This document shows, piece by piece, positions 1-46,701 of a stretch of 46,701 bases of DNA. Position numbers and translations under genes: made by a program. The DNA lies in the IMG/VR virus record IMGVR_UViG_3300045988_115807, one strand, 5' to 3'. The notes below the pieces were generated by a model. That model was not told the origin of the DNA, did not search any database, and saw nothing but the letters and a program-made list of their open reading frames with translations. Numbering within the stretch: position 1 is the first letter of the stretch; each line of letters opens with the position of its first letter. This DNA comes from a virus. Its lineage: Duplodnaviria > Heunggongvirae > Uroviricota > Caudoviricetes.

Positions 1-206
1 GACGCGAAGAACAGGCGCGCGTTCTGGCAGAAACCCCCGGAATGACCGTGGAAACGGCCCGCCGCATTCTGGCCGCAGCACCACAGAGTGCACAGGCGCG
101 CAGTGACACTGCGCTGGATCGTCTGATGCAGGGTGCACCGGCACCACTGGCTGCAGGTAACCCGGCATCTGATGCCGTTAACGATTTGCTGAACACACCA
201 GTGTAA
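1..206 (+). CDS. C: C-terminal fragment of capsid assembly protease C / scaffold Nu3 (5' end lies at the window's far end)
   Basis: Frame 3 translates to ...ARRILAAAPQSAQARSDTALDRLMQGAPAPLAAGNPASDAVNDLLNTPV*, matching the lambda C/Nu3 C-terminus from memory; stop TAA at 204-206. Confidence 0.85.
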   Translation, partial: REEQARVLAETPGMTVETARRILAAAPQSAQARSDTALDRLMQGAPAPLAAGNPASDAVNDLLNTPV

Positions 207-215
207 GGGATGTTT

Positions 216-548
216 ATGACGAGCAAAGAAACCTTTACCCATTACCAGCCGCTGGGCAACAGTGACCCGGCTCATACCGCAACCGCGCCCGGTGGATTGA
301 GTGCGAAAGCGCCTGCAATGACCCCGCTGATGCTGGACACCGCCACCCGTAAGCTGGTTGCGTGGGATGGCACCACCGACGGTGCTGCTGTTGGCATTCT
401 GGCGGTTGCTGCTGACCAGACCAGCACCGCGCTGACGTTCTACAAGTCCGGCACGTTCCGTTATGAGGATGTGCTCTGGCCGGAGGCTGCCAGCGACGAG
501 ACGAAAAAACGGACCGCGTTTGCCGGAACGGCAATCAGCATCGTTTAA
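216..548 (+). CDS. D: head decoration protein D
   Basis: [27 protein letters not shown]... is near-identical to lambda gpD; the ORF track starts 2 codons upstream at 210. Confidence 0.95.
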
Positions 549-565
549 CCTTACCCTTCATCACT

Positions 566-590
566 AAAGGCCGCCTGTGCGGCTTTTTTT
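566..590 (+). terminator. hairpin plus T-run between D and E
   Basis: GGCCGCCTGTGCGGC stem-loop followed by TTTTTTT. Confidence 0.45.
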
Positions 591-603
591 ACGGGATTTT
601 TTT

Positions 604-1629
604 ATGTCGATGTACACAACCGCCCAGCTGCTGGCGGCAAATGAGCAGAAATTTAAGTTTGATCCGCTGTTTCTGCGTCTCTTTTTCCGTGAGAGCTATC
701 CCTTCACCACGGAGAAAGTCTATCTCTCACAAATTCCGGGACTGGTAAACATGGCGCTGTACGTTTCGCCGATTGTTTCCGGTGAGGTTATCCGCTCCCG
801 TGGCGGCTCCACCTCTGAATTTACGCCGGGATATGTCAAACCCAAGCATGAAGTGAATCCGCAGATGACCCTGCGTCGCCTGCCGGATGAAGATCCGCAG
901 AATCTGGCGGACCCGGCTTACCGTCGCCGTCGCATCATCATGCAGAACATGCGTGACGAAGAGCTGGCCATTGCCCAGGTGGAAGAGATGCAGGCAGTTT
1001 CTGCCGTGCTTAAGGGCAAATACACCATGACCGGTGAAGCCTTCGATCCGGTTGAGGTGGATATGGGCCGCAGTGCGGCCAACAACATCACGCAGTCCGG
1101 CGGCACGGAGTGGAGCAAGCGTGACAAGTCCACGTATGACCCGACCGACGATATCGAAGCCTACGCGCTGAACGCCAGCGGTGTGGTGAATATCATCGTG
1201 TTTGATCCGAAAGGCTGGGCGCTGTTCCGCTCCTTCAAGGCCGTCAAGGAGAAGCTGGATACCCGTCGCGGCTCTCATTCCGAGCTGGAGACAGCGGTAA
1301 AAGACCTGGGCAAAGCGGTGTCTTATAAGGGAATGTATGGCGATGTGGCCATCGTCGTGTATTCCGGACAGTACGTGGAAAACGGCGTCAAAAAGAACTT
1401 CCTGCCGGACAACACGATGGTGCTGGGGAACACTCAGGCACGCGGTCTGCGCACCTATGGCTGCATTCAGGATGCGGACGCACAGCGCGAAGGCATTAAC
1501 GCCTCTGCCCGTTACCCGAAAAACTGGGTGACCACCGGCGATCCGGCGCGTGAGTTCACCATGATTCAGTCAGCACCGCTGATGCTGCTGGCTGACCCTG
1601 ATGAATTCGTGTCTGTACAACTGGCGTAA
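604..1629 (+). CDS. E: major capsid protein E
   Basis: MSMYTTAQLLAANEQKFKFDPLFLRLFF... matches lambda gpE (341 aa); start chosen at the MSMY ATG rather than ORF-track 577. Confidence 0.95.
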   Translation: MSMYTTAQLLAANEQKFKFDPLFLRLFFRESYPFTTEKVYLSQIPGLVNMALYVSPIVSGEVIRSRGGSTSEFTPGYVKPKHEVNPQMTLRRLPDEDPQNLADPAYRRRRIIMQNMRDEELAIAQVEEMQAVSAVLKGKYTMTGEAFDPVEVDMGRSAANNITQSGGTEWSKRDKSTYDPTDDIEAYALNASGVVNIIVFDPKGWALFRSFKAVKEKLDTRRGSHSELETAVKDLGKAVSYKGMYGDVAIVVYSGQYVENGVKKNFLPDNTMVLGNTQARGLRTYGCIQDADAQREGINASARYPKNWVTTGDPAREFTMIQSAPLMLLADPDEFVSVQLA

Positions 1630-1669
1630 TCGTGGCCCTTCGGGGCCATTTCTCTCTGTGGAGGAGTCC

Positions 1670-2068
1670 ATGACGAAAGATGAACTGATTGCCCGTCTCC
1701 GGTCGTTGGGTGAGCAACTGAACCGTGATGTCAGCCTGACGGGGACGAAAGAAGAACTGGCGCTTCGTGTGGCAGAGCTGGAAGAGGAGCTTGATGACAC
1801 GGATGAAACTGCCGGTCAGGACACCCCTCTCAGCCCGGAAAATGTGCTGACCGGGCATGAAAATGAGGTGGTATCAGCGCAGCCGGATACCGTGATTCAG
1901 GATGCGTCTGATCTGGTCACGGTCGTGGCACTGGTGACGCTGCACACCGATGCACTTCACGCCATCCGGGATGAACCTGTGGCATTTGTGCTGCCGGGAA
2001 CGGCGTTTCGTGTCTCTGCCGGTGTGGCAGCCGAAATGACAGCGCGTAGCCTGGCCAGAATGCAATAA
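1670..2068 (+). CDS. FI: DNA packaging protein FI
   Basis: MTKDELIARLRSLGEQLNRDVSLTGTKEELALRVAELEEELDD... matches lambda FI; internal ATG of ORF 1601-2068. Confidence 0.9.
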   Translation: MTKDELIARLRSLGEQLNRDVSLTGTKEELALRVAELEEELDDTDETAGQDTPLSPENVLTGHENEVVSAQPDTVIQDASDLVTVVALVTLHTDALHAIRDEPVAFVLPGTAFRVSAGVAAEMTARSLARMQ

Positions 2069-2079
2069 CGGGAGGCGCT

Positions 2080-2433
2080 GTGGCTGATTTCGATAACCTG
2101 TTCGATGCTGCCATTGCCCGCGCCGATGAAACGATACGCGGGTACATGGGAACGTCAGCCACCATTACATCCGGTGAGCAGTCCGGTGCTGTGATACGTG
2201 GTGTTTTTGATGACCCTGAAAATATCAGCTATGCCGGACAGGGCGTGCGCGTTGAAGGCTCCAGCCCGTCCCTGTTTGTCCGGACTGATGATGTGCGGCA
2301 GCTGCGGCGTGGAGACACGCTGACCATCGGTGAGGAAAATTTCTGGGTAGACCGGGTTTCGCCGGATGATGGCGGAAGCTGTCATCTCTGGCTTGGACGG
2401 GGCGTACCGCCTGCCGTTAACCGTCGCCGCTGA
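2080..2433 (+). CDS. FII: head-tail joining protein FII
   Basis: MADFDNLFDAAIARADETIRGYMGTSATITSGEQSG... matches lambda FII (117 aa). Confidence 0.9.
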   Translation: MADFDNLFDAAIARADETIRGYMGTSATITSGEQSGAVIRGVFDDPENISYAGQGVRVEGSSPSLFVRTDDVRQLRRGDTLTIGEENFWVDRVSPDDGGSCHLWLGRGVPPAVNRRR

Positions 2434-2444
2434 AAGGGGGATGT

Positions 2445-3023
2445 ATGGCCATAAAAGGTCTTGAGCAGGCCGTTGAAAACCTCAGCCGTATCAGCAAAAC
2501 GGCGGTGCCTGGTGCCGCCGCAATGGCCATTAACCGCGTTGCTTCATCCGCGATATCGCAGTCTGCGTCACAGGTTGCCCGTGAGACAAAGGTACGCCGG
2601 AAACTGGTAAAGGAAAGGGCCAGGCTGAAAAGGGCCACGGTTAAAAATCCGCAGGCCAGAATCAAGGTTAACCGGGGGGATTTGCCCGTAATAAAGCTGG
2701 GTAACGCGCGGGTTGTCCTGTCCCGCCGCAGGCGTCGTAAAAAGGGGCAGCGTTCATCCCTGAAAGGTGGCGGCAGCGTGCTTGTGGTGGGAAACCGTCG
2801 TATTCCCGGCGCGTTTATTCAGCAACTGAAAAATGGCCGGTGGCATGTCATGCAGCGTGTGGCCGGGAAAAACCGTTACCCCATTGATGTGGTGAAAATC
2901 CCGATGGCGGTGCCGCTGACCACGGCGTTTAAACAGAATATTGAGCGGATACGGCGTGAGCGTCTTCCGAAAGAGCTGGGCTATGCGCTGCAGCATCAAC
3001 TGAGAATGGTAATAAAGCGATGA
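2445..3023 (+). CDS. Z: tail completion protein Z
   Basis: MAIKGLEQAVENLSRISKTAVPGAAAMAINRVASS... matches lambda Z (192 aa). Confidence 0.9.
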   Translation: MAIKGLEQAVENLSRISKTAVPGAAAMAINRVASSAISQSASQVARETKVRRKLVKERARLKRATVKNPQARIKVNRGDLPVIKLGNARVVLSRRRRRKKGQRSSLKGGGSVLVVGNRRIPGAFIQQLKNGRWHVMQRVAGKNRYPIDVVKIPMAVPLTTAFKQNIERIRRERLPKELGYALQHQLRMVIKR

Positions 3024-3415
3024 AACATACTGAACTCCGTGCAGCCGTACTGGATGCACTGGAGAAGCATGACACCGGGGCGACGCTTTTTGATGGTCGC
3101 CCCGCTGTTTTTGATGAGGAAGATTTTCCGGCAATTGCCGTTTATCTCACCGGCGCTGAATACACGGGCGAAGAGCTGGACAGCGATACCTGGCAGGCGG
3201 AGCTGCATATTGAAGTTTTCCTGCCTGCTCAGGTGCCGGATTCAGAGCTGGATGCGTGGATGGAGTCCCGGATTTATCCGGTGATGAGCGATATCCCGGC
3301 ACTGTCAGATTTGATCACCAGTATGGTGGCCAGTGGCTATGACTACCGGCGCGACGATGATGCGGGCCTGTGGAGTTCAGCCGATCTGACGTATGTCATT
3401 ACCTATGAAATGTGA
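3020..3415 (+). CDS. U: tail terminator protein U
   Basis: [33 protein letters not shown]... matches lambda U (131 aa); ATGA overlap with Z. Confidence 0.9.
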
Positions 3416-3422
3416 GGACGAT

Positions 3423-4163
3423 ATGCCTGTACCAAATCCTACAATGCCGGTGAAAGGTGCCGGGACCACACTGTGGGTTTATAAGGGGAACGGTGACCCT
3501 TATGCGAACCCGCTTTCAGACGTTGACTGGTCGCGTCTGGCAAAAGTTAAAGACCTGACGCCCGGCGAACTGACCGCTGAGTCCTATGACGACAGCTATC
3601 TCGATGATGAAGATGCGGACTGGACTGCGACCGGGCAGGGGCAGAAATCAGCCGGAGATACCAGCTTCACGCTGGCGTGGATGCCCGGAGAGCAGGGGCA
3701 GCAGGCGCTGCTGGCGTGGTTTAATGAAGGTGATACCCGTGCCTATAAAATCCGCTTCCCGAACGGCACGGTCGATGTGTTCCGTGGCTGGGTCAGCAGT
3801 ATCGGTAAAGCGGTGACGGCGAAGGAAGTGATCACCCGCACGGTGAAGGTCACCAATGTGGGACGCCCGTCGATGGCTGAAGATCGCAGTACGGTGACGG
3901 CAGCAACCGGCATGACGGTAACGCCAGCCAGTGCTTCCGTAGTGAAAGGGCAGAGCACCACGCTGACCGTGGCATTCCAGCCGGAAGGTGTAACCGACAA
4001 GAGCTTCCGTGCGGTGTCTGCGGATAAAACAAAAGCCACCGTGTCGGTCAGTGGTATGACCATCACCGTGAACGGCGTTGCTGCAGGCAAGGTCAACATT
4101 CCGGTTGTATCCGGTAATGGTGAGTTTGCTGCGGTTGCAGAAATTACCGTCACCGCCAGTTAA
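3423..4163 (+). CDS. V: major tail tube protein V
   Basis: [22 protein letters not shown]... matches lambda V (246 aa); internal start of ORF 3393-4163. Confidence 0.95.
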
Positions 4164-4178
4164 TCCGGAGAGTCAGCG

Positions 4179-4601
4179 ATGTTCCTGAAAACAGAATCAT
4201 TTGAACATAACGGCGTGACCGTCACGCTTTCTGAACTGTCAGCCCTGCAGCGTATTGAGCATCTTGCCTGGTTGAAAGAGCAGGAAAAAAAGGCTGAATC
4301 CAGTGGCAACCTGCAGGTGTCTGTAGAGGATCTTATCAGAAGCGGGGCGTTTCTGGTGGCGATGTCTCTGTGGCATAACCATCCGCAGAAGACAAAGCTG
4401 CCGTCCATGAATGAAGCCATTACGCAGATTGAGCAGGAAGTGCTTACCACCTGGCCCACGGAGGCAATTGCTCAGGCTGAAAACGTGGTGTTACGTCTGT
4501 CCGGAATGTCTGAGTTTGTGGTGAATAATGCCCCTGAACAGGCAGATGACGCCGGGCCTGCAGAGCCTGTTTCTGCGGGAAAGTGTTCGACGGTGAGCTG
4601 A
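4179..4601 (+). CDS. G: tail assembly chaperone G
   Basis: MFLKTESFEHNGVTVTLSELSALQRIEHLA... matches lambda G (140 aa). Confidence 0.9.
   Translation: MFLKTESFEHNGVTVTLSELSALQRIEHLAWLKEQEKKAESSGNLQVSVEDLIRSGAFLVAMSLWHNHPQKTKLPSMNEAITQIEQEVLTTWPTEAIAQAENVVLRLSGMSEFVVNNAPEQADDAGPAEPVSAGKCSTVS
4577..4583 (+). other. -1 programmed ribosomal frameshift slippery heptamer G GGA AAG (G to G-T fusion)
   Basis: GGGAAAG sits in the zero frame of G at codons Gly-Lys, exactly where the T frame (ORF 4583-5017) opens; same arrangement as lambda G/GT. Confidence 0.8.
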
Positions 4602-5017
4602 GTTTTGCCCTGAAACTGGCGCGTGAGATGGGGCGACCCGACTGGCGCGCCATGCTTGCCGGGATGTCATCCACGGAGTATGCCGACTGGCACCGTTTTT
4701 ACAGTACCCATTATTTTCATGATGTTCTGCTGGATATGCACTTTTCCGGGCTGACGTACACCGTGCTCAGCCTGTTTTTCAGCGATCCGGATATGCATCC
4801 GCTGGATTTCAGTCTGCTTAACCGGCGCGAGGCTGACGAAGAGCCTGAAGATGATGTGCTGATACAGAAAGCGGCAGGGCTTGCCGGAGGCGTCCGCTTT
4901 GGCCCGGACGGGAATGAAGTTATCCCCGTTTCCCCGGATGTGGCGGACATGACGGAGGATGACGTAATGCTGATGACAGTATCAGAAGGGATCGCAGGAG
5001 GAGTCCGGTATGGCTGA
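4583..5017 (+). CDS. T: tail assembly protein T portion (expressed as G-T fusion by -1 frameshift)
   Basis: ORF in the -1 frame overlapping the 3' end of G; 144 aa as in lambda T. Confidence 0.85.
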   Translation: MFDGELSFALKLAREMGRPDWRAMLAGMSSTEYADWHRFYSTHYFHDVLLDMHFSGLTYTVLSLFFSDPDMHPLDFSLLNRREADEEPEDDVLIQKAAGLAGGVRFGPDGNEVIPVSPDVADMTEDDVMLMTVSEGIAGGVRYG

Positions 5018-7589
5018 ACCGGTAGGCGATCTGGTCGTTGATTTAAGTCTGGATGCGGCCAGATTTGACGAGCAGATGGCCAGAGTCAGGCGTCATTTTT
5101 CCGGTACGGAAAGTGATGCGAAAAAAACAGCGGCAGTCGTTGAACAGTCGCTGAGCCGACAGGCGCTGGCTGCACAGAAAGCGGGGATTTCCGTCGGGCA
5201 GTATAAAGCCGCCATGCGTATGCTGCCTGCGCAGTTCACCGACGTGGCCACACAGCTTGCAGGGGGGCAGAATCCGTGGCTGATCCTGCTGCAACAGGGT
5301 GGTCAGGTGAAGGACTCCTTCGGCGGGATGATCCCCATGTTCAGGGGGCTTGCCGGTGCGATCACCCTGCCGATGGTGGGTATCACTTCGCTGGCGGTGG
5401 CGACCGGTGCGCTGGCGTATGCCTGGTATCAGGGTGACTCAACCCTGTCTAATTTCAACAAAACGCTGGTCCTTTCCGGTAATCAGGCGGGACTGACGGC
5501 AGATCGTATGCTGGTCCTGTCCAGAGCAGGGCAGGCGGCAGGGCTGACGTTTAACCAGACCAGCGAGTCACTGACGGCGCTGGTGAATGCCGGTGTGCGT
5601 GGTGGTGAGCAGTTTGAGGCAATCAGCCAGAGTGTGGCGCGTTTCTCCTCTGCATCCGGCGTGGAGGTGGACAAGGTCGCTGAAGCCTTCGGGAAGCTGA
5701 CCACTGACCCGACGTCGGGGTTGACGGCGATGGCGCGCCAGTTCCATAACGTGACGGCGGAACAGATTGCGTATGTTGCTCAGTTGCAGCGTTCCGGCGA
5801 TGGGGCCGGGGCATTGCAGGCGGCGAACGAGGCCGCAACGAAAGGGTTTGATGACCAGACCCGTAAACTGAAAGATAACATGGGTACGCTGGAGACCTGG
5901 GCAGACAAGACTGCACAGGCATTCAAATCCATGTGGGATGCGGTGCTGGATATTGGCCGCCCGGACTCCTCTGCAGATATGCTCGCCAAAGCTGAAAAGG
6001 CTTTTGATGAAGCGGATAAAAAATGGCAGTGGTATCAGAGCCGAAGCCACCGGCGCGGTAAAACTTCAGCATTTCTTGCCAATCTCCGGGGGGCATGGGA
6101 GAAGAGAGAGAATGCGCGACTTGGGCTTTCAGCCGCCACGTTGCAGGCAGATCTTGAAAAGGCCAGTGAGATGGCAGCAAAAGATCGGGCCGAGTCTGAG
6201 GCATCACGGCTGAAATATACCGAAGAGGCGCAGAAGGCTTACGAACGGCTGCAGACGCCGCTGGAGAAATATACCGCCCGTCAGGAAGAACTGAACAAGG
6301 CACTGAAAGACGGGAAAATCCTGCAGGCGGATTACAACACGCTGATGGCGGCGGCGAAAAAGGATTATGAAGCGACGCTGAAAAAGCCGAAACAGTCCGG
6401 CGTGAAGGTGTCTGCGGGCGATCGTCAGGAAGACAGTGCTCATGCTGCCCTGCTGACGCTTCAGGCAGAACTCCGGACGCTGGAGAAGCATGCCGGAGCG
6501 AATGAGAAAATCAGCCAGCAGCGCCGGGATTTGTGGAAGGCGGAGAGTCAGTTCGCGGTACTGGAGGAGGCGGCGCAACGTCGCCAGCTGTCTGCACAGG
6601 AGAAATCCCTGCTGGCGCATAAAGATGAGACGCTGGAGTACAAACGCCAGCTGGCTGCACTTGGCGACAAGGTTACGTATCAGGAGCGCCTGAACGCGCT
6701 GGCGCAGCAGGCGGATAAATTCGCACAGCAGCAACGGGCAAAACGGGCCGCCATTGATGCGAAAAGCCGGGGGCTGACTGACCGGCAGGCAGAACGGGAA
6801 GCCACGGAACAGCGCCTGAAGGAACAGTATGGCGATAATCCGCTGGCGCTGAATAACGTCATGTCAGAGCAGAAAAAGACCTGGGCGGCTGAAGACCAGC
6901 TTCGCGGGAGCTGGATGGCAGGCCTGAAATCCGGCTGGAGTGAGTGGAAAGAGAGCGCCACGGACAGCATGTCGCAGGTAAAAAGTGCAGCCACGCAGAC
7001 CTTTGATGGTATTGCACAGAATATGGCGGCGATGCTGACCGGCAGTGAGCAGAACTGGCGCAGCTTCACCCGCTCCGTGCTGTCCATGATGACAGAAATT
7101 CTGCTTAAGCAGGCAATGGTGGGGATTGTCGGGAGTATCGGCAGCGCCATTGGCGGGGCTGTTGGTGGCGGCGCATCCGCGTCAGGCGGTACAGCCATTC
7201 AGGCCGCTGCGGCGAAATTCCATTTTGCAACCGGAGGATTTACGGGAACCGGCGGCAAATATGAGCCAGCGGGGATTGTTCACCGTGGTGAATTTGTCTT
7301 CACGAAGGAGGCAACCAGCCGGATTGGCGTGGGAAATCTCTACCGGCTGATGCGCGGCTATGCGGAAGGTGGTTATGTGGGCGGTGCCGGAAGTCCGGCG
7401 CAGATGCGGCGGGCGGAAGGCATTAATTTTAATCAGAACAATCACGTGGTGATTCAGAACGACGGTACGAACGGGCAGATAGGTCCGGCTGCTCTGAAGG
7501 CGGTGTATGACATGGCCCGCAAGGGTGCCCGTGATGAAATTCAGACACAGATGCGTGATGGTGGCCTGTTCTCCGGAGGTGGACGATGA
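5010..7589 (+). CDS. H: tail tape measure protein H
   Basis: 859-aa ORF; N-terminus MAEPVGDLVVDLSLDAARFDEQMARVRRHF matches lambda gpH; position between T and M. Confidence 0.95.
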   Translation: MAEPVGDLVVDLSLDAARFDEQMARVRRHFSGTESDAKKTAAVVEQSLSRQALAAQKAGISVGQYKAAMRMLPAQFTDVATQLAGGQNPWLILLQQGGQVKDSFGGMIPMFRGLAGAITLPMVGITSLAVATGALAYAWYQGDSTLSNFNKTLVLSGNQAGLTADRMLVLSRAGQAAGLTFNQTSESLTALVNAGVRGGEQFEAISQSVARFSSASGVEVDKVAEAFGKLTTDPTSGLTAMARQFHNVTAEQIAYVAQLQRSGDGAGALQAANEAATKGFDDQTRKLKDNMGTLETWADKTAQAFKSMWDAVLDIGRPDSSADMLAKAEKAFDEADKKWQWYQSRSHRRGKTSAFLANLRGAWEKRENARLGLSAATLQADLEKASEMAAKDRAESEASRLKYTEEAQKAYERLQTPLEKYTARQEELNKALKDGKILQADYNTLMAAAKKDYEATLKKPKQSGVKVSAGDRQEDSAHAALLTLQAELRTLEKHAGANEKISQQRRDLWKAESQFAVLEEAAQRRQLSAQEKSLLAHKDETLEYKRQLAALGDKVTYQERLNALAQQADKFAQQQRAKRAAIDAKSRGLTDRQAEREATEQRLKEQYGDNPLALNNVMSEQKKTWAAEDQLRGSWMAGLKSGWSEWKESATDSMSQVKSAATQTFDGIAQNMAAMLTGSEQNWRSFTRSVLSMMTEILLKQAMVGIVGSIGSAIGGAVGGGASASGGTAIQAAAAKFHFATGGFTGTGGKYEPAGIVHRGEFVFTKEATSRIGVGNLYRLMRGYAEGGYVGGAGSPAQMRRAEGINFNQNNHVVIQNDGTNGQIGPAALKAVYDMARKGARDEIQTQMRDGGLFSGGGR

Positions 7590-7915
7590 AAACCTTCCGC
7601 TGGAAAGTGAAACCCGGTATGGATGTGGCTTCGGCCCCTTCTGTAAGAAAGGTGCGCTTTGGTGATGGCTATTCCCAGCGAGCGCCTGCCGGGCTGAATG
7701 CCAACCTGAAAACGTACAGCGTGACGCTTTCTGTCCCCCGTTGGGAGGCCACGGTACTGGAGTCGTTTCTGGAAGAGCACGGGGGCTGGAAAGCCTTTCT
7801 GTGGACGCCGCCTTATGAGTGGCGGCAGATAAAGGTGACCTGCGCAAAATGGTCGTCGCGGGTCAGTATGCTGCGTGTTGAGTTCAGCGCAGAGTTTGAA
7901 CAGGTGGTGAACTGA
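7586..7915 (+). CDS. M: tail tip protein M
   Basis: MKTFRWKVKPGMDVASAPSVRKVRFGDGYSQRAPAGLNANLKTYSVTLSVP... matches lambda M (109 aa). Confidence 0.9.
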   Translation: MKTFRWKVKPGMDVASAPSVRKVRFGDGYSQRAPAGLNANLKTYSVTLSVPRWEATVLESFLEEHGGWKAFLWTPPYEWRQIKVTCAKWSSRVSMLRVEFSAEFEQVVN

Positions 7916-8613
7916 TGCAGGATATCCGGCAGGAAACACTGAATGAATGCACCCGCGCGGAGCAGTCGGCCAGCGTGGTGCTCTGGGAAATCGACCTGAC
8001 AGAGGTCGGTGGAGAACGTTATTTTTTCTGTAATGAGCAGAACGAAAAAGGTGAGCCGGTCACCTGGCAGGGGCGACAGTATCAGCCGTATCCCATTCAG
8101 GGGAGTGGTTTTGAACTGAATGGCAAAGGCACCAGTACGCGCCCCACGCTGACGGTTTCTAACCTGTACGGTGTGGTCACCGGGATGGCGGAAGATCTGC
8201 AGAGTCTGGTCGGCGGAACGGTGGTCCGGCGTAAGGTTTACGCCCGTTTTCTGGATGCGGTGAACTTCGTCAACGGAAACAGCGAAGCCGATCCGGAGCA
8301 GGAGGTGATCAGCCGCTGGCGCATCGAGCAGTGCAGCGAACTGAACGCGGTTAGCGCGGCCTTTGTGCTGTCTACTCCGACGGAAACGGATGGTGCTGTT
8401 TTTCCGGGACGTATCATGCTGGCCAACACCTGCACCTGGACCTATCGCGGTGATGAGTGCGGTTATCACGGTCCGGCGGTCGCGGATGAATATGACCAGC
8501 CGACGTCCGATATCACGAAGGATAAATGCAGCAAATGTCTGAGCGGCTGTAAGTTCCGCAATAACGTCGGCAACTTTGGCGGTTTCCTTTCCATTAACAA
8601 ACTTTCGCAGTAA
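7915..8613 (+). CDS. L: tail tip protein L
   Basis: 232 aa as lambda L; MQDIRQETLNECTRAEQSASVVLWEIDLTEVGGERYFFCNE... Confidence 0.9.
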   Translation: MQDIRQETLNECTRAEQSASVVLWEIDLTEVGGERYFFCNEQNEKGEPVTWQGRQYQPYPIQGSGFELNGKGTSTRPTLTVSNLYGVVTGMAEDLQSLVGGTVVRRKVYARFLDAVNFVNGNSEADPEQEVISRWRIEQCSELNAVSAAFVLSTPTETDGAVFPGRIMLANTCTWTYRGDECGYHGPAVADEYDQPTSDITKDKCSKCLSGCKFRNNVGNFGGFLSINKLSQ

Positions 8614-8618
8614 ATCCC

Positions 8619-9362
8619 ATGACAGAGACAGAATCAGCGATTCTGGCGCACGCCCGGCGATGTGCGCCAGCGGAGTCGTGCGGCTTCGTGGTGAGAACGC
8701 CGGAGGGGGAAAGATATTTTCCCTGCGTGAATATTTCCGGTGAGCCGGAGGATTATTTCCGGATGGCTCCGGAGGACTGGCTGCAGGCAGAAATGCAGGG
8801 TGAGATTGTGGCGCTGGTCCACAGTCATCCCGGTGGTCTGCCCTGGCTGAGTGAGGCTGACCGGCGGCTGCAGGTGCAGAGTGATTTGCCGTGGTGGCTG
8901 GTCTGCCGGGGGGCGATTCACAAGTTCCGCTGTGTGCCGCATCTTACCGGGCGGCGCTTTGAGCACGGGGTGACGGACTGTTACACGCTGTTCCGGGATG
9001 CTTACCATCTGGCGGGGATTGAGATGCCGGATTTTCATCGCGGGGATGACTGGTGGCGTCACGGTCAGAATCTCTATCTTGACAATATGGAGGCGACTGG
9101 TTTTTACCGTGTCGCACTGACAGAGGCGCAGCCTGGCGACGTGCTGCTGTGCTGCTTTGGTTCATCGGTGCCGAATCATGCCGCCATTTACTGTGGTGAC
9201 GGCGAGCTGCTGCACCATATTCCTGAACAACTGAGCAAACGAGAGAGGTATACCGACAAATGGCAGCGACGCACACACTCCCTCTGGCGTCACCGGGCAT
9301 GGCACGCATCTGCCTTTACGGGGATTTGCAACGATTTGGCCGCCGCATCGATCTTCGTGTGA
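8619..9362 (+). CDS. K: tail tip assembly protein K (JAB/MPN plus NlpC/P60-like)
   Basis: MTETESAILAHARRCAPAESCGFVV...HSHPGG... lambda K-like; full ORF taken (an internal start near 8763 is possible); 3' end overlaps I by 103 nt. Confidence 0.85.
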   Translation: MTETESAILAHARRCAPAESCGFVVRTPEGERYFPCVNISGEPEDYFRMAPEDWLQAEMQGEIVALVHSHPGGLPWLSEADRRLQVQSDLPWWLVCRGAIHKFRCVPHLTGRRFEHGVTDCYTLFRDAYHLAGIEMPDFHRGDDWWRHGQNLYLDNMEATGFYRVALTEAQPGDVLLCCFGSSVPNHAAIYCGDGELLHHIPEQLSKRERYTDKWQRRTHSLWRHRAWHASAFTGICNDLAAASIFV

Positions 9363-9931
9363 AAACGGGGGCTGAAGCTATCCGGGCGCTGGCCACACAG
9401 CTCCCGGCGTTTCGTCAGAAACTGAGCGACGGCTGGTATCAGGTACGGATTGCCGGGCGGGATGTCAGCACGTCCGGATTAACGGCGCAGTTACATGAGA
9501 CTCTGCCTGATGGCGCTGTGATTCATATTGTTCCCAGAGTCGCCGGGGCCAAGTCAGGTGGTGTATTCCAGATTGTCCTGGGAGCTGCCGCCATTGCCGG
9601 ATCATTCTTTACTGCCGGAGCCACCCTTGCAGCATGGGGGGCAGCCATTGGGGCCGGTGGTATGACCGGCATCCTGTTTTCTCTCGGTGCCAGTATGGTG
9701 CTCGGTGGTGTGGCGCAGATGCTGGCACCGAAAGCCAGAACTCCCCGTACACAGACAACGGATAACGGCAAACAGAACACCTATTTTTCCTCACTGGATA
9801 ACATGGTTGCTCAGGGCAATGTTCTGCCTGTTCTGTACGGTGAAATGCGTGTGGGGTCGCGGGTGGTTTCTCAGGAGATCAGCACGGCAGACGAAGGGGA
9901 CGGTGGTCAGGTTGTGGTGATTGGTCGCTGA
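9260..9931 (+). CDS. I: tail tip assembly protein I
   Basis: 223 aa; MAATHTLPLASPGMARICLYGDLQRFGRRIDLRVKTGAEAIRALATQLPAFRQ... lambda I-like. Confidence 0.9.
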   Translation: MAATHTLPLASPGMARICLYGDLQRFGRRIDLRVKTGAEAIRALATQLPAFRQKLSDGWYQVRIAGRDVSTSGLTAQLHETLPDGAVIHIVPRVAGAKSGGVFQIVLGAAAIAGSFFTAGATLAAWGAAIGAGGMTGILFSLGASMVLGGVAQMLAPKARTPRTQTTDNGKQNTYFSSLDNMVAQGNVLPVLYGEMRVGSRVVSQEISTADEGDGGQVVVIGR

Positions 9932-9991
9932 TGCAAAATGTTTTATGTGAAACCGCCTCCGGGCGGTTTTGTCGTTTATGGAGCATGACGA

Positions 9992-12900
9992 ATGGGTAAA
10001 GGCAGCAGTAAGGGGCATACCCCGCGCGAAGCGAAGGATAACCTGAAATCCACGCAGTTACTGAGCGTGATTGATGCGATCAGTGAAGGGCCGATTGAAG
10101 GTCCGGTGGATGGATTAAAAAGCGTGCTGCTGAACAGTACGCCGGTGCTGGACAGTGAGGGGAATACCAATATATCCGGCGTCACGGTGGTGTTCCGGGC
10201 AGGTGAGCAGGAGCAGACACCGCCGGAGGGATTTGAATCCTCCGGCTCCGAGACGGTGCTGGGTACGGAAGTGAAGTACGACACGCCGATTACCCGGACC
10301 ATCACGTCTGCAAACATCGACCGTCTGCGCTTTACCTTCGGTGTGCAGGCACTGGTGGAAACCACCTCAAAGGGTGACAGGAATCCGTCGGAAGTCCGTC
10401 TGCTGGTTCAGATACAGCGTAATGGTGGCTGGGTGACGGAAAAAGACATCACCATTAAGGGCAAAACCACCTCGCAGTATCTGGCCTCGGTGGTGGTGGG
10501 TAACCTGCCGCCGCGCCCGTTTAATATCCGGATGCGCAGAATGACGCCGGACAGCACCACAGACCAGCTGCAGAACAAAACGCTCTGGTCGTCATACACC
10601 GAAATCATCGATGTGAAACAGTGCTACCCGAACACGGCACTGGTCGGCGTGCAGGTGGATTCGGAGCAGTTCGGCAGCCAGCAGGTGAGCCGTAATTATC
10701 ATCTTCGCGGGCGCATTCTGCAGGTGCCGTCGAACTATAATCCGCAGACGCGGCAATACAGCGGTATCTGGGACGGGACGTTTAAACCGGCATACAGCAA
10801 CAACATGGCCTGGTGTCTGTGGGATATGCTGACCCATCCGCGCTACGGCATGGGGAAGCGTCTCGGTGCGGCGGATGTGGACAAATGGGCGCTGTATGTC
10901 ATCGGCCAGAATTGCGACCAGTCGGTGCCGGACGGTTTTGGCGGCACGGAGCCGCGCATCACCTGTAACGCTTACCTGACCACACAGCGCAAGGCGTGGG
11001 ATGTGCTCAGTGATTTCTGCTCGGCGATGCGCTGTATGCCGGTATGGAACGGGCAGACGCTGACGTTCGTGCAGGACCGACCGTCGGATAAGGTGTGGAC
11101 CTATAACCGCAGTAATGTGGTGATGCCGGATGATGGCGCGCCGTTCCGCTACAGCTTCAGCGCCCTGAAGGACCGCCATAATGCCGTTGAGGTGAACTGG
11201 ATTGACCCGGATAACGGCTGGGAAACGGCAACAGAGCTTGTGGAGGACACGCAGGCCATTGCCCGTTACGGTCGTAACGTCACGAAGATGGATGCCTTTG
11301 GCTGTACCAGCCGGGGGCAGGCACACCGCGCCGGGCTGTGGCTGATTAAAACGGAACTGCTGGAAACGCAGACCGTGGATTTCAGCGTCGGCGCAGAAGG
11401 GCTTCGCCATGTACCGGGCGATGTTATTGAAATCTGTGATGATGACTATGCCGGTATCAGCACCGGTGGTCGTGTGCTGGCGGTGAACAGCCAGACCCGG
11501 ACGCTGACGCTCGACCGTGAAATCACGCTGCCATCCTCCGGTACCACGCTGATAAGCCTGGTTGACGGAAGTGGCAATCCGGTCAGCGTGGAGGTTCAGT
11601 CCGTCACCGATGGCGTGAAGGTAAAAGTGAGCCGTGTTCCTGATGGCGTTGCCGGATACAGCGTGTGGGGTCTGAAGCTGCCGACGCTGCGCCAGCGACT
11701 GTTCCGCTGCGTGAGTATCCGTGAGAACGACGACGGCACGTATGCCATCACTGCCGTGCAGCATGTACCGGAGAAAGAAGCCATCGTGGATAACGGGGCG
11801 CACTTTGACGGTGACCAGAGCGGCACGGTGAATGGTGTCACGCCGCCAGCAGTGCAGCACCTGACTGCCGAAGTCACCGCAGACAGCGGGGAATATCAGG
11901 TACTGGCGCGATGGGACACGCCGAAGGTGGTGAAGGGGGTGAGCTTTATGCTTCGCCTGACCGTGGCAGCGGATGACGGCAGTGAGCGGCTTGTCAGCAC
12001 AGCCCGGACGACGGAAACCACATACCGCTTCAGGCAACTGGCGCTGGGGCGTTACACGCTGACAGTCCGGGCAGTAAATGCGTGGGGGCAGCAGGGCGAT
12101 CCGGCGTCGGTATCGTTCCGGATTGCCGCACCGTCAGCGCCGTCGCGGATTGAGCTGACTCCGGGCTATTTTCAGATCACCGCCACGCCGCATCTTGCCG
12201 TTTATGACCCGACGGTACAGTTTGAGTTCTGGTTCTCGGAAAAGCGGATTGCGGATATCAGGCAGGTTGAAACCACAGCCCGCTATCTTGGCACGGCGCT
12301 GTACTGGATAGCTGCCAGTATCAATATCAGGCCGGGCCATGATTATTATTTTTACATCCGCAGTGTGAACACCGTTGGCAAATCGGCATTCGTGGAGGCT
12401 GTTGGCCAGCCGAGTGATGATGCATCCGGCTATCTGGATTTTTTCAAAGGAGAGATAGGGAAAACCCATCTGGCTCAGGAGTTGTGGACGCAGATTGATA
12501 ACGGTCAGCTTGCGCCTGACCTGGCGGAAATCAGAACGTCCATCACGGATGTCAGTAATGAAATCACGCAGACCGTCAATAAGAAACTGGAAGACCAGAG
12601 TGCAGCGATCCAGCAGATACAGAAGGTTCAGGTTGATACAAATAATAACCTGAACAGCATGTGGGCTGTGAAGCTGCAGCAGATGCAGGACGGACGCCTT
12701 TATATCGCGGGTATTGGTGCCGGTATTGAAAACACCCCTGACGGCATGCAGAGTCAGGTGCTGCTGGCGGCAGACAGGATTGCGATGATTAATCCTGCGA
12801 ATGGCAACACAAAGCCGATGTTTGTTGGGCAGGGCGATCAGATATACATGAATGAAGTGTTCCTGAAATATCTGACGGCTCCCACCATTACCAGCGGCGG

Positions 12901-13471
12901 TAATCCTCCGGCATTTTCCCTGACACCGGACGGGCGGCTGACGGCGAAAAATGCCGATATCAGCGGTAACGTGAATGCGAACTCCGGGACGCTCAACAAC
13001 GTCACGATTAACGAGAACTGTCGGGTTCTGGGAAAACTGTCCGCCAACCAGATTGAAGGTGATCTCGTTAAAACAGTGGGCAAAGCTTTCCCCCGTGACT
13101 CCCGTGCACCGGAACGGTGGCCATCAGGGACCATTACCGTCAGGGTTTATGACGATCAGCCGTTTGACCGGCAAATTGTTATTCCAGCGGTGGCTTTCAG
13201 CGGTGCCAGACATGAACGGGAGAATAGCGATACTTATTCGTCATGCCGCCTGATAGTGAAGAAAAACGGGGCTGAAATTTATAACCGAACGGCTCTGGAT
13301 AATACTCTGATTTACACGGGTGTTATTGATATGCCTGCAGGCAGTGGCGTAATGACACTGGAGTTTTCGGTATCAGCATGGTGGGTAAATGGCTGGTATC
13401 CCACAGCAAGTATCAGCGATTTGCTGGTTGTGGTGATGAAGAAAGCCACCGCAGGCATCAGTATCAGCTGA
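9992..13471 (+). CDS. J: central tail fibre / host specificity protein J
   Basis: 1159 aa; first ~1000 aa near-identical to lambda J from memory; the C-terminal ~150 aa diverge from the lambda LamB-binding domain. Confidence 0.95.
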
Positions 13472-13490
13472 ATTTTATAACCCCAATACG

Positions 13491-13516
13491 GGCGTCAGAA
13501 ATGACGCCTTTTTTAT
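13491..13516 (+). terminator. rho-independent terminator after J
   Basis: GGCGTCAGAAATGACGCC hairpin followed by TTTTTTAT. Confidence 0.6.
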
Positions 13517-13538
13517 TGCAGAAAAGCGAGAGGTAATT

Positions 13539-14138
13539 ATGCGTAAATTATGTGCTGTTATTCTGTCCGCAGTAGTCTGGCTGGTTGCCGCTGGTACGCC
13601 AGCGAGCGCAGCAGAGCATCAGTCCACACTAAGCGCCGGGTATCTTCAGGCCCATACTGATATGCCAGGCAGTGATGACCTGAAGGGCATTAACGTGAAA
13701 TACCGTTATGAATTTACGGACACGCTGGGGCTGGTGACGTCATTCAGTTATGCCAATGCCAAAGATGAGCAAAAAACGCATTACAGCGATACCCGCTGGC
13801 ATGAAGATTCAGTGCGTAACCGCTGGTTCAGCATGATGGCGGGGCCATCTGTACGCGTGAATGAATGGTTCAGTGCTTATGCGATGGCAGGTGTGGCTTA
13901 CAGCCGTGTTTCGACGTTCTCCGGGGATTATCTCCGCGTAACTGACAACAAGGGGAAAACGCACGATGTGCTGACCGGAAGTGATGACGATCGCCACAGC
14001 AACACGTCTCTGGCGTGGGGAGCTGGCGTGCAGTTTAACCCGACCGAATCCGTGGCCATTGATATTGCTTATGAAGGCTCCGGCAGTGGCGACTGGCGCA
14101 CTGACGGTTTCATCGTGGGTGTCGGTTATAAGTTCTGA
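13539..14138 (+). CDS. lom: Lom outer-membrane protein (Ail/OmpX family moron)
   Basis: MRKLCAVILSAVVWLVAAGTPASAAEHQSTLSAGYLQ...FIVGVGYKF matches lambda Lom; signal peptide present. Confidence 0.9.
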   Translation: MRKLCAVILSAVVWLVAAGTPASAAEHQSTLSAGYLQAHTDMPGSDDLKGINVKYRYEFTDTLGLVTSFSYANAKDEQKTHYSDTRWHEDSVRNRWFSMMAGPSVRVNEWFSAYAMAGVAYSRVSTFSGDYLRVTDNKGKTHDVLTGSDDDRHSNTSLAWGAGVQFNPTESVAIDIAYEGSGSGDWRTDGFIVGVGYKF

Positions 14139-14164
14139 TTAGCCAGGTAACACAGTGTTATGAC

Positions 14165-14191
14165 AGCCCGCCGGTTCAGGCGGGCTTTTTT
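14165..14191 (+). terminator. rho-independent terminator after lom
   Basis: AGCCCGCCGGTTCAGGCGGGCT hairpin followed by TTTTTT. Confidence 0.65.
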
Positions 14192-14202
14192 GTGGAGTGG
14201 AT

Positions 14203-16581
14203 ATGGCAGCAGTAAAAATCTCAGGTGTGCTGAAAGATGGTGCGGGAAAACCAATACAGAACTGCACTATTCAACTGAAGGCAAAGCGTAACAGCACCAC
14301 GGTACTGGTGAACACGGTGGCCTCTGAAAATCCGGATGAAGCCGGGCGTTACAGCATGGATGTTGAGTATGGTCAGTACAGCGTCACCCTGCTGGTTGAA
14401 GGTTTTCCGCCTTCACATGCCGGGACCATTACCGTCTATGAAGGTTCCAGACCAGGTACGCTGAATGATTTTCTCGGTGCCATGACGGAAGATGATGTCA
14501 TGCCGGAGGCATTGCGTCGTTTTGAGGCAATGGTGGAAGAAGCGGCACGCAACGCCGAAGCCGCCTCTCAGAGCGCAGCGGCGGCAAAGAAATCCGAAAC
14601 TGCAGCGGCTTCATCGAAGAACGCGGCGAAAACCTCAGAAACGAATGCAGCTAACAGCGCACAGGCGGCAGCGTCCTCGCAGACTGCATCGGCAAACTCC
14701 GCGACAGCAGCCAAAAAATCAGAAACCAACGCGAAAAACAGCGAGACAGCCGCAAAGACGAGCGAAACCAACGCGAAGTCCAGCCAGACGGCAGCGAAAA
14801 CCAGCGAAACGAATGCCAAAGCCAGTGAAACTGCCGCGAAAAATAGCCAGAATGCAGCAGCCGAAAGCGAGAGCGCGGCAGCCGGTTCTGCGACTTCAGC
14901 AGCTGGATCAGCAACTGCTGCGGCTAACAGCCAGAAAGCTGCGAAGACGAGTGAAACTAACTCAAAGTCCAGCCAGACGGCAGCGAAGACCAGCGAAACG
15001 AATGCCAAAGCCAGCGAAACTGCGGCGAAAAACAGTCAGGATGCAGCAGCCGAAAGCGAGAGTGCTGCAGCTGGCTCTGCAAGCGCGGCGGCTGCTTCTG
15101 CCACTGCATCAGCCAACAGTCAAAAAGCTGCAAAAACCAGTGAAACCAACGCAAAGGCGAGCGAGACTGCGGCGGCTAACTCGGCGAAAGCATCCGCAGC
15201 AAGCCAGACGGCTGCAAAAGCAAGTGAAGACGCAGCCAGAGAGTATGCAAGCCAGGCTGCGGAGCCGTATAAACAAGTTTTGCAGCCGCTTCCCGATGTG
15301 TGGATACCGTTTAACGATTCACTGGATATGATTACGGGCTTTTCGCCGTCATATAAAAAGATTGTTATTGGTGATGATGAAATAACGATGCCTGGCGATA
15401 AGGTTGTAAAGTTTAAACGCGCATCGAAAGCAACCTATATTAATAAATCTGGTGTGCTGACAGAGGCTGCCATTGACGAGCCACGATTTGAACGTGATGG
15501 CCTGCTTATTGAGGGGCAAAGAACAAACTACATGCTCAATTCGGAAAACCCTGCCAGTTGGGGGCGATCGTCAAATATGGATGTTCCCGAAACCGGGAAG
15601 GATAGTTTTGGTTTTACCTATGGAAAGTTCGTCTGTAACGATTCTCTGATTGGGCAAACCTCAGCCATTAATATGGCATCAATTGCTGCAACAAAGTCAG
15701 TTGATGTCTCAGGCGATAATAAATACGTGACAACCTCATGTCGTTTTAAAACAGAACTGCAGGTAAGGTTGCGTATCCGGTTTGATAAATATGACGGTAG
15801 CGCAACAACTTTTCTTGGTGATGCGTATATTGATACACAAACGCTTGAAATTAATATGACAGGCGGTGCTGCCTCAAGGATTACAGCGAGAGTCAGAAAG
15901 GACGAAGCTACCGGATGGATTTTTGCAGAGGCAACAATTCAGGCAATTGATGGGGAGTTAAAAATAGGTTCTCAGATACAGTATTCTCCTAAGCAGGGCG
16001 GGGCAACCGTATCTGGTGACTATATTTATCTGGCCACCCCACAAGTAGAAAATGGGCCTTGTGTATCATCTTTTATTATATCAGGAACGACGGCGGCGAC
16101 CCGCGCAAGCGATATAGTTACAGTTCCCATTAAGAATAATCTTTATAATCTTCCTTTTACGGTTCTTTGTGAGGTACATAAGAACTGGTATAAAACGCCA
16201 AATGCAGCGCCGCGTGTTTTTGATACCGGCGGTCATCAAACCGGAGCGGCTATTATTCTTGGGTTCGGATCTTCGGCAGATGGGCCAGACGGATTTCCTT
16301 ATTGCGATATTGGAGGAGCTAACAGACGGGTAAACGAAAACGCATCGCTTGAAAAAATGGTTATGGGGATGCGTGTAAAATCAGATCAGTCTACGTGCTC
16401 AGTAAGTAACGGGCGCATATCCAGCGAAAAAAAGACTACGTGGTCCTATATTCAGAACTCTGCAACCATCCGTATTGGAGGCCAGACTACAGCAGGGTTA
16501 CGTCATTTATTTGGTCATATCAGGAATTTCAGAATATGGCACAAGGCATTGACTGATGCTCAGGTGGGGGAGTCAATCTAA
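14203..16581 (+). CDS. stf: side tail fibre protein (lambda Stf-like N-terminus, Ala/Ser/Thr-rich repeat shaft, divergent C-terminal domain)
   Basis: MAAVKISGVLKDGAGKPIQNCTIQLKAKRNSTTVLVNTVASENPDEAGRYSMDVEYGQYSVTLLVEGFPPSHAGTITVYEG... matches the lambda Stf N-terminus; ATG at 14203 preferred over the GTG at 14197 used by the ORF track. Confidence 0.85.
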   Translation: MAAVKISGVLKDGAGKPIQNCTIQLKAKRNSTTVLVNTVASENPDEAGRYSMDVEYGQYSVTLLVEGFPPSHAGTITVYEGSRPGTLNDFLGAMTEDDVMPEALRRFEAMVEEAARNAEAASQSAAAAKKSETAAASSKNAAKTSETNAANSAQAAASSQTASANSATAAKKSETNAKNSETAAKTSETNAKSSQTAAKTSETNAKASETAAKNSQNAAAESESAAAGSATSAAGSATAAANSQKAAKTSETNSKSSQTAAKTSETNAKASETAAKNSQDAAAESESAAAGSASAAAASATASANSQKAAKTSETNAKASETAAANSAKASAASQTAAKASEDAAREYASQAAEPYKQVLQPLPDVWIPFNDSLDMITGFSPSYKKIVIGDDEITMPGDKVVKFKRASKATYINKSGVLTEAAIDEPRFERDGLLIEGQRTNYMLNSENPASWGRSSNMDVPETGKDSFGFTYGKFVCNDSLIGQTSAINMASIAATKSVDVSGDNKYVTTSCRFKTELQVRLRIRFDKYDGSATTFLGDAYIDTQTLEINMTGGAASRITARVRKDEATGWIFAEATIQAIDGELKIGSQIQYSPKQGGATVSGDYIYLATPQVENGPCVSSFIISGTTAATRASDIVTVPIKNNLYNLPFTVLCEVHKNWYKTPNAAPRVFDTGGHQTGAAIILGFGSSADGPDGFPYCDIGGANRRVNENASLEKMVMGMRVKSDQSTCSVSNGRISSEKKTTWSYIQNSATIRIGGQTTAGLRHLFGHIRNFRIWHKALTDAQVGESI
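14755..15132. repeat. 189-bp (63-codon) tandem duplication inside stf, built from 21-bp heptad-like subrepeats
   Basis: Protein segment KTSETNAKSSQTAAKTSETNAKASETAAKNSQNAAAESESAAAGSA... recurs 63 aa later; DNA copies begin at 14755 and 14944. Low-complexity shadow ORFs on both strands confirm the periodicity. Confidence 0.8.
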
Positions 16582-16862
16582 TGAAAGATTTAACACTCAA
16601 ATTTGCCGACAGGGCCGACTTTTCGGCCTTTATGGAGAGTGCTGGCTATTATGATGACGAGTCGATGCAGGATGATATTCTTATTGACGTGATAGGTAAC
16701 GTGTACAAAGAAACCGGAGAACTTACTGAAGATGGCGAGCCGGTATGTGTTAAGGAAGACGGATATTTTGTAAACGTGCGCATCATTAATGATGTGAAAA
16801 CACCGTCAATATTCGATGAATACGTGGTTGCTGTTGAGCATCAACTTCGTGGCTGGATGTGA
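16581..16862 (+). CDS. hypothetical protein (93 aa) downstream of stf
   Basis: ORF with start overlapping the stf stop (TAATG); acidic; no recognisable motif. Confidence 0.5.
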   Translation: MKDLTLKFADRADFSAFMESAGYYDDESMQDDILIDVIGNVYKETGELTEDGEPVCVKEDGYFVNVRIINDVKTPSIFDEYVVAVEHQLRGWM

Positions 16863-16871
16863 GGAAGAATA

Positions 16872-17912
16872 ATGGCTACATCGACAGTAATTCCTGATGA
16901 CATCAAAACGCTAAAATCCGATGTTAGCAAATTAAAAAACGATCAAGGAAGCTACGTAACAAAATCATATGTAGACAGCAAAAATGAAACCGTTGGTGAC
17001 TGGTCTGCTTCATGGTATCAGCAGGTATTGCCAACTAGCGGAGCTATATTTGGGAGAAAACTCCGCTCAACTCACAGGACGGCAGGTGTTGAGGATGCAT
17101 ATTGCGAACTATACCTCAAAAAATGGATAGACAGTCCAGGTAACGCAATGGCGCGCCTTAACCTGAACGATAACGGGACAAACATTTGCTGGGACTTTAC
17201 CAACCTTTATGGCGGTACGATGATTTTTCCCGGTGACAGCGGATACCTCAAAATGGGTAACTGCCTTATGTCATACAGCAAGCGTGGAAGTAACGCGCTT
17301 ATTAAATTTGATTACACCGACACATTACAGATCAAATATGCCAATCATGGGTCAACCATGACATTAAACACACAGGGAACCGCTTATGCTGGTGTTACTG
17401 CTCAATTGTGGGGCAACTCCAGCCGTCCTGTTGTTTATGAAGTCGGTGTTGATGGTGGCGCTTATATGTTCTATGCGCAGAAAACTACCAGCAATACCTA
17501 CGAATTAACGGTTAACGGCGCGTGCAATGCAAGTGCATTTAATCAAGGCTCTGACCGGGATCTGAAAGACAATATTCAGGTGATCGATAATGCAACCGAC
17601 CGCATCCGTAAAATGAACGGCTATACATACACGCTTAAAGAAAACGGTATGCCCTATGCTGGTGTCATTGCACAGGAAGCTCTGGAAGCAATCCCAGAAG
17701 TTGTAGGTTCCGCAATGAAATATCAGGACGGTGCAAGCGGATCGGAAGGTGAAGAAGGTGAACGTTATTACACAGTAGATTATTCTGGTGTTACTGGCTT
17801 GCTTGTTCAGGTAGCCAGAGAGTCAGACGACAGAATAACAGCACTGGAAGAAGAAAACGCAGAATTAAGACAAAGATTATCTGCAATTGAGGCGGCGCTT
17901 GCGTCTAAATAA
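16872..17912 (+). CDS. tail fibre protein with C-terminal intramolecular chaperone (peptidase S74-like) domain
   Basis: GAGGAAG RBS; C-terminal region ...NQGSDRDLKDNIQVIDNATDRIRKMNGYTYTLKENG...YAGVIAQEALEAIPEVV...YYTVDYSGVTGLL...ITALEEENAELRQRL resembles the self-cleaving chaperone domain of endosialidase/T5-type fibres. Confidence 0.7.
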   Translation: MATSTVIPDDIKTLKSDVSKLKNDQGSYVTKSYVDSKNETVGDWSASWYQQVLPTSGAIFGRKLRSTHRTAGVEDAYCELYLKKWIDSPGNAMARLNLNDNGTNICWDFTNLYGGTMIFPGDSGYLKMGNCLMSYSKRGSNALIKFDYTDTLQIKYANHGSTMTLNTQGTAYAGVTAQLWGNSSRPVVYEVGVDGGAYMFYAQKTTSNTYELTVNGACNASAFNQGSDRDLKDNIQVIDNATDRIRKMNGYTYTLKENGMPYAGVIAQEALEAIPEVVGSAMKYQDGASGSEGEEGERYYTVDYSGVTGLLVQVARESDDRITALEEENAELRQRLSAIEAALASK

Positions 17913-17917
17913 TATCA

Positions 17918-17940
17918 AGGGGCCGAGCGCCCCGTTTTAT
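17918..17940 (+). terminator. terminator after tail fibre gene
   Basis: GGGGCCGAGCGCCCC hairpin followed by GTTTTATT. Confidence 0.55.
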
Positions 17941-17954
17941 TGGGTAGGATGAAA

Positions 17955-18248
17955 ATGGATATAACACCTTTCCTTCATGCACTTTGTGCTGTGGCTGCGC
18001 AGGTACTGATTGGCCTTTTTACCGGAAACTGGGTTTACGGTGCGATAGCTGGTTGTACGTTCTTCATTGCGCGGGAACACACCCAGGCAGAATATCGCTG
18101 GATTGAAATGTTCGGGCATGGCAAGCGAATGAATATGCCGTGGTGGGGCGGTTTTGATCCGCGCGCGTGGGATGTGGCAAGCCTTATGGATTTTGCTGTA
18201 CCGATGGTGGCGTGTCTGCTGGTCTGGCTGTTGGTTTATCGTGGGTGA
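17955..18248 (+). CDS. hypothetical membrane protein
   Basis: ORF 17940-18248; ATG at 17955 with AGGA upstream; two hydrophobic segments (AVAAQVLIGLFTG, AVPMVACLLVWLLV). Confidence 0.45.
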   Translation: MDITPFLHALCAVAAQVLIGLFTGNWVYGAIAGCTFFIAREHTQAEYRWIEMFGHGKRMNMPWWGGFDPRAWDVASLMDFAVPMVACLLVWLLVYRG

Positions 18249-18382
18249 AAAAAGGTGAGCTGTATATGCAACGGAGGAAGAAACCCCGTTGCTGGAAGCC
18301 TGGAAAAAGTATCGGGTGTTGTTGAATCGTGTTGATACATCACTATCTCCAGATATCGAGTGGCCAAGTCAACCATAAATCA

Positions 18383-18407
18383 ATATCCCCTGCGATGCAG
18401 GGGATAT
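18383..18407. terminator. bidirectional hairpin between the tail-fibre region and the sopB 3' end
   Basis: ATATCCCCTGCGATGCAGGGGATAT perfect stem-loop followed by TTCTT. Confidence 0.5.
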
Positions 18408-18410
18408 TTC

Positions 18411-19376
18411 TTAATTATCAGTAGATTGTTCCTCTAGTAACAACTCAATTCTGCTTAGTATTTCTTTAGATATTTTTCGGCTATCAATTTTTATAGTTAC
18501 AAAATTACCTTTATATCTAGCCGTGATCCCTTCCCCATATTTTTTCTCGTCTTTTGTTTTTTCCTCGTCGCCAACCAGAACAGAGTCAGATAATATTTGT
18601 ATAATCCGTGAAGCTTCTAAATCCTCGCCGTTTTTTTTAATTGCCAGAAGATGATGAGCAGCATTGCTCATGGCAGCCATGTTTTTTTTGTAGACCTTAA
18701 ACAAAGAATCTCCAGCACGAGCTGACAGTTCTCCTGGATGATTGAAGATAGCTAATATATCTTTTGGTAGACCAGCTGTATTAATACAGCGAGTGATAAT
18801 ATTTCTGTCTATATTTTCAGCCTCGGCTAATGCTTTAACGTTACCATCAAAGTCATTTAGCTTGCGTAAGTATCTCTTTCCTCTTTCGTATGCACTAATA
18901 GGCCTATAATCGTTACCAATTTGGGATAACCAATGCATCTGTTCATCGTCGAGATCACCTATTAAGACGCGATAGTCACATCCTGTTAATATCGCTGCTT
19001 TTCTTCTACGTGAGCCGTCAGCGACTTCAACGACTCCAGACACTTTTCTGGCGAAAGCTGGATTTTGTTGTCCAGACGTTAGAAAAGATGGGATTAAATC
19101 GGCTAGAGAGGATTCATTTAATAAATCTTGATCGCGTTCATTACCTAGCCATACCATTGTTGCCATTTCAACTTTATCTGCGGGAATTGTCTCTAACTTA
19201 AAGTTAACATTACGTCCGCATACTGGCAAAGTTATGCTGTTACCGGTTAATGAACTCAGTTGACGTTTTAAATCACCAACCATAGGTGATACGGGCTGAT
19301 GTTCAGGGGCATGATGATTATTACTCATAATGCGATTAATATCTGGAGCATTTTTTAGAAGAGAGCGCTGTTTCAT
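18411..19376 (-). CDS. sopB: partition protein SopB (ParB-like centromere-binding protein)
   Basis: ...ITLPVCGRNVNFKLE...WLGNERDQDLLNE...LIPSFLTSGQQNPAFARKVSGVVEVADGSRRRKAA...GNDYRPISAYERGKRY... closely parallels F-plasmid SopB from memory. Confidence 0.9.
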   Translation of the reverse strand: MKQRSLLKNAPDINRIMSNNHHAPEHQPVSPMVGDLKRQLSSLTGNSITLPVCGRNVNFKLETIPADKVEMATMVWLGNERDQDLLNESSLADLIPSFLTSGQQNPAFARKVSGVVEVADGSRRRKAAILTGCDYRVLIGDLDDEQMHWLSQIGNDYRPISAYERGKRYLRKLNDFDGNVKALAEAENIDRNIITRCINTAGLPKDILAIFNHPGELSARAGDSLFKVYKKNMAAMSNAAHHLLAIKKNGEDLEASRIIQILSDSVLVGDEEKTKDEKKYGEGITARYKGNFVTIKIDSRKISKEILSRIELLLEEQSTDN

Positions 19377-20542
19377 TATTCGTTCTCCCAGCGAGGTTTT
19401 ATTAGATCATCAAAAATTTCTCGGCAAACAGGGTCCCATATAGAAACAGCATTTCTCCATGCATTCAATGTTGAACGTTGGTTTGCTGCTTGTTCAAATA
19501 CTGTTCTCATTTTTATCTGGCCTTTACCTACTTCATCGGTAACGCGTACAACCTGACGTAATACCATTGATCCCCATGTATTTCTTATTTGTTCTTCCAT
19601 CCATCGTGATTGATTCCCTGTAGTGAGACTATATTTAGTCAGAAGTAAGCGAACGGTTGGCTCAAATCCACCTAGGTCAACGCTTTCCAATAGATCGAGA
19701 AGCATTGTGAAAAACTGTAGAACAGAAGCGTAATCAAATAATTCTGCAGGTGTAGCAACAACAATAACGTCAGCGGCACAAACAACGTTAATGGTTCCTG
19801 TACCGAGGTTCGGAGCACTATCTATAACGATAACATCGTAGTTATCCCAAACTGATTCAATAGCTGCGCGCAGCATAAGGTGTGGAGGATGAGGCAATTT
19901 ACCCTGAGCATGATATTGCATGAGATCTGTTTCTATACGATGTAAAGCTAGGCAGCTAGGGATAATGTCTAGCCCAGGCCAACATGTTGGCTTTATAGCA
20001 TATTCAGCGTTATCGCGTTCTCCTAAGTAAAATGGCAGTAAAGTATCCTCGGCATGGATATGTAAATCAGGAACATAACCGTGATACATAGAGGCCGTGC
20101 CTTGAGGATCGTTACCTTCAACCAAAAGAACACGATGACCTTGTAATGCTAACCATTGAGCTTGATGTACCGCAGACGATGTTTTATAAACGCCGCCTTT
20201 GTGTGACATAACGGCAAGCACAACAGGGTTTTTATCTTGTGGTCGTTGGTTTGGGTTGCCAAAAACTGCTCGCATACTGTTGATTTGATCTATGGTATAA
20301 CCAGCACGACGTTCAATTCTTCCTCTCATTTCAAAGTCAGGTGCAGGTAAACGCCCGCTCTTCTCAGCATCTCTAATTGCTTGAGGAGTTACACCAATTA
20401 AATCTGCTACTTCAGTTATACCCCATCGGCGGGTGATACGCCGAGCTTCAGGACTATCATCACCGAATTGAGCGATAGCAATTGCTTGGGTCATTTCTTG
20501 ACCTCTCGTAACACAATCTTGCAATAACTTTTTCAAAGACAT
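19376..20542 (-). CDS. sopA: partition ATPase SopA (ParA, Walker-type)
   Basis: ...AIAIAQFGDDSPEARRITRRW...HKGGVYKTS...LLVEGNDPQGTASMYHGYVPDLHIHAEDTLLPFYLGE...IDSAPNLG... near-colinear with F SopA from memory. Confidence 0.95.
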   Translation of the reverse strand: MSLKKLLQDCVTRGQEMTQAIAIAQFGDDSPEARRITRRWGITEVADLIGVTPQAIRDAEKSGRLPAPDFEMRGRIERRAGYTIDQINSMRAVFGNPNQRPQDKNPVVLAVMSHKGGVYKTSSAVHQAQWLALQGHRVLLVEGNDPQGTASMYHGYVPDLHIHAEDTLLPFYLGERDNAEYAIKPTCWPGLDIIPSCLALHRIETDLMQYHAQGKLPHPPHLMLRAAIESVWDNYDVIVIDSAPNLGTGTINVVCAADVIVVATPAELFDYASVLQFFTMLLDLLESVDLGGFEPTVRLLLTKYSLTTGNQSRWMEEQIRNTWGSMVLRQVVRVTDEVGKGQIKMRTVFEQAANQRSTLNAWRNAVSIWDPVCREIFDDLIKPRWENE

Positions 20543-20650
20543 ACTGTCATCTCCAGCTTGTAACTTTGCTTAATAATTAAATCTTTGCTTATTTCTAGCA
20601 AATTTGCATGAAAAAGGCAAAGCAAAACGAAAAACGCAAAGTGGAATATT
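20543..20650 (-). promoter_or_regulatory. sopAB promoter/operator region with CTTTGC / GCAAAG repeats
   Basis: Sense strand upstream of sopA contains ACTTTGCG, TTTTGCTTTGCC and inverted GCAAAG copies, resembling the SopA-binding CTTTGC repeats of the F sopAB promoter. Confidence 0.45.
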
Positions 20651-20825
20651 TGAGCTAAATCATCTTTTGTTCCCCTCCCGAAATGCATAAAACGAACAAC
20701 GATATAATCATAACTAATTGATATTTATTATCTTTTTTTAAAGAAAGGAAATCATGTAAAACTAGGGAAACATGATAAGAATCATCAATGAGATACGTTT
20801 TCTCTATTAGTTCTCCCAATCTTAC

Positions 20826-21160
20826 CAATACAAGAACATAAACAGAGAACATAAAAATAAAGTAATGACACAAACACAATAAAGAACATAAATAAAGAAT
20901 TAGAACCAATGCTAAATAAAGCAGTACACAAAATGAGAACATTACACCAAATGAGAACATTAATCAAGAACATAACGAAACATAATTCCCCATTATACGC
21001 GCGTATAATGGGGAATTATGTGCTGATTTTCAGAACAAAGTCAAGGAACAAATTTTAACGTTCCGATATTGTGTTTTTATTTATTATCCGTTATTGTGTT
21101 CTGTTAGTTTGTGGCTAAGTTAACGCGTTATTAGTTATCTTATTCTCAAATTGTGTTACG
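20826..21160. repeat. AT-rich tos-like region: AGAACA(T) direct repeats left of, and inverted TGTTCT/TTGTGTT repeats right of, the telomere palindrome
   Basis: CAAGAACATA, GAGAACATA, AAGAACATAAAT, GAGAACATTA (x2), CAAGAACATAACG on the left; CAGAACAAAG, TATTGTGTT (x2), TGTGTTCTG on the right. Confidence 0.6.
20980..21021. other. telRL-like telomere resolution site (42-bp perfect palindrome, telO core)
   Basis: ACATAATTCCCCATTATACGCGCGTATAATGGGGAATTATGT is perfectly self-complementary; centre between 21000 and 21001; central CCATTATACGCGCGTATAATGG matches my recollection of the N15 telO core; 171 bp upstream of telN. Confidence 0.85.
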
Positions 21161-21191
21161 ATAATCCGAGCGGATAATCAGGAGAGGAAAG

Positions 21192-23093
21192 ATGAGCAAA
21201 GTAAAAATCGGTGAATTAATAAACTCACTTGTTAGCGATGTTGAGTCAATAGATAACTCTGACCGTCCTCAAGGGGAGAAAACAAAAAAAATAAAGGCTG
21301 TTGCATTAAAATTTAAAAATGCATTATTTAATGACAAGCGAAAGTTTAGGGGGAAAGGATTAGAAAAAAGAATTACAGCCAACACATTCAATGCCTATAT
21401 GAGCAGGGCCAGAAAACGGTTTGATGATAAACTTCATCATAGCTTTGAAAAAAATATACATCGCCTATCTGAAAAGTATCCTTTATATAATGAGGAGCTA
21501 TTGTCATGGCTTTCTCTACCTGCTGCCGATATTCGCCAGAGAATGTCAGCTTTACAGGCAAAATTAAAATTAATTCTCCCTCTATCAGAAGATTTATCTA
21601 ATATCAGAATTGGCGATAACAAAAGTCATAATAAGTTATTGAAATTATCAAATAAATATAAAGAGTGGCAATTCGCCATTTCTGATTTAACTAGCGATAA
21701 CTGGAAAGATAAGCGCGATTATTTATATAAATTACTACAGCAAGGATCTGCCTTACTTGAGGAGTTGAATCAGCTAAAAGTTAACCATGAGATTCTCTAT
21801 CATCTTCAACTAAGCCCTGCCGAACGTGCATCTATCCAGCAACGATGGGCGGACGTTCTGCACAATAAGAAACGTAACGTGGTGGTCATTGATTACCCTA
21901 AATATATGCAAGCTATTTACGATATTATAAATAGCCCTGCTACATTAAATAATCTAAACACTCGTTCAGGTATGGCTCCTTTGGCATTTGCACTTGCTGC
22001 ATTGTCAGGAAGACGAATGATTGAGATTATGTATCAAGGTACATTTACTGTTTCTGGTAAGTATACCGTTGATTTTTTAGGCCAAGCTAAAAAAAGAACT
22101 TCTGATAATATAACCAGAAAAATATATACATTATGCGAAGCAAAAACATTTGTTTATTTAATAAATGTACTTCGCTCATGCCCAGCAGCATCTGATTTTG
22201 ATGATGTCGTTAAAGGTTATGGAGATAACGACACACGCTCTGAAAACGGACGTATTAATGCCATATTAGCAAAGGCTTTTAACCCGTGGGTTAAATCATT
22301 TTTTAAAGATGACCGCCGTGTTTATAAAGATAGTCGTGCTATTTATGCCCGTATTGCGTATGAAATGTTTTTCCGCGTAGATCCTCGTTGGAAAAACGTA
22401 GATGAAGATGTTTTCTTTATGGAAATTTTAGGCCATGACGATGAAAACACTCAATTACACTATAAGCAATTCAAGCTGGCCAACTTCTCAAAGACATGGA
22501 GGCCAAATACTGGAAACGAAAATACCAGGCTGGAAGCATTGCAGCAGCTTGATGACGAAATGCCTGGATTCGCCAGAGGAGATGCCGGGGTTCGTCTGCA
22601 TAACACAGTTAAGCAGCTGGTAGAGCAGGACCCCTCTATAAAAATCACGAACAGCACTCTAAGAGCGTTCAAATTTAGCCCAACAATGATTAGTCGATAC
22701 CTGGAATTTGCTGCTGATGCTCTGGGGCAATTTGTTGGCGAAAACGGACAATGGCAACTGAAAATAGATACTCCAGAAATCGTTATGCCTGACGAAGAAG
22801 AACTGGAAGCAATACCTGAACTGGCGGATGAATTATCAGAGGATGACGATCTGGATGACGACGAAATTGAGATAGAGGAAGAGGAAGAGGAAGAGGAAGA
22901 TAGCGTAGAAGAACAGCAACCGCCTGCACCTTCTTCGCCTGTATCTAAGCCGGTATTTAAGCCGGTGAGAAATATTGGTGATGGCTCATACGTTGTTGAG
23001 TTTCATTATAATGGCCAGAATTATGCGTGGTCCGGCAGTGCAAACAGCCCCATGTCAGCAATGCAGTTAGCATGGCTGACATATTTCGGTTAA
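21192..23093 (+). CDS. telN: protelomerase TelN (telomere resolvase)
   Basis: 633 aa; MSKVKIGELINSLVSDVESIDNSDRPQGEKTKKIKA...RSGMAPLAFALAALSGRRMIEIM...HDDENTQLHYKQFKLANF... matches N15 TelN from memory; acidic Glu/Asp-rich C-terminal stretch. Confidence 0.95.
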   Translation: MSKVKIGELINSLVSDVESIDNSDRPQGEKTKKIKAVALKFKNALFNDKRKFRGKGLEKRITANTFNAYMSRARKRFDDKLHHSFEKNIHRLSEKYPLYNEELLSWLSLPAADIRQRMSALQAKLKLILPLSEDLSNIRIGDNKSHNKLLKLSNKYKEWQFAISDLTSDNWKDKRDYLYKLLQQGSALLEELNQLKVNHEILYHLQLSPAERASIQQRWADVLHNKKRNVVVIDYPKYMQAIYDIINSPATLNNLNTRSGMAPLAFALAALSGRRMIEIMYQGTFTVSGKYTVDFLGQAKKRTSDNITRKIYTLCEAKTFVYLINVLRSCPAASDFDDVVKGYGDNDTRSENGRINAILAKAFNPWVKSFFKDDRRVYKDSRAIYARIAYEMFFRVDPRWKNVDEDVFFMEILGHDDENTQLHYKQFKLANFSKTWRPNTGNENTRLEALQQLDDEMPGFARGDAGVRLHNTVKQLVEQDPSIKITNSTLRAFKFSPTMISRYLEFAADALGQFVGENGQWQLKIDTPEIVMPDEEELEAIPELADELSEDDDLDDDEIEIEEEEEEEEDSVEEQQPPAPSSPVSKPVFKPVRNIGDGSYVVEFHYNGQNYAWSGSANSPMSAMQLAWLTYFG

Positions 23094-23104
23094 AGCATAC
23101 AGTA

Positions 23105-23135
23105 AAGGCACCGAATTAACGGTGCCTTGTTGTGT
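23105..23135 (+). terminator. putative terminator after telN
   Basis: AAGGCACCGAATTAACGGTGCCTT hairpin followed by GTTGTGTG (weak U-tract). Confidence 0.4.
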
Positions 23136-23264
23136 GACCTACCTCGCCTGCCCCCTGCAAAGGGCAGAAGTAACGGAGGAAACGCGGCTGCAACCACAGA
23201 CATCACCGCCCCGACTGCGAGGCTTCCCTTCTCTAAGAAGGGCATAAATTCGGGCTGGTCAACC

Positions 23265-24047
23265 CTATTTATTGGTGATTTCTGCTGGCTTTAGCTGCGC
23301 GGATAACTGCTCAAGTTTTTGAACTGCCAGTTCAAAATGCGCGGGTAACGCCTTTTCCAGATCAGAGTTAATATCGGTGATGGGTAAATCACCACACGAC
23401 ATACTCCGCCTACCCCCACGAACAACATCACGCAACAACTCTCGTTCATACGTGCGCATGTTCCCCAATGCCGACTCAGCAGCCGTCAAAATCCGGCGCA
23501 GTTCTGCCGTAATTGCTGGCAAATCATCAACCGTTATGGGGTTCGGGGATGGATTACGACACGCCCGACGCAAAGCTAACCATACACCGCTAATCCAGGC
23601 ATTTCGGTACTGAAAACTTTGTGCTATATCGTTAATCAGCCCTCGCAGATACTCTTTCTGCCTCCAGTTCAACGGCTCCGCTGCTCGCATTGGCTCAGGC
23701 TCGATGTAAACGTACTCTCCATTTTTGCGAATAGAGGGCAAGACTTCGTTCGTTACCCATTTGCGAAACCGCCAAGCTGTTGTGCCTTGCTTCACCGCGT
23801 CACGGCAGCGGAGGATCAGGGTGTATAGACCTGACTCTGAAATAATATTTAGCTTTTGCTCTCCGCCAGGGGTGTAACTTAAAGTTACACCCTTTTCATC
23901 CTCATCCAGAGACATTAGCGCCTTCCGGGAATTAACGAGTCTTAAAGCATCACATACATCCTTAGCCACAAACCACGGCTCACCGTTAATCATCACTACA
24001 CGAACCTGATGCTCTTCCTGAAAGGAAAAGACTGCTAACGCGCTCAT
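23265..24047 (-). CDS. Bro-N domain antirepressor-like protein
   Basis: N-terminal ...VRVVMINGEPWFVAKDVCDALRLVNSRKALMSLDEDEKG... is typical of Bro-N/AntA phage antirepressor domains. Confidence 0.8.
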   Translation of the reverse strand: MSALAVFSFQEEHQVRVVMINGEPWFVAKDVCDALRLVNSRKALMSLDEDEKGVTLSYTPGGEQKLNIISESGLYTLILRCRDAVKQGTTAWRFRKWVTNEVLPSIRKNGEYVYIEPEPMRAAEPLNWRQKEYLRGLINDIAQSFQYRNAWISGVWLALRRACRNPSPNPITVDDLPAITAELRRILTAAESALGNMRTYERELLRDVVRGGRRSMSCGDLPITDINSDLEKALPAHFELAVQKLEQLSAQLKPAEITNK

Positions 24048-24277
24048 TCAGCCTCCTTATCGCGCAGCAAGTGCGACGAGAGAGACGCAGAATATCCCTG
24101 TGCTTCATGCGTTAACTCACACGCAATCTGCAGAAGTTTTCCAGCCTCTGAGAGGTAAATCGACGCCTCACAACTGGAGACTGTCCGATGGGCTGATGAT
24201 ACGAGCGCATAGACCTGAGCCAGACGTTCATCCAACGATTCCAGCAGGCCAACAGTGTTCATTTTTACCTGATTCAT
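24044..24277 (-). CDS. hypothetical protein (77 aa), second gene of the antirepressor operon
   Basis: ATGA overlap with the downstream antirepressor and with the upstream small ORF, indicating translational coupling. Confidence 0.6.
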   Translation of the reverse strand: MNQVKMNTVGLLESLDERLAQVYALVSSAHRTVSSCEASIYLSEAGKLLQIACELTHEAQGYSASLSSHLLRDKEAE

Positions 24278-24438
24278 GCAGCCACCTCGCGCACCGGAAT
24301 ACGGGCAGACAATACCAGGACAAACCGGCTGGCGAACTGGCGACGAGCTTCCCGTTCAGATGACGCGATAGTGGAAAGATGATGAATGTGGGACTTTTTG
24401 TCTGTGCGAACGACTGCCGCAAATTTGAATTTGAACAT
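24274..24438 (-). CDS. small ORF (54 aa), first gene of the antirepressor operon, icd-like position
   Basis: Hand-translated: MFKFKFAAVVRTDKKSHIHHLSTIASSEREARRQFASRFVLVLSARIPVREVAA*; GGAG about 12 nt upstream; stop overlaps the next start. Below the ORF-track size cutoff. Confidence 0.45.
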   Translation of the reverse strand: MFKFKFAAVVRTDKKSHIHHLSTIASSEREARRQFASRFVLVLSARIPVREVAA

Positions 24439-24700
24439 GGTATGCACTCCGTTTTATTGGTCGTGCTACCACCAGAGTTGCGAATCTCTTTATTGGTGGT
24501 AGCCCAGGCGGGGTTCGCAATACCGGTAAACGAAGAAACCGGCCCGACCGAAGTCAGCCCCACCTGAGCCACCATAATTCGGATATGCGCAGGTCTATAC
24601 ACACAAAAAAACACGCTGGCGCGTGTTGTGCGCTTCGTTTTGCCAGGATTGCGAAGTCCCGACTGCGGGATTTACCGCAGCGAGGTGACTTTACCTCCAA
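24439..24700 (-). ncRNA. structured leader of the antirepressor operon; candidate C4/CA-type processed regulatory RNA
   Basis: Minus strand has TTGACG-18nt-TAAAGT promoter-like hexamers near 24700-24670, a hairpin plus U7 (ACACGCGCCAGCGTGTTTTTTT) near 24630-24606, and a 10-bp stem GCTACCACCA / TGGTGGTAGC just upstream of the small ORF's RBS. Confidence 0.3.
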
Positions 24701-24737
24701 AACGACGCACACGTCAATAATTTGCAAAGACATTTTA

Positions 24738-24769
24738 CCCCGTGACCAGTCACGGGGACAGGTGTTTTT
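24738..24769. terminator. hairpin between the antirepressor leader and the lipoprotein gene
   Basis: CCCCGTGACCAGTCACGGGG perfect 20-bp palindrome, followed on the plus strand by ACAGGTGTTTTTA. Confidence 0.35.
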
Positions 24770-24818
24770 ATAGTTTGCTTGAACAAACGATCAGAACATG
24801 AACAATGTTATTGTTCCG

Positions 24819-25631
24819 TTATAAGAAAGCCTCACGCGAACGGAACACCCACTCTAGCTGTACTGGATAAATTTCTCCCGTTTTAATATTTATTAGGCGC
24901 GCGGCTAATAACTCACCCATAAAAACCTGAGTTTTATGGCTCATATCTGACGGGTTAAAAATAGTAGGTGATGTTATATCAATATGATTACTGCTTAACC
25001 CATTTATCTTTGCTAAATATTCAATTCTAAGGTCTTTTACATTAACATCTTTTGGTATTTGTCCTTTTATATCAATATCTGCCCATATTGTTTCAGGGTT
25101 CCCTTCATTTATTTGTGTACTACCAAAGATAATTTCGGCACCTAAAGTATTTAACACTTCTACATCAGCAGATATTCCAAAAGCATTAGCACCAACATAG
25201 CTTCCATGCTTTGTTATTTCAGAGGAATCGACATGAAAACCATACCATCCAGACATATCTCGAGATGTTATCACGCTATCACTACCGCTATTCTCAACAA
25301 AATCACGGTTAAGATATGTTCCTGAGTATGTGATACTTCTAGGGATAGACAAACCTTGAGATGTTAAAACGTTGTTGTATGGCGCGTATGTTAATGAGTG
25401 AACGACATATCCACGCCATGAACCATCATCTATCTTTGATGCAATAATTCTATTAAATTCCTTACCTGTGAGTATTTTGCTGCTAAAATCACCAACAGAG
25501 TTGATAGGTACTCTTTTTTCTTTTTCGAATTTATACTCAACGTCCGTTGATGCCTTATTATCATATTGATAAGTGCATCCAGATAATAACAAGATAGAGA
25601 GTAATAAAGCTGTTGTTTTTTTGTTACGCAT
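24819..25631 (-). CDS. hypothetical lipoprotein (270 aa), AT-rich moron
   Basis: MRNKKTTALLLSILLLSGCTYQ... has a signal peptide with lipobox LSGC; the gene is visibly more AT-rich than its flanks, with an AT-rich upstream region and a hairpin downstream. Confidence 0.8.
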   Translation of the reverse strand: MRNKKTTALLLSILLLSGCTYQYDNKASTDVEYKFEKEKRVPINSVGDFSSKILTGKEFNRIIASKIDDGSWRGYVVHSLTYAPYNNVLTSQGLSIPRSITYSGTYLNRDFVENSGSDSVITSRDMSGWYGFHVDSSEITKHGSYVGANAFGISADVEVLNTLGAEIIFGSTQINEGNPETIWADIDIKGQIPKDVNVKDLRIEYLAKINGLSSNHIDITSPTIFNPSDMSHKTQVFMGELLAARLINIKTGEIYPVQLEWVFRSREAFL

Positions 25632-25720
25632 AATATTAACTTAACCTATTTGATTAATAATATGTTATTCCATTAAATAAAATATGCCGAGAACGGTTTA
25701 ACTTGAACAGTCATCACTAT

Positions 25721-26116
25721 TCAATCAACTTTTTTAGCATCAGCCATACGCTTCAACCAGTAATCAACAATCGGCTGCTCATCCACAGAATGTTTACCTG
25801 GTATAACTCGCCAGCTATCTTGCGAAAATCTGCCGTACTTACGCGGGAATAGGCCTTTCTTTATCTCCCGCCATGTACTAGGAAAACCATCCACAAAAGT
25901 ACCAATTAACAGGAGAGGGACAAAAATCAGAGCTACAAACCATCGTGCAAGAAAGTGTTCAACAACAACATTTTCACCGTTGTAGTAATACGCATACGCA
26001 TCCAATATGCGAATTTTCCTTACCTTAAAAATAGCCTTATGCTGAGAACGACTTAACTTGATACGAATGTATCCCTTATCCAAAGGGGATTCGTATTTGT
26101 ATGATTGAACAGCCAT
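25721..26116 (-). CDS. hypothetical membrane protein (132 aa)
   Basis: ORF with one hydrophobic segment (WFVALIFVPLLLIGTFV); start chosen at MAVQSYKY, 2 nt after the upstream stop. Confidence 0.55.
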   Translation of the reverse strand: MAVQSYKYESPLDKGYIRIKLSRSQHKAIFKVRKIRILDAYAYYYNGENVVVEHFLARWFVALIFVPLLLIGTFVDGFPSTWREIKKGLFPRKYGRFSQDSWRVIPGKHSVDEQPIVDYWLKRMADAKKVD

Positions 26117-26118
26117 TT

Positions 26119-26445
26119 TTAACCCCACTCACCATCAGCAAACAAAGCGTTATACTCTGACAATGGTAGACGGTTGCCCTCGATGTAGAGATTCAGTTCA
26201 TACTTCGTCTCCGGGTTTTCCTTGTCGGCTCGTTCCCAACGCTCAGCAGCCTTACGCGCCAATAATTCCACTGCTTTCAGATAATCCTCCGTACGGAACC
26301 AGCCAAAGATAAGGCCACGATCTGTTACAGCCCAGGCGACCTTTTTTTCTTCCTCCTGGATAGCCCTAATGCGTCGTTCGCATTCATCCCGGCAGAACTG
26401 CAGCTGACGGTAATCAAGTTTGTCCAAAAATGCAGTAGTAGACAT
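26119..26445 (-). CDS. hypothetical protein (108 aa)
   Basis: ORF tightly packed between the repA-distal small ORF and the membrane protein gene. Confidence 0.55.
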   Translation of the reverse strand: MSTTAFLDKLDYRQLQFCRDECERRIRAIQEEEKKVAWAVTDRGLIFGWFRTEDYLKAVELLARKAAERWERADKENPETKYELNLYIEGNRLPLSEYNALFADGEWG

Positions 26446-26449
26446 ATTT

Positions 26450-26641
26450 TTACTCCCCGTTCACCGAAAATTCACGATAGAAACGTTTCCACATACGATA
26501 AGTCTGCGCAAATTGTTCACCACGAAACATCGCCTTCCTGGCCTTCATGTTTTCCTTGTGAGACTTTCGGTCTATGAACCAAAACCATTGATGGAACACA
26601 CAAAGCAAGAGACACAAAGATAATATCCAATCATTACCCAT
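26450..26641 (-). CDS. small hydrophobic protein (63 aa) overlapping the repA stop
   Basis: Internal ATG of ORF 26450-26758 (MGNDWILSLCLLLCVFHQWFWF...), overlapping the repA 3' end by 8 nt. Confidence 0.35.
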   Translation of the reverse strand: MGNDWILSLCLLLCVFHQWFWFIDRKSHKENMKARKAMFRGEQFAQTYRMWKRFYREFSVNGE

Positions 26642-29600
26642 AGAAAGCGCCCTGCTCTTCGTAGCTGCATGAGCTATTCCCCGTAATGTATTCACGTAAC
26701 CGCCGCAGCTCATTGCTGGAAAGGTGATCCATGAACTCTGTGAGGTACAGGGATGCAAACGTCATAGCTATGCTGGCTGATGACCATGATGACATAGTGG
26801 CCAACTCCTCACTGGAAAGCGCACTCATCGCCCAGGACTCAGGTACAGCCACTGGCAACACGGCCAAAGCCTCAGAAATTACTGAATGAGGGGCGTTTTG
26901 AACCTGCTCGTTTGTGGATCGCGTTTTATCATCCATATATATATTGAGATCCAAATCGCGATCCATTTCGATGGCTGTCTTCTCGGCTTTACGCGTTTTT
27001 AGGGTTAGGCCATCTTTCTGACGCTGAACAAGAATATCCAGCATAAATGCCGCTGATTCAGGCTCAACAAAACGCAAGGTTGGACGCTTATCGCCGTCTC
27101 TGCCGCGACGTTTACCTGTTTTAAGGCCAAGAGAGTCGCAAATGTTTTTAAACAACGCTTCCGGCACTTTAGGCTTCCCTTTTGGCGTCATAAAACCACC
27201 AATGTGCAGAACGTTATTCAACAGGTCACGGCGTTCGGCTGTCATGAGGTTATCTCGAGCGAATTTGAGACGCTCCTGAGTCGCCTCGCCGGTCATAGTC
27301 TCAGGGTTGATACCGCAGTCGATAAAGTACTGCCGGAGAGTTGCTGATTTAAGCGCATAGAAACCGCGCGCCCCGACTTCAACAGTAGGAGTAGCTTTTA
27401 CCTTGTGATCGATTATTCCAGGGAATTTAGTTTTAAAGACATCATCAGCCTGCTCGCGAGTCATCGCGGTCACTACAAAATATTGCCACTGTCCCGCCTG
27501 ACGGTATGTGTAGGTAAAATTGATGGCTGCTTCTTCCCGGTCGTAACGACGAGCTGTTACCTCATCTAAAAGCATTGTTTCATAGCGGCGAACTTTGTCT
27601 CGAGCACCATCGAAATAGAATTTCAGCGTGCCTTCTTCAACCGGTAGTTTCAGTTCGTTTTCAATATCCCAGCGGACAAGTTTTGCCTGTTCTTCAAGCG
27701 TCAGCGCGCGTTTTTTTAGCAGTTCTTCACGCTCTGATTCTTGTGGTGTTTCTGTATTGAGGTGCAGATCCAGTGTCTGTTCCCACACAATATCCCGCGC
27801 TTCTTTACGCAGATCTTTACCGATATCATTCGCAGCATAATCGGTGGCCAGCGGTGATACCTTATAACCGTCGCTGTGCATGATGCAGATCATGTTGCTG
27901 GCGTAGTCGTTACGCGCAGTCGCTTCAATTGCGGCTGCTTTAATTTTCATCCTGGTAAAGTCGGTATTGGCCACCCCCATTGATATACGGTCGCCATCGA
28001 AAACGACATCCGTAAGTTCACCGTTCATACCTGCGGTAGCAAGCAATGCCTGGGCGAATGCTCGTTCTATTTTTTGCGGGTCAGTTTCACGTTTTGCACG
28101 AGCTTTATCAAAGCCGATAATAAATTCTTTTGCTGTACGGTCGCGGCGTAGCATTTGCACTGCATCACTGGGTACAACTTCACCACAGAACATGCCGAAA
28201 TGACGGTCAAAATGTTTTTGCTCAATCGACACGCCGGATGAAATAGACGGGCTATAAATCAGGCCGTCGTATTTTTTGACCATCTTTTTCGGTTGATTGG
28301 TAAATGCTTCAACTTCTGGCTCTGGTTTGTTTTTCTGGTTTACACACAGAAATTTCTTACCAGGAAAATGCATTCTCAGGGTGGCTGTCACATCTTCTGC
28401 AAAGGTGGAGCTGTCGGTGGCCAACATGATTTTTTCGCCATCCGATACAGCTTTCACCACCTCGGTCATGATGCGATCTTTTTCTGTATAAAAAACCCGG
28501 ATTGGCTCACCTGTTTCGCGGTTGCGAACATCAACAGGTAATTCAATTACGTGGATCTGCAGCCATGCCGGTAAACCTAGTTCTTCACGGCGTTTCATAG
28601 CCAGTTCAGCCAGGTCAACCAGCAGATCGTTCGCATCAGCATCCACCATGATTGGGTGTTGTTCCGTTCTGGCCAGCGCGTCAATTAGCGTATTGAATAC
28701 AGCCACCGGGTTTTCCATAGCCCGACCGGAAAGAACGGCACGTAGCCCTTGTGTGGCCTCGTCAAAGCCAAAATAGTCGTGCTGGCGCATCAACGGTTGC
28801 CAGCAGTTTTTAACAATCGAGTTTATGCAGATGGTCAGTTTACTGGCGTATGGAGCCATTTCCTGATAGCCAGGGTCCTGATAGTGCAGGATATCGGTTT
28901 TTACACCTTTTCCTTCTGTCATCATTTCCCACAGGCCACCAATAAGGGAAACACGGTGAGCAACAGAGATACCACGTTCTGAGCTATGCATTAAAGGTCG
29001 TAACAATCCAGTAGATTTGCCGGAACCCATACCAGCACGAACGATGACTATCCCCTGTAGTGATTGCACATACTTCAGGACGTCATCGGTCATTACCGAA
29101 GTTTCAAAACGCTTATAGGTGATATGTTGAGGACGTTTATTGGGATCAGTTATGCGTTCGCTGAATGAGCGCGGAGCCTGGGCAATACGGCACTTTTTAT
29201 TCAGGCGACGGGCAATGTGGTCTTTTACCGTAGCGCGATAGATATTTTCCAGCCCCATTTCACGCAGAACGATGCAGAACATGTTAAATAAGTCTGACGG
29301 ACTGTTAGGAACCGGACAGGTTAGCATGCCAATATCCACCGCTCTCAGCAGCTCTTTGGCAAAAGTACGACGGTTATCCCGCTTAATTGTCTTCAGGCGG
29401 TTGAGCGTCAGAGATAGCAAATCAGTGCCGGTTTTCAGGCGGTTTGCAGTTGCAAACAGTTGACGTGCTGTTTCACGAAGTCCACGCAGTTTGTGCAGGT
29501 CGTTGAAGTCACTGCACTCCATTTGCGGATCGTCTTCAAAAGTTGGATAGACGCAGCGGACATCGTTGAATTTCGATAAGATTTCATAGCCAGTCCGCAG

Positions 29601-30629
29601 GCCGGTATTCCCTTTTCCTTCTGTGGCTGATTTCCGGTCATTATCCAGTGCGCAGGTGATTTTTGCCGCCGGGTACATGTTTACCAGTTGTTCCACAACA
29701 TGAACCATGTTATTAGCGGATACAGCGACAACCACAGCGTCAAAGCGTTTATCTTTTTTCGTGGCAAGCCAGATGGATGCACCAGTAGCAAAACCTTCTG
29801 TAACAGCGATGTTTTGCGCCCCTTTTAGCTCACCGATAACAAAGCAGGCACCGACGAAATCGCCGCTGGTTACGGCGCTGGTCTGGTATTTTCCACCTTG
29901 TTTGTCGATTCGCTGCCAACCCACAATACGACCATCGTAACGACCGTCCAGGTGAGCCAGAGGGATAGCCATATACGTGGTTGGCCCCCTGCTCCATTTT
30001 GCGCTGTCGTGACTGGTCACGCGACGCACATCACACGAATTAAAAACGTCACGAATACCTTTTTTAATCGCATATGGCCATGAGCCGTCTTCTGCAGGAG
30101 CATGTTCCCACGCGCTGTGGAATGCCAGCCATCCCAGCAAACGTTCATGGTCCATTTGGTTGTTTTTCAGGTCATTAATTCGTTTTTGTTCTTCACGGCG
30201 ACGACGTGCTTCGGCCTGACGTTCTATTCTTGCCCGTTCTTCTTCCGGTTGTGCGACCACGGTCGCATTATTCCGTTGTTGCTCACGGCGATATTCAGAA
30301 AACAGGAAGGAGAAACCGCTCCATGAGCCAGCATCGCTGCCTTTATGGACGAAGTTAATGAACGGGTAATCAATCCCTTTGCTGTGTTCCAGCCGGGAGT
30401 AAATTTCTACGCGTCCTTTGAGGCTCTTTTCGAGAGCTTCTGGAGATGTTTTATTGTATGAAGAGTAACGCTCAACACCCCCGCGAGGGTTGAGTTGGAT
30501 GTTGTCGGAACAGGCAGACCAGTTGATACCAGCCATCTGTGCCAGCTCGGTTAGTTCATCCCGTGCTGCTTCAATTAGCGAGAACGGATCGCTGCCAAAG
30601 CGATCCGCATAGAAATCGTTTAATGTCAT
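26634..30629 (-). CDS. repA: replication protein RepA (primase-helicase, N15 RepA-like)
   Basis: 1331-aa ORF; contains Walker-A-like GMGSGKST; size and position next to cB match N15 repA, whose 3' part is reported to contain the replication origin. Confidence 0.9.
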   Translation of the reverse strand: MTLNDFYADRFGSDPFSLIEAARDELTELAQMAGINWSACSDNIQLNPRGGVERYSSYNKTSPEALEKSLKGRVEIYSRLEHSKGIDYPFINFVHKGSDAGSWSGFSFLFSEYRREQQRNNATVVAQPEEERARIERQAEARRRREEQKRINDLKNNQMDHERLLGWLAFHSAWEHAPAEDGSWPYAIKKGIRDVFNSCDVRRVTSHDSAKWSRGPTTYMAIPLAHLDGRYDGRIVGWQRIDKQGGKYQTSAVTSGDFVGACFVIGELKGAQNIAVTEGFATGASIWLATKKDKRFDAVVVAVSANNMVHVVEQLVNMYPAAKITCALDNDRKSATEGKGNTGLRTGYEILSKFNDVRCVYPTFEDDPQMECSDFNDLHKLRGLRETARQLFATANRLKTGTDLLSLTLNRLKTIKRDNRRTFAKELLRAVDIGMLTCPVPNSPSDLFNMFCIVLREMGLENIYRATVKDHIARRLNKKCRIAQAPRSFSERITDPNKRPQHITYKRFETSVMTDDVLKYVQSLQGIVIVRAGMGSGKSTGLLRPLMHSSERGISVAHRVSLIGGLWEMMTEGKGVKTDILHYQDPGYQEMAPYASKLTICINSIVKNCWQPLMRQHDYFGFDEATQGLRAVLSGRAMENPVAVFNTLIDALARTEQHPIMVDADANDLLVDLAELAMKRREELGLPAWLQIHVIELPVDVRNRETGEPIRVFYTEKDRIMTEVVKAVSDGEKIMLATDSSTFAEDVTATLRMHFPGKKFLCVNQKNKPEPEVEAFTNQPKKMVKKYDGLIYSPSISSGVSIEQKHFDRHFGMFCGEVVPSDAVQMLRRDRTAKEFIIGFDKARAKRETDPQKIERAFAQALLATAGMNGELTDVVFDGDRISMGVANTDFTRMKIKAAAIEATARNDYASNMICIMHSDGYKVSPLATDYAANDIGKDLRKEARDIVWEQTLDLHLNTETPQESEREELLKKRALTLEEQAKLVRWDIENELKLPVEEGTLKFYFDGARDKVRRYETMLLDEVTARRYDREEAAINFTYTYRQAGQWQYFVVTAMTREQADDVFKTKFPGIIDHKVKATPTVEVGARGFYALKSATLRQYFIDCGINPETMTGEATQERLKFARDNLMTAERRDLLNNVLHIGGFMTPKGKPKVPEALFKNICDSLGLKTGKRRGRDGDKRPTLRFVEPESAAFMLDILVQRQKDGLTLKTRKAEKTAIEMDRDLDLNIYMDDKTRSTNEQVQNAPHSVISEALAVLPVAVPESWAMSALSSEELATMSSWSSASIAMTFASLYLTEFMDHLSSNELRRLREYITGNSSCSYEEQGAFYG
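30250..30266. repeat. sopC-like centromere palindrome (copy within the repA 5' region, 17/18 match)
   Basis: GTGCGACCACGGTCGCA(T); same dyad as the other four copies. Confidence 0.55.
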
Positions 30630-30682
30630 TTTTTAGCCATTCCATGCGAATTATGTTTTTTCGGGTTGAAAAAATCCGCAGG

Positions 30683-30739
30683 AGCAGCCACAATAAACGC
30701 ATCTTGAATTGACGGAATCCGTCGCGTTACTGTGGCTGC
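30683..30739. promoter_or_regulatory. 13-bp inverted repeat pair in the repA promoter region
   Basis: GCAGCCACAATAA ...30 bp... TTACTGTGGCTGC (one mismatch), enclosing TTGAATTGACGG. Confidence 0.35.
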
Positions 30740-30752
30740 TTCCTGAAAAGGA

Positions 30753-30780
30753 CCCGAGTTTGCCGACTCGGGTTTTTTTT
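30753..30780 (+). terminator. strong hairpin plus T8 between repA and cB
   Basis: CCCGAGTTTGCCGACTCGGG followed by TTTTTTTT on the plus strand; on the minus strand the same hairpin is followed by only TTTT. Confidence 0.55.
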
Positions 30781-30874
30781 CGTCTTTTTTCTGCTGCTGT
30801 AACCTGAGTCAACCCACAGAACATATGCTCTGCATTAAACCAGATTTACAGCAAACAATAAACCCCGTATTAAG

Positions 30875-31471
30875 TCATCTACCCTCAACCATGAATGATT
30901 TGATCGTTCCGACTATTTGGTGAACAAATTCAAGATCGCTTTTCCTGAAGATGGCGCGTTGTGAATTTGTTCCGTCCAGATAGTAATTTTCATCATCAAA
31001 ACGGGCCAGGCGCTGGATGGTGATATTTCCTGCAGTATCACGAACCAGAACATCCTCGCCGGGAACCAGTTCCAGCGCAGAATCGACCAGGAGAAAATCG
31101 CCTGGCTGATAGTTTCCCTGCGCCAGATTGCTGATAGTTAACGCATAAACAGTATTGCGCTGGCTGATGAATGGCAGGAATCGCTCAGTATTTGGAACCT
31201 GTCCTGGCTTCCACTCTTCATCAGGTCCACTTTCAGTTGTGCCAATAACAGGAATGCGATCAGGGTCATATTCTGTCCCATACAGCACCCAATGCACTGG
31301 CTTGCGTAAGCACTTAGCCAGGGCAATACCTATCTCCAGTGACGGCATTACGTCGCCACGTTCTAAGTTTTGGACGCCTGCAATAGAGATATCGACAGCC
31401 TCAGCAACTTCTCGCAACGTCAGCTTCATCTCTAAACGGCGTGCTTTCAGTCGTTCGCCTCGTGTTTTCAT
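30875..31471 (-). CDS. cB: prophage repressor CB (HTH N-terminus, CI/LexA-like C-terminal domain)
   Basis: MKTRGERLKARRLEMKLTLREVAEAVDISIAGVQNLERGDVMPS... HTH_XRE-type N-terminus; divergent from cro; position as N15 cB. Confidence 0.85.
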   Translation of the reverse strand: MKTRGERLKARRLEMKLTLREVAEAVDISIAGVQNLERGDVMPSLEIGIALAKCLRKPVHWVLYGTEYDPDRIPVIGTTESGPDEEWKPGQVPNTERFLPFISQRNTVYALTISNLAQGNYQPGDFLLVDSALELVPGEDVLVRDTAGNITIQRLARFDDENYYLDGTNSQRAIFRKSDLEFVHQIVGTIKSFMVEGR

Positions 31472-31493
31472 AGCTTAATCATAAATGATCTTC

Positions 31494-31535
31494 TTATAGC
31501 TGGCTATAAAATTTATTTATTATAGCTGGCTTTAA
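31494..31535. promoter_or_regulatory. candidate CB operators in the cB-cro divergent promoter region
   Basis: TTATAGCTGGCTATAA (31494-31509) and TTATAGCTGGCTTTAA (31520-31535), 26 bp apart; a TATAAT at 31551-31556 lies 6 nt before the second cro ATG. Confidence 0.5.
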
Positions 31536-31784
31536 ATGAGATTTATTGCTTATAATAACCGCATGAAACCAGAAGAACTTATTCGCCACTTTGGCAGTGT
31601 AGAAAAAGCAGCGGCTGGGGTAGGTGTAACACCCGGTGCTGTTTACCAATGGTTAACCGCTGGAGAGATTCCTTCATTGCGGCAAAGTGATATTGAAGTT
31701 CGTACTGCTTACAAGCTGAAGAGTGACTTTACAACTCGGCGGGTAAAGCAGTCGATTAAGGAGAGCCGTAAGCGTGGAGCTTGA
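31536..31784 (+). CDS. cro: Cro-like HTH regulator
   Basis: Small HTH protein (…GSVEKAAAGVGVTPGAVYQWL…) divergent from cB; true start may be the ATG at 31563 (MKPEEL). Confidence 0.7.
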   Translation: MRFIAYNNRMKPEELIRHFGSVEKAAAGVGVTPGAVYQWLTAGEIPSLRQSDIEVRTAYKLKSDFTTRRVKQSIKESRKRGA

Positions 31785-32484
31785 GTATATACGCAGCTGC
31801 GTATCCACGGCATTGGCTGATATTCATTATCGCCAGCGTGGCATCCTAGAGGTCCAGCTTGAGCAGATGCGTCTAGGCAGATCAGGACGCTTTAACAATA
31901 AACCAGTCCGGTCAATCAGTGTAGGTGATGATAACTCATACGAAGTGTCCGTTCCTGCTGAGCCGGTTAGATTCCACCAGGGGAAAACATTTAAACAATC
32001 ATCAATGTTGCTCACTGATATTGATTTTCAGAGCGCCAGCTGGCGCAGGGCTATTGGTCAGTTGAATAACGAGGAATCAGCCTGGCTTTATTATTGCTAC
32101 GGATGCAAGCCTGATTACAACAATGATGTGATTGTTTGTCAGTGGTTATGGCTTGATTTTCTGGTTGCTCATTCGGGGGGCGGCTTTAAAAAAATGAAGG
32201 CCTCCACGAAAAAAGCCATGCGGAAATTGATTTATTACGCGGCACAGCAGGTTAAATCAGAACTTACGTGTGCTGAGGCAGTTGATGAGAGAGAACAGGA
32301 CAGGCATCTGAGTTTTCTACTGAATATATCTATTGATAGCTGGAGACAAGATTATAAAGAACGCTGGCTTTTAATTAAGTCGCGATGTCTGAGCTTAAAT
32401 CGAACTGCATTATTAAATGCGGCGGAGAAGCGCAGTGAAATCATCAAACGCCATCGGGCAGGAAGTGCCATTCTGCCTTTGTAA
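31774..32484 (+). CDS. putative late-gene antiterminator (Q-like)
   Basis: 236-aa ORF immediately after cro, as in N15 (cB-cro-Q); Cys-containing YYCYGCKPD segment; assignment is by position, not strong sequence recall. Confidence 0.4.
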   Translation: MELEYIRSCVSTALADIHYRQRGILEVQLEQMRLGRSGRFNNKPVRSISVGDDNSYEVSVPAEPVRFHQGKTFKQSSMLLTDIDFQSASWRRAIGQLNNEESAWLYYCYGCKPDYNNDVIVCQWLWLDFLVAHSGGGFKKMKASTKKAMRKLIYYAAQQVKSELTCAEAVDEREQDRHLSFLLNISIDSWRQDYKERWLLIKSRCLSLNRTALLNAAEKRSEIIKRHRAGSAILPL

Positions 32485-32494
32485 ACAAGTTATG

Positions 32495-32737
32495 TTCAGG
32501 AAACCGTCGAAGCCAGAATTAAGGTATTCGGGGGTAAGAAATGAATATGTTATCTGGTGTCCAACTTGTGGTTACAGGACACGACCAGATAGTAATAAGC
32601 AGTCTGTAATTGCCGATTGGTATTTATCAAATCAGCCAGGTAATAAGCATATAGAAAATCTTTGGATTAAGCGTTACTTGGAAATCAGAGAGGGTGCGAC
32701 CGTGGTCGCACAAGAAAATGAAAATAACGCCATTTAA
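32495..32737 (+). CDS. small hypothetical protein with zinc-ribbon-like motif
   Basis: MFRKPSKPELRYSGVRNEYVIWCPTCGYRTRPDS...; internal start of ORF 32417-32737; no clear RBS. Confidence 0.3.
   Translation, partial: FRKPSKPELRYSGVRNEYVIWCPTCGYRTRPDSNKQSVIADWYLSNQPGNKHIENLWIKRYLEIREGATVVAQENENNAI
32694..32711. repeat. sopC-like centromere palindrome
   Basis: GTGCGACCGTGGTCGCAC: 8-bp inverted arms with a 2-bp spacer. Confidence 0.65.
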
Positions 32738-32921
32738 GCAGGGGCCGATGACGCATGATGAAGCAGAGCGTCTTTCAGATACTTATCGGCGGCGTGGTAA
32801 GAAAGTTCTGGTTGTTCGTTCTGATTTTTTAGGTGATGGATATTGCGTTTATGTTCATTTACCTGAATCAGAAAGAACGCCAAAACCATCCAGAACATAT
32901 CAACAGAAAATTTGGGTATAG
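32718..32921 (+). CDS. small hypothetical protein (68 aa)
   Basis: MKITPFKQGPMTHDEAERLSDTYRRRGKKVLVVRSDFLGDGYCVYVHLPE...; weak translation signals. Confidence 0.3.
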   Translation: MKITPFKQGPMTHDEAERLSDTYRRRGKKVLVVRSDFLGDGYCVYVHLPESERTPKPSRTYQQKIWV

Positions 32922-32944
32922 ATAAACGTTGAGGAGAATTATTC

Positions 32945-33544
32945 GTGACTAATCAGATTATTTACGACAGGAAACGGTCTGATGTAATGATTGACCTTGA
33001 AACAATGGGTACTAACACATGTGCTCCAATTGTTTCTATCGGGGCAGTGTTTTTTTCTCCAGAAAGTGAGGAATTAGGTCCTACTTTTTATGTACCAGTG
33101 AATCTCAGAAGCTCGATGTTGAATGGTGGTGTCGCCGATGGTGATACCATTTTATGGTGGTTGAAACAGAGCAAGGAAGCCAGAGCCGCAATTTGTACTA
33201 ATGATGCCCTTGATATTAAGGATGCACTTTTTGAATTATCACACTTTATTACTTGCCATGCATGTAATTTAAAAAAATTGAAAGTATGGGGAAATGGAGC
33301 AACGTTCGATAATGTAATTTTACGCGGTGCTTATGAGCGCGTTGGCTTAGCCTGTCCGTGGGAATATTTTAATGATCAGGATGTTCGAACAATCGTTAAC
33401 CTTGGTCAGTTTATTGGTTTTAATCCTAAAAAAGATATGCCATTTGATGGCGAACGACACAATGCCCTGGCTGATGCTATTCATCAGGCTAAATATGTAT
33501 CAGCAATTTTCTCCCGTCTTGTAAAAGGGCAAGGAGAATCGTAA
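32945..33544 (+). CDS. 3'-5' exonuclease, DEDDh (DnaQ/RNase T-like) family
   Basis: GTG start with GAGGAG RBS; motifs MIDLETMG (Exo I), WGNGATFD (Exo II), HNALADA (Exo III). Confidence 0.8.
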   Translation: MTNQIIYDRKRSDVMIDLETMGTNTCAPIVSIGAVFFSPESEELGPTFYVPVNLRSSMLNGGVADGDTILWWLKQSKEARAAICTNDALDIKDALFELSHFITCHACNLKKLKVWGNGATFDNVILRGAYERVGLACPWEYFNDQDVRTIVNLGQFIGFNPKKDMPFDGERHNALADAIHQAKYVSAIFSRLVKGQGES

Positions 33545-33963
33545 TGGCAAAGGCTTTTACACCAGAACAGAGGGAAGAACTGAATAAACAAATTGTGGAA
33601 CTCGTGCGCCTGAATGGACGAGGAACGGTTAGGCAACTTGCGGATGAAACTGGTATTAGCCGGTGTGCTGTTAGTCGTTTATCAAGAGAGCTTGCTGCCA
33701 GTGGTGATTTGTATATCTCTGGCTCCGGGATATTTCTGTCTGCACAAGCACGCAAGGACTGGCAAAACGCCCGTAAAAAACTATCAAGAGTAAAGCCGAA
33801 GACATCGGTAGTGGTTGATCCAGACCTTATCTGGTCATTACCTGACGGAGAAATACGTCGTTACGACAGGCGCTTGAACATGATTTGTCACGATTGCCGG
33901 AAAAGTGAAGTTATGCAGCGTGTGCTGGCTTTTTATCAGGGAAATTTTCAGGAGGTGGCGTAG
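33544..33963 (+). CDS. hypothetical DNA-binding protein (winged-helix-like)
   Basis: ATG overlaps the upstream stop; ...RGTVRQLADETGISRCAVSRLSRELAASGDLY... HTH-like segment. Confidence 0.55.
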   Translation: MAKAFTPEQREELNKQIVELVRLNGRGTVRQLADETGISRCAVSRLSRELAASGDLYISGSGIFLSAQARKDWQNARKKLSRVKPKTSVVVDPDLIWSLPDGEIRRYDRRLNMICHDCRKSEVMQRVLAFYQGNFQEVA

Positions 33964-34253
33964 TGAATATCGACACCACGATAACGATCGATACGGCCAT
34001 AAATATCGGTCTGGCACTTCTCGGTTGGTTTTACATCATGTTCAGTGCGGGGAAGTGGGCGGCCTCTGTTTTTCTAAAGCAGTGGGGAAAGCACCGCAAA
34101 CAGGAAAGACGCCAGAAAGTGTTAGAGGCGTTCTATGACGCATTTGAACTTAGCCGCATTGAGCCAGGCACAACAGCCAAGATAGCGACAAAAGGCGACC
34201 TGATGATAGTGATGTTCCGACAGGAGAGAGCAGAGAAAGGGGAATCAGCATGA
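33963..34253 (+). CDS. small membrane protein
   Basis: GTG start; hydrophobic N-terminus INIGLALLGWFYIMF. Confidence 0.45.
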   Translation: MNIDTTITIDTAINIGLALLGWFYIMFSAGKWAASVFLKQWGKHRKQERRQKVLEAFYDAFELSRIEPGTTAKIATKGDLMIVMFRQERAEKGESA

Positions 34254-34828
34254 AATTTTCCAAATTTTCTGAGTTGGTGAATCGTATTTTGTCCAACAAC
34301 CACAGCCATCGTCGCGATATGGATGTAACAATCGTTATTCATTCGCCTGGCAGCATTGGTTCAACACCTTCAGTTGAGGTTCAGTCAATTCACGCTGGTT
34401 TTGATTGGGATTCCGGGAAAGTGCTTATTTTCCCATCACAGCCACTGACCACGCTAACACCAGAACAGATTACTGATATCACTGATAGTGTGCGCAAAGG
34501 TCAGTCCTGGCACGCATATCAGGAATACAAAAAGCATAAAGAGCAGTTGGAAAAATTGTCTATTGAGCTGGAAGCTGCAAGAAAGCGAATTTCAGAACAG
34601 GGAAATAAAGTAATACCAGTGTCAGCTGAATTGCCACCTGCAAATGAAAGTGTTCTGTTATTTGATGCTAACGGAGAAGGCTGGCTGATTGGCTGGCGTT
34701 CTCTCTGGTACACCTGGGGACAAAAGGAAACCGGAGAATGGCAGTGGACATTTCAGGTCGGGGATCTTGAAAACGTCAATATCACTCATTGGGCAGTAAT
34801 GCCGAAAGCACCGGAGGCTGGAGCATAA
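34250..34828 (+). CDS. hypothetical protein with DUF551-like Trp-rich C-terminus
   Basis: C-terminal ...GEGWLIGWRSLWYTWGQKETGEWQWTFQVGDLENVNITHWAVMPKAPE resembles the DUF551 hallmark ending. Confidence 0.6.
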   Translation: MKFSKFSELVNRILSNNHSHRRDMDVTIVIHSPGSIGSTPSVEVQSIHAGFDWDSGKVLIFPSQPLTTLTPEQITDITDSVRKGQSWHAYQEYKKHKEQLEKLSIELEAARKRISEQGNKVIPVSAELPPANESVLLFDANGEGWLIGWRSLWYTWGQKETGEWQWTFQVGDLENVNITHWAVMPKAPEAGA

Positions 34829-35385
34829 TGATCACGTTTACCGACAAAGAACTGATTAAAGAAATCAAAGAGCGAATCGGTAGCCTGGACGTTCGAGACA
34901 ATATTGAGCGCCGTGCTTATGAAATTGCACTGGCATCGCTGGAAGCAGATCCAGTTGCTTATATTTTCAAACATCCGGCTGGAAAATTATTCTGGGCTTT
35001 AACGGATGAAAGCAATAAAGAGCAATCGGACGTTATTCCTGTTTATGCCGCCCCTCCAGTGCCAGTAGTACCTGAAGAAAAACCAATGCCTAACCCTCTT
35101 AAAATGTACGCGGTTGATGCTGTTGCCGCTATTGCAGAGGTGAGAGGCTGGAACGCCTGTCGTGCCGCTATGCTTCAGAGTCAAGGTAATTGCATTAAGG
35201 ATGGTTGGATAAGCTGTAGTGAGCAAATGCCAGATGATGGTCGTATTCAGTTTTCTGTTTCACTTCCAGCAGCATGTGGTGGAGATAAATATTTTATTGA
35301 TGGTGTATTTCAACCTTTGAGATATGAGCGTGACTGTGAAAAAGCGGTTGTGGCCGCTGGCGGTGTAGTTAATTGGGTTAAGTAA
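34828..35385 (+). CDS. hypothetical protein (185 aa)
   Basis: ATG overlapping the previous stop (TAATG); start of ORF 34789-35385 moved to the first ATG. Confidence 0.55.
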   Translation: MITFTDKELIKEIKERIGSLDVRDNIERRAYEIALASLEADPVAYIFKHPAGKLFWALTDESNKEQSDVIPVYAAPPVPVVPEEKPMPNPLKMYAVDAVAAIAEVRGWNACRAAMLQSQGNCIKDGWISCSEQMPDDGRIQFSVSLPAACGGDKYFIDGVFQPLRYERDCEKAVVAAGGVVNWVK

Positions 35386-35400
35386 TTTTTAGGAGGATTT

Positions 35401-35727
35401 ATGGCGCTGACACCGGCAGAACGGCAAAGAAGACGCAGGGAACGGTTGAAGAAGGAAGGAACATCAAGACGTGACTGGATTCTGGAACCTGACGAGTTAC
35501 GTATGTTGGGGGAAATTTGTGTATTGCGTAGACCAGGGCGAGTTCCATATTCAGAGAACGAAGTCATCGGACTGCTGATCAGGAAAAACTATAAGGAGTT
35601 GCAGAAACAGCTATCTACTACTTGTCCGCGATGTGGTCAAAAAATGCCTGTTTCAGAATGCATTTTTGATGGTGAAGGCTCATGCCACCTTACAACCACG
35701 AGGCTGAAACTTGCGCTCAAAGTGTGA
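35401..35727 (+). CDS. hypothetical protein with basic N-terminus and CxxC motif
   Basis: GGAGGA RBS; MALTPAERQRRRRERLKKEG...CPRCGQ... Confidence 0.55.
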   Translation: MALTPAERQRRRRERLKKEGTSRRDWILEPDELRMLGEICVLRRPGRVPYSENEVIGLLIRKNYKELQKQLSTTCPRCGQKMPVSECIFDGEGSCHLTTTRLKLALKV

Positions 35728-35745
35728 CTGGTCACGGAGGGATAA

Positions 35746-35901
35746 ATGGACAAAAAGGCATTGCTTTTTGAAATGATACGAAAACGGAGCGAAAAGAGCT
35801 TTTCTGATGGTGGTGATGGGCTTTTGAAAGTGGTTGGGCGAGGCGTAGGAAGGGAACATAAGTATCAGACTACAAAGATATTTAACCAGTTAATCCATTG
35901 A
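35746..35901 (+). CDS. small ORF (51 aa)
   Basis: GGAGGG RBS 6 nt upstream; MDKKALLFEMIRKRSEKSFSDGGDG...; below ORF-track cutoff. Confidence 0.3.
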   Translation: MDKKALLFEMIRKRSEKSFSDGGDGLLKVVGRGVGREHKYQTTKIFNQLIH

Positions 35902-35927
35902 AAGTTGGCTATAAAATTTGAGTTTTA

Positions 35928-35947
35928 CCCTGTAATTTTATACAGTA
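35928..35947. promoter_or_regulatory. LexA (SOS) box
   Basis: CCCTGTAATTTTATACAGTA fits the CTGT-N8-ACAG consensus (taCTGTatatatatACAGta), with an AT-rich spacer and flanking TA. Confidence 0.65.
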
Positions 35948-35969
35948 TCAAATAACCTTTTTTAATTAA

Positions 35970-36188
35970 ATGGTATTAGATTCAATGACTGAAGCACCTG
36001 TATCAACTCTTGAAGAACTCGGATCAAACCTAAAAGACATCGACGCCGTTTTGGATCTGGTTAGCGTTGCTCTGGCTTCTCCAGAAGCCAGCTTGCATCT
36101 TGGCGAGATTTCACGACTTGTTAGTATGTCGCGGGAGATTGCTCAGAATTGCCAACAAGTTATTGCTGTTGAGTGTTTGCATCATTGA
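35970..36188 (+). CDS. small protein downstream of the LexA box; candidate SOS-inducible antirepressor (AntC-like by position)
   Basis: 72-aa acidic ORF; the promoter region upstream carries the LexA box and a TTGGCTATAAAATTT half-site also present in the cB-cro operator. Confidence 0.45.
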   Translation: MVLDSMTEAPVSTLEELGSNLKDIDAVLDLVSVALASPEASLHLGEISRLVSMSREIAQNCQQVIAVECLHH

Positions 36189-36231
36189 TACACACCCCGC
36201 CCTTCTGGACGGGGTAGCGAAAAGGGTCTAA

Positions 36232-36519
36232 TCAATAGACGGCATTAATATTAATCGTTGCACCGCATGCTTGGGCATATTTTGATAAAGTTTTCATGCT
36301 TGCCCCTAAAGGATTGCTTTCCAGGCGGCTGATAGCTGACGGGCGCAATCCCATTCGTTCAGCCAGAGCTGACTTCGTTAAACCTGCTCTTTCCCTCATT
36401 TCGTATAACATTTCGACCATCTCCAGCTCTTTATCGGCCTCTTCATATCCTTTGATGGCTTCTGGAGTGTTGAGAAGTTTTTCTTTTACTTCGTTAAACG
36501 GGATGCCTTTCGCTTTCAT
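36232..36519 (-). CDS. HTH (XRE-family) antitoxin, HigA-like
   Basis: ...RERAGLTKSALAERMGLRPSAISRLESN... HTH; start overlaps the toxin stop by 1 nt (TGATG). Confidence 0.7.
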   Translation of the reverse strand: MKAKGIPFNEVKEKLLNTPEAIKGYEEADKELEMVEMLYEMRERAGLTKSALAERMGLRPSAISRLESNPLGASMKTLSKYAQACGATININAVY

Positions 36520-36830
36520 CAGTTCATCTCCTTCAGGCGAGTTCTGGCGATTTCGATAGCCTTCACCGGTGTTTTCTGTGTCTTTTTTACAAATGCATGC
36601 AATAGATAAATTTCGTTACCAGTCGCGTAGGCGTACAGCGTTCTTGCGATGTTTTTATCCCCTACTCGTAGTTCAAAAAGCCCTCCACCTATTACACGGC
36701 TATGGGGCATCTTCAGTTTGTTGCCTTCCTTCTCCAGTCGCTCAATTAATCTGGTCATGCGACCTCGCAAATCATCTGGTAGTTCAAGCAGTTCATCCAG
36801 TGCTGCAGGGTGGGTTATCACGTTAAACAT
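36519..36830 (-). CDS. RelE/ParE-superfamily toxin, HigB/Gp49-like
   Basis: 103 aa; toxin-first operon order with a downstream HTH antitoxin, typical of HigBA / Gp49-like modules. Confidence 0.7.
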   Translation of the reverse strand: MFNVITHPAALDELLELPDDLRGRMTRLIERLEKEGNKLKMPHSRVIGGGLFELRVGDKNIARTLYAYATGNEIYLLHAFVKKTQKTPVKAIEIARTRLKEMN

Positions 36831-36888
36831 ATTATAGCCTCCATAGCCATAAAATACACCAAAACAAGAAAAAAGCGCAAATTAAAAA

Positions 36889-36906
36889 TTTCACTAAAAA
36901 GTGAAA
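36889..36906. promoter_or_regulatory. inverted repeat in the toxin-antitoxin promoter region (candidate operator)
   Basis: TTTCAC-TAAAAA-GTGAAA, about 60 bp upstream of the toxin start. Confidence 0.35.
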
Positions 36907-36995
36907 AATAACACTGGATGTGTTCGTTTGGCAGAGTTACAGTTCGTGTCATTGAGGGGCAATAACCCACTAACTATATGAATTTGGAGGATATT

Positions 36996-37217
36996 ATGAA
37001 TTATCAAGGTAACGAAAAAATGCGCGACGACGTTGCGGAGATAGCTAACGAACTGTATGAGTTGTGGCAGAAGGTTGAACGTTTCGAAAAGGAATATGGT
37101 TTCAACAGTACCAACCTGGCAGACCGACTGGCTGGTCGCTTAGTTGGGACTATGGGGCCAAAACTGGCTGAGTTGAACCGCTTTATGGCTGATGTTGATT
37201 TCCAGTTTCAAGATTGA
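36996..37217 (+). CDS. hypothetical protein (73 aa)
   Basis: GGAGGA RBS; MNYQGNEKMRDDVAEIANELYELWQKVERFEKEYG... Confidence 0.5.
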   Translation: MNYQGNEKMRDDVAEIANELYELWQKVERFEKEYGFNSTNLADRLAGRLVGTMGPKLAELNRFMADVDFQFQD

Positions 37218-37230
37218 TTAGAGAGGCGTT

Positions 37231-37458
37231 ATGAATATTAATGAAATTCGTGGAAATATGACTGAAGCGGCCCTGAGTGTGGAATGTGTTATGCGTGGAT
37301 ACCCACGCATTTCCCTGAAAGAGTTAAGCGAAGCCTGTTTTTTGAGTCAAGCTGCCGTTGAATTTATCATCGAACAGATGATCTGTTTTGGGGTTGCAAA
37401 GCGTAGCGGGTCTGGTCGATATTCTTTGACCGATGAATATAAGCAGGCAACTTTCTAA
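37231..37458 (+). CDS. hypothetical protein (75 aa)
   Basis: GAGAGG RBS; ORF followed by a centromere palindrome and a terminator. Confidence 0.5.
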   Translation: MNINEIRGNMTEAALSVECVMRGYPRISLKELSEACFLSQAAVEFIIEQMICFGVAKRSGSGRYSLTDEYKQATF

Positions 37459-37463
37459 AAACT

Positions 37464-37481
37464 GTGCGACCACGGTCGCAC
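37464..37481. repeat. sopC-like centromere palindrome
   Basis: GTGCGACCACGGTCGCAC (extends to CTGTGCGACCACGGTCGCACAG). Confidence 0.65.
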
Positions 37482-37566
37482 AGCACAAAAACGAAAAAGC
37501 TTGGCAAAATTACGGTTTTTAGTTATTGTTTTGTTAAGTTGGGTTTTTTGTACCCAACAGCCAACA

Positions 37567-37592
37567 AGCCGCCTTTATGGCGGTTTTTTTGT
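37567..37592 (+). terminator. rho-independent terminator
   Basis: AGCCGCCTTTATGGCGGTT followed by TTTTTTG. Confidence 0.6.
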
Positions 37593-37725
37593 GCCTGAAA
37601 AGTGGGCGCAGGACAAGTTGCAGCTTGTCCTGCGGTCAACCCATGCCAGAGCTATAGGCTGAACCTAAAGCCCACCCGCGATGCGCATCGCCGGGTTAGC
37701 TTACCCAGGCAAAAAAATAATAGCT

Positions 37726-38802
37726 ATGTTCAAAACCACTAATATTCATGGCGCGCAACTCGTTTGCGCAGATTCTCTGCAATTTATCAAAACCATCCCT
37801 GATAACTCGGTCAATTTGATTGCAACAGACCCACCATACTTCGGCGTAAAGGCTAACGCATGGGATAACCAGTGGGATAGCGATGCTGACTTTTTGGGGT
37901 GGATTGATGAATTTTTGGCAGAATTTTGGCGGATATTGGCCCCTAATGGCAGCCTGTATATGTTTACCGGCTCTCGCCTTGCGTCAAAAATTGAATTATT
38001 AACTCGCGACCGTTTCAATGTTCTGAACCATATCATTTGGGCTAAACCCAGTGGTATGTGGCGCGGTTGTCATAAAGAAAGTTTAAGGGCTTATTTTCCT
38101 GCCACTGAAAGAATATTATTTGCAGAGCATTACGGCGCGTCAGGTTATGCTAAAGGTCAGTCAGGTTATGCTTCAAAATGTGCAGATTTAAGAAAAAATA
38201 TTTTTTCTCCACTAATTGATGCTTTTTCGCTGGCTCGCCGTCAGTTAGATATATCAGCCGCAGACATTAATTCAGCAACAGGAAAGCAGATGTGTTCGCA
38301 CTGGTTTTCTTATTCGCAGTGGCGGCTTCCATCATTAAGTGATTTTAATAAACTATGCGAATTATTTCGCAGGAAGGCAGATTCACTCGGTGTCCCGTGT
38401 CCATATCCTTTTAATGTTGATTATTCAGAACATGAAAAGCGTTATAGCGATCTGAAATTGCGTTATGAGGAAGTAAAGAAGCAGTATGATGATTTGAAGG
38501 CTCAGTATGAAAATTTGCGCCGCCCATTTCATGTTACTGCTGATGTACCTTATACCGATGTATGGGAGTTTCCTCCTGTGCAATATTATCCTGGCAAGCA
38601 CCCATGTGAAAAACCTGCAGCGATGATGGAACATATTATAAAAAGTAGTTCCCGCCCCGGAGATATCGTTGCCGATTTCTTTATGGGATCAGGCTCTACT
38701 ATTAAAGCCGCGCTGAAGTTAGGTCGTCAGGCAATCGGTATTGAGATTGAGGGTGAACGTTATCTTCAGACAGTTGATGAAGTGAAAAAGTTATTTGAGT
38801 AA
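37726..38802 (+). CDS. DNA methyltransferase (DPPY motif; N6-adenine or N4-cytosine, beta-class)
   Basis: LIATDPPYF (motif IV) near the N-terminus and FFMGSGST (motif I) near the C-terminus; start could instead be 37681. Confidence 0.8.
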   Translation: MFKTTNIHGAQLVCADSLQFIKTIPDNSVNLIATDPPYFGVKANAWDNQWDSDADFLGWIDEFLAEFWRILAPNGSLYMFTGSRLASKIELLTRDRFNVLNHIIWAKPSGMWRGCHKESLRAYFPATERILFAEHYGASGYAKGQSGYASKCADLRKNIFSPLIDAFSLARRQLDISAADINSATGKQMCSHWFSYSQWRLPSLSDFNKLCELFRRKADSLGVPCPYPFNVDYSEHEKRYSDLKLRYEEVKKQYDDLKAQYENLRRPFHVTADVPYTDVWEFPPVQYYPGKHPCEKPAAMMEHIIKSSSRPGDIVADFFMGSGSTIKAALKLGRQAIGIEIEGERYLQTVDEVKKLFE

Positions 38803-38897
38803 CTGAAGAATATATTCCCCTGCCGTTTTTGATGGGGTTATTTCTCGCCGTATAGTTTCCAAGCCGAAACCTCAGCAACTATTGCGAGGTAAGAGAT

Positions 38898-39170
38898 ATG
38901 AAGATGGATGAACGATACAGCAGCGCATCTTATGGTAGTGCTGGTCTTACTGCGTTCTTTGCCAGCCTGTCATTGCAGGATTGGGGCTTCATTATCGGTG
39001 TCGCGTTCAGCATTATCCTCGGTGTACTTACATACCGGCTCAATAAACGCGAGCAGATGAAGCGCACGAAGATATTGCAGGACATATTGGATAAAACTGA
39101 TGCCAATAATATTTCCGCCACGGCGATGGTTATTGGTGAATTGGGAAAGAGAGCACCGAAGGAAATATGA
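38898..39170 (+). CDS. holin (dual-start MKM motif)
   Basis: MKMDERY... dual-start holin/antiholin pattern; hydrophobic segments; immediately upstream of the endolysin. Confidence 0.7.
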
Positions 39171-39667
39171 TGCAGTCATCATTACGCAAAGCTGTCGCAA
39201 CTGCTATTGGTGGCGGGGCTATTGCCATAGCATCTGTGCTCATCTCTGGTCCGAGCGGCAACGATGGTCTGGAAGGTGTGAGACATAACCCCTACAAAGA
39301 CATCGTTGGTGTATGGACTGTATGTTACGGGCATACAGGAAAAGACATTATGCTCGGTAAAACGTATACCGAAGCAGAATGCAAAGCTCTCCTGAATAAA
39401 GACCTTGCTACTGTCGCCAGACAAATTAACCCGTACATCAAAGTCGATATACCGGAAACAACGCGTGGTGCTCTTTACTCGTTCGTTTACAACGTGGGTG
39501 CAGGCAATTTCAGAACATCGACACTTCTTCGCAAAATCAACCAGGGCGATATCAAAGGTGCATGTGATCAACTACGTCGCTGGACATATGCTGGCGGCAA
39601 GCAATGGAAAGGGCTGATGACTCGCCGTGAGATTGAGCGTGAAGTCTGTTTGTGGGGGCAGCAATGA
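39167..39667 (+). CDS. SAR endolysin (T4-type lysozyme, GH24)
   Basis: N-terminal signal-anchor-release-like segment [20 protein letters not shown] followed by lysozyme-like domain (…VCYGHTG…); start overlaps the holin stop. Confidence 0.85.
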
Positions 39668-40131
39668 GCAGAGTAACCGCAATTATTTCCGCACTGGTTA
39701 TCTGCATCATCGTCTGCCTGTCGTGGGCTGTTAATCATTACCGTGATAACGCCATCGCCTACAAAGAACAGCGTGATAAAAAAGTCAGTGAGCTGAAGCA
39801 GGCGACCGCCACCATCGCTGACATGCAGCAGCGTCAGCGTGATGTTGCTGCGCTCGATGCAAAATACACGAAGGAGTTGGCTGATGCGAAAGCTGAAAAT
39901 GATGCTCTTCGGCGCAAGCTTGATAATGGTGGTCGGGTGCTCGTCAAAGGAAAATGCTCTGTGCCATCCTCAGCCGAAACCTCCAGCGCCTCCGGCATGG
40001 GCAATGATGCCACCGTCGAACTCTCTCCAGTTGCTGGACGAAACGTTCTCGGTATCCGGGACGGAATCATCAGAGACCAGACAGCACTGAGAACGCTTCA
40101 GGAATACATCAAGACGCAATGCCCGAATTAA
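39664..40131 (+). CDS. i-spanin Rz
   Basis: [24 protein letters not shown]... N-terminal TM anchor followed by coiled-coil; position after endolysin. Confidence 0.8.
39884..40090 (+). CDS. o-spanin Rz1 (lipoprotein embedded in the +1 frame of Rz)
   Basis: [22 protein letters not shown]... lipobox VVGC followed by Pro-rich [16 protein letters not shown], like lambda Rz1. Confidence 0.7.
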
Positions 40132-40172
40132 TCCCTCTGTATCAAAAACGAACTCAATTTGTTGGATAGTGA

Positions 40173-40484
40173 ATGAAAATTTATATTGCCGGGCCAATGA
40201 CTGGATATGAGAACTTTAATCGTGACGCCTTTAATAAAGAGGCAGATCGTTTGTCACGACATGGTCACTCTGTCTTGAATCCAGCCACTTTGCCTAATGG
40301 TCTGACACAACGTGAATACATGGATATTTGCTTTGCAATGCTTCGTTGTGCTGATGCTATTTTGATGCTTCCTGGCTGGAAAGCGTCTGCTGGAGCAACT
40401 GCTGAGTATCATTACGCATACAAGATGGAGATGCCGGTATTCACTACGCTGAATTACCCGCCAGCTTGTTCCTCTGTAGCATAA
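40173..40484 (+). CDS. DUF4406 / nucleoside 2-deoxyribosyltransferase-like protein
   Basis: MKIYIAGPMTGYENFNRDAFNKEADRLSRHGHSVLNPA... N-terminal IYIAGPMTG motif is characteristic of this Rossmann-like family. Confidence 0.65.
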   Translation: MKIYIAGPMTGYENFNRDAFNKEADRLSRHGHSVLNPATLPNGLTQREYMDICFAMLRCADAILMLPGWKASAGATAEYHYAYKMEMPVFTTLNYPPACSSVA

Positions 40485-40503
40485 AAATCTCTTTGTTTCT
40501 CGT

Positions 40504-40521
40504 GTGCGACCGTGGTCGCAC
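40504..40521. repeat. sopC-like centromere palindrome
   Basis: GTGCGACCGTGGTCGCAC. Confidence 0.65.
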
Positions 40522-40722
40522 ATTAAATACCGCGCTGCATCGTCGCCGTATTTCCGCATTAACCATGACCGTAGCCCGACGGGGAACTCCTCTGCGCGAG
40601 TGTGCGGAAATAATCAAAAACGATGCACACCGGGTTTTTACCGCGCTAATGATTCGCGGGTTTGTCCCTCATGCTCGCCAGTCCTGTGCGAGGGTGGAAG
40701 AAACAGGGCATGTATTCAGGAG

Positions 40723-40740
40723 CGTGCGACCGTGGTCGCA
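40723..40740. repeat. sopC-like centromere palindrome
   Basis: GTGCGACCGTGGTCGCAC. Confidence 0.65.
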
Positions 40741-40764
40741 CGGTATCTTTGTCAGGAGGTTTTG

Positions 40765-41079
40765 ATGAAAGAGTTGCAAAAAATTAATTCAATAATGGAA
40801 AGGTTAAGTGCTCTTGAGCGTAAGCTGGACGATTGTGGAAAGCTGTGTGTTGAAAAGCAAAATGAGCTTTACCGGGAATTTTTTACAATCGTAAGTGAGC
40901 TGATGCCAATTGTTAATAACTGCCTGATGACATCCAGATTTTTTAATGTCGATGCTACTACATCCAGAAAATTTTCTGTGAAAATTCAAGAAAGGGTTTC
41001 TGGTAGTGTGACAAGAGAGATGGCTGAACAGTTGGTGGCAATGAGCAATAAAACAAAAAGAAAAAAGCATTGCTTGTAA
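40765..41079 (+). CDS. hypothetical protein (104 aa)
   Basis: AGGAGGT RBS 5 nt upstream; MKELQKINSIMERLSALERKLDDCGKL...; the upstream part of ORF 40504-41079 is judged non-coding. Confidence 0.5.
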   Translation: MKELQKINSIMERLSALERKLDDCGKLCVEKQNELYREFFTIVSELMPIVNNCLMTSRFFNVDATTSRKFSVKIQERVSGSVTREMAEQLVAMSNKTKRKKHCL

Positions 41080-41129
41080 CAGCAAATCAGCTTTCAGGGC
41101 GCGTTGACTTTCAGGTGTTGCGGCATGCA

Positions 41130-41369
41130 GATGATAATTATTATCATTGCGGGTCCTTTCCAGTGATCCGACAGGTTACGGGGCGGAAGGCGCGCGGGTT
41201 TTCGCTATTTATGAAAATTTTCCGGTTTAAGGCGTTTCCGTTCTTCTTCTCCGTAACTTAATGTTTTTATTTAAAACACCCCCTGAAAAGAAAGGAAACG
41301 ACAGGTGCTGAAAACAGGCCTTTTGGCCTCTGTCGTTTCCTTTCTCTGTTTTTGTCCGTGGAATGAACA
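41130..41369 (+). other. cos region (cosQ-cosN-cosB); predicted 12-nt cohesive end GGGCGGAAGGCG at 41181-41192
   Basis: Sequence aligns base-for-base with my recollection of the lambda cos junction (…GATCCGACAGGTTACG | GGGCGG… CGCGGGTTTTCGCTATTTATGAAAATTTTCCGG…, R3/R2/R1-like GTTTCC repeats) except within the cohesive-end dodecamer and a few cosB positions. Confidence 0.8.
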
Positions 41370-41889
41370 ATGGAAGTCAACAAAAAGCAGCTGGCTGAAA
41401 TTTTCGGTGCGAGTATCCGTACCATTCAGAACTGGCAGGAGCAGGGAATGCCCGTTCTGCGAGGCGGTGGAAAGGGTAATGAGGTGCTTTATGACTCTGC
41501 CGCCGTCATAAAATGGTATGCCGAAAGGGATGCTGAAATTGAGAACGAAAAGCTGCGCCGGGAGGTTGAAGAATTACGGCTGGCCAGCGAGGCAGATCTT
41601 CACCCCGGAACACTTGAATTTGAGCGCCATCGCCTGACTCGTGCTCAGGCGACGGCGCAGGAACTGAAAAATGCCAAAGAATCGGCTGAAGTGGTGGAAA
41701 CCGCATTCTGTACTTTCGTGCTGTCGCGTATAGCAAGGGAAATATCCAGTATTCTCGACGGTATTCCTCTGTCGGTGCAGCGACGTTTTCCTGAGCTGGA
41801 TAACCGGCATATTGATTTCCTGAAACGGGATATCATCAAAGCCATGAACAAAGCAGCCGCGCTGGATGAACTGATACCGGGGTTGCTGA

Positions 41890-41915
<26 letters not shown>
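41370..41915 (+). CDS. nu1: terminase small subunit Nu1
   Basis: MEVNKKQLAEIFGASIRTIQNWQEQGMPVLRGGGKGNEVLYDSAAVIKWY... near-identical to lambda Nu1 (181 aa). Confidence 0.95.
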
Positions 41916-45596
<3,681 letters not shown>

Positions 45597-45616
<20 letters not shown>

Positions 45617-46701
45617 TCTCCCGCATATTGCCAGCATGGCCTTTAATGAGCCGCTGATGCTTGAACCCGCCTATGCGCGGGTTTTCTTTTGTGCGCTTGC
45701 AGGCCAGCTTGGGATCAGCCGCCTGACGGATGCGGTGTCCGGTGACAGCCTGACTGCCGGAGAGGCACCCGCGACGCTGGCGTTATCCGTTGATGATGAC
45801 GGACCACGACAGGCCCGCAGTTATCAGGTCATGAACGGCATCGCCGTGCTGCCGGTGTCCGGCACGCTGGTCAGCCGGACGCGGGCGCTGCAGCCGTATT
45901 CGGGGATGACCGGTTACAACGGCATTATCGCCCGTCTGCAACAGGCTGCCAGCGATCCGATGGTGGACGGCATTCTGCTTGATATGGACACGCCCGGCGG
46001 GATGGTGGCGGGGGCATTTGACTGCGCTGACATCATCGCCCGTGTGCGTGACATAAAACCTGTGTGGGCGCTGGCCAACGACATGAACTGCAGTGCAGGT
46101 CAGCTGCTTGCCAGTGCCGCCTCCCGGCGTCTGGTCACGCAGACCGCCCGGACAGGCTCCATCGGCGTCATGATGGCTCACAGTAATTACGGTGCTGCGC
46201 TGGAGAAACAGGGTGTGGAAATCACGCTGATTTACAGCGGCAGCCATAAGGTGGATGGCAACCCCTACAGCCATCTTCCGGATGACGTCCGGGAGACACT
46301 GCAGTCCCGGATGGATGCAACCCGCCGGATGTTTGCGCAGAAGGTGTCGGCATATACCGGCCTGTCTGTGCAGGCTGTGCTGGATACAGAGGCTGCAGTG
46401 TACAGCGGTCAGGAGGCCATTGATGCCGGACTGGCTGATGAACTTGTCAACAGCACCGATGCGATCACCGTTATGCGTGATGCACTGGATGCACGTAAAT
46501 CCCGTCTCTCAGGAGGGCGAATGACCAAAGAGACTCAATCAACAACTGTTTCAGCCACCGCTTCGCAGGCTGACGTTACTGACGTGGTGCCAGCGACGGA
46601 GGGCGAAAACGCCAGCGCGGCGCAGCCGGACGTGAACGCGCAGATCACCGCAGCGGTTGCGGCAGAAAACAGCCGCATTATGGGGATCCTCAACTGTGAG
46701 G
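45597..46701 (+). CDS. C: capsid assembly protease C with nested scaffold Nu3 (3' end runs off the window and resumes at position 1)
   Basis: GTG start; MTAELRNLPHIASMAFNEPLMLEPAYARVFFCALAGQLGIS... matches lambda gpC; the last codons ...GILNCE join the window start in frame, apart from roughly 9 nt not present in the window. Confidence 0.9.

Follow-up and report, generated by a model that had tools for sequence, protein, structure and literature searches.

What receptor does a phage recognise when its central tail fibre follows that of lambda over most of its length and departs from it at the tip? The question is raised by gene J in a 46,701-nucleotide stretch of viral DNA (IMG/VR record IMGVR_UViG_3300045988_115807), which is referred to here as the window. 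The original prediction held that J is near-identical to lambda J up to about position 13000, that its last roughly 150 residues differ, and that the phage may accordingly use a receptor other than LamB, or a LamB variant. In our assessment J is probably an intact, functional central tail fibre composed of three exchangeable modules, with a tip that most likely uses OmpC.

Gene J (central tail fibre, i.e. tip attachment or host specificity protein) is a single intact, full-length open reading frame at 9992..13471 on the + strand (1159 aa plus stop), whose N-terminal start resembles that of lambda J. Its Pfam matches (Phage-tail_3, FNIII-A_GpJ, Ig_J, Ig_J_second, Phage_Tail_Tip and Ig_GpJ_C) all lie above the curated cut-offs. 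Together they make up the complete set of gpJ domains, the last of which is the Ig-like receptor-binding domain at the C-terminus. The gene also occupies the position typical of its family, closing the tail gene cluster with lom and stf downstream. The open reading frames upstream of it (7915-8613, 8619-9362 and 9260-9931) correspond in matching phage records to minor tail proteins and tail tip assembly protein K, and gene I directly precedes J in the lambda, PhiR47_1 and PhiR46_1 records. An antisense open reading frame of 481 aa (10592-12037, − strand) lies wholly within J, and is probably not a gene but a consequence of the high GC content in this part of J (59–61%).

Over its full length, J is 83% identical by BLASTP to lambda J (NC_001416 15505-18903, 1132 aa), but this identity is very unevenly distributed. 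The N-terminal module (aa 1-805; 9992..12406, + strand), comprising the hub domains and two FNIII/Ig domains, is about 97–98% identical to lambda J in protein (45–50 of every 50 residues across aa 1-800) and 88–99% in nucleotides, and is also 90–100% identical to phage 21, PhiR46_1 and PhiR47_1. Identity per 50-residue window then falls to 22, 14 and 30 residues across aa 801-950, recovers to 45 at aa 951-1000, and falls again to 27, 23 and 14 across aa 1001-1150. At the nucleotide level, the second fall runs from 90% at 12872-12961 to 66% at 12962-13051 and 46–61% beyond, so the divergence had been placed correctly. The predicted difference in the last ~150 residues was likewise borne out (43% identity, with the quoted peptide strings present), and near-identity further upstream held for aa 1-805, although a second divergent block at aa 806-955 had been overlooked. 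Only conservative substitutions in the C-terminal domain would have spoken against the original prediction; the pairwise alignment with lambda J contains substitutions that are more than conservative, and the prediction thus stands on this point. J exceeds lambda J by 27 aa, a net difference that results from 28 extra residues in the shaft minus one residue near aa 1141. The Lambda_2G7a record aligns with the window's J only up to nt 3100.

The overlooked block (aa 806-955; 12407..12856, + strand), delimited by windowed identities, spans the alpha-helical shaft and the upper beta-prism; here and below, domain names for shaft, prism and receptor-binding domain follow the lambda gpJ structure paper (PMC11101478). 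In nucleotides it is 29–73% identical to lambda and PhiR47_1 and 93–100% identical to phage 21 and PhiR46_1, which share with the window a ‘long’ shaft allele as opposed to the short one of lambda and PhiR47_1. Among 5426 complete E. coli genomes, megablast found the long allele in 3579. The 28 residues that lambda lacks, located from alignment gaps, fall at 12497..12589 on the + strand (aa 836-856 and 860-866, with three aligned residues between), and amount to four heptads within the predicted helical shaft. A single-sequence AF2 model of the shaft, used for helix content only, places helices at J 812-836 and 842-899, covering the insertion, at low overall confidence (pLDDT 53, with block means of 78–88 at J 851-890). 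If helical, the extra residues would add ~4 nm to the shaft, and a longer shaft might tune how the receptor signal is transferred up the fibre. In lambda, part of the corresponding shaft refolds to beta-sheet upon tail opening (PMC11101478).

Between the two divergent blocks lies a short conserved junction (aa 956-1004; 12857..13003, + strand) that is nearly invariant across 21 homologues and, in 12872-12961, is 83–100% identical in nucleotides to lambda, phage 21, PhiR47_1 and PhiR46_1. It is probably the site of recombination between shaft and tip modules.

The second divergent block (aa 1005-1159; 13004..13468, + strand), defined by tip identities, Pfam and PDB matches, comprises the lower prism and the Ig-like receptor-binding domain. 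Over the last 159 residues this tip is only 43.4% identical to that of lambda and 45.5% to that of phage 434, rising to 64.5% for A8 and 67.7% for phage 21, and to 92.3% for 1A2, 92.5% for VT1-Sakai and 98.1% for PhiR47_1, a set that we refer to as the ‘1A2 / VT1-Sakai / PhiR47_1’ class. The 1A2 sequence was rebuilt, with frameshifts repaired, from an OCR-damaged listing of recoded DNA (Supplementary file 1, PMC11338833); because of this damage a few residues are uncertain and were masked, and the rebuilt tip is 98.7% identical to J of VT1-Sakai. Despite the divergence from lambda, the fold is that of solved gpJ tips. Pfam places Ig_GpJ_C (‘Tip attachment protein J, C-terminal receptor binding domain’) at aa 1029-1159 (E=3e-37), and phmmer against PDB sequences matches 9wca (‘A8 gpJ 713’, E=9e-76) and lambda gpJ (8xcj, E=1e-53; 8iyk, ~1e-53). 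An AF2 model of the tip as a monomer, built with 21 homologues, has a mean pLDDT of 68, with Ig-domain blocks mostly at 78–96 (one at 66) and disordered prism strands, as expected of a monomer; its top four Foldseek matches are 9wca, 8xck, 8xcj and 9wcb, each with probability 1.0 and query-normalised TM 0.61–0.64. Against lambda aa ~975-1132, the region of loops L1-L4, the tip lacks the close identity of a lambda-type LamB-binding allele, and the loop sequences differ. Its identity to 1A2 (from the OCR reconstruction) and VT1-Sakai exceeds 90% without indels, but the predicted receptor-contact hairpins are not the same. The tip is a separate allele class within the lambda gpJ receptor-binding domain family and no decayed copy.

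The modules were mapped on an alignment of five J genes, those of lambda, phage 21, PhiR46_1, PhiR47_1 and the window. All four long/short-shaft by tip combinations (lambda-, phage 21- and window-class tips) are present among these five genes, indicating that the modules assort independently. At least four tip classes can be told apart: that of the window, that of phage 21, A8 and phi330 (64–68% identical to the window's), that of lambda (43%) and that of phage 434 (45.5%). The window's J would accordingly combine a lambda-type hub with FNIII domains (aa 1-805), a ‘long’ shaft allele as in phage 21 (aa 806-955), and a tip (aa 1005-1159) of the class that PhiR47_1, O157 VT1-Sakai and many Stx phages carry and that occurs in most E. 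coli genomes. The modules meet at the conserved aa 956-1004, where prophages probably exchanged them by homologous recombination.

How common is such a tip? The tip DNA of each class was searched by megablast against the 5426 complete E. coli genomes. Window-class tips occurred in 3384 genomes with a median of two copies per genome, their records including 22 at ≥ 99% and 330 at 95–99% nucleotide identity, while phage 21-class tips occurred in 2430 (about 1100 records at ≥ 80% nucleotide identity) and phage 434-class tips in 2112. In contrast, only 98 genomes carried a lambda-class tip, all at ≥ 99% identity, and the top matches were laboratory K-12 and B(DE3) lysogens. Within the phage collection, the window's tip class comprises 57 records at ≥ 90% protein identity, including Stx1a phages, Stx2a phages and PPompW prophages. 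The tip that appears divergent is therefore the common natural form, 3384 genomes against 98; it is the commonest J tip in E. coli prophages, and the lambda tip, which the original prediction had taken as the norm, is a rare allele and the outlier.

As to the receptor, the most direct evidence comes from chimeras made by grafting natural gpJ C-termini onto lambda gpJ, with the fusion point at aa 964 (Brodel et al., Nature 2024, PMC11338833). In lamB-deleted cells, chimera A8 works with the OmpC of K-12 as well as with that of EDL933, while chimera 1A2 delivers into lamB/ompC-deleted K-12 only upon complementation with EDL933-type OmpC (PMC11338833). A solved complex of A8 gpJ with EDL933 OmpC is available as PDB 9wcb. 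Consistent with A8, phage phi330, with a tip 98.8% identical to that of A8, fails on the Keio ompC mutant unless the deletion is complemented (PMC12502783). Since the characterised member of the window's class, 1A2, uses OmpC and not LamB, OmpC is the most likely receptor of the window's tip as well, and by this analogy we regard it as the probable terminal receptor. However, phage 21 shows how such reasoning can fail: its tip is 81–82% identical to the OmpC-using tips of A8 and phi330, but its native receptor is LamB, with a single J mutation adding use of OmpC and further ones that of OmpF (PMC11336670). Receptor choice in this tip family is thus labile, and given the difference between phage 21 and A8/phi330, assignment from 92% identity is probable yet uncertain. 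The prediction of a receptor other than LamB accordingly gains from the OmpC requirement of the 92% identical 1A2 tip, but not from divergence as such, because the tip of phage 21 diverged from that of lambda and still uses LamB. Our literature search found no receptor data for natural phages with a window-class tip, nor any paper describing PDB 9wca/9wcb; Mathieu et al. 2020 (2G7b) give no receptor for their lambda-like phages, and the SNIPE paper mentions PhiR47.1 for ManYZ independence only, naming no receptor.

Where in the tip does the window differ from 1A2? Since residue ranges for loops L1-L4 of lambda gpJ were not found in the available text of Ge & Wang 2024 (PMC11101478), we assigned the window's loops from AF2 secondary structure together with the AlphaFold3 description of phi330 (PMC12502783); the contact map therefore derives from a model of another allele (phi330) and not from a structure of the window's tip class. 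Hairpin 1 (aa 1071-1083; 13202..13240, + strand), predicted to form a beta-hairpin whose tip falls at aa 1077-1078, aligns with phi330 hairpin E953-S962, which in that model points into the OmpC barrel; A8, phi330 and phage 21 each have five more residues here. Hairpin 2 (aa 1129-1140; 13376..13411, + strand), for which a loop is predicted at aa 1132-1139, corresponds in the alignment to phi330 A1015-P1020, a stretch that sits on the rim of the barrel in the same model (PMC12502783). Loop 3 (aa 1032-1045; 13085..13126, + strand), placed by alignments and mostly coil in the AF2 model, exceeds that of the phage 21 / A8 class by four residues and is identical to that of 1A2 and VT1-Sakai; the matching loop of 434 is predicted to touch OmpC, whereas the shorter phi330 loop is not (PMC12502783).

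From the window to VT1-Sakai/1A2 there are 12 substitutions, five of them in hairpin 1 (R1073K, R1076K, N1078H, S1079T and T1081I), two in hairpin 2 (W1131L and G1134N), and the others elsewhere (K1090R, T1109S, S1118H, V1120H and S1157T). Together, the two hairpins make up 25 codons (16% of the tip) and hold nine of 18 non-synonymous changes by the Nei-Gojobori method. Synonymous sites in hairpin 1 are near-saturated relative to VT1-Sakai and PhiR46_1 (7.5–8 differences at 7.8 sites), whereas the flanking sequence is about 90% identical. Such near-saturated synonymous change suggests that a small patch was recombined at the predicted receptor-inserting hairpin, rather than that point mutations accumulated there. 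The hairpins of PhiR47_1 match those of the window exactly. With seven of the 12 substitutions in the two hairpins predicted to contact OmpC, the OmpC alleles recognised may differ from those of 1A2, and we tentatively consider, as a minority possibility, that the sub-allele of the window and PhiR47_1, set apart from 1A2 by the seven hairpin residues and by S1118 and V1120, is a natural specificity variant that recognises other OmpC alleles than 1A2 does (e.g. K-12 or ECOR13-type) or has shifted to another porin. If so, it would be a case from nature of fine receptor retargeting through exchange of a patch within the tip. The substitutions clustered in the two hairpins also narrow down the residues to consider when specificity for OmpC alleles is to be engineered or predicted.

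Three other accounts of the tip need to be weighed against use of OmpC. The tip could still use LamB and have diverged by drift or by adapting to LamB alleles, as would be the case for phage 21, whose tip is just 49.7% identical to lambda's in spite of its native use of LamB (PMC11336670); the 12 substitutions separating the window from 1A2, seven of them in predicted contact hairpins, leave some room for this. Nevertheless, we think it unlikely, as the nearest characterised tip works in lamB-deleted cells and needs OmpC, as the window's tip is distant from those of known LamB users (43% identical to lambda, 68% to phage 21), and as it differs from phage 21 in both a shorter hairpin 1 (by five residues) and a longer loop 3 (by four). 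A different outer-membrane protein, for example OmpF or another porin or transporter, might serve alone or besides OmpC, given that J of lambda and of phage 21 gains use of OmpF or OmpC through a few tip mutations and that, in the abstract of PMC12312913, J of Gifsy-1 is reported to bind OmpC, OmpX and BtuB. Yet no member of the window's allele class is reported to use such a receptor, and its closest tested member, 1A2, is OmpC-specific to the point of discriminating between OmpC alleles, which makes this account quite improbable.

It could finally be argued that the C-terminus is a decaying or non-functional remnant and that its difference from lambda carries no functional meaning. J genes of cryptic prophages are often truncated, and that of VT1-Sakai is annotated as truncated by mutation. 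Against this, the open reading frame of the window is full length with every gpJ domain above its Pfam cut-off, and dN/dS of the tip is 0.08–0.15 relative to VT1-Sakai, PhiR46_1 and PhiR47_1, from which we conclude that the tip is under purifying selection and not decaying. Furthermore, PhiR47_1, with its 98% identical tip, and the close relative PhiR46_1 were deposited as phage genomes with E. coli ECOR13 as host, and PhiR47.1 forms plaques in published assays. Decay is thus exceedingly improbable, and on the intact open reading frame and the dN/dS values we rejected the J tip as a pseudogene.

If the tip does use OmpC, how might it work? The tip retains the Ig-like fold seen in the receptor-binding domain of lambda gpJ but has different bottom hairpins. 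By analogy with lambda on LamB and A8 on OmpC, a trimeric tip would settle on a porin trimer with these hairpins inserted, and docking would then trigger rearrangement of the shaft and opening of the tail. For lambda, this docking-triggered opening is shown (PMC11101478); for the window's J it is proposed by extension.

Directly downstream of J, as in lambda, lies lom (Ail/Lom outer-membrane protein; 13539..14138, + strand; Pfam Ail_Lom, E=2e-127), followed by an intact stf encoding a side tail fibre of 794 aa (14197..16581, + strand; Pfam phage_tail_N, E=1e-66), which is a second host-range determinant acting together with J. The stf gene contains long Ala/Ser/Thr/Lys-rich repeats at ~14500-15300 (AT skew 0.56), and its C-terminal half has a GC content of ~44%. 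It is followed by a 93-aa open reading frame (16581-16862) with no Pfam match and by a 346-aa protein (16872-17912) with a Peptidase_S74 intramolecular-chaperone domain, which might serve as a second fibre or spike where lambda has tfa. The head and tail genes are lambda-type (about 95% in nucleotides). Beyond them, however, the window encodes SopB (18411-19376, − strand), SopA/ParA (19376-20542, − strand), a protelomerase with Pfam TelK_N, muzzle, catalytic and stirrup domains (21192-23093), and a 1331-aa protein (26634-30629, − strand) with Toprim and origin-binding-helicase matches, whose counterparts in N15-type phages are annotated as replication or primase proteins. The phage is therefore an N15-type telomere (linear-plasmid) prophage with lambda-type virion genes, and not the integrating lambda-like phage that had been assumed.

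The closest records to the window are PhiR46_1 and Ravinvirus YDC107_1. The latter record (CP025712.1) is mirrored around ~36,700 over ~28000-46300, with inverted duplicates of protelomerase, BRO, gp31, gp36 and repA, and resembles the product of hairpin-telomere read-through or of faulty assembly more than a true genome; at the expected place of J, its annotation lists no more than a 1494-nt ‘phage tail family protein’.

Both the modular exchange of J tips and the use of OmpC by some of them are published, and the current understanding of these fibres is unchanged by our results. Their relevance is to annotation and to the prediction of host range. The dominant tip class of E. coli prophages includes Stx phages, while lambda's LamB-binding tip is found almost only in laboratory lysogens, and labelling a gene such as this one ‘lambda J’ would wrongly imply dependence on LamB.

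Among known systems, J of PhiR47_1 (PV340566; Brenes & Laub ECOR temperate phages) has the closest tip, with three substitutions in 159 residues and none in the hairpins, but it is carried on a lambda-like short shaft in a J of 1131 aa, as opposed to the long shaft and 1159 aa of the window. 1A2 and VT1-Sakai (Sp15, O157:H7) have tips of the same class (92.3–92.5% over the last 159 residues, no indels), with the strands of the Ig domain mostly conserved and bearing 5 of the 12 differences. The junction sequence used in the 1A2 fusion is identical to that of the window, although 1A2 sits on the short shaft of lambda, and EDL933-type OmpC, not K-12 OmpC and not LamB, was shown as receptor for 1A2 only. 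A8 and phi330 (OmpC; PDB 9WCA, 9WCB) and phage 21 (LamB) form a sister class (64–68%) that has the C-terminal strand in common with the window but differs in hairpin 1 (five residues longer) and loop 3 (four shorter); phage 21 and the window, in addition, both have the long shaft. Phage 434 J (h434 host range, OmpC) is of the same family and fold and offers a natural non-LamB tip that is exchangeable with that of lambda (Lambda h434 hybrids), but it is 45.5% identical to the window's tip and has other loop lengths. Finally, the lambda gpJ–LamB complex (PDB 8XCJ/8XCK; Ge & Wang 2024, PMC11101478) shares with the window's J its family, its fold and its order of domains (hub, two FNIII domains, helical shaft, beta-prism and Ig-like receptor-binding domain), and presumably also the mechanism by which docking on a porin acts as trigger. 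It differs in its tip (43%), in the sequences of the bottom loops and in lacking the 28 extra shaft residues of the window, for which LamB is an unlikely receptor.

Follow-up and report, generated by a model that had tools for sequence, protein, structure and literature searches.

What kind of side tail fibre is encoded where a stf gene begins like that of lambda, continues unlike it and is not followed by an intact tfa? This question is raised by a locus in a 46,701-nucleotide stretch of DNA from a tailed virus (Caudoviricetes; IMG/VR record IMGVR_UViG_3300045988_115807), the whole of which is called the window here. The features first described for the locus were all recovered at the positions given, with matches far above chance. 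The original prediction was that the locus had undergone a host-range module swap, and the analysis bears this out: stf is lambda-like to codon ~117 (~14554), a foreign segment extends from there to a tfa remnant, and the same cassette is found in phages that are not lambda-like. The likely product is a side tail fibre in two parts, probably branched, in which a horizontally mobile "lateral-fibre tip cassette" has been grafted onto a lambda-type Stf anchor. The features of the locus are collected in Table 1.

Table 1. Features of the side-tail-fibre locus, in window coordinates.
Feature	Position	Strand	Remarks
Terminator-like hairpin with T-run, between lom and stf	14165..14186	+	
stf, chimeric side tail fibre gene, 792 aa	14203..16581	+	ATG 14203; phrog_1419 matched over full length
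Lambda-type N-terminal tail-attachment domain, PF08400	14209..14598	+	E 1e-66
Shaft, 235 aa, presumed trimeric coiled coil of ~35 nm	14557..15261	+	
Tandem repeat, 189 bp (63 codons, nine heptads), 2.3 copies	14737..15174	+	Full units 14755-14943 and 14944-15132
Conserved "neck", Stf aa 354-443	15262..15531	+	Candidate docking region for distal fibre
Hypervariable block, Stf aa 444-608	15532..16026	+	21-50% conserved among alleles; presumed glycan-binding surface
Globular end, second half, Stf aa 609-792	16027..16578	+	Variable block 684-758 between conserved strands
orf93, small conserved partner gene, phrog_1361	16581..16862	+	93 aa; start overlaps stf stop (TAATG)
orf346, distal fibre gene with Peptidase_S74 domain	16872-17912	+	346 aa
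orf346 predicted mature part, aa 1-226	16872..17549	+	N-terminal peptide, short coiled coil, variable block, tip domain
orf346 C-terminal intramolecular chaperone (Peptidase_S74), aa 227-346	17550..17912	+	Ser227/Lys232 in SDRDLK, then long terminal helix
Small GC hairpin 3′ of orf346	17919..17933	+	
Small membrane-protein gene, phrog_1443	17955..18248	+	97 aa from ATG 17955; ORF finder start TTG 17940 (97-102 aa)
tfa 3′-end remnant, 37 codons	18265..18378	+	88% nt identity to lambda
Bidirectional terminator-like hairpin, 12-bp stem	18382..18408	.	Separates fibre region from parB/sopA

The ORF finder called stf from a GTG at 14197 (14197-16581). We place the start at the ATG listed in Table 1 because a ribosome-binding site, GGAG at 14193-14196, lies five bases 5′ of it and relatives of the protein begin MAAVKISG. 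The N-terminus was expected to be lambda-like, and it is: residues 5-134 match PF08400 ("Prophage tail fibre N-terminal") at 223.5 bits against a cut-off of 26.6, and window positions 14010-14554 are 84% identical to lambda at the nucleotide level. The C-terminus, predicted to be unlike that of lambda, is unrelated over 439 aa, and BLASTP of the sequence beyond residue 346 against lambda orf-401, orf-314 and tfa gave no match. In the alignment to lambda stf-tfa, neither the Stf C-terminus nor the downstream genes were those of an ordinary lambda locus. We did not find an intact tfa downstream of stf, solely the 37-codon 3′ remnant, a recombination scar at the right-hand limit of the module replacement. 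The small membrane-protein gene ahead of the remnant is conserved 3′ of this fibre type in lambda-like phages, and its phage 21 annotation gives two TMDs. We also looked for an invertible fibre-switch segment; inverted repeats were short and weak save the terminator hairpin, and no invertase gene adjoins the locus.

The foreign segment is widespread. Window positions 15283-17840, from the shaft end to within orf346, are 96% identical at the nucleotide level to the virulent Nonagvirus vB_EcoS_ESCO3, and the cassette is found at ~96% nucleotide identity in 373 of 5,426 complete E. coli genomes. The same fibre C-terminus is joined to non-lambda N-termini in P0152, tuinn, KarlBarth, IrisVonRoten and JeffSchatz, and the Stf neck plus globular end (...RHLFGH.RNFR.WHK.LTD) is 44-97% identical to nine loci from six phage groups. 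The cassette is an ordinary one: E. coli prophages often have it, many deposited sequences already contain the arrangement, and the locus leaves current understanding unchanged.

Between anchor and neck, the shaft keeps a T-A-A-K-x-S-E heptad register unbroken over its 235 residues, with Ala (30/34) and Ser (32/33) prevailing at two core positions. A tandem duplication of a 63-codon unit had been proposed here, and TRF recovered it with a period of 189, 82% matches and a score of 582. The two full units share 83.6% of their nucleotides and 57 of 63 amino acids; their codon differences comprise 20 synonymous and 6 non-synonymous changes. Self-identity was 81.5% at an offset of 189 and 46-60% at all other multiples of 21, and a 21-nt (heptad) sub-period lies beneath the 189-bp repeat. 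The copies are old, being 16% diverged and mostly at synonymous sites, and are not a fresh duplication.

The region had also been expected to vary in length, and at the population level it does. We scored repeat alleles by shaft length between fixed anchors, as counting units by sequence motif proved unreliable. Among alleles that share these ends, the shaft measures 109, 130, 172, 186, 201, 228, 235 (the modal length) and 298 aa, including natural variants of −126, −63, −7 and +63 aa relative to 235. They consist of one, two or three 63-aa units plus other deletions, which with one exception are multiples of seven residues. Assembly errors classically occur at tandem repeats, and the 189-bp repeat could be read as a recent duplication or an assembly artefact devoid of functional meaning. 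We regard this as very improbable: in addition to the divergence of the copies and its largely synonymous character, two copies are the modal state across independent assemblies, shared by 90 of the 111 protein clusters and 56 of the 60 IMG/VR loci that could be measured, an independent contig that is 99.9% identical has the same repeat structure, and the one- and three-copy alleles retain the heptad register. Three Stf chains would form a coiled-coil rod of ~35 nm, to which each 63-aa unit would add ~9.4 nm; heptad-exact length polymorphism, in steps of ~9 nm, is a simple natural knob for fibre reach.

A lectin-like C-terminal end was found by domain search. The NF048003 family HMM ("GTA head spike fibre") matched Stf aa 437-637 with an E-value of 1e-13 (52.1 bits against a curated cut-off of 36); the match (window 15505-16107) contains the hypervariable block. 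The PDB chain 6tb9 (Rcc01080) matched the Stf end with an E-value of 4.5e-7, and a weak, sub-threshold match to Laminin_G_3 (ConA-like) was present at 16414-16566. The globular end of ~350 aa has homologues in the RcGTA head-spike fibre and in the proximal lateral fibre of IrisVonRoten, at its "galectin-like" end, and it closes with the conserved sequence IRIGGQ..G.RHLFGHIRNFRIWHK.LTD. Stf-end alleles are 39-100% identical to one another; the database homologues, among the matches listed, are all at least 96% identical. Conservation of the neck is 80-89% when alleles from E. coli prophages are compared, and over six phage groups its identity ranges from 40 to 97%. The three lectin-like ends of a trimer would attach reversibly to a glycan of the cell surface, either O-antigen or capsule. 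The RcGTA fibre Rcc01080 binds capsular polysaccharide (PMC7296036, PMC10218006), whereas some Stf proteins have LPS core or a porin as their receptor, not O-antigen (PMC12312913), a point against the proposed one.

As foreseen, a 93-aa ORF stands in the place of tfa, its start overlapping the stf stop. Profile alignment by hhalign detected no similarity between orf93 and lambda Tfa, and a profile search of the PDB returned nothing below E 0.1. An IMG/VR scan with the orf93 alignment gave close relatives only (at least 91% identity), and the diverse contexts come from an annotated phage collection, in which 181 phage records have orf93 homologues and 219 have the Stf fibre end. Fibre end and orf93 were adjacent in all nine loci inspected, from six phage groups, and their positions abut in the listed entries that were cross-checked; the association spans lambda-like, T1-like, Dhillonvirus, Queuovirinae, T5-like and rV5-like coliphages, in which an overlap of stop and start codons couples orf93 to the fibre gene. 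orf93 is the constant partner of the new fibre end; the third component, the S74 fibre, is optional. Weak orf93 matches in the giant proteins P0394, P0399 and P0402, which are Ig-like repeat adhesins, were judged to be spurious strand-motif matches and set aside.

orf93 cannot act solely as a connector, because it accompanies the fibre end in phage 21 and ev243, where there is no distal fibre. It would assist the lectin-type end, whether in assembly or as a connector, and as such may functionally replace the unrelated Tfa. Whether phrog_1361 represents a so far undescribed accessory dedicated to lateral tail fibres with lectin tips, acting as an assembly factor or as a branching connector for a second fibre, we judge to be evenly balanced. 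If this reading is true, orf93 would be required whenever the fibre end is transplanted.

The 346-aa protein downstream had been predicted to end in a self-cleaving, chaperone-like domain, and PF13884 (Peptidase_S74) indeed matched residues 227-278 (E 4.8e-14, 52.8 bits against a gathering cut-off of 22). The S-x4-K pair in SDRDLK, S227 and K232, is nearly invariant across 16 homologues, and the motif aligns with SDRRIK of S16 gp37 (PDB 6f45). At its other end orf346 begins with a conserved peptide, MATSTVIPDDIKTLKSDVSKLK; this motif of ~20 aa, M-x-T-x-T-x-I-P-x-D-I-x-x-L-K, is common to otherwise unrelated distal fibres of the phage groups named above, those of ESCO3, tuinn, KarlBarth, IrisVonRoten and VogelGryff among them. 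Residues ~36-110 form an allele-variable block. An AlphaFold2 model of the orf346 monomer from a 16-sequence alignment had a pLDDT of 50.8, unusable as a query for similar folds. We propose that orf346 would trimerise with the help of its own chaperone domain and self-cleave before Ser227 to leave a mature fibre of 226 aa, whose N-terminal peptide would dock it on the conserved Stf neck, or else on orf93, so as to add a second specificity.

Two other roles for orf346 have to be weighed against this one. The protein might be a separate short fibre, borne on the tail tip independently of Stf or unattached, so that the locus would encode two unconnected adhesins. In keeping with this, as well as with the branched fibre, Stf-end and distal-fibre alleles assort independently around a conserved shaft, neck, orf93 and distal N-terminal peptide, and in phage 21 and ev243 the Stf end suffices alone. 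A domain search of orf346, however, found neither PF08400 nor any other anchor domain, and its N-terminal motif is conserved across unrelated tails (T5-like, T1-like, Dhillonvirus, Queuovirinae and lambda-like), in which the Stf-type fibre end and orf93 are the only shared neighbouring proteins. In addition, a published multimer model seats the homologous distal fibre of IrisVonRoten, Gp24, on the proximal Gp22, with a galectin-like extra domain (BASEL preprint, 10.1101/2024.09.12.612763, Fig. 12B). We therefore consider a separate fibre unlikely.

Less probable still is that orf346 is a trans-acting chaperone for Stf and no structural adhesin. Its position is where tfa would be, and homologues in ESCO3 and VogelGryff are annotated "endosialidase chaperone" and "putative lateral tail fiber chaperone". 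S74 domains, though, act in cis on the upstream polypeptide, as in endosialidase and T5 pb1; orf346 has a 226-aa N-terminal part of its own with allele-variable blocks typical of receptor-binding proteins; and Stf ends of the same type occur without it. The branched fibre, with orf346 as its distal part, is the reading that we retain.

The range of O-antigen or capsule types open to a temperate phage, or in this case to an N15-like phage-plasmid, is set by its side-fibre module, and recognising the cassette therefore aids host-range prediction from sequence. The locus also displays natural fibre splice sites, within the heptad shaft, at the neck and at the tfa 3′ end, and the genes that travel together (fibre end plus orf93, optionally the S74 fibre), a practical guide to retargeting lambda-based delivery particles.

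Among known systems, lambda (Ur-lambda) Stf/Tfa has in common with the window the attachment domain, the Ala/Ser-rich shaft and the location 3′ of J and lom; it differs in the unrelated Stf C-terminus, in the reduction of tfa to a remnant and in the additional orf93 and orf346. The complete cassette recurs, at ~96% nucleotide identity, in the lambdoid phages 2G7b, Tritos, HannyBb and PhiR63_1. Phage 21 and ev243 share the fibre end (62-70% identity in the globular part), an orf93 homologue and the small membrane protein, but are without the S74 distal fibre. In these two phages cargo genes lie downstream, whereas plasmid partition genes abut the locus here. Rcc01080 of RcGTA shares the homologous domain; there it decorates the head as a monomer, with a Leu-Gly repeat at the N-terminus for an anchor, whereas here the domain ends a presumed trimeric tail fibre.

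The layout resembles that of the branched lateral tail fibres LtfA and LtfB of the T5-like phages DT57C and DT571/2, two fibre proteins that each have their own receptor-binding region and both recognise O-antigens (PMC4728585). There the tail anchor is in the first protein only, while the second docks by a short, conserved segment at its N-terminus and ends in an S74 chaperone (PMC4728585); here, likewise, PF08400 is in Stf only and the N-terminal motif of orf346 is conserved. Both DT57C proteins carry S74, whereas here orf346 alone has a PF13884 match and Stf has none; moreover, the proximal fibre here ends lectin-like and orf93 intervenes between the two fibre genes.

Other lateral fibres offer further parallels. 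The VogelGryff lateral fibre is 69% identical to Stf, and the T5-like phage IrisVonRoten (Bas32), whose lateral fibres recognise the O16 O-antigen (PMC8594841), has the same three genes, gp22, gp23 and gp24, in the same order and spacing, a stop/start overlap followed by a 9-nt gap in both. Its Gp22, with the "galectin-like" end included, is 52.6% identical to Stf aa 131-792, Gp23 and orf93 share 38% identity, and the T-shaped distal fibre gp24 has the N-terminal motif and C-terminal S74 chaperone in common with orf346. The distal fibre is 574 aa long in IrisVonRoten and 346 aa here, where the Gp12-like first receptor-binding domain is lacking. Finally, the IrisVonRoten fibre has a T5-type N-terminus, whereas that of the window has the lambda PF08400 anchor and belongs to a temperate phage-plasmid.

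The side tail fibre gene of this element, stf, is chimeric. It starts at the ATG at 14203, with GGAG five bases upstream, relatives begin MAAVKISG, its product (Stf) is 792 aa long, and the N-terminus matches PF08400 (E = 1e-66). The DNA is 84% identical to lambda between the end of lom and roughly stf codon 117 (14010-14554) and is then foreign up to the truncated 3′ end of tfa, which is all that is left of that gene and which the NCBI pipeline annotates in relatives as a truncated tfa pseudogene. Given this 37-codon remnant, the replaced segment begins within the stf shaft and stops close to where tfa ends. Past residue 346, Stf had no match to lambda orf-401, orf-314 or Tfa. Every element listed in the original prediction was found, and its interpretation as a module swap is supported with refinements; we hold the swap and the identity of its parts to be almost certain.

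Features of the fibre locus and its surroundings (nt, window positions; aa, Stf residues; conservation over eight E. coli prophage alleles)
Feature	Position	Location or strand	Remarks
J	9992-13471	upstream of fibre locus	83% identical to lambda J
lom	13539-14138	between J and stf	
stf	14203-16581		792 aa
Stf neck	aa 354-443		conservation 80-89%
Stf block	aa 444-608		conservation 21-50%
Stf block	aa 684-758		conservation 37-49%
Stf C-terminal strands	aa 759-792		conservation about 79%
orf93	16581-16862	start on stf stop codon (TAATG)	93 aa
orf346	16872-17912	starts 9 nt past orf93	346 aa, S74 distal fibre
Membrane-protein gene	17955-18248	inside replaced segment	97 aa, two-TM, phrog_1443
tfa 3′ remnant	18265-18378		37-codon ORF, 88% nt identity to lambda
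parB	18411-19376	directly downstream of fibre region, strand opposite to fibre genes	
sopA	19376-20542	after parB, strand opposite to fibre genes	

This N15-like linear phage-plasmid carries a lambda-like virion module and has a protelomerase gene beyond sopA, also on the strand opposite to the fibre genes. Its J protein is longer than that of lambda (1159 versus 1132 aa), and the identity between them spans the full length. The closest records are Escherichia albertii plasmids (98% identity), together with phages PhiR46_1 (98.5%) and YDC107_1 for the non-structural half; matching records continue with a CyRepA1-type replication gene and the protelomerase (to ~42000). An independent IMG/VR contig is 99.9% identical across 9.4 kb including the fibre locus. 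The tfa remnant is a recurrent junction with varying downstream neighbours (window versus loci L001, L004, L087 and L091): a plasmid partition module in the window, a SAM methyltransferase, an alpha/beta hydrolase and OmpT in 2G7b and ev243, and sitABCD in a chromosomal prophage and phage 21.

The Stf shaft is an unbroken 235-aa array of T-A-A-K-x-S-E heptads (residues 119-353), in which Ala predominates at one core position (30 of 34 heptads) and Ser at the other (32 of 33), and would form a small-residue trimeric coiled coil of ~35 nm, to which each 63-aa unit would contribute about 9.4 nm. Overlying the 21-nt period is the expected tandem 63-codon unit (TRF: 2.3 copies, 82% matches, score 582), a repeat of 189 nt or nine heptads; self-identity at offset 189 is 81.5%, against 46-60% for the remaining multiples of 21. 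The two units, starting at 14755 and 14944, agree at 57 of 63 residues. Because 20 of their codon differences are synonymous and 6 non-synonymous, the duplication is old and under purifying selection. The claim that this region is prone to length variation holds at the population level, since natural shafts, measured between fixed anchors, differ in length (109, 130, 172, 186, 201, 228, 235 and 298 aa, with 235 modal); with one exception, the differences are multiples of seven. Stf proteins with the same ends cluster at 790-791, 727-728 (exactly 63 fewer) and 665 aa (126 fewer). The 298-aa shaft, in IMGVR_UViG_2541047862_000009, contains the 63-aa unit three times in full and is the sole three-copy allele among 60 IMG/VR loci with a measurable shaft.

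Residues 437-637 of Stf match the GTA head spike fibre family (NCBIfam NF048003) above the family cut-off, and the end of the protein matches the PDB chain of RcGTA Rcc01080 (E = 4.5e-7), which binds capsular polysaccharide (PMC7296036, PMC10218006). The last 50 residues have a sub-threshold match to the ConA-like Laminin_G_3. The distribution of conserved and variable blocks is as expected for a putative receptor-binding domain on a conserved scaffold.

Homologues of orf93 occur in 181 deposited phage genomes, namely of lambda-likes (phage 21, 4A7, ev017), Drexlerviridae, Dhillonvirus, Queuovirinae, T5-like Markadamsvirinae and rV5-like myoviruses; the fibre end was found in 219. In all nine loci inspected gene by gene, the small gene directly follows the fibre gene with the shared end, whatever its N-terminus, and listed coordinates of the two abut in every one of about 10 pairs cross-checked. 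In phage 21 and ev243 the fibre end is accompanied by the orf93 homologue, as in the window, but no distal fibre is present; orf93 is therefore partnered with the fibre end, and the S74 fibre is an optional extra. The confidently predicted fold of orf93 is a small alpha/beta sandwich (pLDDT 87), for which sequence and structure comparisons gave no informative relative, and we give a role as fibre accessory an even chance. The phrog_1443 membrane protein, with two predicted TM segments, is 91-100% conserved just 3′ of the fibre genes in lambda-like carriers, among them phage 21 and ev243, both without a distal fibre; it is absent in Nonagvirus ESCO3. It is a candidate moron or exclusion factor.

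The self-cleaving chaperone-like end anticipated for orf346 is a Peptidase_S74 domain (aa 227-278, E = 4.8e-14). Ser227 and Lys232, both within SDRDLK, hardly vary and line up with their S16 gp37 counterparts, from which a mature protein of 226 aa is predicted. The numerous orf346 alleles (identity 96% down to 40%) are conserved over the first ~27 residues, over 115-226 and in the chaperone domain, and vary at residues about 36-110 and in the number of short coiled-coil repeats. Across IMG/VR loci, Stf-end alleles (39-100% identity) and distal-fibre alleles assort independently, with the shaft, neck, orf93 and downstream membrane-protein gene kept around them. The distal alleles comprise the orf346 type, a variant whose N-part is 52% identical, and an alternative S74 fibre of 229-234 aa that has only the N-terminal peptide in common with orf346. 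In loci such as L034, L036 and L027 (5292-~5990), the shared part of this alternative is the first ~27 residues, the S74-like domain begins SSIRYK and the predicted mature protein is only about 113 aa. In the T1-like phage tuinn (locus L088, 4292-5029), the distal fibre gene is apparently divided between a 166-aa ORF and a 45-aa ORF carrying the end of the chaperone helix, which could reflect a frameshift, sequencing error or decay.

From the observed domain make-up, homologies, couplings and variability we infer how the fibre might assemble and bind its receptor. The lambda N-domain would anchor the trimeric coiled-coil rod of Stf, and the three lectin-like ends would bind a surface glycan. 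The short, self-processing orf346 fibre would dock via its conserved N-terminal peptide on the neck or on orf93, supplying a second specificity, and orf93 might serve as assembly factor or connector. A two-part fibre with docking is probable, and a glycan is the somewhat favoured receptor.

The cassette of fibre end, orf93 and orf346 is of a known, very common kind, present at ≥80% coverage in 373 of the 5,426 complete E. coli genomes, where it lies mainly within chromosomal prophages. Lambdoid phages 2G7b, Tritos, HannyBb and PhiR63_1 carry the complete cassette at about 96% identity, and 15283-17840 is 96% identical to virulent Nonagvirus vB_EcoS_ESCO3. This near-identity between temperate lambda/N15-like elements and a virulent Nonagvirus is mildly interesting, as are the heptad-exact shaft polymorphism and the uncharacterised small partner protein, orf93. 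Several records labelled as Campylobacter or Listeria phages also carry coliphage fibre genes of the cassette type; some are 135-140 kb rV5-like genomes, others fragments of 1.6-7.5 kb, and they seem to be mislabelled or to stem from contamination.

The same three-gene geometry is found in the T5-like phage IrisVonRoten, whose lateral fibres recognise the O16 O-antigen (PMC8594841). Its proximal fibre Gp22 is 52.6% identical to Stf residues 131-792 and its small protein Gp23, which the published IrisVonRoten account does not discuss, is 38% identical to orf93; the distal fibre Gp24 starts MVTKTVIPTDITKLK and orf346 starts MATSTVIPDDIKTLK. Gp24 has been modelled as attached to Gp22, the C-terminus of which has a galectin-like domain, a possible extra receptor-binding domain (BASEL preprint 10.1101/2024.09.12.612763, Fig. 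12B for the model). A distant fibre end (36-38% identity) occurs in AKFV33, phiAPCEc03, SP15, Lindwurm and FFH_1, T5-like phages that are absent among the orf93 matches listed. AKFV33 is cited among phages with two ltf genes like DT57C, and because it combines this pair with the distant fibre end, the branched-fibre systems of the DT57C type and of the window type may be related.

Follow-up and report, generated by a model that had tools for sequence, protein, structure and literature searches.

A putative telRL protelomerase target site and its telN gene in an N15-like Escherichia phage-plasmid

Introduction

Telomere-phage genomes circularize through their cohesive ends and undergo staggered cleavage of the palindrome by a protelomerase, and hairpins arise as the self-complementary overhangs so produced fold back and are joined (PMC10612081). 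All known protelomerases make cuts 6 bp apart, and in the native target of TelK the sequence between the scissile positions is CGCGCG (PMC3558466). The minimal telRL site of phage N15 has been defined as 56 bp (PMC3540006, PMC12624138). Efficient resolution in N15 needs this 56-bp site, which comprises the core and the outer L3 and R3 motifs, and the natural target of ∼310 bp includes degenerate extra copies of the L3/R3 motifs (PMC12624138). The GenBank record of N15 (AF064539.1; telRL at 24775-24830, TelN as gene 29) annotates an inverted repeat "containing cut site for prophage formation; cut at 24802/3," and that of phiKO2 (AY374448.1; TelK structure, PDB 2V6E) annotates its site as "telRL; binding site."

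Here we analyze the corresponding locus in a 46,701-bp stretch of viral DNA (IMG/VR virus record IMGVR_UViG_3300045988_115807), referred to below as the window. The closest described genomes are PhiR46_1 (PV340565.1) and YDC107_1 (CP025712.1, genus Ravinvirus), which by BLAST share about 94–99% nucleotide identity with the window over most of the genome, with PhiR46_1 being 98% identical. The TelN proteins of these two phages are 98.7–98.9% identical to the one encoded here.

Results

A 42-bp palindrome in the window contains the telO core

The symmetric elements of the predicted site are as follows.

20980-21021: 42-bp perfect palindrome ACATAATTCCCCATTATACGCGCGTATAATGGGGAATTATGT, symmetric part of the predicted telRL, with its dyad axis between 21000 and 21001
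20990-21011: 22-bp telO core CCATTATACGCGCGTATAATGG, identical in N15, phiKO2, and 37 IMG/VR stretches
20998-21003: central CGCGCG, the predicted 6-bp interval between two staggered cleavages, by analogy with TelK and the protelomerase literature
20973-21028: counterpart of the 56-bp minimal telRL of N15; the outermost 7 nt of its two sides do not complement each other

The initial annotation had reported a perfect 42-bp palindrome at 20980-21021, and this description holds. The sequence is 100% self-complementary, with 21-nt arms and a spacer of 0, and it lies far beyond chance, since palindromes with an arm of at least 21 nt are expected ∼1e-8 times per window. The next longest perfect palindrome in the 46,701 bp is 18 bp, and no other exceeds that length. 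When folded as single-stranded DNA, the 56-nt region forms a perfect hairpin (−18.1 kcal/mol, z = −8).

The 22-bp core is present in one copy in the window even when 3 mismatches are allowed, and it was found in 0 of 100 shuffled sequences. All 22 of its 22 positions are identical to N15 telO, so the earlier suggestion that the central 22 bp match the N15 core proved correct; within the annotated N15 repeat, no perfect palindrome is longer than these 22 bp. Alignment to the N15, phiKO2, and PY54 sites, which had been proposed as a check, showed a core identical to those of N15 and phiKO2, with PY54 sharing the central 10 bp only.

The palindrome lies between a partition operon and a protelomerase gene

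The genes around the palindrome are listed below.

18411-19376, minus strand: sopB, centromere-binding protein
19376-20542, minus strand: sopA, ParA-type partition ATPase, divergent from telN
21192-23093, plus strand: telN, 633-aa protelomerase, predicted catalytic tyrosine Y424 in LHYKQF
26634-30629, minus strand: repA, 1331-aa replication protein (Toprim and origin-binding helicase domains), homologue of N15 gp37

A 633-aa TelN-like open reading frame had been noted 171 bp downstream of the palindrome. Its ATG starts 171 nt after position 21021, which leaves a gap of 170 nt, and a Shine-Dalgarno-like motif, GGAGAGG, precedes the start. The predicted protein contains the four TelK domains in Pfam (TelK_N, muzzle, ResT/TelK catalytic, and stirrup), all above cut-offs with E-values of 1e-25 to 1e-50. 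Residues 1–536 align to the TelK crystal structure 2V6E (E = 1.8e-295), and GRRMIE, GQAKKR, VYKDSRAIY, GHDD, and LHYKQF are all conserved in this alignment. The assignment of residues as catalytic follows the literature. The protein is 77% identical to N15 TelN, 79% to TelK, and 43% to PY54 Tel, in agreement with the assignment of the reading frame as telN.

The gene order is sopB, sopA (divergent), the site, telN, a BRO-N gene, several small genes, and then repA. The site thus occupies the position of a telRL, between the partition operon and the protelomerase gene and immediately upstream of telN, with 437 nt separating it from sopA and 170 nt from telN (459 and 164 nt, respectively, in N15). 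A cluster of CTTTGC/GCAAAG motifs lies just upstream of sopA (20562-20640, minus strand); this cluster may be akin to the SopA operator repeats found in the sop promoter of plasmid F.

As a whole, the window is a replicon of ∼46 kb with a lambda-like cos and structural genes, sopAB, telN, repA, a repressor, Q, and lysis genes. Its gene set is complete and unbroken, and it is collinear with YDC107_1 and with plasmid p2 of Escherichia coli E1. Between telN and repA is a variable cargo region (23155-25705) with patchy matches in YDC107_1, PhiR46_1, and E1 p2. It includes a 270-aa open reading frame (24819-25631, minus strand) that has no Pfam match, and the corresponding region of PhiR46_1 has an annotated Spackle-like exclusion protein. 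Elsewhere, the window encodes a type II toxin-antitoxin pair (36232-36830, minus strand; a Gp49/HigB-like toxin followed by a helix-turn-helix antitoxin), a DNA methyltransferase (37681-38802), and a CB-type repressor with helix-turn-helix and S24 peptidase domains (30875-31471), which are ordinary accessory genes of N15-like phages.

Public assemblies of relatives end or fold back at the dyad

When a hairpin-ended molecule is read through its end, the result is an inverted duplication whose axis lies at the resolution point. The region 20400-21600 has matches in 33 PLSDB plasmid records. Of these, 8 run across the junction, 12 break off precisely where the palindrome begins on the left (matching rightwards only), 2 break at its right edge (matching leftwards only), and 9 end within ∼170 nt of it. 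Breaks placed exactly at the palindrome edges indicate an inverted duplication with its axis at the dyad. In complete E. coli genomes, the junction is crossed in 6 cases, folded back in 7, and at the end of the record in 4. The 37 IMG/VR stretches that contain the exact core comprise 13 intact junctions, 10 fold-backs of at least 99 nt, and 14 contig ends within 51 nt of the axis.

Fold-backs are found on both arms. Around the telL dyad of the 62.6-kb plasmid record pG749_3 (NZ_CP014491.1), 1300 nt are 99.9% self-complementary, and the single mismatch sits at the hairpin tip (ACGTGCGT), which identifies this record as an assembly artifact of a hairpin end. Plasmid p2 of E. coli E1, deposited as a 50.7-kb linear record, has a sopA-side fold-back of at least 1521 nt. 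The IMG/VR contig L042, whose flank is identical to that of the window, has a telN-side fold-back of 1759 nt, and YDC107_1 has a 10-kb fold-back about the same axis (36722-46701). PhiR46_1 was deposited as a linear tel-to-tel molecule with telL and telR annotated at its ends.

The TelN protein of the window is found, identical, in 103 blocks of a public gene collection. One scaffold encoding this protein, from a gut metagenome (ENA ERZ28583936 scaffold_67), starts exactly at the position equivalent to 21001. Its length of 94,358 bp is ∼2 times that of the genome, which would fit the assembly of a whole hairpin-ended molecule read as one long strand; the first 3.6 kb of this scaffold were examined. 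Across 185,579 species-representative genomes, the exact 54-nt site had no match, and the telO core had an exact match in one contig only, the 46,169-bp NZ_CALSBS010000033.1 of Pseudocitrobacter vendiensis, which is presumably another N15-like phage-plasmid.

In sum, the molecules of relatives have fold-back axes at the dyad on both arms and contigs that start at 21001, as expected of closed hairpins. These close relatives in public assemblies provide indirect evidence that the ends of the element in vivo would be at 21000/21001.

Several of these records are rearranged. The YDC107_1 "complete genome" (CP025712.1) folds back through telL, contains a frameshifted inverted copy of the telN-to-repA region, and has neither sopAB nor the tail-fibre arm. 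The missing arm is found as a ∼32-kb fold-back that opens the YDC107 chromosome record (NZ_CP025707.1, 1 to ∼32600), in which sopA appears on either side and one of the two copies carries many frameshifts. A 2025 paper on telomere phages in Sci Adv makes no statement on assembly artifacts or tel sites.

The outer left repeat is degenerate in the window and in relatives

Outside the palindrome, the window has the following repeats.

20833-20973, plus strand: left flanking repeats on the sopA side, six copies of (A)GAACAT, a tos-like extended region
20974-20982, plus strand: degenerate outer left repeat at the L3 position, AACGAAACA, a 5/9 match to the family consensus ATCAGCACA
21019-21027, plus strand: outer right repeat R3, consensus TGTGCTGAT
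21032-21157, plus strand: right flanking repeats, two GAACAA and three ATTGTGTT, including TTATTGTGTTCTG, with the presumed telN promoter region

The symmetry of the site is perfect to 21 nt from the dyad, and positions 22–24 and 26 differ between the left and right sides. Palindromes of 54 bp that are perfect throughout were found in sibling phages and close relatives (contigs L020, L031, L033, and L041). The degenerate L3 arm or a one-base variant of it is present in at least 10 independent contigs, the arm itself in L010, L011, L012, L024, L025, L040, L047, and L050 and the variant, AGCGAAACA, in L039, L051, and L053. Three of the contigs (L010, L024, and L047) are telR fold-backs with exactly the degenerate arm, which indicates that hairpins made from this arm exist in nature. 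In addition, an identical TelN protein occurs with both L3 alleles, with the consensus in L052 and with the degenerate or variant form in L050, L051, and L053. These comparisons suggest that the outermost L3 bases are not critical in vivo for the TelN of the window.

GAACA occurs around the site at a density of 9 per 400 nt, compared with a window mean of 1.2. By analogy with N15, the GAACA and TTGTGTT repeats of the flanks are probably a tos-type extended region that recruits additional TelN. Two further matches to TGTGCTGAT, at 4855 and 40347, are within coding sequence and have no palindromic context, and we judged them to be chance matches. Two minus-strand open reading frames (20655-20960 and 20785-20973) overlap the repeat region, have no annotated counterpart in N15, and are probably spurious.

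The window is a circular map with cos and telRL both joined

The cohesive-end site was located by alignment to the N15 sticky end.

41181-41192, plus strand: joined cosN GGGCGGAAGGCG, aligned to the N15 sticky end GGGCGGCGTCCG and followed by a lambda-like cosB

The 12-nt cosN differs from that of N15 at 4 positions. The surrounding region (41134-41330) is strongly lambda-like, reading GTTACG GGGCGGAAGGCG CGCGGGTTTTCGCTATTTATGAAAATTTTCCGG; the exact lambda sticky-end sequence was not found in the window because the 12-mer present here differs from it. The telRL is ∼26.5 kb from the left cos end.

An arrangement with cos at the ends, as in the N15 record, was considered and rejected, as cos is internal and the two ends of the window (46701/1) lie inside a gene for a head protease of the S49/ClpP type. 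The ends join in frame but are short by 9 nt (AGGCTCACG) that E1 p2 has and that YDC107_1 has with a single substitution. This makes the contig a circular permutation in which the join has either a small gap or an in-frame deletion. With cos and telRL both joined and the ends inside the head-protease gene, the window is a circular map.

The initial annotation had gone further and taken the intact site to mean that the phage or circular form, and not the hairpin-ended prophage, was represented. The first part stands, in that the sequence is a circular representation. The second part calls for a caveat: an assembled contig cannot tell which physical form was sampled, circular or hairpin-ended; records of the same element that are labeled "circular" include one demonstrable fold-back artifact, pG749_3.

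Discussion

The core identity, the full-length protelomerase, the synteny with N15, and the relatives that end or fold at the dyad bear out, at the level of sequence, the target-plus-enzyme pair proposed for this locus. We are highly confident that 20980-21021 is the symmetric core of the telRL of an N15-like (Ravinvirus) temperate Escherichia phage-plasmid and that 21192-23093 encodes its protelomerase.

Whether the junction itself is a product of assembly is the alternative that carries the most weight, and we consider it unlikely rather than negligible. Under this explanation, a hairpin-ended linear prophage was sampled, and telR and telL were linked through their shared 21-nt half-sites into a pseudo-circular contig. 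Neither cos nor tel lies at the ends of the window, which fall in the head-protease gene and are 9 nt short of closure; these features would fit. So would the unreliability of assemblies at this site: CP025712.1 and pG749_3, the latter labeled circular, are fold-backs, the missing arm of YDC107_1 is at the start of the YDC107 chromosome record, and the intact-junction contigs L039 and L052 combine arms that differ at positions 12–14. Asymmetric arms are, however, also found in the virion sequence of N15 itself. Virion and replicative DNA, in which telRL is genuine, is likewise present in lysogen cultures, and reads that bridge the junction are therefore expected. The junction is also traversed, in the same sopA-to-telN orientation, in no fewer than 8 plasmid records, 6 E. 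coli records, and 13 IMG/VR stretches. If the junction were nonetheless an assembly product, its two halves would remain true telomeres belonging to a TelN system, and only the proposal of an unresolved site in a circular form would be wrong.

Two other explanations concern the function of the palindrome, and we regard both as highly improbable. If its role were mainly transcriptional rather than that of a recombination target, either as an intrinsic terminator acting in both directions or as an operator bound by a dimeric regulator, its terminator-like appearance on both strands in a consensus scan and the promoter-like minus-strand site that overlaps it (21044-21015) would be explained; TelN stays bound to its site (PMC12624138), which makes a regulatory side-effect plausible. 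Yet the T-tracts are poor, no upstream gene reads into the palindrome because sopA and telN diverge from the intergenic region, and a terminator or operator accounts neither for the identity of the core to experimentally defined targets nor for molecules that end at the dyad. The site could instead be a decayed, non-functional relic with one outer repeat degenerate, given that only 5 of the 9 L3 positions agree with the consensus when sibling phages have 54-bp perfect palindromes and that the 56-bp N15 site with both outer repeats is described as required for efficient processing (PMC12624138). Against such decay, the degenerate arm or its one-base variant was found in 10 or more independent contigs, three of them with telR fold-backs; the natural telR ends in L010, L024, and L047 lessen the concern raised by the degenerate L3. 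An identical TelN is also present in the 103 blocks of the public collection, and the gene set here is complete and unbroken.

Reading the locus as a telRL with its protelomerase, we can outline how it would work from the literature on N15, phiKO2, and TelA. After infection, the genome would circularize at cos (41181-41192), and a TelN dimer would bind the palindrome. Each Tyr424 is predicted to cut one strand 3 nt from the dyad, placing the cuts 6 bp apart on either side of CGCGCG (20998-21003). The self-complementary overhangs would then fold back and be religated, leaving the prophage as a linear plasmid that is closed covalently by a hairpin at either end. The end on the sopA side, with 21000 as its last position, would be telR, and the end on the telN side, with 21001 as its first, would be telL. 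In every replication round, the same enzyme would resolve the duplicated junctions telLL and telRR.

A more tentative proposal, to which we give somewhat less than even weight, is that the telRL of this lineage is naturally asymmetric, with L3 degenerate. Both outer repeats of the telRR junction would then depart from the consensus, and each replication round would have to resolve telRR in that state. If this is the case, the TelN of the window could dispense with, or be flexible about, the stirrup/outer-repeat contact in vivo, although this contact is counted in the minimal site of N15. Such natural variation in the outer repeats could guide a study of minimal substrates for TelN-type enzymes, which are used to make closed linear DNA. 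Fixing the prophage end coordinates at 21000/21001 helps in annotating such elements and in recognizing their misassemblies, of which public records contain many; nothing new is added to the mechanism.

The system described here is already known. It is of a textbook type and belongs to a phage species that is represented in GenBank with annotated tel sites and occurs abundantly among E. coli assemblies. In PhiR46_1 and YDC107_1, the right half-site and flank are near-identical to those of the window; one half-site base differs (GGGAAA, compared with GGGGAA in the window), such that position 13 from the dyad lies in TTTC/GAAA in these two phages and in TTCC/GGAA here. The cargo between telN and repA in both also differs from that of the window. 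Both were deposited in a prophage-type form, unlike the window, and the arrangement of YDC107_1 differs as a result of fold-back misassembly.

N15 has the same 22-bp telO core, the same CGCGCG, the same sopB-sopA-telRL-telN-repA order, and similar spacing. Its perfect palindrome is only 22 bp, with asymmetric positions 12–14, compared with 42 bp in the window. Both N15 outer repeats are intact (TATCAGCACA and TGTGCTGATA), whereas the outer left repeat of the window is degenerate, and the flanks of the two are ∼70% identical. The core of phiKO2 is identical to that of the window over 24 bp, and its right arm, ATTATGTGCTGAT, is also identical; phiKO2 differs in its Klebsiella host, its 51.6-kb genome, its 50-bp annotated site, and its left-arm spacer. 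When five sequences, including that of PY54, were aligned, the window, N15, phiKO2, and an Enterobacter Ravinvirus had the core, the right arm (ATTATGTGCTGAT), and some stretches of the flanks in common. The pal site of PY54 is also a 42-bp perfect palindrome upstream of a protelomerase gene, and it has the central 10 bp (TACGCGCGTA) in common with the window. Its arms are otherwise unrelated to those described here, so the shared length of 42 bp is coincidental and does not reflect arm homology, and the sharing of only the central stretch agrees with the literature (PMC3540006).

Follow-up and report, generated by a model that had tools for sequence, protein, structure and literature searches.

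The protelomerase TelN and its target, tos, have become common tools for linearising plasmids and chromosomes and for producing closed-ended DNA, and they provide the simplest model of telomere capping. The natural target of TelN measures approximately 310 bp, with the 56-bp telRL, composed of telO plus repeats L3 and R3, as its core; around telRL lie L1, L2, R1 and R2, which are degenerate copies of L3/R3, and what the repeats beyond this 56-bp core do has so far been a matter of speculation (PMC12624138). TelN is retained on hairpin ends and shields them from SbcCD, and this protection requires specific binding (PMC12624138), while monomers of TelK have been reported to diffuse on DNA with a preference for the target sequence, its dimers being able to condense DNA (PMC3575837). 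GenBank records of N15 annotate the 56-bp repeat and leave the outer repeats without annotation, and a literature search that combined "telomerase occupancy site" with N15 retrieved no papers.

The locus between sopA and telN

The stretch of DNA analysed here (the window; 46,701 nucleotides, IMG/VR record IMGVR_UViG_3300045988_115807) is a complete, 46.7-kb N15-like (Ravinvirus) linear-plasmid telomere phage in the phage-map arrangement, and Escherichia phage YDC107_1 is 94-98% identical to it in piecewise alignment. The left neighbour of the repeat array is the partition ATPase gene sopA/parA (19376-20542, minus strand), identified through Pfam and annotated as sopA in relatives, which is followed by sopB (18411-19376, minus strand), also a neighbour gene of the tos region. 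On the other side, telN (21192-23093, plus strand) encodes a protelomerase in which Pfam recognises the TelK N, muzzle, catalytic and stirrup domains; the protein matches the TelK crystal structure (PDB 2v6e) with E=1.8e-295, and is 77% identical to N15 TelN and 79% identical to TelK. The sopA-telN intergenic region, of 649 bp, contains the telomere palindrome, and the placement is that of a tos-type site, with the sopBA partition operon on one side and the protelomerase gene directly downstream. An Rfam scan gave sub-threshold noise only, with no family match.

As judged by alignment, positions 20826-21160 are homologous to N15 tos in position as well as in sequence, and their architecture is not different in kind, because the repeat copies occupy positions shared with N15 and the N15 tos interval maps onto the window: the PCR primers employed for N15 tos (PMC2847241) correspond to approximately 20802-21170. 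The original prediction had proposed a protelomerase occupancy site, an identification that the N15 homologue between sopA and telN bears out. It had also proposed that the architecture differs from that of N15, and this part is mostly unsupported, since the same motif family is found on both flanks at homologous offsets; what can be retained of it is quantitative, namely eight sopA-side copies with at most two mismatches (six of them exact AGAACAT) as opposed to three in N15, and a decayed distal half of L3. The AGAACA array is thus a relative's version of the already described N15 tos, and no new kind of element.

The two loci have in common their position between sopA and telN, the telO core, the flank motif, a number of offsets, the converging orientation of the repeats, and an enzyme of 77% identity. 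They differ in the palindrome, which is perfect over 42 bp in the window and over 22 bp, within a 56-bp imperfect palindrome, in N15; apart from this, identity over the sopA-side flank reaches only about 50%. In N15, the left flank carries the units AAACACAAT, AGAACATCA, AGAACACCA, AGAACACAA and, twice, GGAACATAT, followed by L3, and the right flank carries AGAACATAA and AGAACAATA, followed by inverted GGAACACAA, AGAACATAA and TGTTCTTTGATTGTGTT, so that both sides display an AGAACA(Y)/GGAACAT motif family (N15 offsets -156, -121/-108, -34, +69 and +93). Offsets of approximately -156/-168, -108/-118, -34, +68/69, +93 and +150 are common to N15, MStein-2023a, the window and its sister clade; TelN of MStein-2023a and N15 is 77-78% identical to that of the window. 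Two long outer inverted pairs in N15 consist of these same motif units, and probably correspond to L1/R1 and L2/R2 as published.

The palindrome and its arm repeats

The perfect 42-bp telomere-resolution palindrome (20980-21021, with its centre between 21000 and 21001) contains the telO core CCATTATACGCGCGTATAATGG at 20990-21011, which the window has in common with N15 and phiKO2, and whose columns hardly vary when aligned with N15. On the telN side, an intact R3-type arm repeat, ATTATGTGCTGAT (21015-21027, plus strand), matches the pattern ATTrTGTGCTGAT exactly, and no second exact copy exists in the window. Reverse-complemented, 21016-21024 give the arm motif AGCACATAA; when the intact right arm is read towards the centre (AATCAGCACATAATTCCCC), this 9-mer occupies bases 24-16 from the centre, and bases 16-24 would be the region of the distal contacts of TelN.

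The sopA side is built differently. As had been noticed from the sequence originally, the right-hand TGTGCTGAT (21019-21027) has no mirror copy on the left, where 20974-20982 read AACGAAACA and not ATCAGCACA. A symmetric 56-bp telRL is therefore absent from the window: the mirror L3 keeps only its inner half, ACATAAT (bases 15-21), which is exactly the part within the 42-bp perfect palindrome, and its decayed distal half (20974-20979, plus strand) reads AACGAA, as opposed to ATCAGC in N15 and in the sister clade. Positions 22-26, counted outward from the centre, are AAGCA where the mirror of R3 would be CGACT, and the plus strand thus carries ACGAA in place of TCAGC at 20975-20979 (left-arm context AAGAACATAACGAAACATAATTCC).

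The sopA-side flank was found in 25 plasmid records and 16 E. coli genome records, of which eight were aligned together with N15. All six close plasmid relatives in the alignment have the decayed left arm (with ACGGA in one of the six), and among IMG/VR contigs two (L022 and L023) have the asymmetric RL form, two (L021 and L024) terminate in a palindrome of RR type whose two sides both carry the decayed arm, and six have the canonical arm on both sides. Since the same left arm recurs in six of six close relatives and in IMG/VR contigs, sequencing error can be dismissed as the cause of the asymmetry between L3 and R3; as for the distal half of L3, its loss is lineage-specific and extends to every close relative examined. 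Along with this loss, the lineage is characterised by more, and better, sopA-side copies. A widespread E. coli lineage tolerates the loss of half of one arm repeat, and the decayed L3 and the enlarged sopA-side array represent modest natural variants with which the outer tos repeats could be tested.

The sister clade, formed by the E. coli Ravinvirus plasmid-prophages PhiR46_1, pEC12401-3 and pS142-3, has a TelN that is 98.7% identical to that of the window and, like the window, an AGAACAY array of similar size on the sopA side, but unlike the window it has kept a symmetric L3 (ATCAGCACATAAT; left context AAGAACATATCAGCACATAATTyCC). Its sopA-side array is only 68-70% identical to that of the window, as compared to 78-85% for the neighbouring sopA-side segments and 95-98% for those of the telN-side flank, and a mosaic boundary can therefore be placed at the palindrome.

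The substrates that lysogenic replication presents to TelN for resolution are LL and RR junctions. Given that the left arm has decayed, it follows that the sopA-side junction lacks a canonical distal arm motif, and yet only about 1% of TelN residues differ between the window and the symmetric sister clade. It is conceivable, though on balance unlikely, that TelN is positioned on the RR junction by the 42-bp core and by a AGAACATAA copy one helical turn out, with the rest of the array behind it. The asymmetry itself is best seen as that of two different sub-telomeres joined in the phage form. In relatives of the window, long-read assemblies run round the hairpin, generating inverted duplications centred on the palindrome (telN side in CP025712.1, sopA side in pG749_3), and contig L021 stops 31 nt beyond the palindrome centre. 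These patterns, all from relatives, hint indirectly that the palindrome may be processed in vivo into two covalently closed hairpin ends.

The flanking repeats and their conservation

At least six AGAACA(T) copies had originally been noticed left of the palindrome, and the observation holds; their count also exceeds what is expected of the local A-rich DNA. Exact AGAACAT occurs six times, always on the plus strand (at 20833, 20846, 20883, 20936, 20954 and 20967), within 141 bp (20833-20973) that end 7 bp from the palindrome. When the local A-rich flank alone (20800-20979, 53% A) was shuffled 2000 times with its dinucleotides preserved, six copies of any 6-mer were obtained in one shuffle, and six copies of any 7-mer in none. 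A weight matrix derived from the six copies assigns 16-17 bits to these sites, and nowhere else in the 46.7 kb does it exceed 12.2 bits.

The outermost repeat, AGAACATAA at 20833-20841 (offset -168), aligns with GAAACACAA of the N15 outer inverted-repeat arm and, on that alignment, is probably L1; the second member of this outer pair, AGAACATAA at 20846-20854 (offset -155), aligns with N15 AGAACATCA. They are followed by the weaker copies ATGACACAA (20865-20873; offset -136, two mismatches) and AACACAAT (20874-20881), by AGAACATAA at 20883-20891 (offset -118), and by the weaker AGTACACAA at 20923-20931 (offset -78). Closer to the palindrome are two copies of AGAACATTA, at 20936-20944 (offset -65; N15 has GGAACATAT at about -63) and 20954-20962 (offset -47), and finally the proximal AGAACATAA at 20967-20975 (offset -34), which sits exactly 10 bp outside the canonical position of the L3 9-mer (-24); the sister clade has copies at both -34 and -24. 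All of these copies lie on the plus strand. The extended consensus of the array is RAGAACATWA, and the spacing between copies (13, 37, 40, 13, 18, 13 and 10 bp) is irregular and devoid of helical phasing.

On the telN side, TGTTCT and TTGTGTT had been predicted as inverse copies of the array motif, and they are indeed present, the former once (21097-21102) and the latter three times (21069, 21094 and 21151); three right-flank copies of ATTGTGTT were matched by 2 of 2000 shuffles. The two strings do not, however, represent two motifs. They overlap at 21094-21102 in TTGTGTTCT, the reverse complement of AGAACACAA, and since both are overlapping parts of one 9-mer they are one and the same motif. 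The copy at 21094-21102 (minus strand) is the best on this side, and occurs at +93 in the window, the sister clade, N15 and MStein. A further inward copy, with reverse complement AAAACACAA, is located at 21069-21077 (minus strand, offset +68) and is conserved at +69 in N15 and MStein. Just right of R3 lie two weak, outward-pointing copies, AGAACAAAG (21032) and GGAACAAAT (21045), which cover 21032-21053 on the plus strand, share their orientation with the left array, and are conserved in position with AGAACATAA and AGAACAATA of N15 (N15 offset +31).

The last telN-side feature (21151-21162, minus strand) is a weak inward copy, with reverse complement GTAACACAA (21151-21159), which overlaps an extended -10-like element, TGTTACGAT (TGnTACGAT), at 21154-21162; ATTGTGTTACGATA is invariant across all telN-side sequences, including that of N15. 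This element is a candidate telN promoter, a suggestion that stems from its sequence. A consensus promoter scan of the region called no telN promoter and yielded only a minus-strand TTGACT-18-CATAAT that reads into the palindrome and lies within chance expectation, and a literature search on the telN promoter or autoregulation, and on binding of TelN at outer repeats, found nothing relevant among open papers.

As the left copies are on the plus strand and those at 21069, 21094 and 21151 on the minus strand, both sets converge on the palindrome. They also resemble its arms: AGAACATAA differs from AGCACATAA of R3 by a single base, C to A, so that eight of nine positions are alike. A scan with AGCACAYAA that allowed up to two mismatches recovered, on the sopA side, copies at 20833, 20846, 20865, 20883, 20923, 20936, 20954 and 20967, and on the telN side R3, 21069 and 21094, all of them inward, plus a weaker copy at 21151; degenerate arm-motif copies of the L1/L2 and R1/R2 type that converge on telRL are thus present outside the core, with eight inward on the left and three on the right beyond R3. 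With 28 bp per arm removed from the flanks, the arm 9-mer AGCACATAA is found with up to two mismatches seven times inward and once outward, as compared to a mean of 2.0 inward matches in shuffled sequence, where seven were attained in 0 of 1000 shuffles. These results suggest, with reasonable though incomplete confidence, that each AGAACAY(A/T)A unit represents the L3/R3 arm motif AGCACAYAA in diverged form. Position 3 in the flank copies is always A and never C (AGAACA as opposed to AGCACA), and this A is itself conserved, while position 7 alternates freely between T and C; the constancy of position 3 argues that the flank copies follow a separate consensus, AGAACAY, and do not result from random decay of L3.

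The repeats could also stem from local duplication or slippage of arm-proximal sequence beside the recombinogenic palindrome, in which case they would be functionless debris that persists since the relatives are young. The array is in fact the most variable intergenic part: positions 20826-20979 form the fastest-evolving intergenic segment, with 86-88% identity in most close relatives as opposed to 93-99% in neighbouring segments. The number of copies varies by lineage (eight here and three in N15 at the same threshold), their spacing is irregular, and in Yersinia phage P840 a flanking inverted repeat of the PY54 type has been shown to be dispensable for resolution in vivo (PMC10612081). Within this variable segment, nevertheless, conservation of the AGAACA columns amounts to 98% among close relatives and 86% for the sister clade, while the spacers reach 86.5% and 61%, respectively (Fisher p = 6e-8 and 2e-4; the rows being related, these p values are indicative only). 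Moreover, several offsets have been kept as far as N15 and MStein, and the orientation bias on the left is complete, at eight to zero. Debris of this nature is thus improbable as an explanation, and the contrast between hexamers and spacers indicates that selection acts on the outer repeats in natural phages.

Selection on a coding sequence has next to nothing to recommend it. Two minus-strand open reading frames, 20655-20960 (101 aa) and 20785-20973 (62 aa), appear in the mechanical list of such frames, but they have no Pfam match, single-base indels fall within them in eight of eight aligned relatives, and no gene is annotated there in any relative.

The location of the array, 290-430 bp upstream of sopA and on its side of the palindrome, evokes the question of whether the repeats could be partition sites, acting either as a SopA operator or as a SopB centromere-like site of sopAB. 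SopA of F binds CTTTGC repeats, and the F-type SopB sites are palindromes and not direct repeats, which counts against such a role. Four CTTTGC hexamers, two per strand, do occur in the window, but they form a separate cluster at 20564-20641, directly upstream of sopA; the array itself contains no CTTTGC. This cluster, which we take to match the F-type SopA operator, is the probable candidate for the SopA operator of the sopAB promoter, and the AGAACA array was rejected in that capacity. An F-type sopC pattern, GGGACCNNGGTCCC, has no match within the window, so that no centromere sites were located through it. The same AGAACA motif recurs in inverted form on the telN side, and N15 centromere sites have been reported elsewhere, for example inside repA (PMC2847241), all of which leaves a partition function for the array very improbable.

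Iterons of a replication origin were likewise considered and rejected, in view of the 9-bp core and the irregular spacing of 10-40 bp, as compared to regular repeats of 17-22 bp, and of the adjoining genes, which are sopA and telN and not rep. The "origin of replication binding" gene of YDC107_1 aligns with the window only from about 26820 onward.

Candidate readers of the repeats

If the outer repeats are recognised by a protein, the enzyme that acts on the palindrome between them is the first candidate, and other protelomerase phages are informative in this respect. Like the window, phiKO2 and PY54 have a telRL palindrome upstream of the protelomerase gene and several inward copies of their own distal arm motif; their flank consensus is different (AT[A/C]ACAYAA in phiKO2, GGGTTAC/GTAACC in PY54), and in phiKO2, unlike in the window, copies are more numerous on the tel-gene side. 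Each phage's own arms supplied a 9-mer, from bases 24-16, that was searched for across all flanks. AGCACAYAA gave 4-12 inward matches, and few outward ones, in the window, N15, MStein and phiKO2, while the PY54 arm motif (GTAACCTAT/GTCACCTAT) gave six inward matches in PY54 flanks and 0-2 elsewhere. Shuffles of the phage's own flanks reached the observed number in 0 of 1000 cases for the window and for PY54, and in 13, 31 and 50 of 1000 for phiKO2, N15 and MStein, respectively. In VP882 and phiHAP-1 the enrichment of the arm motif was not significant in the register used, and other repeats are visible there. The fact that flanks imitate the cognate arm is the best computational argument for a protelomerase, and not a host factor, as the reader of the repeats.

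The copies may therefore be regarded, probably though by no means certainly, as weak landing sites for TelN that would serve the efficiency of telomere capping and resolution and possibly the autoregulation of telN; we infer both the binding and its three functional consequences from the sequence. After resolution, each array would become the sub-terminal DNA of one hairpin, that of the sopA side belonging to telR and that of the telN side to telL. The individual copies could act as weak, non-cleavable sites for TelN monomers, which would be contacted probably via the stirrup or CTD1 domain. Arrays of inward half-sites would capture monomers and thereby hold a local pool of TelN on the telomere, which could favour the efficient assembly of TelN dimers on replicated junctions and, secondly, build a larger nucleoprotein cap that shields the hairpin from SbcCD. 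Thirdly, TelN bound at 21151-21159, where the copy overlaps the -10-like element, could exert negative feedback on telN.

A number of observations speak against TelN. Its C-terminal domains, including the one that has been proposed to read these repeats, are dispensable for the protection of hairpins (PMC12624138); the dispensability of the P840 repeat for resolution, the irregular spacing of the copies and the negative enrichment result for VP882 and phiHAP-1 point in the same direction, and a flank consensus distinct from that of the arms could also be accounted for by another reader protein or domain. AGAACA could thus be bound by a protein other than TelN, be it a host reader of direct repeats (of the response-regulator or nucleoid-associated type) or another phage protein, whose role would be to organise or tether the telomere on the sopA side, or to adjust the expression of sopAB, upstream of which the array lies. 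[quoted passage not shown] On the other hand, ACAYAA is common to the copies and to the arm motif, with eight of nine positions alike, and the repeats of both sides point inward, while the imitation of a different arm motif by the flanks of PY54 would not be explained by a common host factor. There is, in addition, no other strong site genome-wide and no candidate protein, and any likeness to host operator motifs is tentative. A reader other than TelN hence appears rather unlikely.

Were TelN indeed positioned on the RR junction by the 42-bp core, the AGAACATAA copy and the array, which is the less likely course, the sub-telomeric repeats would be functional, partly redundant landing sites for the enzyme, and a single replicon would have two telomeres that differ in both build and binding; the lineage would then amount to a natural experiment on the role of repeats of the N15 L1/L2 type in resolution and end capping. 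Among other recombinase and transposase systems, weaker or non-catalytic sites beside a catalytic core, proposed to build up a larger nucleoprotein complex, are also found in the arm sites of lambda Int and in the L1-L3/R1-R3 ends of Mu, and the Rap1 arrays of yeast telomeres have been compared to this type of locus (PMC12624138). These three systems are analogies only, without homology; nothing in the window points to a separate arm-binding domain, to DNA-bending cofactors or to a need for the repeats in catalysis.

A minor feature of the locus is that its AT and GC skews change sign at the palindrome, which can be traced to the opposed orientation of the two arrays.

Mosaicism around the telomere palindrome

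In the intergenic region between sopA and telN (20543-21191), alignment of the sister clade of Escherichia coli Ravinvirus plasmid-prophages (PhiR46_1, pEC12401-3 and pS142-3) with the window reveals 68-85% identity on the sopA side and 95-98% on the telN side; the TelN proteins are 98.7% identical. A mosaic boundary is located at the perfect telomere-resolution palindrome (20980-21021), and the difference between the two sides, together with the near identity of TelN, suggests that whole genome arms have been exchanged at or near telRL.

Probable hairpin read-through in the records of relatives

Records of two relatives contain inverted duplications at telomere ends. CP025712.1 (phage YDC107_1), deposited in GenBank as a ‘complete genome’, is an inverted duplication about the telN-side hairpin, in which telN and repA are each present in two opposed copies, one of them frameshifted, and from which both sopAB and the left-arm end are absent; its length of 46701 is coincidentally equal to that of the window, the two being only 94-98% identical. 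In pG749_3, a 62.6-kb plasmid record labelled circular, a similar inverted duplication is seen for the sopA-side end (757-1057). Both duplications have the appearance of hairpin telomeres read through in long-read sequencing. The E. coli YDC107 chromosome record (NZ_CP025707.1, 15854-16310) contains the sopA-side flank at 80% identity to the window; this copy may represent either the missing sopA-side arm of the strain's telomere phage, placed in the chromosome during assembly, or another, related element.

Candidate elements on the sopA side

Immediately upstream of sopA, four CTTTGC hexamers (at 20564 and 20583 on the plus strand, and at 20617 and 20636 on the minus strand) form a cluster at 20564-20641, and the inverted-repeat search identified a 24-nt imperfect palindrome that contains these hexamers. 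N15 carries a conserved counterpart in the form of GCAAAG repeats, and the cluster looks like an F-type SopA operator. Between this putative operator and the AGAACA array lies the block AAAGAAAGGAAATCATGTAAAACTAGGGAAACATGATAAGAATCATCAATGAGATACGTTTTCTCTAT (20740-20825), whose identity in alignments (93-99% in close relatives, about 79% in the sister clade) is far above the conservation of the array. Part of this block can be aligned with GAACATGCTGATTTTCA of N15, a sequence similar to an R3 repeat (one of the distal arm repeats of N15 telRL) in outward orientation.

Elements on the telN side and dispersed palindromes

The dyad ATCCGAGCGGAT (21164-21175), with a GATAATC repeat on either side, is situated downstream of the putative telN -10 and upstream of the ribosome-binding site; it is absent from N15 and may serve as an operator or form a hairpin in the 5' UTR. 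Two relatives, pAH01-1 and pEC12401-3, have ATCAGAGCTGAT at this position; its two changes, C to A and G to T, retain dyad symmetry and generate ATCAG/CTGAT, the distal L3/R3 motif. A promoter-like TTGACT-18-CATAAT on the minus strand (21015-21044; 10/12 matches), whose -10 falls within the right arm, reads leftward into the palindrome; the total count of such matches in the region, in a consensus promoter scan, is within chance expectation.

Imperfect palindromes centred on ATGCAT or AATGCATT are scattered through the right arm (21311-21332, 28359-28382, 33245-33276 and 36585-36610, by inverted-repeat search), one of them within telN, and AAATGCAT (20682-20689) was grouped with them. These palindromes may be the dispersed centromere (SopB) sites of the N15 type; one of the N15 centromere sites is reported inside repA (PMC2847241).

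Follow-up and report, generated by a model that had tools for sequence, protein, structure and literature searches.

A C4-family antisense RNA and an IsrK/SeqA-type leader module in the probable secondary-immunity operon of an N15-like telomere phage

The window analyzed here is the whole 46,701-nucleotide stretch of the Caudoviricetes record IMGVR_UViG_3300045988_115807. Its minus strand carries an operon with the order promoter-like site, IsrK/SeqA-type module, C4 RNA, icd, antA and antB (Table 1). A first-pass annotation made from the sequence alone described three genes of 54, 77 and 260 aa joined by ATGA overlaps behind a highly structured leader. Both junctions are ATGA, and since each element described in that annotation is found where it was placed, we judge the observation to be real.

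The first gene product, Icd, shares 94% identity with the last 54 aa of N15 gp32 and 87% with phiKO2 Gp29 ("icd"), resembles a peptide of the P4 immunity region at 50% identity, and matches PHROG 1743 (4.5e-20, a PHROG labelled "transcriptional repressor"). AntA (PHROG 6301 and 10889) is 63% identical to N15 gp31 and 66% to phiKO2 Gp28 ("AntA antirepressor"), while AntB (Pfam Bro-N, 9.9e-22) is 74% identical to N15 gp30 and 76% to phiKO2 Gp27 ("auxiliary anti-repressor AntB"). The 260-aa protein had been called a Bro-N antirepressor; the domain is present, but in the naming used for N15 and phiKO2 the Bro-N protein is AntB, the auxiliary antirepressor, and the named antirepressor is the 77-aa AntA. 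AntA and AntB counteract the CB prophage repressor and Icd inhibits cell division (annotation and PMC4488713, PMC10612081), functions that the window proteins would share by homology. The hairpin between the convergent antB and protelomerase genes is likely a bidirectional terminator; in phiKO2 the equivalent position carries the annotation of a "putative bidirectional" terminator. The upstream neighbor of the operon is a lipoprotein-like ORF in the window and gp33 in N15.

Table 1. Features of the operon and its surroundings (window coordinates)
Feature	Position	Strand	Remarks
Protelomerase-like ORF	21192..23093	+	633 aa; convergent with antB
9-bp hairpin AAGGCACCG-UUAAUU-CGGUGCCUU	23105..23128	strand-neutral	between convergent antB and protelomerase genes
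antB	23265..24047	-	260 aa, Bro-N; ATGA overlap with antA; SD AAGGAGG
antA	24044..24277	-	77 aa; ATGA overlap with icd; SD GAGG
icd	24274..24438	-	54 aa; first operon gene; cell-division-inhibitor homologue; ATG 24438, stop at 24274
Predicted hairpin burying icd SD and AUG	24437..24472	-	shares 24472..24465 with 10-bp stem
b2 AAACGGAG	24447..24454	-	downstream complement of b', one G-U pair
10-bp stem GCUACCACCA (24503..24494) with UGGUGGUAGC (24474..24465)	24465..24503	-	with inner 3-bp stem
a2 UUCGCAA	24478..24484	-	downstream complement of a'
C4-family antisense RNA	24492..24579	-	Rfam RF01695; homologue of N15 CA RNA, P4 CI RNA and P1 c4
a' AUUGCGAA	24514..24521	-	recognition segment; single-stranded joint between C4 hairpin 2 and closing stem
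b' CUUCGUUU	24528..24535	-	recognition segment; 12-nt loop of C4 hairpin 2
Intrinsic-terminator-like hairpin AACACGC-GCCA-GCGUGUU + U7	24605..24627	-	stem 24627..24610, T-run 24611..24605
IsrK/P4-SeqA-type leader module	24606..24681	-	76 nt; Rfam RF01394, full length
Module parts		-	hairpin 1 24681..24662; hairpin 2 24661..24644; linker; terminator hairpin
b1 AAACGAAG	24633..24640	-	linker of leader module; 8-bp perfect complement of b' CUUCGUUU
a1 UUCGCAAU	24648..24655	-	loop of leader hairpin 2; 8-bp perfect complement of a' AUUGCGAA
-10-like hexamer TAAAGT	24688..24693	-	18-nt spacer from -35
-35-like hexamer TTGACG	24712..24717	-	operon promoter, equivalent to N15 Pa

Related leaders were compared in a set of 14 and in a larger set of 45. 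The promoter-like site is present as first described (TTGACG-18-TAAAGT, 24717..24688), and its hexamers are conserved: the -35 is TTGACG in 13 of the 14 relatives (TTGACA in ARM81ld) and the -10 is TAAAGT in 11. A 9/12 promoter match alone is not above chance (2 sites found, 2.1 expected in shuffles). The site ends 7 nt 5' of the start of the isrK model match.

The leader module passes the RF01394 isrK threshold narrowly (52.8 bits, gathering 50). The match to RF03163 c4-a1b1, the model for the a1 and b1 targets of C4, overlaps the RF01394 match; it stays below threshold in the window (24.8 bits, gathering 46.7) and passes in six relatives. Leader hairpin 1 contains four pairs with compensatory changes. 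In the window, leader hairpin 2 carries an insertion of 2 nt and its loop differs; complementarity to a' and b' is nonetheless present. The U7 hairpin at the end of the module (-10.0 kcal/mol) is kept in 42 of the 45 related leaders, and corresponds to the "putative rho-indep. transcription terminator" annotated in N15 and the "terminator" annotated in phiKO2. Earlier taken for a leader hairpin, it is there as described but also serves as the terminator of a distinct IsrK/SeqA-type module, the one that carries the upstream target sites.

The Rfam scan for the C4 family, which the first-pass annotation had proposed as a check, returns a full-length RF01695 match that covers all 87 model positions and scores 82.3 bits (gathering threshold 45; E = 8.9e-15). 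The RNA has the family layout, with a 17-bp closing stem, two inner hairpins and a 3' ...ACCACCA tail, so that a tRNA-like stem followed by CCA (..ACCACCA, 24500..24494) is visible in the sequence. The small RNA suggested for the leader is accordingly placed by prediction, but the interval given for it (24440-24700) was too broad, the RNA being 24579..24492. The closing stem is 100% paired among relatives, with four compensatory pairs, and C4 hairpin 1 also has four. Counted overall, pairing reaches 97.7%, and 17 pairs are changed on both sides; none of 500 shuffles gave such a result, and slid controls lie at 34-47%. The predicted fold of the 262-nt leader has an energy of -103.9 kcal/mol (z = -5.2; none of 200 shuffles folds as well), in agreement with its description as highly structured, and the compensatory changes in helices and target contacts establish conservation of this structure across related phages.

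Both unpaired C4 segments have one complement upstream, in the leader module, and one downstream on the same transcript. The downstream site b2 includes the icd Shine-Dalgarno GGAG (24450..24447), and the overlap of b2 and SD recurs in all relatives examined. The contacts co-vary: a1-a' columns are 91.8% paired and a'-a2 columns 96.9% paired, each with five of seven pairs changed on both sides. The a1-a' counts are slightly lowered because MAFFT sets the window a1 one column out of register (the 2-nt insertion). An exact 7-mer test for a1, positive in 24 of 45 leaders, was too rigid because a1 of the N15 and Kpn74 types pairs with a one-base shift, and was replaced by duplex energies. In the 14 leaders, cognate duplexes average -30.3 kcal/mol upstream (non-cognate, -19.6) and -25.3 kcal/mol downstream (non-cognate, -18.1); in the 45 leaders the values are -32.1 (-22.8) upstream and -27.7 (-21.5) downstream. 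The cognate mean was reached in 0 of 20,000 permutations for upstream and downstream sites in both leader sets. Among the 45 telomere-phage leaders at least 25 a/b combinations occur, made up of at least 7 a-types and 16 b-loops, and the window a/b pair occurs only in its own near-identical group. A gapped pattern scan of viral contigs gave 56 loci. An exact scan of genome contigs for the 14-mer TTATGGTGGCTCAG gave chance matches in unrelated phyla and was discarded.

A 10-bp stem had been proposed to sequester the region just upstream of the first ribosome-binding site. The stem exists (94% of cells paired, three pairs changed on both sides), with a2 in its 8-nt loop, and the SD-proximal target site follows ~10 nt downstream. 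However, the contact at the ribosome site itself is the predicted intermolecular C4:b2 pairing over GGAG, and the stem competes with two other helices. One stretch serves both as its 5' arm and as 3' arm of the C4 closing stem, making these two mutually exclusive, and the fold with the 10-bp stem enforced reaches -59.9 kcal/mol against -65.6 kcal/mol for the C4 fold. On the other side it competes with the predicted SD/AUG hairpin (-14.7 kcal/mol alone; 92.7% paired, slid controls 22-58%; four single-sequence compensatory pairs), which is not the MFE structure in phiKO2 or PY54. C4 closing stem, 10-bp stem and SD/AUG hairpin may form a chain of mutually exclusive helices. The local SD/AUG hairpin could by itself bury SD and AUG with no trans-acting RNA involved, so a block by C4:b2 pairing may be neither the sole nor the principal one.

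The window locus is the ortholog of N15 immA by synteny and by protein and leader DNA identity (the leader is 81.5% identical to N15 over 361 nt), with the same gene order and the adjoining protelomerase gene. Promoter, small RNA, icd, antA and antB follow each other as in N15-type immA (Pa - cA/CA RNA - icd - antA - antB) and converge with the protelomerase gene; the terminator position is shared as well. Adjacent isrK and C4 Rfam matches on the same strand are also found in N15, phiKO2, PY54 and five further Klebsiella telomere phages, and in YDC107_1, Aeromonas ARM81ld, IMG/VR contigs and the P4 immunity region. YDC107_1 is only 85-90% identical to the window at this locus. A second immA system in YDC107_1 was considered and rejected, its "second place" repeating these genes in mirror image about the telomere, which most likely stems from assembly through the hairpin end.

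We conclude that the locus is very probably the secondary-immunity ("anti-immunity", immA) operon of an N15-like telomere phage of the linear-plasmid kind, in which a CA/C4-type RNA represses the antirepressor genes. The likeness to P1 c4-icd-ant and N15 immA drawn in the first-pass annotation is borne out by the C4 match, the N15 orthology, the conserved leader structure and the RNA-target contacts. The type of system is already known, and judging from the sequences what is new in the window copy is its own set of recognition sequences. The a' segment reads UUGCGAA in the window and UUGAGAA in N15, b' is CUUCGUUU in the window and CUUCUUGU in N15, and all four target sites change to match. 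Predicted cross-pairing between window and N15 is ~8 kcal/mol weaker than cognate pairing, so the specificity of the window probably differs from that of N15. The N15 immA system is reportedly treated in a study by Ravin, Svarchevsky and Deho (1999, Mol Microbiol 34:980).

Three other systems share parts of this arrangement. The immunity region of satellite phage P4 (PLE - seqA - cI/CI RNA - seqC) matches the same Rfam models in the same order (isrK 60.8 bits, C4 74.9 bits), followed by the Icd-like peptide. It differs in controlling replication genes (the alpha operon) where the window controls antirepressors, and in a gap of ~108 nt between leader module and C4 RNA (26 nt in the window). The P1/P7 immI operon (c4 - icd - ant1/2) likewise has a C4-family RNA from its own leader and a1/b1 and a2/b2 target pairs; as in the window, a target lies over the ribosome site, and icd is the first gene and is coupled to the antirepressor. 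The c4 of P1/P7 immI was reportedly studied by Citron and Schuster in 1990. The antirepressor architecture of immI is unrelated to the small AntA and Bro-N AntB of the window, and tblastn with the window Icd (E <= 1e-3) returned 21 phage records, none of them P1 or P7. In P1/P7, heteroimmunity is set by a few bases in the C4 RNA (PMC12197685). In the Gifsy-1 isrK - orf45/STnc1160 - anrP locus, a leaky IsrK terminator is followed by a processed C4/CI-like RNA complementary to IsrK (Hershko-Shalev et al. 2016, PMC4825925). Gifsy-1 resembles the window in its IsrK module, in this complementary downstream RNA and in an antirepressor reached via an ATGA-coupled upstream ORF. Unlike the window, which lacks a conserved overlapping ORF and has two genes (icd and antA) before the Bro-N protein, Gifsy-1 has a coupled orf45 that overlaps the C4-like RNA, and its short IsrK activates translation.

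In homologous systems the C4-type RNA is excised by RNase P and accumulates. By analogy with P1 c4, P4 CI and N15 CA, the window operon would work as follows. Transcription would start from the conserved promoter-like site, and the initial 76 nt of the RNA would make up the IsrK/SeqA-type module ending in the intrinsic terminator; read-through transcripts would carry the tRNA-like C4-family RNA (CA RNA in N15). This RNA would be excised from the leader transcript, with RNase P acting at its 5' end, and would repress in trans, its exposed segments b' and a' pairing with b2 and a2 on the mRNA. As b2 contains the icd Shine-Dalgarno, icd translation would be blocked, and since antA and antB overlap their upstream genes by ATGA, lost coupling and Rho-dependent polarity on the untranslated RNA are proposed to keep both off. 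With the antirepressor proteins silenced, the main prophage repressor would be protected. The a' and b' segments may in addition bind a1 and b1 of the leader module, either reinforcing repression, as P4 seqA does, or titrating the C4 RNA. In P4, a single set of RNA segments has two partners, an upstream site and a downstream one (PMC4825925, PMC3632133). For N15, the antirepressor is described as being under negative control by the small CA RNA (PMC10732415, citing Ravin 1999).

C4 pairing with a1/b1 on the nascent leader could raise termination at 24627..24605, making the U7 terminator the main control point, attenuation-like and autoregulatory, with a2/b2 secondary. The a1 and b1 sites lie directly upstream of the terminator (b1 ends 5 nt before its stem), their complementarity equals or exceeds that of a2/b2, the terminator is conserved in 42/45 leaders, and P4 seqA is reported to be essential for establishment of lysogeny (PMC3632133). 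However, termination at U7 would also stop synthesis of the downstream C4 RNA, an antiterminator competing with the U7 hairpin was sought in the predicted folds and none was found, the terminator forming there by default, and the position of b2 over the SD in every relative examined is hard to explain unless translation is a target. We regard this reading as rather doubtful. It is possible, if on the whole unlikely, that the short terminated leader RNA (24681..~24606) acts instead as an anti-antisense decoy like Gifsy-1 IsrK, tying up a'/b', whether in the C4 RNA or in the unprocessed transcript, and, when in excess, switching antirepressor translation on. The module passes the isrK threshold, the leader-C4 duplex spans ~25 bp at -27.6 kcal/mol, and in Gifsy-1 the short IsrK pairs with ~30 nt of downstream STnc1160/orf45, raising AnrP translation >100-fold (PMC4825925). 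The Gifsy-1 mechanism, however, needs a translated ORF that overlaps the C4-like RNA and is coupled to the antirepressor, of which the window has no conserved counterpart, and the equivalent P4 seqA site promotes immunity rather than its relief (PMC3632133).

Old annotations imply that the region between terminator and icd encodes a protein repressor and not an RNA (N15 "cA secondary immunity repressor", gp32, 96 aa). CDSs are annotated across the region in U63086.1, AF064539.1 and YDC107_1, and PHROG 1743 bears the label "transcriptional repressor". Yet no conserved open frame runs through the C4 RNA. In six of 10 leaders examined, the frame leading into icd is interrupted by a stop 4-17 codons before the ATG: at 5 codons in the window, at 4 in phiKO2, at 9 in NAR688, and at 16-17 in YDC107_1, 020009 and PY54. 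Relatives also differ by frame-shifting indels, the substitutions in RNA helices are compensatory, and the Rfam C4 match is full length. On these grounds a leader-encoded protein was rejected as extremely improbable.

Beyond repression by the C4 RNA, a more elaborate and tentative picture, which we hold to be rather improbable as a whole, is that the leader forms a modular RNA lock. In it, a, b and their four targets would be interchangeable specificity cassettes, the three-helix chain would couple C4 folding and processing to opening of the icd ribosome site, and the terminated leader RNA would be a decoy that sets a threshold.

Whether the repressor of a resident N15-like prophage stays active is probably decided at this locus, as is, probably, which related phages can override each other's immunity. 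For annotation, the "hypothetical protein", "secondary immunity repressor" and "transcriptional repressor" entries of close relatives in GenBank are better labelled as two RNA elements and a 54-aa icd. The co-varying triplets a1/a'/a2 and b1/b'/b2 amount to a table of natural compensatory mutants for target choice in the C4 family. Telomere phages are common in Klebsiella and E. coli, and the table could also serve to examine whether they employ these types as groups of heteroimmunity.

The window phage is an N15-like telomere phage (genus Ravinvirus, going by its nearest records), and its immA-type (anti-immunity) locus adjoins a 633-aa protelomerase-like ORF with which it converges. A minus-strand TTGACG-18-TAAAGT promoter-like site is found both by reading and by promoter scan; its 9/12 match alone does not exceed chance (2 found vs 2.1 expected), but the -35 is TTGACG in 13 of 14 relatives. 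The first structured element begins 7 nt after this site, as 76 nt that contain two hairpins and then a third followed by seven U (the leader module). A 26-nt gap separates it from an 88-nt highly paired element, followed by a short spacer and ORFs of 54, 77 and 260 aa overlapping at ATGA. Besides the promoter, the first-pass annotation had described a U7 hairpin, a highly structured leader and three coupled genes, and these were recovered by terminator scan, by folding of the 262-nt leader (z = -5.2) and in the ORF set, respectively. The U7 hairpin is the 'putative rho-independent terminator' annotated in N15, and the leader DNA shares 81.5% identity with N15 and 100% with Escherichia phage PhiR46_1. 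The immA operon of N15 and phiKO2 comprises AntA, Icd and AntB (reviewed in PMC4488713, PMC10612081); the AntB ortholog here contains a Pfam Bro-N domain (9.9e-22).

Features of the immA-type locus and its surroundings (window coordinates)
Feature	Position	Strand	Description
Protelomerase-like ORF	21192..23093	+	633 aa; ORF call
-35-like TTGACG	24717..24712	-	sequence reading, promoter scan
-10-like TAAAGT	24693..24688	-	18-nt spacer from TTGACG; sequence reading, promoter scan
isrK (RF01394)	24681..24606	-	52.8 bits, gathering 50
a1 UUCGCAAU	24655..24648	-	loop of leader hairpin 2; upstream complement of a'
b1 AAACGAAG	24640..24633	-	upstream complement of b'
U7 hairpin	stem 24627..24610, T-run 24611..24605	-	sequence reading, terminator scan
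88-nt highly paired element	24579..24492	-	sequence reading
C4 antisense RNA (RF01695)	24579..24492	-	full length; 82.3 bits, gathering 45
b' CUUCGUUU	24535..24528	-	hairpin-2 loop of C4-type RNA
a' AUUGCGAA	24521..24514	-	joint of C4-type RNA
10-bp stem	24503..24494 with 24474..24465	-	complementarity
a2 UUCGCAA	24484..24478	-	downstream complement of a'
SD/AUG hairpin (predicted)	24472..24463 with 24447..24437	-	buries GGAG and AUG, -14.7 kcal/mol
b2 AAACGGAG	24454..24447	-	downstream complement of b'; contains icd Shine-Dalgarno GGAG
Icd, 54 aa			94% to C-terminal 54 aa of N15 gp32; 87% to phiKO2 Gp29 'icd'
AntA, 77 aa			63% to N15 gp31; 66% to phiKO2 Gp28 'AntA antirepressor'
AntB, 260 aa			74% to N15 gp30; 76% to phiKO2 Gp27 'auxiliary anti-repressor AntB'

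Scanned against Rfam at the gathering threshold, the window yields just two matches, isrK and C4, both inside the leader, bearing out the earlier comparison with P1 c4. RF03163 ('a1, b1 targets of C4') scores 24.8 bits in a permissive window scan, below its gathering threshold of 46.7. The isrK-C4 pair also occurs in N15, YDC107_1, phiKO2 and PY54, in five further Klebsiella telomere phages, Aeromonas phiARM81ld and ten IMG/VR contigs, and six of these relatives pass RF03163. IsrK and C4 are structural homologues of P4 seqA and CI RNA, with similar systems used by P1, P7 and N15 (PMC3632133; for SeqA and IsrK also PMC4825925). C4-like sequences ∼72-81% identical to the window RNA are also present in many Stx-converting, P88/Xuanwuvirus-like and other lambdoid phages, mostly under CDSs labelled antirepressor, Rha or 'hypothetical'; among these records, only LC710661.1 annotates a 'C4 antisense RNA'.

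A passage in PMC10732415, citing Ravin et al. 1999, describes negative regulation of the N15 antirepressor by a small CA RNA. Older protein annotations spanning the RNA (N15 'cA', gp32) are untenable, because in 6 of 10 leaders examined a stop lies only 4-17 codons 5' of the icd ATG in that frame, and indels shift the frame. In the record of Klebsiella phage Kpn74 (1479..2982), three small 'hypothetical protein' CDSs run over the leader on the opposite strand and antB is broken up into two overlapping CDSs, which suggests over-annotation of the RNA region combined with a sequencing error or frameshift.

Within the C4-type RNA, two unpaired stretches (the recognition segments a' and b') each have complements upstream (a1, b1) and downstream (a2, b2). 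The segments vary among phages, and all partner sites vary with them. When each phage's recognition region is compared against its own and other phages' targets, cognate duplexes are stronger both upstream (-30.3 vs -19.6 kcal/mol) and downstream (-25.3 vs -18.1 kcal/mol) in 14 leaders, and likewise in 45 distinct leaders (-32.1 vs -22.8 and -27.7 vs -21.5 kcal/mol), where the energies grade with the number of shared modules; the cognate mean is reached by 0 of 20,000 permutations in every comparison. In the MAFFT alignment, pairing holds for 97.7% of the intramolecular structure with a'-a2, and both sides have changed in 17 pairs (0/500 shuffles; slid controls 34-47%); 5 of 7 a1-a' pairs are compensatory. 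Differences between close leaders cluster in the six sites (between the window and IMG/VR relative L006, 21/64 in sites, 16/266 elsewhere, p = 6.5e-8).

The 10-bp stem pointed out upstream of the icd ribosome site is real. Its 5' arm also serves as the 3' arm of the C4 closing stem, and part of its 3' arm is shared with the 5' arm of the predicted SD/AUG hairpin. The result is a chain of three helices in which the 10-bp stem is mutually exclusive with both neighbours. Folded C4 with a closed ribosome site is predicted to be the more stable state (-65.6 vs -59.9 kcal/mol). The 10-bp stem and SD/AUG hairpin are 94% and 92.7% paired, both well above slid controls. The three-helix switch is nevertheless kept as a prediction, because compensatory changes in these helices are few, each from one divergent sequence, and in phiKO2 and PY54 the best predicted fold is not the SD/AUG hairpin.

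This analysis establishes the parts, their homology and the co-varying contacts; the steps of repression are modelled on P1 c4, which blocks the ant mRNA ribosome site (PMC12197685), on P4 CI, whose pairing with seqA and seqC causes premature termination (PMC4825925), and on general background on P4 and N15. The C4-type RNA would be excised from read-through transcripts and accumulate, pairing with a2/b2 to block icd translation; loss of ATGA coupling and Rho-dependent polarity would then silence antA and antB. The a1/b1 sites, with a leaky U7 terminator, could possibly reinforce this repression, as does P4 seqA, or could possibly act as a decoy or activator like Gifsy-1 IsrK, although the Gifsy-1 mechanism does not apply here in its exact form, as no conserved ORF overlaps the C4-type RNA.

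Several observations concern the flanking DNA. A perfect palindrome, CCCCGTGAC-TG-GTCACGGGG (24738..24757, -), lies 20 nt 5' of the -35. N15, phiKO2 and the other telomere phages of E. coli and Klebsiella retain its core CGTGACTGGTCACGG, its left outer arm varies without compensation and no U-run lies 3' of it; it resembles an insulator or a protein-binding site more than an RNA helix. Eight relatives (L001, L002, L016-L021) carry two palindromic GATC octamers, CTGATCAG-GTT-CTGATCAG, ∼60-80 nt 5' of the -35 (degenerate in the window, ∼24781..24795), possibly a regulator site or one sensitive to Dam/SeqA. A 270-aa ORF (24819..25631, -) starting MRNKKTTALLLSILLLSGC (lipoprotein signal and lipobox) lies between immA and the replication genes, a position occupied by telocin toxin-immunity cassettes in Klebsiella telomere phages (PMC12042878); it has no match in Pfam or PHROG and may be a cargo ('moron') gene. 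On the other side, a 51-aa ORF 3' of antB (23090..23245, -), overlapping the inter-operon hairpins and the protelomerase gene end, has a hit to PHROG 35352 (2.4e-25, function unknown) and a counterpart in YDC107_1 with 88% identity over 43 aa; it is either a real gene or merely conserved terminator DNA. Escherichia phage YDC107_1 (CP025712.1) is only 85-90% identical to the window at this locus, and its record has the immA-telN region twice, as mirror-image copies on either side of fragmented protelomerase CDSs, as if the assembly had continued through the hairpin telomere.

The proposed likeness to N15 is upheld by the protein identities and the shared isrK-C4 pair. By its sequence, the locus is an orthologue, in a close N15 relative, of the system described in 1999, and its kind is thus already known. 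The P4 immunity region (NC_001609.1, 841..1356) has isrK (60.8 bits) then C4 (74.9 bits) by the same models in the same order, and after C4 a peptide 50% identical to the window Icd, which lies after CI, within the 137-aa CDS of the older 'cI gene product' annotation. The P4 CI RNA a' segment is UUCUCAC and the seqA loop GUGAGAA, an 'a' type shared with Klebsiella phage NAR688 and L006. Among the 45 leaders, the recognition pair a' UUGCGAA and b' CUUCGUUU is confined to the window's near-identical group; at least 25 different pairings of an a module with a b module are seen, despite the interleaved arrangement of the six sites on the DNA. That modular specificity cassettes, a three-helix switch and a decoy leader RNA hold jointly seems rather unlikely. 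The mixing of a and b modules resembles P1/P7 heteroimmunity; in telomere phages it is probably under-described, and it is an incremental finding.

Follow-up and report, generated by a model that had tools for sequence, protein, structure and literature searches.

What does a solitary lipoprotein gene contribute to a phage that is carried as a linear plasmid? The question is raised by a 270-aa open reading frame in the window (the whole stretch of DNA analysed here, 46,701 nucleotides), which is an N15-like (Ravinvirus) linear phage-plasmid, i.e., a telomere phage-plasmid. The window also carries the conversion gene lom, and the phage has Rz/Rz1 in its lysis module.

A single-gene cassette in a variable slot

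We found that the lipoprotein gene is a single-gene cargo cassette in a variable slot of the phage-plasmid. The swapped cassette (24797..25705, 909 bp, 34.3% GC), delimited by blastn breakpoints and GC statistics, contains only the lipoprotein ORF, with about 75 bp upstream and about 20 bp downstream of it. It closes the gene string on the repA side and is followed at once by a conserved hairpin and the isrK/C4/icd/antirepressor operon. According to blastn, homology to PhiR46_1, YDC107_1, N15, phiKO2 and NAR688 stops at window positions 24796-24813. In the two closest relatives it resumes beyond the cassette, giving breakpoints at 24796 and 25706 for PhiR46_1 and at 24804 and 25715 for YDC107_1.

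The slot is empty in N15. PhiR46_1 encodes there a 95-aa exported protein with a Sec signal peptide; its label 'Spackle' was rejected, with no match to solved structures and only PHROGs of no assigned function. In Klebsiella NAR688 the slot is occupied by a pore-forming, colicin-type telocin (PF01024) together with a colicin-immunity-like gene, whose PF03857 match is just below the cut-off, and this telocin locus adjoins a homolog (65% identity) of the window's 108-aa gene. Byers et al. 2025 located the telocin/immunity cassette of telomere phages between RepA and protelomerase and found its products among only nine phage proteins detected in lysogens (PMC12042878).

A preliminary description made from the letters alone had taken the gene for a stand-alone, horizontally acquired moron. 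The sharp common breakpoints, the presence of the gene in 3 of the 17 E. coli genomes that have the flanks, the deviant GC content and the relatives on unrelated mobile elements all bear this out.

Composition and coding status

The impression that the gene is more AT-rich than its surroundings agrees with the windowed values. GC is 34.3% in the cassette, versus 49.7% in the whole window, 50.2% in the left flank and 44.0% in the right flank, and GC3 of the lipoprotein ORF is 25.8%, versus 47.7-51.3% in repA, the 108-aa gene, Bro-N and the 77-aa gene. Only 1.8% of the 909-bp windows are as AT-rich as the cassette, and all others fall in 20251-21271; this island was considered as a second moron and rejected, since it contains the telRL telomere-resolution palindrome. 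Both in the window and in each of the eight other contexts examined, the lipoprotein gene has a GC content 7-16 points lower than that of its flanks.

AT-rich DNA, a ribosome-binding site that looks weak and a promoter that the consensus scan did not find would suit an ORF that arose by chance or a remnant decaying within AT-rich junk DNA. Against this stands the chance of a 270-codon open frame at the composition of the cassette, about 4e-10. Comparison with homologs of 53-62% identity gave pS of 0.76-0.84 (saturated) and pN of 0.24-0.32, far under it, indicating purifying selection. Five protein clusters of 53-99% identity, all of about 268-276 aa, have 96 invariant columns in common with the query, and a confident fold is predicted from co-variation. 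The non-functional reading is effectively refuted by this conservation among sequences and retains next to no probability. It is confirmed that 24819-25631 is a real gene, horizontally swapped and encoding a predicted lipoprotein.

The predicted lipoprotein and its fold

The 270-aa ORF reported in the preliminary description is real and runs on the minus strand at 24819..25631, with ATG at 25631 and TAA at 24821-24819. The span of 24819-25720 assigned to it covers this ORF correctly, but its end at 25720 adds the 89-bp upstream spacer. The signal that had been called classic for lipoproteins is indeed canonical: the signal peptide and lipobox, read from the sequence (residues 1-19, MRNKKTTALLLSILLLSGC; 25575..25631, minus strand), have the features used here to recognise lipoproteins, namely a positive n-region, a hydrophobic h-region and a lipobox of the pattern [LVI][ASTVI][GAS]C. 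The segment ends in LLLSGC; Cys19 is the predicted lipidated residue and is followed by Thr at +2. According to the Lol +2 sorting rule, which is established knowledge, Thr in this position predicts sorting to the outer membrane.

The mature protein has about 251 aa and about 28 kDa. In the structure model an approximately 18-residue low-confidence tether is followed by a mostly beta-strand body. This model, built from an 18-sequence alignment, is confident (pLDDT 84.7), with the fold predicted from co-variation; 6 close sequences had earlier given a poor one (pLDDT 50). Foldseek detected no relative of the predicted fold in PDB or BFVD (TM up to about 0.2), and 'no known fold' is to be read for these two collections only. 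The N-terminal half is highly variable within the family and the C-terminal part is conserved. The only residues invariant across the whole family are Tyr145, Asn149, Ala150 and Gly152, and there is no acid, His, Ser or Lys of the catalytic-site kind among them, suggesting that the protein is probably a binder and not an enzyme.

The remark that the protein has no recognisable homology proved essentially right. Pfam, NCBIfam and PADLOC gave no meaningful family for the query or for all 18 members. The Pfam scan of the query detected nothing at E up to 0.1, and the sole lipoprotein-type match in the family-wide Pfam scan was one generic match to a lipid attachment site. No colicin, pyocin or immunity family of Pfam or NCBIfam matched the query, and the family profile detected no sequence match in PDB beyond noise at the level of the signal peptide. 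The only library family matched was phrog_13753, which has no functional annotation: the query matches it weakly (E 1.3e-3), with residues 135-259 collinear with profile positions 129-256 of 263, i.e., in the C-terminal half, and 15 of the 18 relatives match it, the best with E 3.7e-10. The family-profile search of a word-indexed database returned only close members and one Xanthomonas protein. PKD and Ig-repeat giant proteins were rejected as homologs, their similarity being a weak resemblance of beta-sandwich motifs. Neither the protein accessions nor the PHROG id led to a paper in the literature.

Transcription signals around the cassette

The lipoprotein gene is preceded by an AT-rich spacer (25632..25720, minus strand, read from the sequence), which extends from the stop of the upstream 135-aa gene to the lipoprotein start. 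It has a weak Shine-Dalgarno sequence by eye, AGG about 15 nt upstream of the start. The consensus scan detected no sigma-70 site on the minus strand of this spacer, a scan that a weak or non-canonical promoter could escape. The same scan gave no promoter-like site upstream of the family gene on plasmid pRHEcCUB-4 and one such site, at chance level, in another family locus (L019). The AT-rich upstream region that had been ascribed to the gene is present as a spacer, and no consensus promoter was detected there.

The upstream 135-aa gene (25721..26128, minus strand; ORF list, phrog_15458 match) has the same orientation as the lipoprotein gene, and its product has one hydrophobic stretch, which looks like a transmembrane segment. 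The gene is a probable co-transcription partner of the lipoprotein gene. It is conserved in the E. coli relatives regardless of the slot cargo, and a two-gene module with it was rejected, since it belongs to the backbone of relatives with other cargo. The partner gene on the small plasmids was also rejected as a homolog of the 135-aa gene, as it encodes a Rep-like winged-helix protein. Read-through from the repA-side operon is more likely than an own promoter.

Two hairpins lie downstream. A small AT-rich hairpin, GAACAAT-AAC-ATTGTTC (24800..24816, minus strand; sequence and RNA fold), begins 3 nt past the lipoprotein stop, at the joint of cassette and backbone; it is weak and is the only hairpin within the cassette. 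The strong, GC-rich hairpin (CCCCGTGAC..GTCACGGGG; 24738..24757, minus strand; RNA fold and conservation) is backbone: its core is kept in five loci, including relatives with other cargo, and the segment 24725-24790 folds with dG of -20.6 kcal/mol (z -3.9). This hairpin separates the repA-side gene string, of which the cassette is the last part, from the promoter of the antirepressor operon. The promoter-like site detected by the promoter scan, TTGACG, 18 nt, TAAAGT (24688..24717, minus strand), heads the isrK-like/C4/icd/antirepressor operon, a downstream neighbour outside the cassette, in which Rfam detected isrK (24606-24681) and C4 (24492-24579), both on the minus strand. The strong hairpin lies outside the span given in the preliminary description. 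The moron picture is supported as regards an accessory gene; two of its details, a prominent hairpin as part of the cargo and an own promoter, are not supported.

Carriers of the family

The family is very rare, with 20 representatives among 1.84 billion proteins, and a detectable homolog was found in 0 of 50,697 deposited phage genomes. Its members were found only as accessory genes on phages, phage-plasmids, prophages or small plasmids. In three telomere-phage backbones the family gene follows the RepA gene string in the same orientation, other telomere phages holding it in the slot that it has in the window; in one of these backbones (L018) the gap to the upstream neighbour is 8 bp. On small plasmids it follows co-oriented genes for Rep-like winged-helix proteins. 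In a Xanthomonas prophage it is located right after the CI/Peptidase_S24 repressor gene, 18 bp apart and in the same orientation. The positions beside RepA, Rep-like or CI genes are next to genes needed during stable carriage. In two siphovirus prophages the family gene directly precedes the tape-measure gene. The scan detected a terminator-like site between the two genes in Tatumella. By eye, stems with T-runs follow the family gene in loci L014, L018, L021 and L025, and a stem with a T-run follows it in the Providencia locus.

The complete plasmid pRHEcCUB-4 has 2,724 bp, and its family member is, apart from rop, the only ORF above 90 aa. A family member is also found on related plasmids of 3.7-4.4 kb. 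Carriage of the gene as cargo of such minimal plasmids implies a benefit from a single gene. The lipobox pattern is matched by 14 of the 18 members, and three more have V-G-C on reading, making 17 of 18; the Xanthomonas member is without a lipobox. Asp at +2 was found in 0 of the 18. The carriers include enteric and clinical isolates from human blood, sputum and faeces, as well as plant-associated Xanthomonas and isolates from wild birds, pigs and chickens, a spread that indicates no single host niche.

Proposed function and alternatives

Our tentative reading, to which we give a probability of roughly 0.4, is that the cassette supplies a single outer-membrane lipoprotein, made in the lysogen, which blocks the entry of phages and/or colicin-like bacteriocins at the envelope. 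Judging from its position and from the proteomics of the equivalent slot in NAR688, the gene would most probably be expressed in the lysogenic (plasmid) state by read-through from the repA-side transcription unit. The product may be anchored in the outer membrane and hang into the periplasm on the tether of about 18 residues, where it could bind the periplasmic side of an outer-membrane uptake component or a periplasmic one. Entry of incoming phages and/or colicin-like bacteriocins through the bound component would then be blocked, in the way that T5 Llp, Cor and Rtp45 work. We count in favour of envelope protection the carriage in the slot, beside carriage-state genes, on minimal plasmids and in moron-like manner in prophages, as well as the lipobox of most members, the binder-like conserved residues and purifying selection. 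Against it, neither function nor homology connects the protein with a known exclusion protein, its size and gene location differ from those of Llp, Rtp45 and Cor, PADLOC and the deposited phage genomes gave no match, the Xanthomonas member has no lipobox, a promoter was not detected and the ribosome-binding site looks weak. The roles offered in the preliminary description, superinfection exclusion or surface modification, are consistent with these findings and not demonstrated by them.

A broader form of envelope protection, which we consider rather unlikely, is that the family forms a new class of single-gene shield without structural precedent, in which an outer-membrane-anchored periplasmic protein disables a common import route (e.g., a porin or a TonB/Tol-dependent step) and gives resistance to both phages and colicin-like bacteriocins, including the telocins that rival telomere phages carry in the slot. 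It would explain the alternation with toxin-immunity cassettes, the place after cI and the role as sole cargo of 2.7-kb plasmids. Bacteriocin genes are classically found on small ColE1-type plasmids, and the slot together with this plasmid context suits a bacteriocin-related role no less well than phage exclusion. Protection against bacteriocins is a serious rival, since the same slot holds bacteriocin and immunity genes in Klebsiella telomere phages. The protein might accordingly be an orphan immunity or neutralising lipoprotein, which directly binds and inactivates a toxin acting in the periplasm instead of blocking an uptake route. Candidate toxins would be a bacteriocin that targets peptidoglycan or lipid II, or a type VI secretion effector, and mobile elements would carry the protection without the toxin. 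The gene occupies the telocin/immunity slot, oriented like the NAR688 immunity gene (PMC12042878). The family is cargo on ColE1/Rop-type mini-plasmids, the conserved residues are not catalytic-looking and the product is a predicted envelope protein. Still, we hold this role to be unlikely, with no similarity to colicin-immunity or other immunity families in Pfam and NCBIfam and no cognate toxin gene nearby in any context examined. The proteins known to give immunity to colicin-like toxins that act in the periplasm are far smaller, and none of them is known to be an outer-membrane lipoprotein.

The predicted outer-membrane lipoprotein could also be a lysogenic-conversion factor for fitness or virulence, like lambda Bor, Iss or TraT (serum/complement resistance, adhesion, envelope robustness), with no role against phages or bacteriocins. 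Its occurrence on mobile elements of the enteric and clinical isolates, and lom in the same window, would agree with this. However, we regard it as quite improbable: no Pfam lipoprotein family was matched (TraT or Bor/Iss models included, if present), the further carriers from Xanthomonas, wild birds, pigs and chickens do not share one niche, and there is no sign of surface exposure. A different envelope function that benefits the element (vesicles, cell wall, partition during plasmid carriage, a released toxin or a lysis aid) is, in our estimate, an unlikely explanation as well. The missing fold relative in PDB and BFVD means that the structure gives no function, which leaves room for such a role, and the recurrence on minimal replicons could reflect a benefit to the plasmid; on the other hand, no partner gene is conserved across the contexts, and 270 aa is far larger than bacteriocin-release or spanin lipoproteins. 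A spanin or lysis role in particular was rejected, the size and location being wrong and Rz/Rz1 being already present elsewhere in the phage.

If entry blocking or another form of protection is the function, the protein would represent a new, much larger envelope-exclusion family with a new fold, adding to Llp, Cor, Rtp45, TraT and Ltp, and telomere phages would have in the telocin slot a general locus of competition, open to weapons or shields. If it confers resistance, a single gene on 2.7-4 kb mobilizable plasmids in clinical Enterobacterales would be relevant to phage or bacteriocin therapy. The family is also a clean natural case of a single accessory gene that passes between phages, phage-plasmids and mini-plasmids, a kind of gene flow studied by Pfeifer and Rocha (PMC10879196).

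Comparison with known systems

The exclusion lipoproteins Llp (T5), Rtp45 (Rtp) and Cor (N15, phi80, T1) are, like the present protein, phage-encoded lipoproteins that act alone; they are located, as predicted or shown, in the inner leaflet of the outer membrane, and the present protein is predicted in the outer membrane. From the periplasmic side, Llp and Rtp45 attach to the receptor used by the phage (FhuA, LptDE) and alter its surface loops; all three proteins are small, with about 6-8 kDa, and their genes adjoin those for receptor-binding proteins (PMC9586334, PMC12685063). In contrast, the present protein has about 28 kDa and resembles them in neither sequence nor fold; the query does not match the Cor PHROG, and its gene is in the replication/immunity arm, at a distance of about 7 kb from the tail-fibre genes.

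The TelA/ImmA locus of NAR688 occupies the identical slot, between the hairpin/isrK/C4 anchor and the repA-downstream genes. The cargo of telocin cassettes is swappable as here, with empty (Tel0-like) relatives such as N15, and its products were detected in the lysogen (PMC12042878). The NAR688 cargo is a pair of toxin and inner-membrane immunity protein with colicin Pfam families, whereas here one lipoprotein gene has neither signature.

Lambdoid morons (lambda bor and lom; HK97-type, in the sense of Hendrix and colleagues) are likewise extra genes present in some close relatives only, with deviant composition and a place between backbone genes. The Tatumella relative is moron-like in that it lies amid the tail operon and is followed there by a terminator-like site. 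Unlike a self-contained promoter-gene-terminator moron, the gene in the window behaves as an operon-tail cassette, and the terminator-like hairpin belongs to the backbone.

TraT of F-like plasmids is an outer-membrane lipoprotein of about 240-270 aa. The likeness is that of a plasmid-borne surface-exclusion lipoprotein of similar size, which protects the carrier cell at the envelope. The query has no Pfam match at all, hence none to a TraT model, and the present family differs in being located on non-conjugative/mobilizable mini-plasmids and phages, outside transfer operons.

Identification of the lipoprotein gene

We assign the window to the N15-like (Ravinvirus) linear phage-plasmids of Escherichia on the basis of RepA (1,331 aa), protelomerase, sopAB and the telRL palindrome, together with an immunity region of CB/Cro/Q type, lambda-like tail genes, lom and the C4/icd/antirepressor operon. 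Megablast against 5,426 complete E. coli genomes matched the window to plasmids only, never to a chromosome. We demonstrated that its lipoprotein gene is a horizontally exchanged single-gene cassette in a telomere-phage cargo slot.

The lipoprotein ORF was placed at 24819-25720 in the preliminary description; the ORF exists, but it spans 24819-25631 on the minus strand (270 aa), and 25632-25720 is an upstream spacer. The N-terminus, MRNKKTTALLLSILLLSGC, is the classic lipoprotein signal that had been noticed (Cys19), and the protein is a lipoprotein by sequence criteria. The sole other convincing lipoprotein within the window is a proline-rich Rz1-type o-spanin (…IMVVGC…; 39884-40090, plus strand), nested in the lysis module's Rz-like gene (39652-40131, plus strand).

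The AT-richness first judged by eye was confirmed by windowed GC: the segment 24797-25705 has 34.3% GC versus 49.7% for the window, and GC3 is 25.8% in the lipoprotein ORF versus 47.7-51.3% in repA, the 108-aa gene, Bro-N and the 77-aa gene. Equal AT-richness is reached by only 1.8% of windows of cassette size, and those away from the cassette all lie within 20251-21271. The latter region was considered as cargo and rejected as backbone, since it holds a perfect 42-bp palindrome (20980-21021, ACATAATTCCCCATTATACGC / GCGTATAATGGGGAATTATGT) that matches the telRL telomere-resolution core of N15 and lies upstream of the gene for protelomerase (21192-23093).

The lipoprotein ORF is a genuine gene maintained by selection. 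The chance of an open frame this long at the cassette composition is about 4e-10, and comparison with homologs of 53-62% identity gave pS of 0.76-0.84 (saturated) versus pN of 0.24-0.32.

Locus organization

The genes of the locus are all on the minus strand, starting with repA (26634-30629), the 108-aa gene (26119-26445) and a 135-aa gene (phrog_15458, 25721-26128) with a single hydrophobic stretch, read as a transmembrane segment. The 89-bp spacer (25632-25720) and the lipoprotein gene follow, then a small AT hairpin (24800-24816) and a conserved GC-rich hairpin (24738-24757; the segment 24725-24790 folds with dG -20.6 kcal/mol, z -3.9). Beyond it are a promoter-like site (24717-24688, promoter scan), an isrK-like Hfq-binding sRNA (24606-24681; Rfam, 52.8 bits) and a C4 antisense RNA (24492-24579; Rfam, 82 bits), the two RNAs forming the head of the operon of icd, the 77-aa anti-repressor-like gene (phrog_10889) and Bro-N. 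The ORFs called across the isrK/C4 stretch, a 71-aa CDS in the related YDC107_1 and a 59-aa ORF in the window (24554-24733), are probably not genes.

The GC-rich hairpin separates the repA-side string from the antirepressor operon, and the cassette lies just upstream of it, so that by locus order the lipoprotein gene is the last gene of the repA-side string. The hairpin, earlier taken as part of the gene unit, belongs to the backbone. The gene does have the AT-rich upstream region ascribed to it, but a consensus scan found no minus-strand promoter in this spacer; the Shine-Dalgarno is weak by eye.

The 135-aa gene is also under the backbone GC (40.7%, GC3 37.5%), and no counterpart was seen at the same position in N15, phiKO2 and Klebsiella phage NAR688. 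Possibly, then, the variable region holds two accessory genes, of which this one is the older.

Swappable cassette and slot contents

Homology to PhiR46_1 ends at 24796 and restarts at 25706, and homology to YDC107_1 (CP025712.1) ends at 24804 and restarts at 25715; N15, phiKO2 and NAR688 also break at 24804-24813. In YDC107_1 only the cassette flanks match (17% of the query, 95.7% identity). Over its full length the cassette region is matched most closely by the E. coli plasmids CP014491 (100%) and pPEC1013-3 (99.3%), and the lipoprotein gene is present in 3 of the 17 E. coli genomes having the flanks.

The slot is empty in N15, where gene 33 abuts the anchor (the conserved hairpin/isrK/C4 region at the slot edge), and holds a 74-aa protein in YDC107_1. 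In PhiR46_1 (3086-3373 of its locus, minus strand) it encodes a protein of 95 aa that has a Sec signal peptide and contains four cysteines. The label "Spackle exclusion protein" on this gene is unsupported by sequence: it had no match among solved structures, and its PHROGs are of no known function.

The slot of NAR688 (3855-5560 of its locus) encodes two proteins, one of 377 aa with an above-cut-off match to PF01024 (colicin pore-forming domain) and one of 181 aa whose match to PF03857 (colicin immunity) falls just short of cut-off; the two genes adjoin a homolog of the 108-aa gene (65% identity). The immunity gene is co-oriented with repA, like the lipoprotein gene, and the toxin gene is on the opposite strand. 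This is the telocin/immunity cassette (TelA/ImmA), located between RepA and protelomerase; TelA, ImmA and "gp35" were among only nine phage proteins detected in lysogens (Byers et al. 2025, PMC12042878). Under phiKO2 numbering, which the NAR688 label presumably follows, gp35 is RepA. Sharing of the slot with the telocin cassette puts the lipoprotein gene in a recognised cargo slot with products detected during carriage.

At the cassette/backbone joint (about 24780-24800), most relatives have two close GATC-containing sites (TGATCA or GATCA, a few bases, TGATCA, then the conserved caagcaaactataaa and the hairpin), of which the window keeps one. The paired sites could be a regulatory or recombination site. 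In another telomere-phage backbone (L018, 3153-3569, plus strand), an unrelated 138-aa lipoprotein gene (…IALAAC…, phrog_2320) lies 8 bp upstream of a family member, so the slot can accommodate lipoprotein genes in tandem.

Protein family and predicted structure

A word-indexed search detected only five clusters (53-99% identity), and 20 proteins at E <=1e-3 came from an exhaustive profile search over 1.84 billion representatives. The family is rare, being found in 14 of 72,556 plasmid records and in none of 50,697 phage records. Named members belong to E. coli, Salmonella, Serratia, Tatumella, Providencia, Klebsiella, Aeromonas and Xanthomonas, with E. albertii, E. fergusonii and Enterobacter added by tblastn; all are annotated as hypothetical except one UniRef entry, "Lipoprotein". 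The early impression of no recognisable homology held: Pfam, NCBIfam and PADLOC gave no match, and the one library family matched, phrog_13753 (function unknown), was hit by 15 of the 18 aligned members.

The 13 retrieved proteins are all 243-303 aa, with a lipobox-type signal at the start in all except the Xanthomonas protein. On reading, the lipobox is found in 17 of 18 aligned members (14 by pattern, three more with V-G-C), and Asp at +2 in none. By the Lol sorting rule, absence of Asp at +2 predicts the outer membrane, suggesting that the lipoprotein is anchored there, facing the periplasm.

Only Tyr145, Asn149, Ala150 and Gly152 are invariant across the 18 sequences, and Pro227, Ala243-Ala244 and Leu246 nearly so. 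Sequence varies greatly over the N-terminal half (identity to distant members 8-15%), and conservation peaks at residues 226-265 (36%). No acidic, His, Ser or Lys residue is conserved in this alignment, a pattern more in keeping with binding than with catalysis.

The homolog in locus L010 and its Enterobacter allele are 96% identical and differ by about 13 non-synonymous versus 3 synonymous substitutions (dN/dS about 1.3), a hint of recent diversifying change from counts too small to call.

The AlphaFold2 model from the 18-sequence alignment was confident (pLDDT 84.7, pTM 0.77). It has a low-confidence tether (residues 20-37), a part combining one long helix (56-69) with short strands, and a C-terminal part of long antiparallel strands; Foldseek found no structural relative in PDB or BFVD.

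Genomic contexts of relatives

In every context retrieved the family is confined to mobile elements and the gene is accessory; the GC content of the ORF is 7-16 points below that of its flanks in each of the nine contexts. Enterobacter p53EVA-1 and metagenomic contigs carry it in the same slot of other telomere-phage backbones (gene order: RepA, 82 aa, 118 aa, 116 aa, lipoprotein, icd). In Salmonella, Klebsiella and Enterobacter it is carried by plasmids of about 4 kb that also have relaxase and NikA-like mobilisation genes, and it lies there directly after a Rep-like winged-helix gene; contigs of about 2.4 kb carry it with a Rep-like gene. It is also found on a 5.5-kb Aeromonas Rop-type plasmid contig and on four complete E. 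coli ColRNAI/Rop plasmids, each of 2,724 bp, where it is the only ORF >90 aa besides rop.

In a prophage of Xanthomonas hortorum, a Peptidase_S24 repressor gene divergent from cro is followed after 18 bp by the family member in the same orientation. In Providencia and Tatumella siphovirus prophages it directly precedes the tape-measure gene, in Tatumella with a terminator-like site between them (scan).

Discussion

The core of the preliminary description, an acquired lipoprotein moron, is supported by presence/absence and composition, but the consensus scan gave it no promoter of its own and the strong hairpin is not cargo. The gene is probably expressed during carriage, considering its tail position in the repA-side string, its place after Rep or cI elsewhere and, by analogy, the proteomics of NAR688. 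Several features suggest a single gene that benefits the carrier cell at the envelope: it is minimal-plasmid cargo, follows cI, alternates with a toxin/immunity pair and an exported small protein, and has no catalytic signature. We infer a protective, binding-type function. New here are the identification of the slot as the telocin slot and of the lipoproteins as a rare mobile family, uncharacterised so far and without a structural relative detected in PDB or BFVD.

Our leading reading, at a probability of about 0.4, is that the protein would block a step of uptake, at the outer membrane or in the periplasm, that phages and/or colicin-like bacteriocins use. An orphan immunity protein directly neutralising a periplasm-acting toxin is an unlikely but reasonable alternative given the NAR688 immunity gene in the same slot, and some other envelope role is about equally likely. 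A Bor/TraT-like host-interaction factor would also be an envelope lipoprotein and is less likely still. Profile or fold searches for each placed the protein in none of the Llp/Cor/Rtp45, TraT, Bor/Iss and colicin-immunity families. A non-functional ORF, for which the weak Shine-Dalgarno might speak, is extremely improbable considering the purifying pattern of substitutions.

For the preferred uptake block, T5 Llp offers a comparison, as it protects against colicin M too. In the best-understood precedent, Llp and Rtp45 inactivate the receptor from the periplasmic side (PMC9586334, PMC12685063). The window lipoprotein is not a member of the Llp/Cor/Rtp45 family, yet it may work alike.

Follow-up and report, generated by a model that had tools for sequence, protein, structure and literature searches.

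Three small genes chained to repA in an N15-like phage-plasmid as probable exchangeable accessory cargo

Introduction

Do small genes that are chained to a replication gene serve replication, or are they carried for other purposes? The question is raised by the window, i.e. the whole 46,701-nt stretch of viral DNA analysed here (IMGVR_UViG_3300045988_115807), which is an N15-like (Ravinvirus-type) linear phage-plasmid of the telomere type. Its repA gene, the counterpart of N15 gene 37, is labelled primase, "origin of replication binding" or CyRepA1 in relatives and is followed by three short ORFs for which a role in replication or plasmid maintenance had been proposed. Among deposited sequences, those most similar to the window at this locus come from Escherichia phage PhiR46_1 (97.8% identity) and from several E. 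coli plasmids.

Organization of the locus

The features of the region are listed in Table 1. Homologs of cB, cro and Q sit beyond repA. Inspection of the ORF listing and of the raw sequence bore out the prediction of three small co-oriented genes after repA, together with their junctions. ORF-1 overlaps repA by 8 nt, its ATG being embedded in the final repA codons TAT GGG TAA, and gaps of 4 nt and 2 nt separate ORF-1 from ORF-2 and ORF-2 from ORF-3, respectively. The predicted sizes of the first two products (63 and 108 aa) were right; the third has 131 and not 132 aa, since the 132 codons of ORF-3 include the stop. An alternative GTG start of ORF-3 at 26128 would extend the protein to 135 aa. 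Shine-Dalgarno-like motifs (GGGGAG, GGGG) lie within the final codons of the preceding genes, with GGGGAG at the end of ORF-1, ahead of ORF-2. The tightly chained block ends at the spacer that precedes the lipoprotein gene.

Table 1. Features of the window between the protelomerase gene and the cB repressor gene
Feature	Position	Strand	Basis or remark
Protelomerase gene	21192-23093	+	
Bro-N antirepressor operon	23265-24447	-	
Boundary of the cargo interval / start of the antirepressor immunity module	24492-24717	-	
Predicted lipoprotein gene, 270 aa	24819-25631	-	Lipobox-like N-terminus (LLLSGC); GC 0.33-0.38
AT-rich spacer between ORF-3 and the lipoprotein gene, 89 nt	25632-25720	-	GC down to ~0.32
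ORF-3 (W_131), 131 aa	25721-26116	-	ATG at 26116
ORF-2 (W_108), 108 aa	26119-26445	-	ORF listing and raw sequence
ORF-1 (W_63), 63 aa	26450-26641	-	ORF listing and raw sequence
repA, 1331 aa; N15-type primase/helicase/origin-binding gene, first of the operon	26634-30629	-	ORF listing
Control region upstream of repA and cB repressor gene (cB 30875-31471)	30630-31471	-	

At the far end of the interval, the boundary region contains a promoter-like site (24717-24688), an isrK-like leader (24606-24681) whose hairpin at 24627-24610 resembles a terminator, and a C4 antisense RNA (24492-24579). The Rfam scores of C4 (82.3 bits) and isrK (52.8 bits) both exceed the gathering scores. Both elements stand upstream of an antC-like gene and constitute the N15-type antirepressor immunity control region.

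Coding status

For all three ORFs, pN was far below pS in every comparison, even at saturated synonymous sites. Against diverged relatives, dN/dS came to about 0.09 in ORF-2, about 0.25 in ORF-3 and 0.26-0.35 in ORF-1. All three are kept as ORFs in other telomere phages, with lengths and start sites that are preserved between genera. Judging by this pattern of substitution and conservation, the three ORFs are real protein-coding genes under purifying selection. ORF-1 frequently lacks annotation because it overlaps repA; deposited N15-like plasmids often omit it and have only the repA feature under the match (PLSDB/RefSeq hits H82, H84 and H86).

Protein families and structure predictions

The statement of the original prediction that none of the three proteins matches a recognised family holds for ORF-1, which had no match in Pfam, PHROGs, PADLOC, NCBIfam or PDB. 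It does not hold for ORF-2 and ORF-3, which belong to PHROG 10878 (the N15 gp35 family) and PHROG 15458, both annotated as families of unknown function. The profile HMM and structure searches that had been proposed were run and returned only these PHROG matches and N15 gp35, with no significant fold match for ORF-2. No credible match was obtained for any of the three proteins in Pfam, NCBIfam or PADLOC, where no defence family reached E <= 1, and searches of PDB sequences with single sequences and with profiles gave nothing for the trio. As predicted, two of the proteins have a hydrophobic segment (ORF-1 and ORF-3) and ORF-2 has none. When ORF-1 and ORF-3 were considered as superinfection-exclusion membrane proteins of the T4 Imm/Sp, lambda SieB or HK97 gp15 type, each was found to have one predicted transmembrane segment and no sequence match to any named family.

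The single strong hydrophobic segment of ORF-1 spans residues 5-23. The charges of its flanks, -1 on the N-terminal side and +6 in the C-terminal tail, predict an N-out/C-in orientation, and ORF-1 is thus a predicted single-pass inner-membrane protein. The cytosolic tail is the conserved part and carries a basic/aromatic motif, G..A..YR.W..YR, with the alignment invariants G41, A45, Y48, R49, W51, Y55 and R56. Homologs of ORF-1 (W63-like proteins), 33-67% identical, were found in NAR688 and other telomere phages with the identical 8-nt overlap. The family was seen in telomere phages only. In four loci a mini-ORF lies between the W63-like and the gp35-like gene (L005, 5858-5992; L036, L040 and L042, 5859-5993); it is absent from the window, and its product is a very hydrophobic peptide (…MPPVKVVIITLLLLGVCQLIARTGFGIW).

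ORF-2 and N15 gp35 share 63.6% identity over 107 aa (E 9e-52 with BLAST against a small local database; tblastn to N15, E 1e-39), and ORF-2 matches PHROG 10878 over the full length of the profile (positions 1-104 of 104, E 2e-52). Identity to PY54 ORF35 is 33%, at an hhalign probability of 98.6%. The protein is soluble and mildly acidic (pI 5.0). Its AlphaFold2 model is confident (pLDDT 93) and displays an alpha/beta fold with the order alpha-alpha-beta-beta-alpha-alpha-beta-alpha, for which the fold search revealed no significant match. The top match of the model in the viral library BFVD was N15 Gp34 (TM 0.59, probability 0.90, E 0.2), whose gene adjoins gp35 in N15.

The gp35 family comprised 73 clusters in one search and 184 representatives in an exhaustive profile search. 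Distant gp35-like genes were found beside xis/int where an integrated prophage ends, in an island that also holds orphan methylases, an AcrVA2-like gene and a faint Lar-like match, in clusters with an RNA ligase, a kinase-like AAA_33 gene and a DNA ligase, and near methyltransferases, a PAPS reductase and an integrase. No RepA was present in any of these sampled contexts. In some family members of about 200 aa (P0087, P0096 and P0100), a fused domain of roughly 100 aa forms the N-terminal part; this domain had no Pfam or PHROG match, and one fused member (L053, 6001-6618) is located beside xis/int of an integrated prophage on a 422-kb contig.

Several small proteins encoded in the interval resemble gp35, namely N15 gp34 (L003), a 127-aa ORF (L005, L032 and L043), PY54 ORF33 and AUO37521 of YDC107_1. 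They share with gp35 a helix / beta-hairpin / helix / strand pattern and look like distant gp35 paralogs. gp34 and PY54 ORF33 fall in one PHROG (6018), and the profile comparisons of gp35 with p127 (34%) and of gp34 with p127 (14%) are suggestive only. In the case of YDC5404, an hhalign probability of 99.8% with gp35 was inflated by one gp35 sequence in the target alignment. Without that sequence it was 99.1% for the local gp35 family versus 39% for alignment A1, and paralogy of gp35 and YDC5404 appears likely, not certain.

ORF-3 is basic (pI 9.8) with a single predicted transmembrane segment at about residues 56-78. It matches PHROG 15458 over its full length (positions 1-131 of 131, E 1e-91), and its relatives (W131-like proteins) include those of P840, CF-SP1 and Isfahan, with hhalign probabilities of 97.7-99.9%. 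The AlphaFold2 model is unusable (pLDDT 42). In Salmonella phage CF-SP1 the W131-like gene is located between terminase and portal, and in Proteus phage Isfahan it follows a DNA polymerase gene; this distribution suggests a mobile accessory gene that is moron-like. Both ORF-3 and N15 gp33 have a single transmembrane segment and they seem mutually exclusive, and distant homology of the two was considered and rejected with an hhalign probability of 0.4%. Among the P840 transposon mutants, none was in the W131-like ORF32.

Variation of gene content between repA and the antirepressor module

We compared 49 telomere-phage loci from repA to the antirepressor module or to telN and found 25 different gene orders. 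Each trio gene was encountered without the other two. Behind the gp35-like gene, the loci carry combinations of W131-like, gp34, the 127-aa protein, gp33, ImmA/TelA, Spackle, lipoprotein and YDC5404-type genes, usually beginning a few nucleotides from the gp35 stop. Loci that lack gp35 include YDC107_1 (CP025712.1), which differs from the window here in having the order repA, gp36, W131, YDC5404, further P840, in which W131 is present, and 48ST307, where another first gene is followed by gp33, ImmA and TelA. The exact trio is present in a subset of E. coli/Shigella-type elements, e.g. PhiR46_1.

In PLSDB, tblastn detected TelN in 226 records, gp35-like proteins in 115, W63-like proteins in 78 and W131-like proteins in 47, which puts the three at about 51%, 35% and 21%, respectively, of the plasmids with TelN. 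Since a query as short as 63 aa lowers the sensitivity of tblastn, the counts are approximate. Each trio gene is thus missing from many telomere phage-plasmids, and a gp35-like gene from about half of those with TelN.

The position at the stop codon of repA behaves as a slot. It can hold a W63-like gene, gp36, a gene for a 96-aa protein (L037), one for a 98-aa protein (48ST307), or nothing; ORF-1 takes the place of N15 gp36, to which it has no relation. The W63-like, 96-aa and 98-aa proteins are mutually unrelated and nevertheless have in common an ATG inside the final "...FYG*" codons of RepA, unlike gp36, which starts after an 11-nt gap. The site of this start lies at 26634-26641 in the window, and the arrangement was also found in L005, L017, L023, L035-L037, L040, L042, L004 and L062. 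In L037, the 96-aa protein agrees with the NAR688-type protein in its first four residues (MANL) and diverges from there on, which suggests a recombination joint exactly at the start of the slot.

At the distal end, the lipoprotein gene accompanies the trio in only 3 of the 17 matching E. coli genomes. In PhiR46_1 and others it is replaced by a gene annotated as Spackle, and a copy with 59% identity follows gp33 in L019 and L020. The lipoprotein had no family or PDB match, and no PADLOC family at E <= 1. It is a further exchangeable cassette of the interval.

Transcription

The trio had been predicted to be co-transcribed with repA, which fits the anatomy of the locus. A scan of the minus strand from 31500, the start of the scanned stretch, to 24717 detected no sigma-70-like promoter. 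The scan for terminators gave no good candidate before 24627 and, inside the trio, one weak G-U-rich hairpin (26333-26312). Since the genes lie on the same strand with tight junctions, an overlap or 2-4 nt gaps with Shine-Dalgarno-like motifs, and no convincing promoter or terminator interrupts them, co-transcription of the trio with repA is probable and well supported by this arrangement.

The CB repressor is known to bind OL sites upstream of repA, thereby regulating copy number (PMC4488713). In the window, the sequence ahead of repA shows 89% identity to N15 over the stretch that is annotated as CB operator in N15. The cB-controlled repA operon would correspond to the leftward early operon, with a position comparable to that of the PL operon of lambda and with the trio at its promoter-distal end. 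Being chained to repA, the trio should be made whenever repA is transcribed, and cB and the upstream control region would set the timing. The expected pattern would be low expression in a lysogen and strong expression after infection or induction. In NAR688 lysogens, the counterparts of ORF-1 and ORF-2 went undetected by proteomics. The "gp35" that was detected by proteomics in the NAR688 paper follows the gene numbering of that paper, denotes a RelE/ParE toxin and is not the homolog of N15 gp35.

The trio as accessory cargo

In our view the trio consists of real genes in the distal part of a cB-controlled repA operon that form independently exchangeable accessory cargo, not a single functional unit, and do not belong to the replication machinery, a reading that we consider fairly probable. 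The ORF-1 cassette would provide a protein that is anchored in the membrane, carries a basic tail on the cytosolic side and is one of at least four unrelated occupants of the slot. The ORF-2 cassette would encode a strongly constrained soluble protein with family members in early or accessory regions of unrelated phages as well, and the ORF-3 cassette a single-pass membrane protein with a moron-like distribution. ORF-1 and ORF-3 might act in superinfection exclusion at the envelope level or in host modulation, and the gp35-like ORF-2 might bind a host or defence factor. Judged by neighbourhood and analogy, roles in exclusion, anti-defence or host takeover are plausible for the trio.

A precedent is given by the Klebsiella telomere phages, in which the same interval is a cargo locus with five telocin/immunity cassettes (TelA-E/ImmA-E), telocin-free phages existing too (PMC12042878). 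As the interval already yields bacteriocins in Klebsiella, its other, uncharacterised genes can reasonably be regarded as candidates for roles in exclusion, anti-defence or host modulation. In NAR688, the ImmA/TelA pair directly follows the homologs of ORF-1 and ORF-2, and tblastn with TelA and ImmA detected them in L004, L027, L029/30 and L037-39. The telocin locus resembles the locus of the window in lying between RepA and protelomerase and in being exchangeable between related phages. It differs in that the window has ORF-3 and the lipoprotein gene at the equivalent place, where tblastn found no TelA or ImmA homolog in the window.

Two further systems can be compared. N15 genes 33-36 and PY54 ORF33-35 share with the trio the strand and the place after repA, the tight packing and the lack of characterisation. 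In comparison to N15, however, ORF-1 replaces the unrelated gp36, and ORF-3, which is absent from N15, replaces gp34/gp33 without detectable homology to gp33. The PL operon of lambda carries the small accessory genes ral, sieB and kil. These, like morons, are small, non-essential and in part membrane proteins, encoded in a repressor-controlled leftward early operon, but the trio has no sequence similarity to them and its operon is headed by a plasmid replication gene instead of N.

A more far-reaching proposal, which we put forward as tentative, is that the gp35 family, with its confident fold without PDB relatives, its dN/dS of about 0.09 and its 184 clusters from temperate and other phages, constitutes a new and structurally unassigned class of early phage proteins directed against a conserved host factor or a defence system, which they would neutralise, and that the slot at the repA stop, the 63-aa membrane protein included, is a translationally coupled plug-in site for swapping host-interaction genes.

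Replication and plasmid maintenance

The role in replication or plasmid maintenance that was proposed for the trio on account of its coupling to repA is not supported, on five counts. First, according to the statements on replication taken from PMC10612081, circular replication needs repA only and linear replication needs repA, telN and telRL. Second, a tetA insertion at position 27,463 in ORF35 of PY54 (PY54-35Tc) gave a wild-type-like phage (PMC4488713); this gene (27304-27615) is a member of the gp35 family and, starting 15 nt after repA, the first gene to follow it. Third, the trio genes are only patchily present among telomere phage-plasmids. Fourth, homologs of the 108-aa and 131-aa proteins also occur in integrated prophages and in non-telomere phages, some apparently virulent, with RepA not nearby. 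Fifth, comparison of alignment A1 of gp35 with P4 ORF106 (Cnr) by hhalign gave no similarity (probability 0.4%, E 0.13), and membership of ORF-2 in the P4 Cnr/DUF5375 family was rejected. The literature and the absences from PLSDB thus speak against an essential part of the trio in replication or maintenance.

A weaker form of the proposal would make the three proteins non-essential modulators of RepA. The gp35-like protein would tune initiation or copy number as P4 Cnr does on alpha, and ORF-1, translationally coupled to repA, would tether RepA or the replicating DNA to the inner membrane, for which phi29 p16.7 offers a comparison. Cnr, a protein of about 106 aa, likewise shares its operon with a multidomain primase-helicase initiator (alpha); in contrast, cnr lies upstream of alpha and the gp35-like gene downstream of repA, and the disrupted PY54 homolog had no reported phenotype. 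Such a modulating function could account for the finding that, in every examined telomere-phage locus with a gp35-like gene, this gene follows repA either immediately or with one or two slot genes in between, an association that is conditional on the presence of gp35, for which the locus set was selected. This position is kept even in divergent loci (RepA C-terminus 34-55% identical), and in L045 the gp35-like gene is the sole marker gene between repA and telN. The strong constraint on gp35, the ATG of ORF-1 inside the final repA codons in all W63-type loci and the limitation of ORF-1 to telomere phages point in the same direction. On the other hand, replication by repA alone as stated in PMC10612081, the wild-type-like PY54 mutant, the lack of Cnr similarity, the gp35-family members in phages without RepA and the absence of gp35 from about half of the TelN plasmids and from YDC107_1, P840 and 48ST307 argue against modulators as well. 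Furthermore, identity of gp35 does not track identity of the RepA C-terminus (77% versus 34% in L032), and ORF-1 can be replaced by three unrelated proteins, two of them with the same start in the last codons of repA. Tight linkage in a shared early operon explains the proximity of gp35 and ORF-1 to repA equally well, and we regard modulators of RepA as unlikely.

Toxin or lysis-type module and chance frames

The trio could also be read as a membrane toxin/immunity or lysis-type module, in which ORF-1 and/or ORF-3 would be toxin- or holin-like and ORF-2 the antidote, as two small membrane proteins flank a soluble one and Klebsiella phages carry a real toxin-immunity pair in the same interval. 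Yet W131 is found without W63 or gp35, and gp35 without either; this independent assortment is a poor fit to an obligate toxin-antidote set. Together with the lack of TelA/ImmA similarity in the window and of any toxin match in PADLOC or Pfam, it renders such a module very improbable. Finally, the shortness of the ORFs, the missing annotation of ORF-1 in several database records and the NAR688 equivalents missed by mass spectrometry might suggest chance or decaying frames without a protein product, a notion of negligible probability against pN far below pS at saturated synonymous divergence in all three genes, lengths and starts preserved across genera, and the confident gp35 model.

Implications for telomere phage-plasmids

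With exchangeable cargo as the preferred reading, attention moves away from plasmid replication and towards the cargo that telomere phage-plasmids carry, and the interval from repA to the antirepressor module emerges as a probable combinatorial cassette site. The best single target for further work is the gp35 family, which is widespread and tightly constrained and has a confident model without a known fold relative. The comparison of loci also revealed two head-to-head inverted copies of the telN-repA region in each of several IMG/VR contigs (L008/L009, L024/L026, L029/L030, L038/L039 and L043/L044), which could have arisen by assembly through the hairpin telomere or represent replicative dimers.
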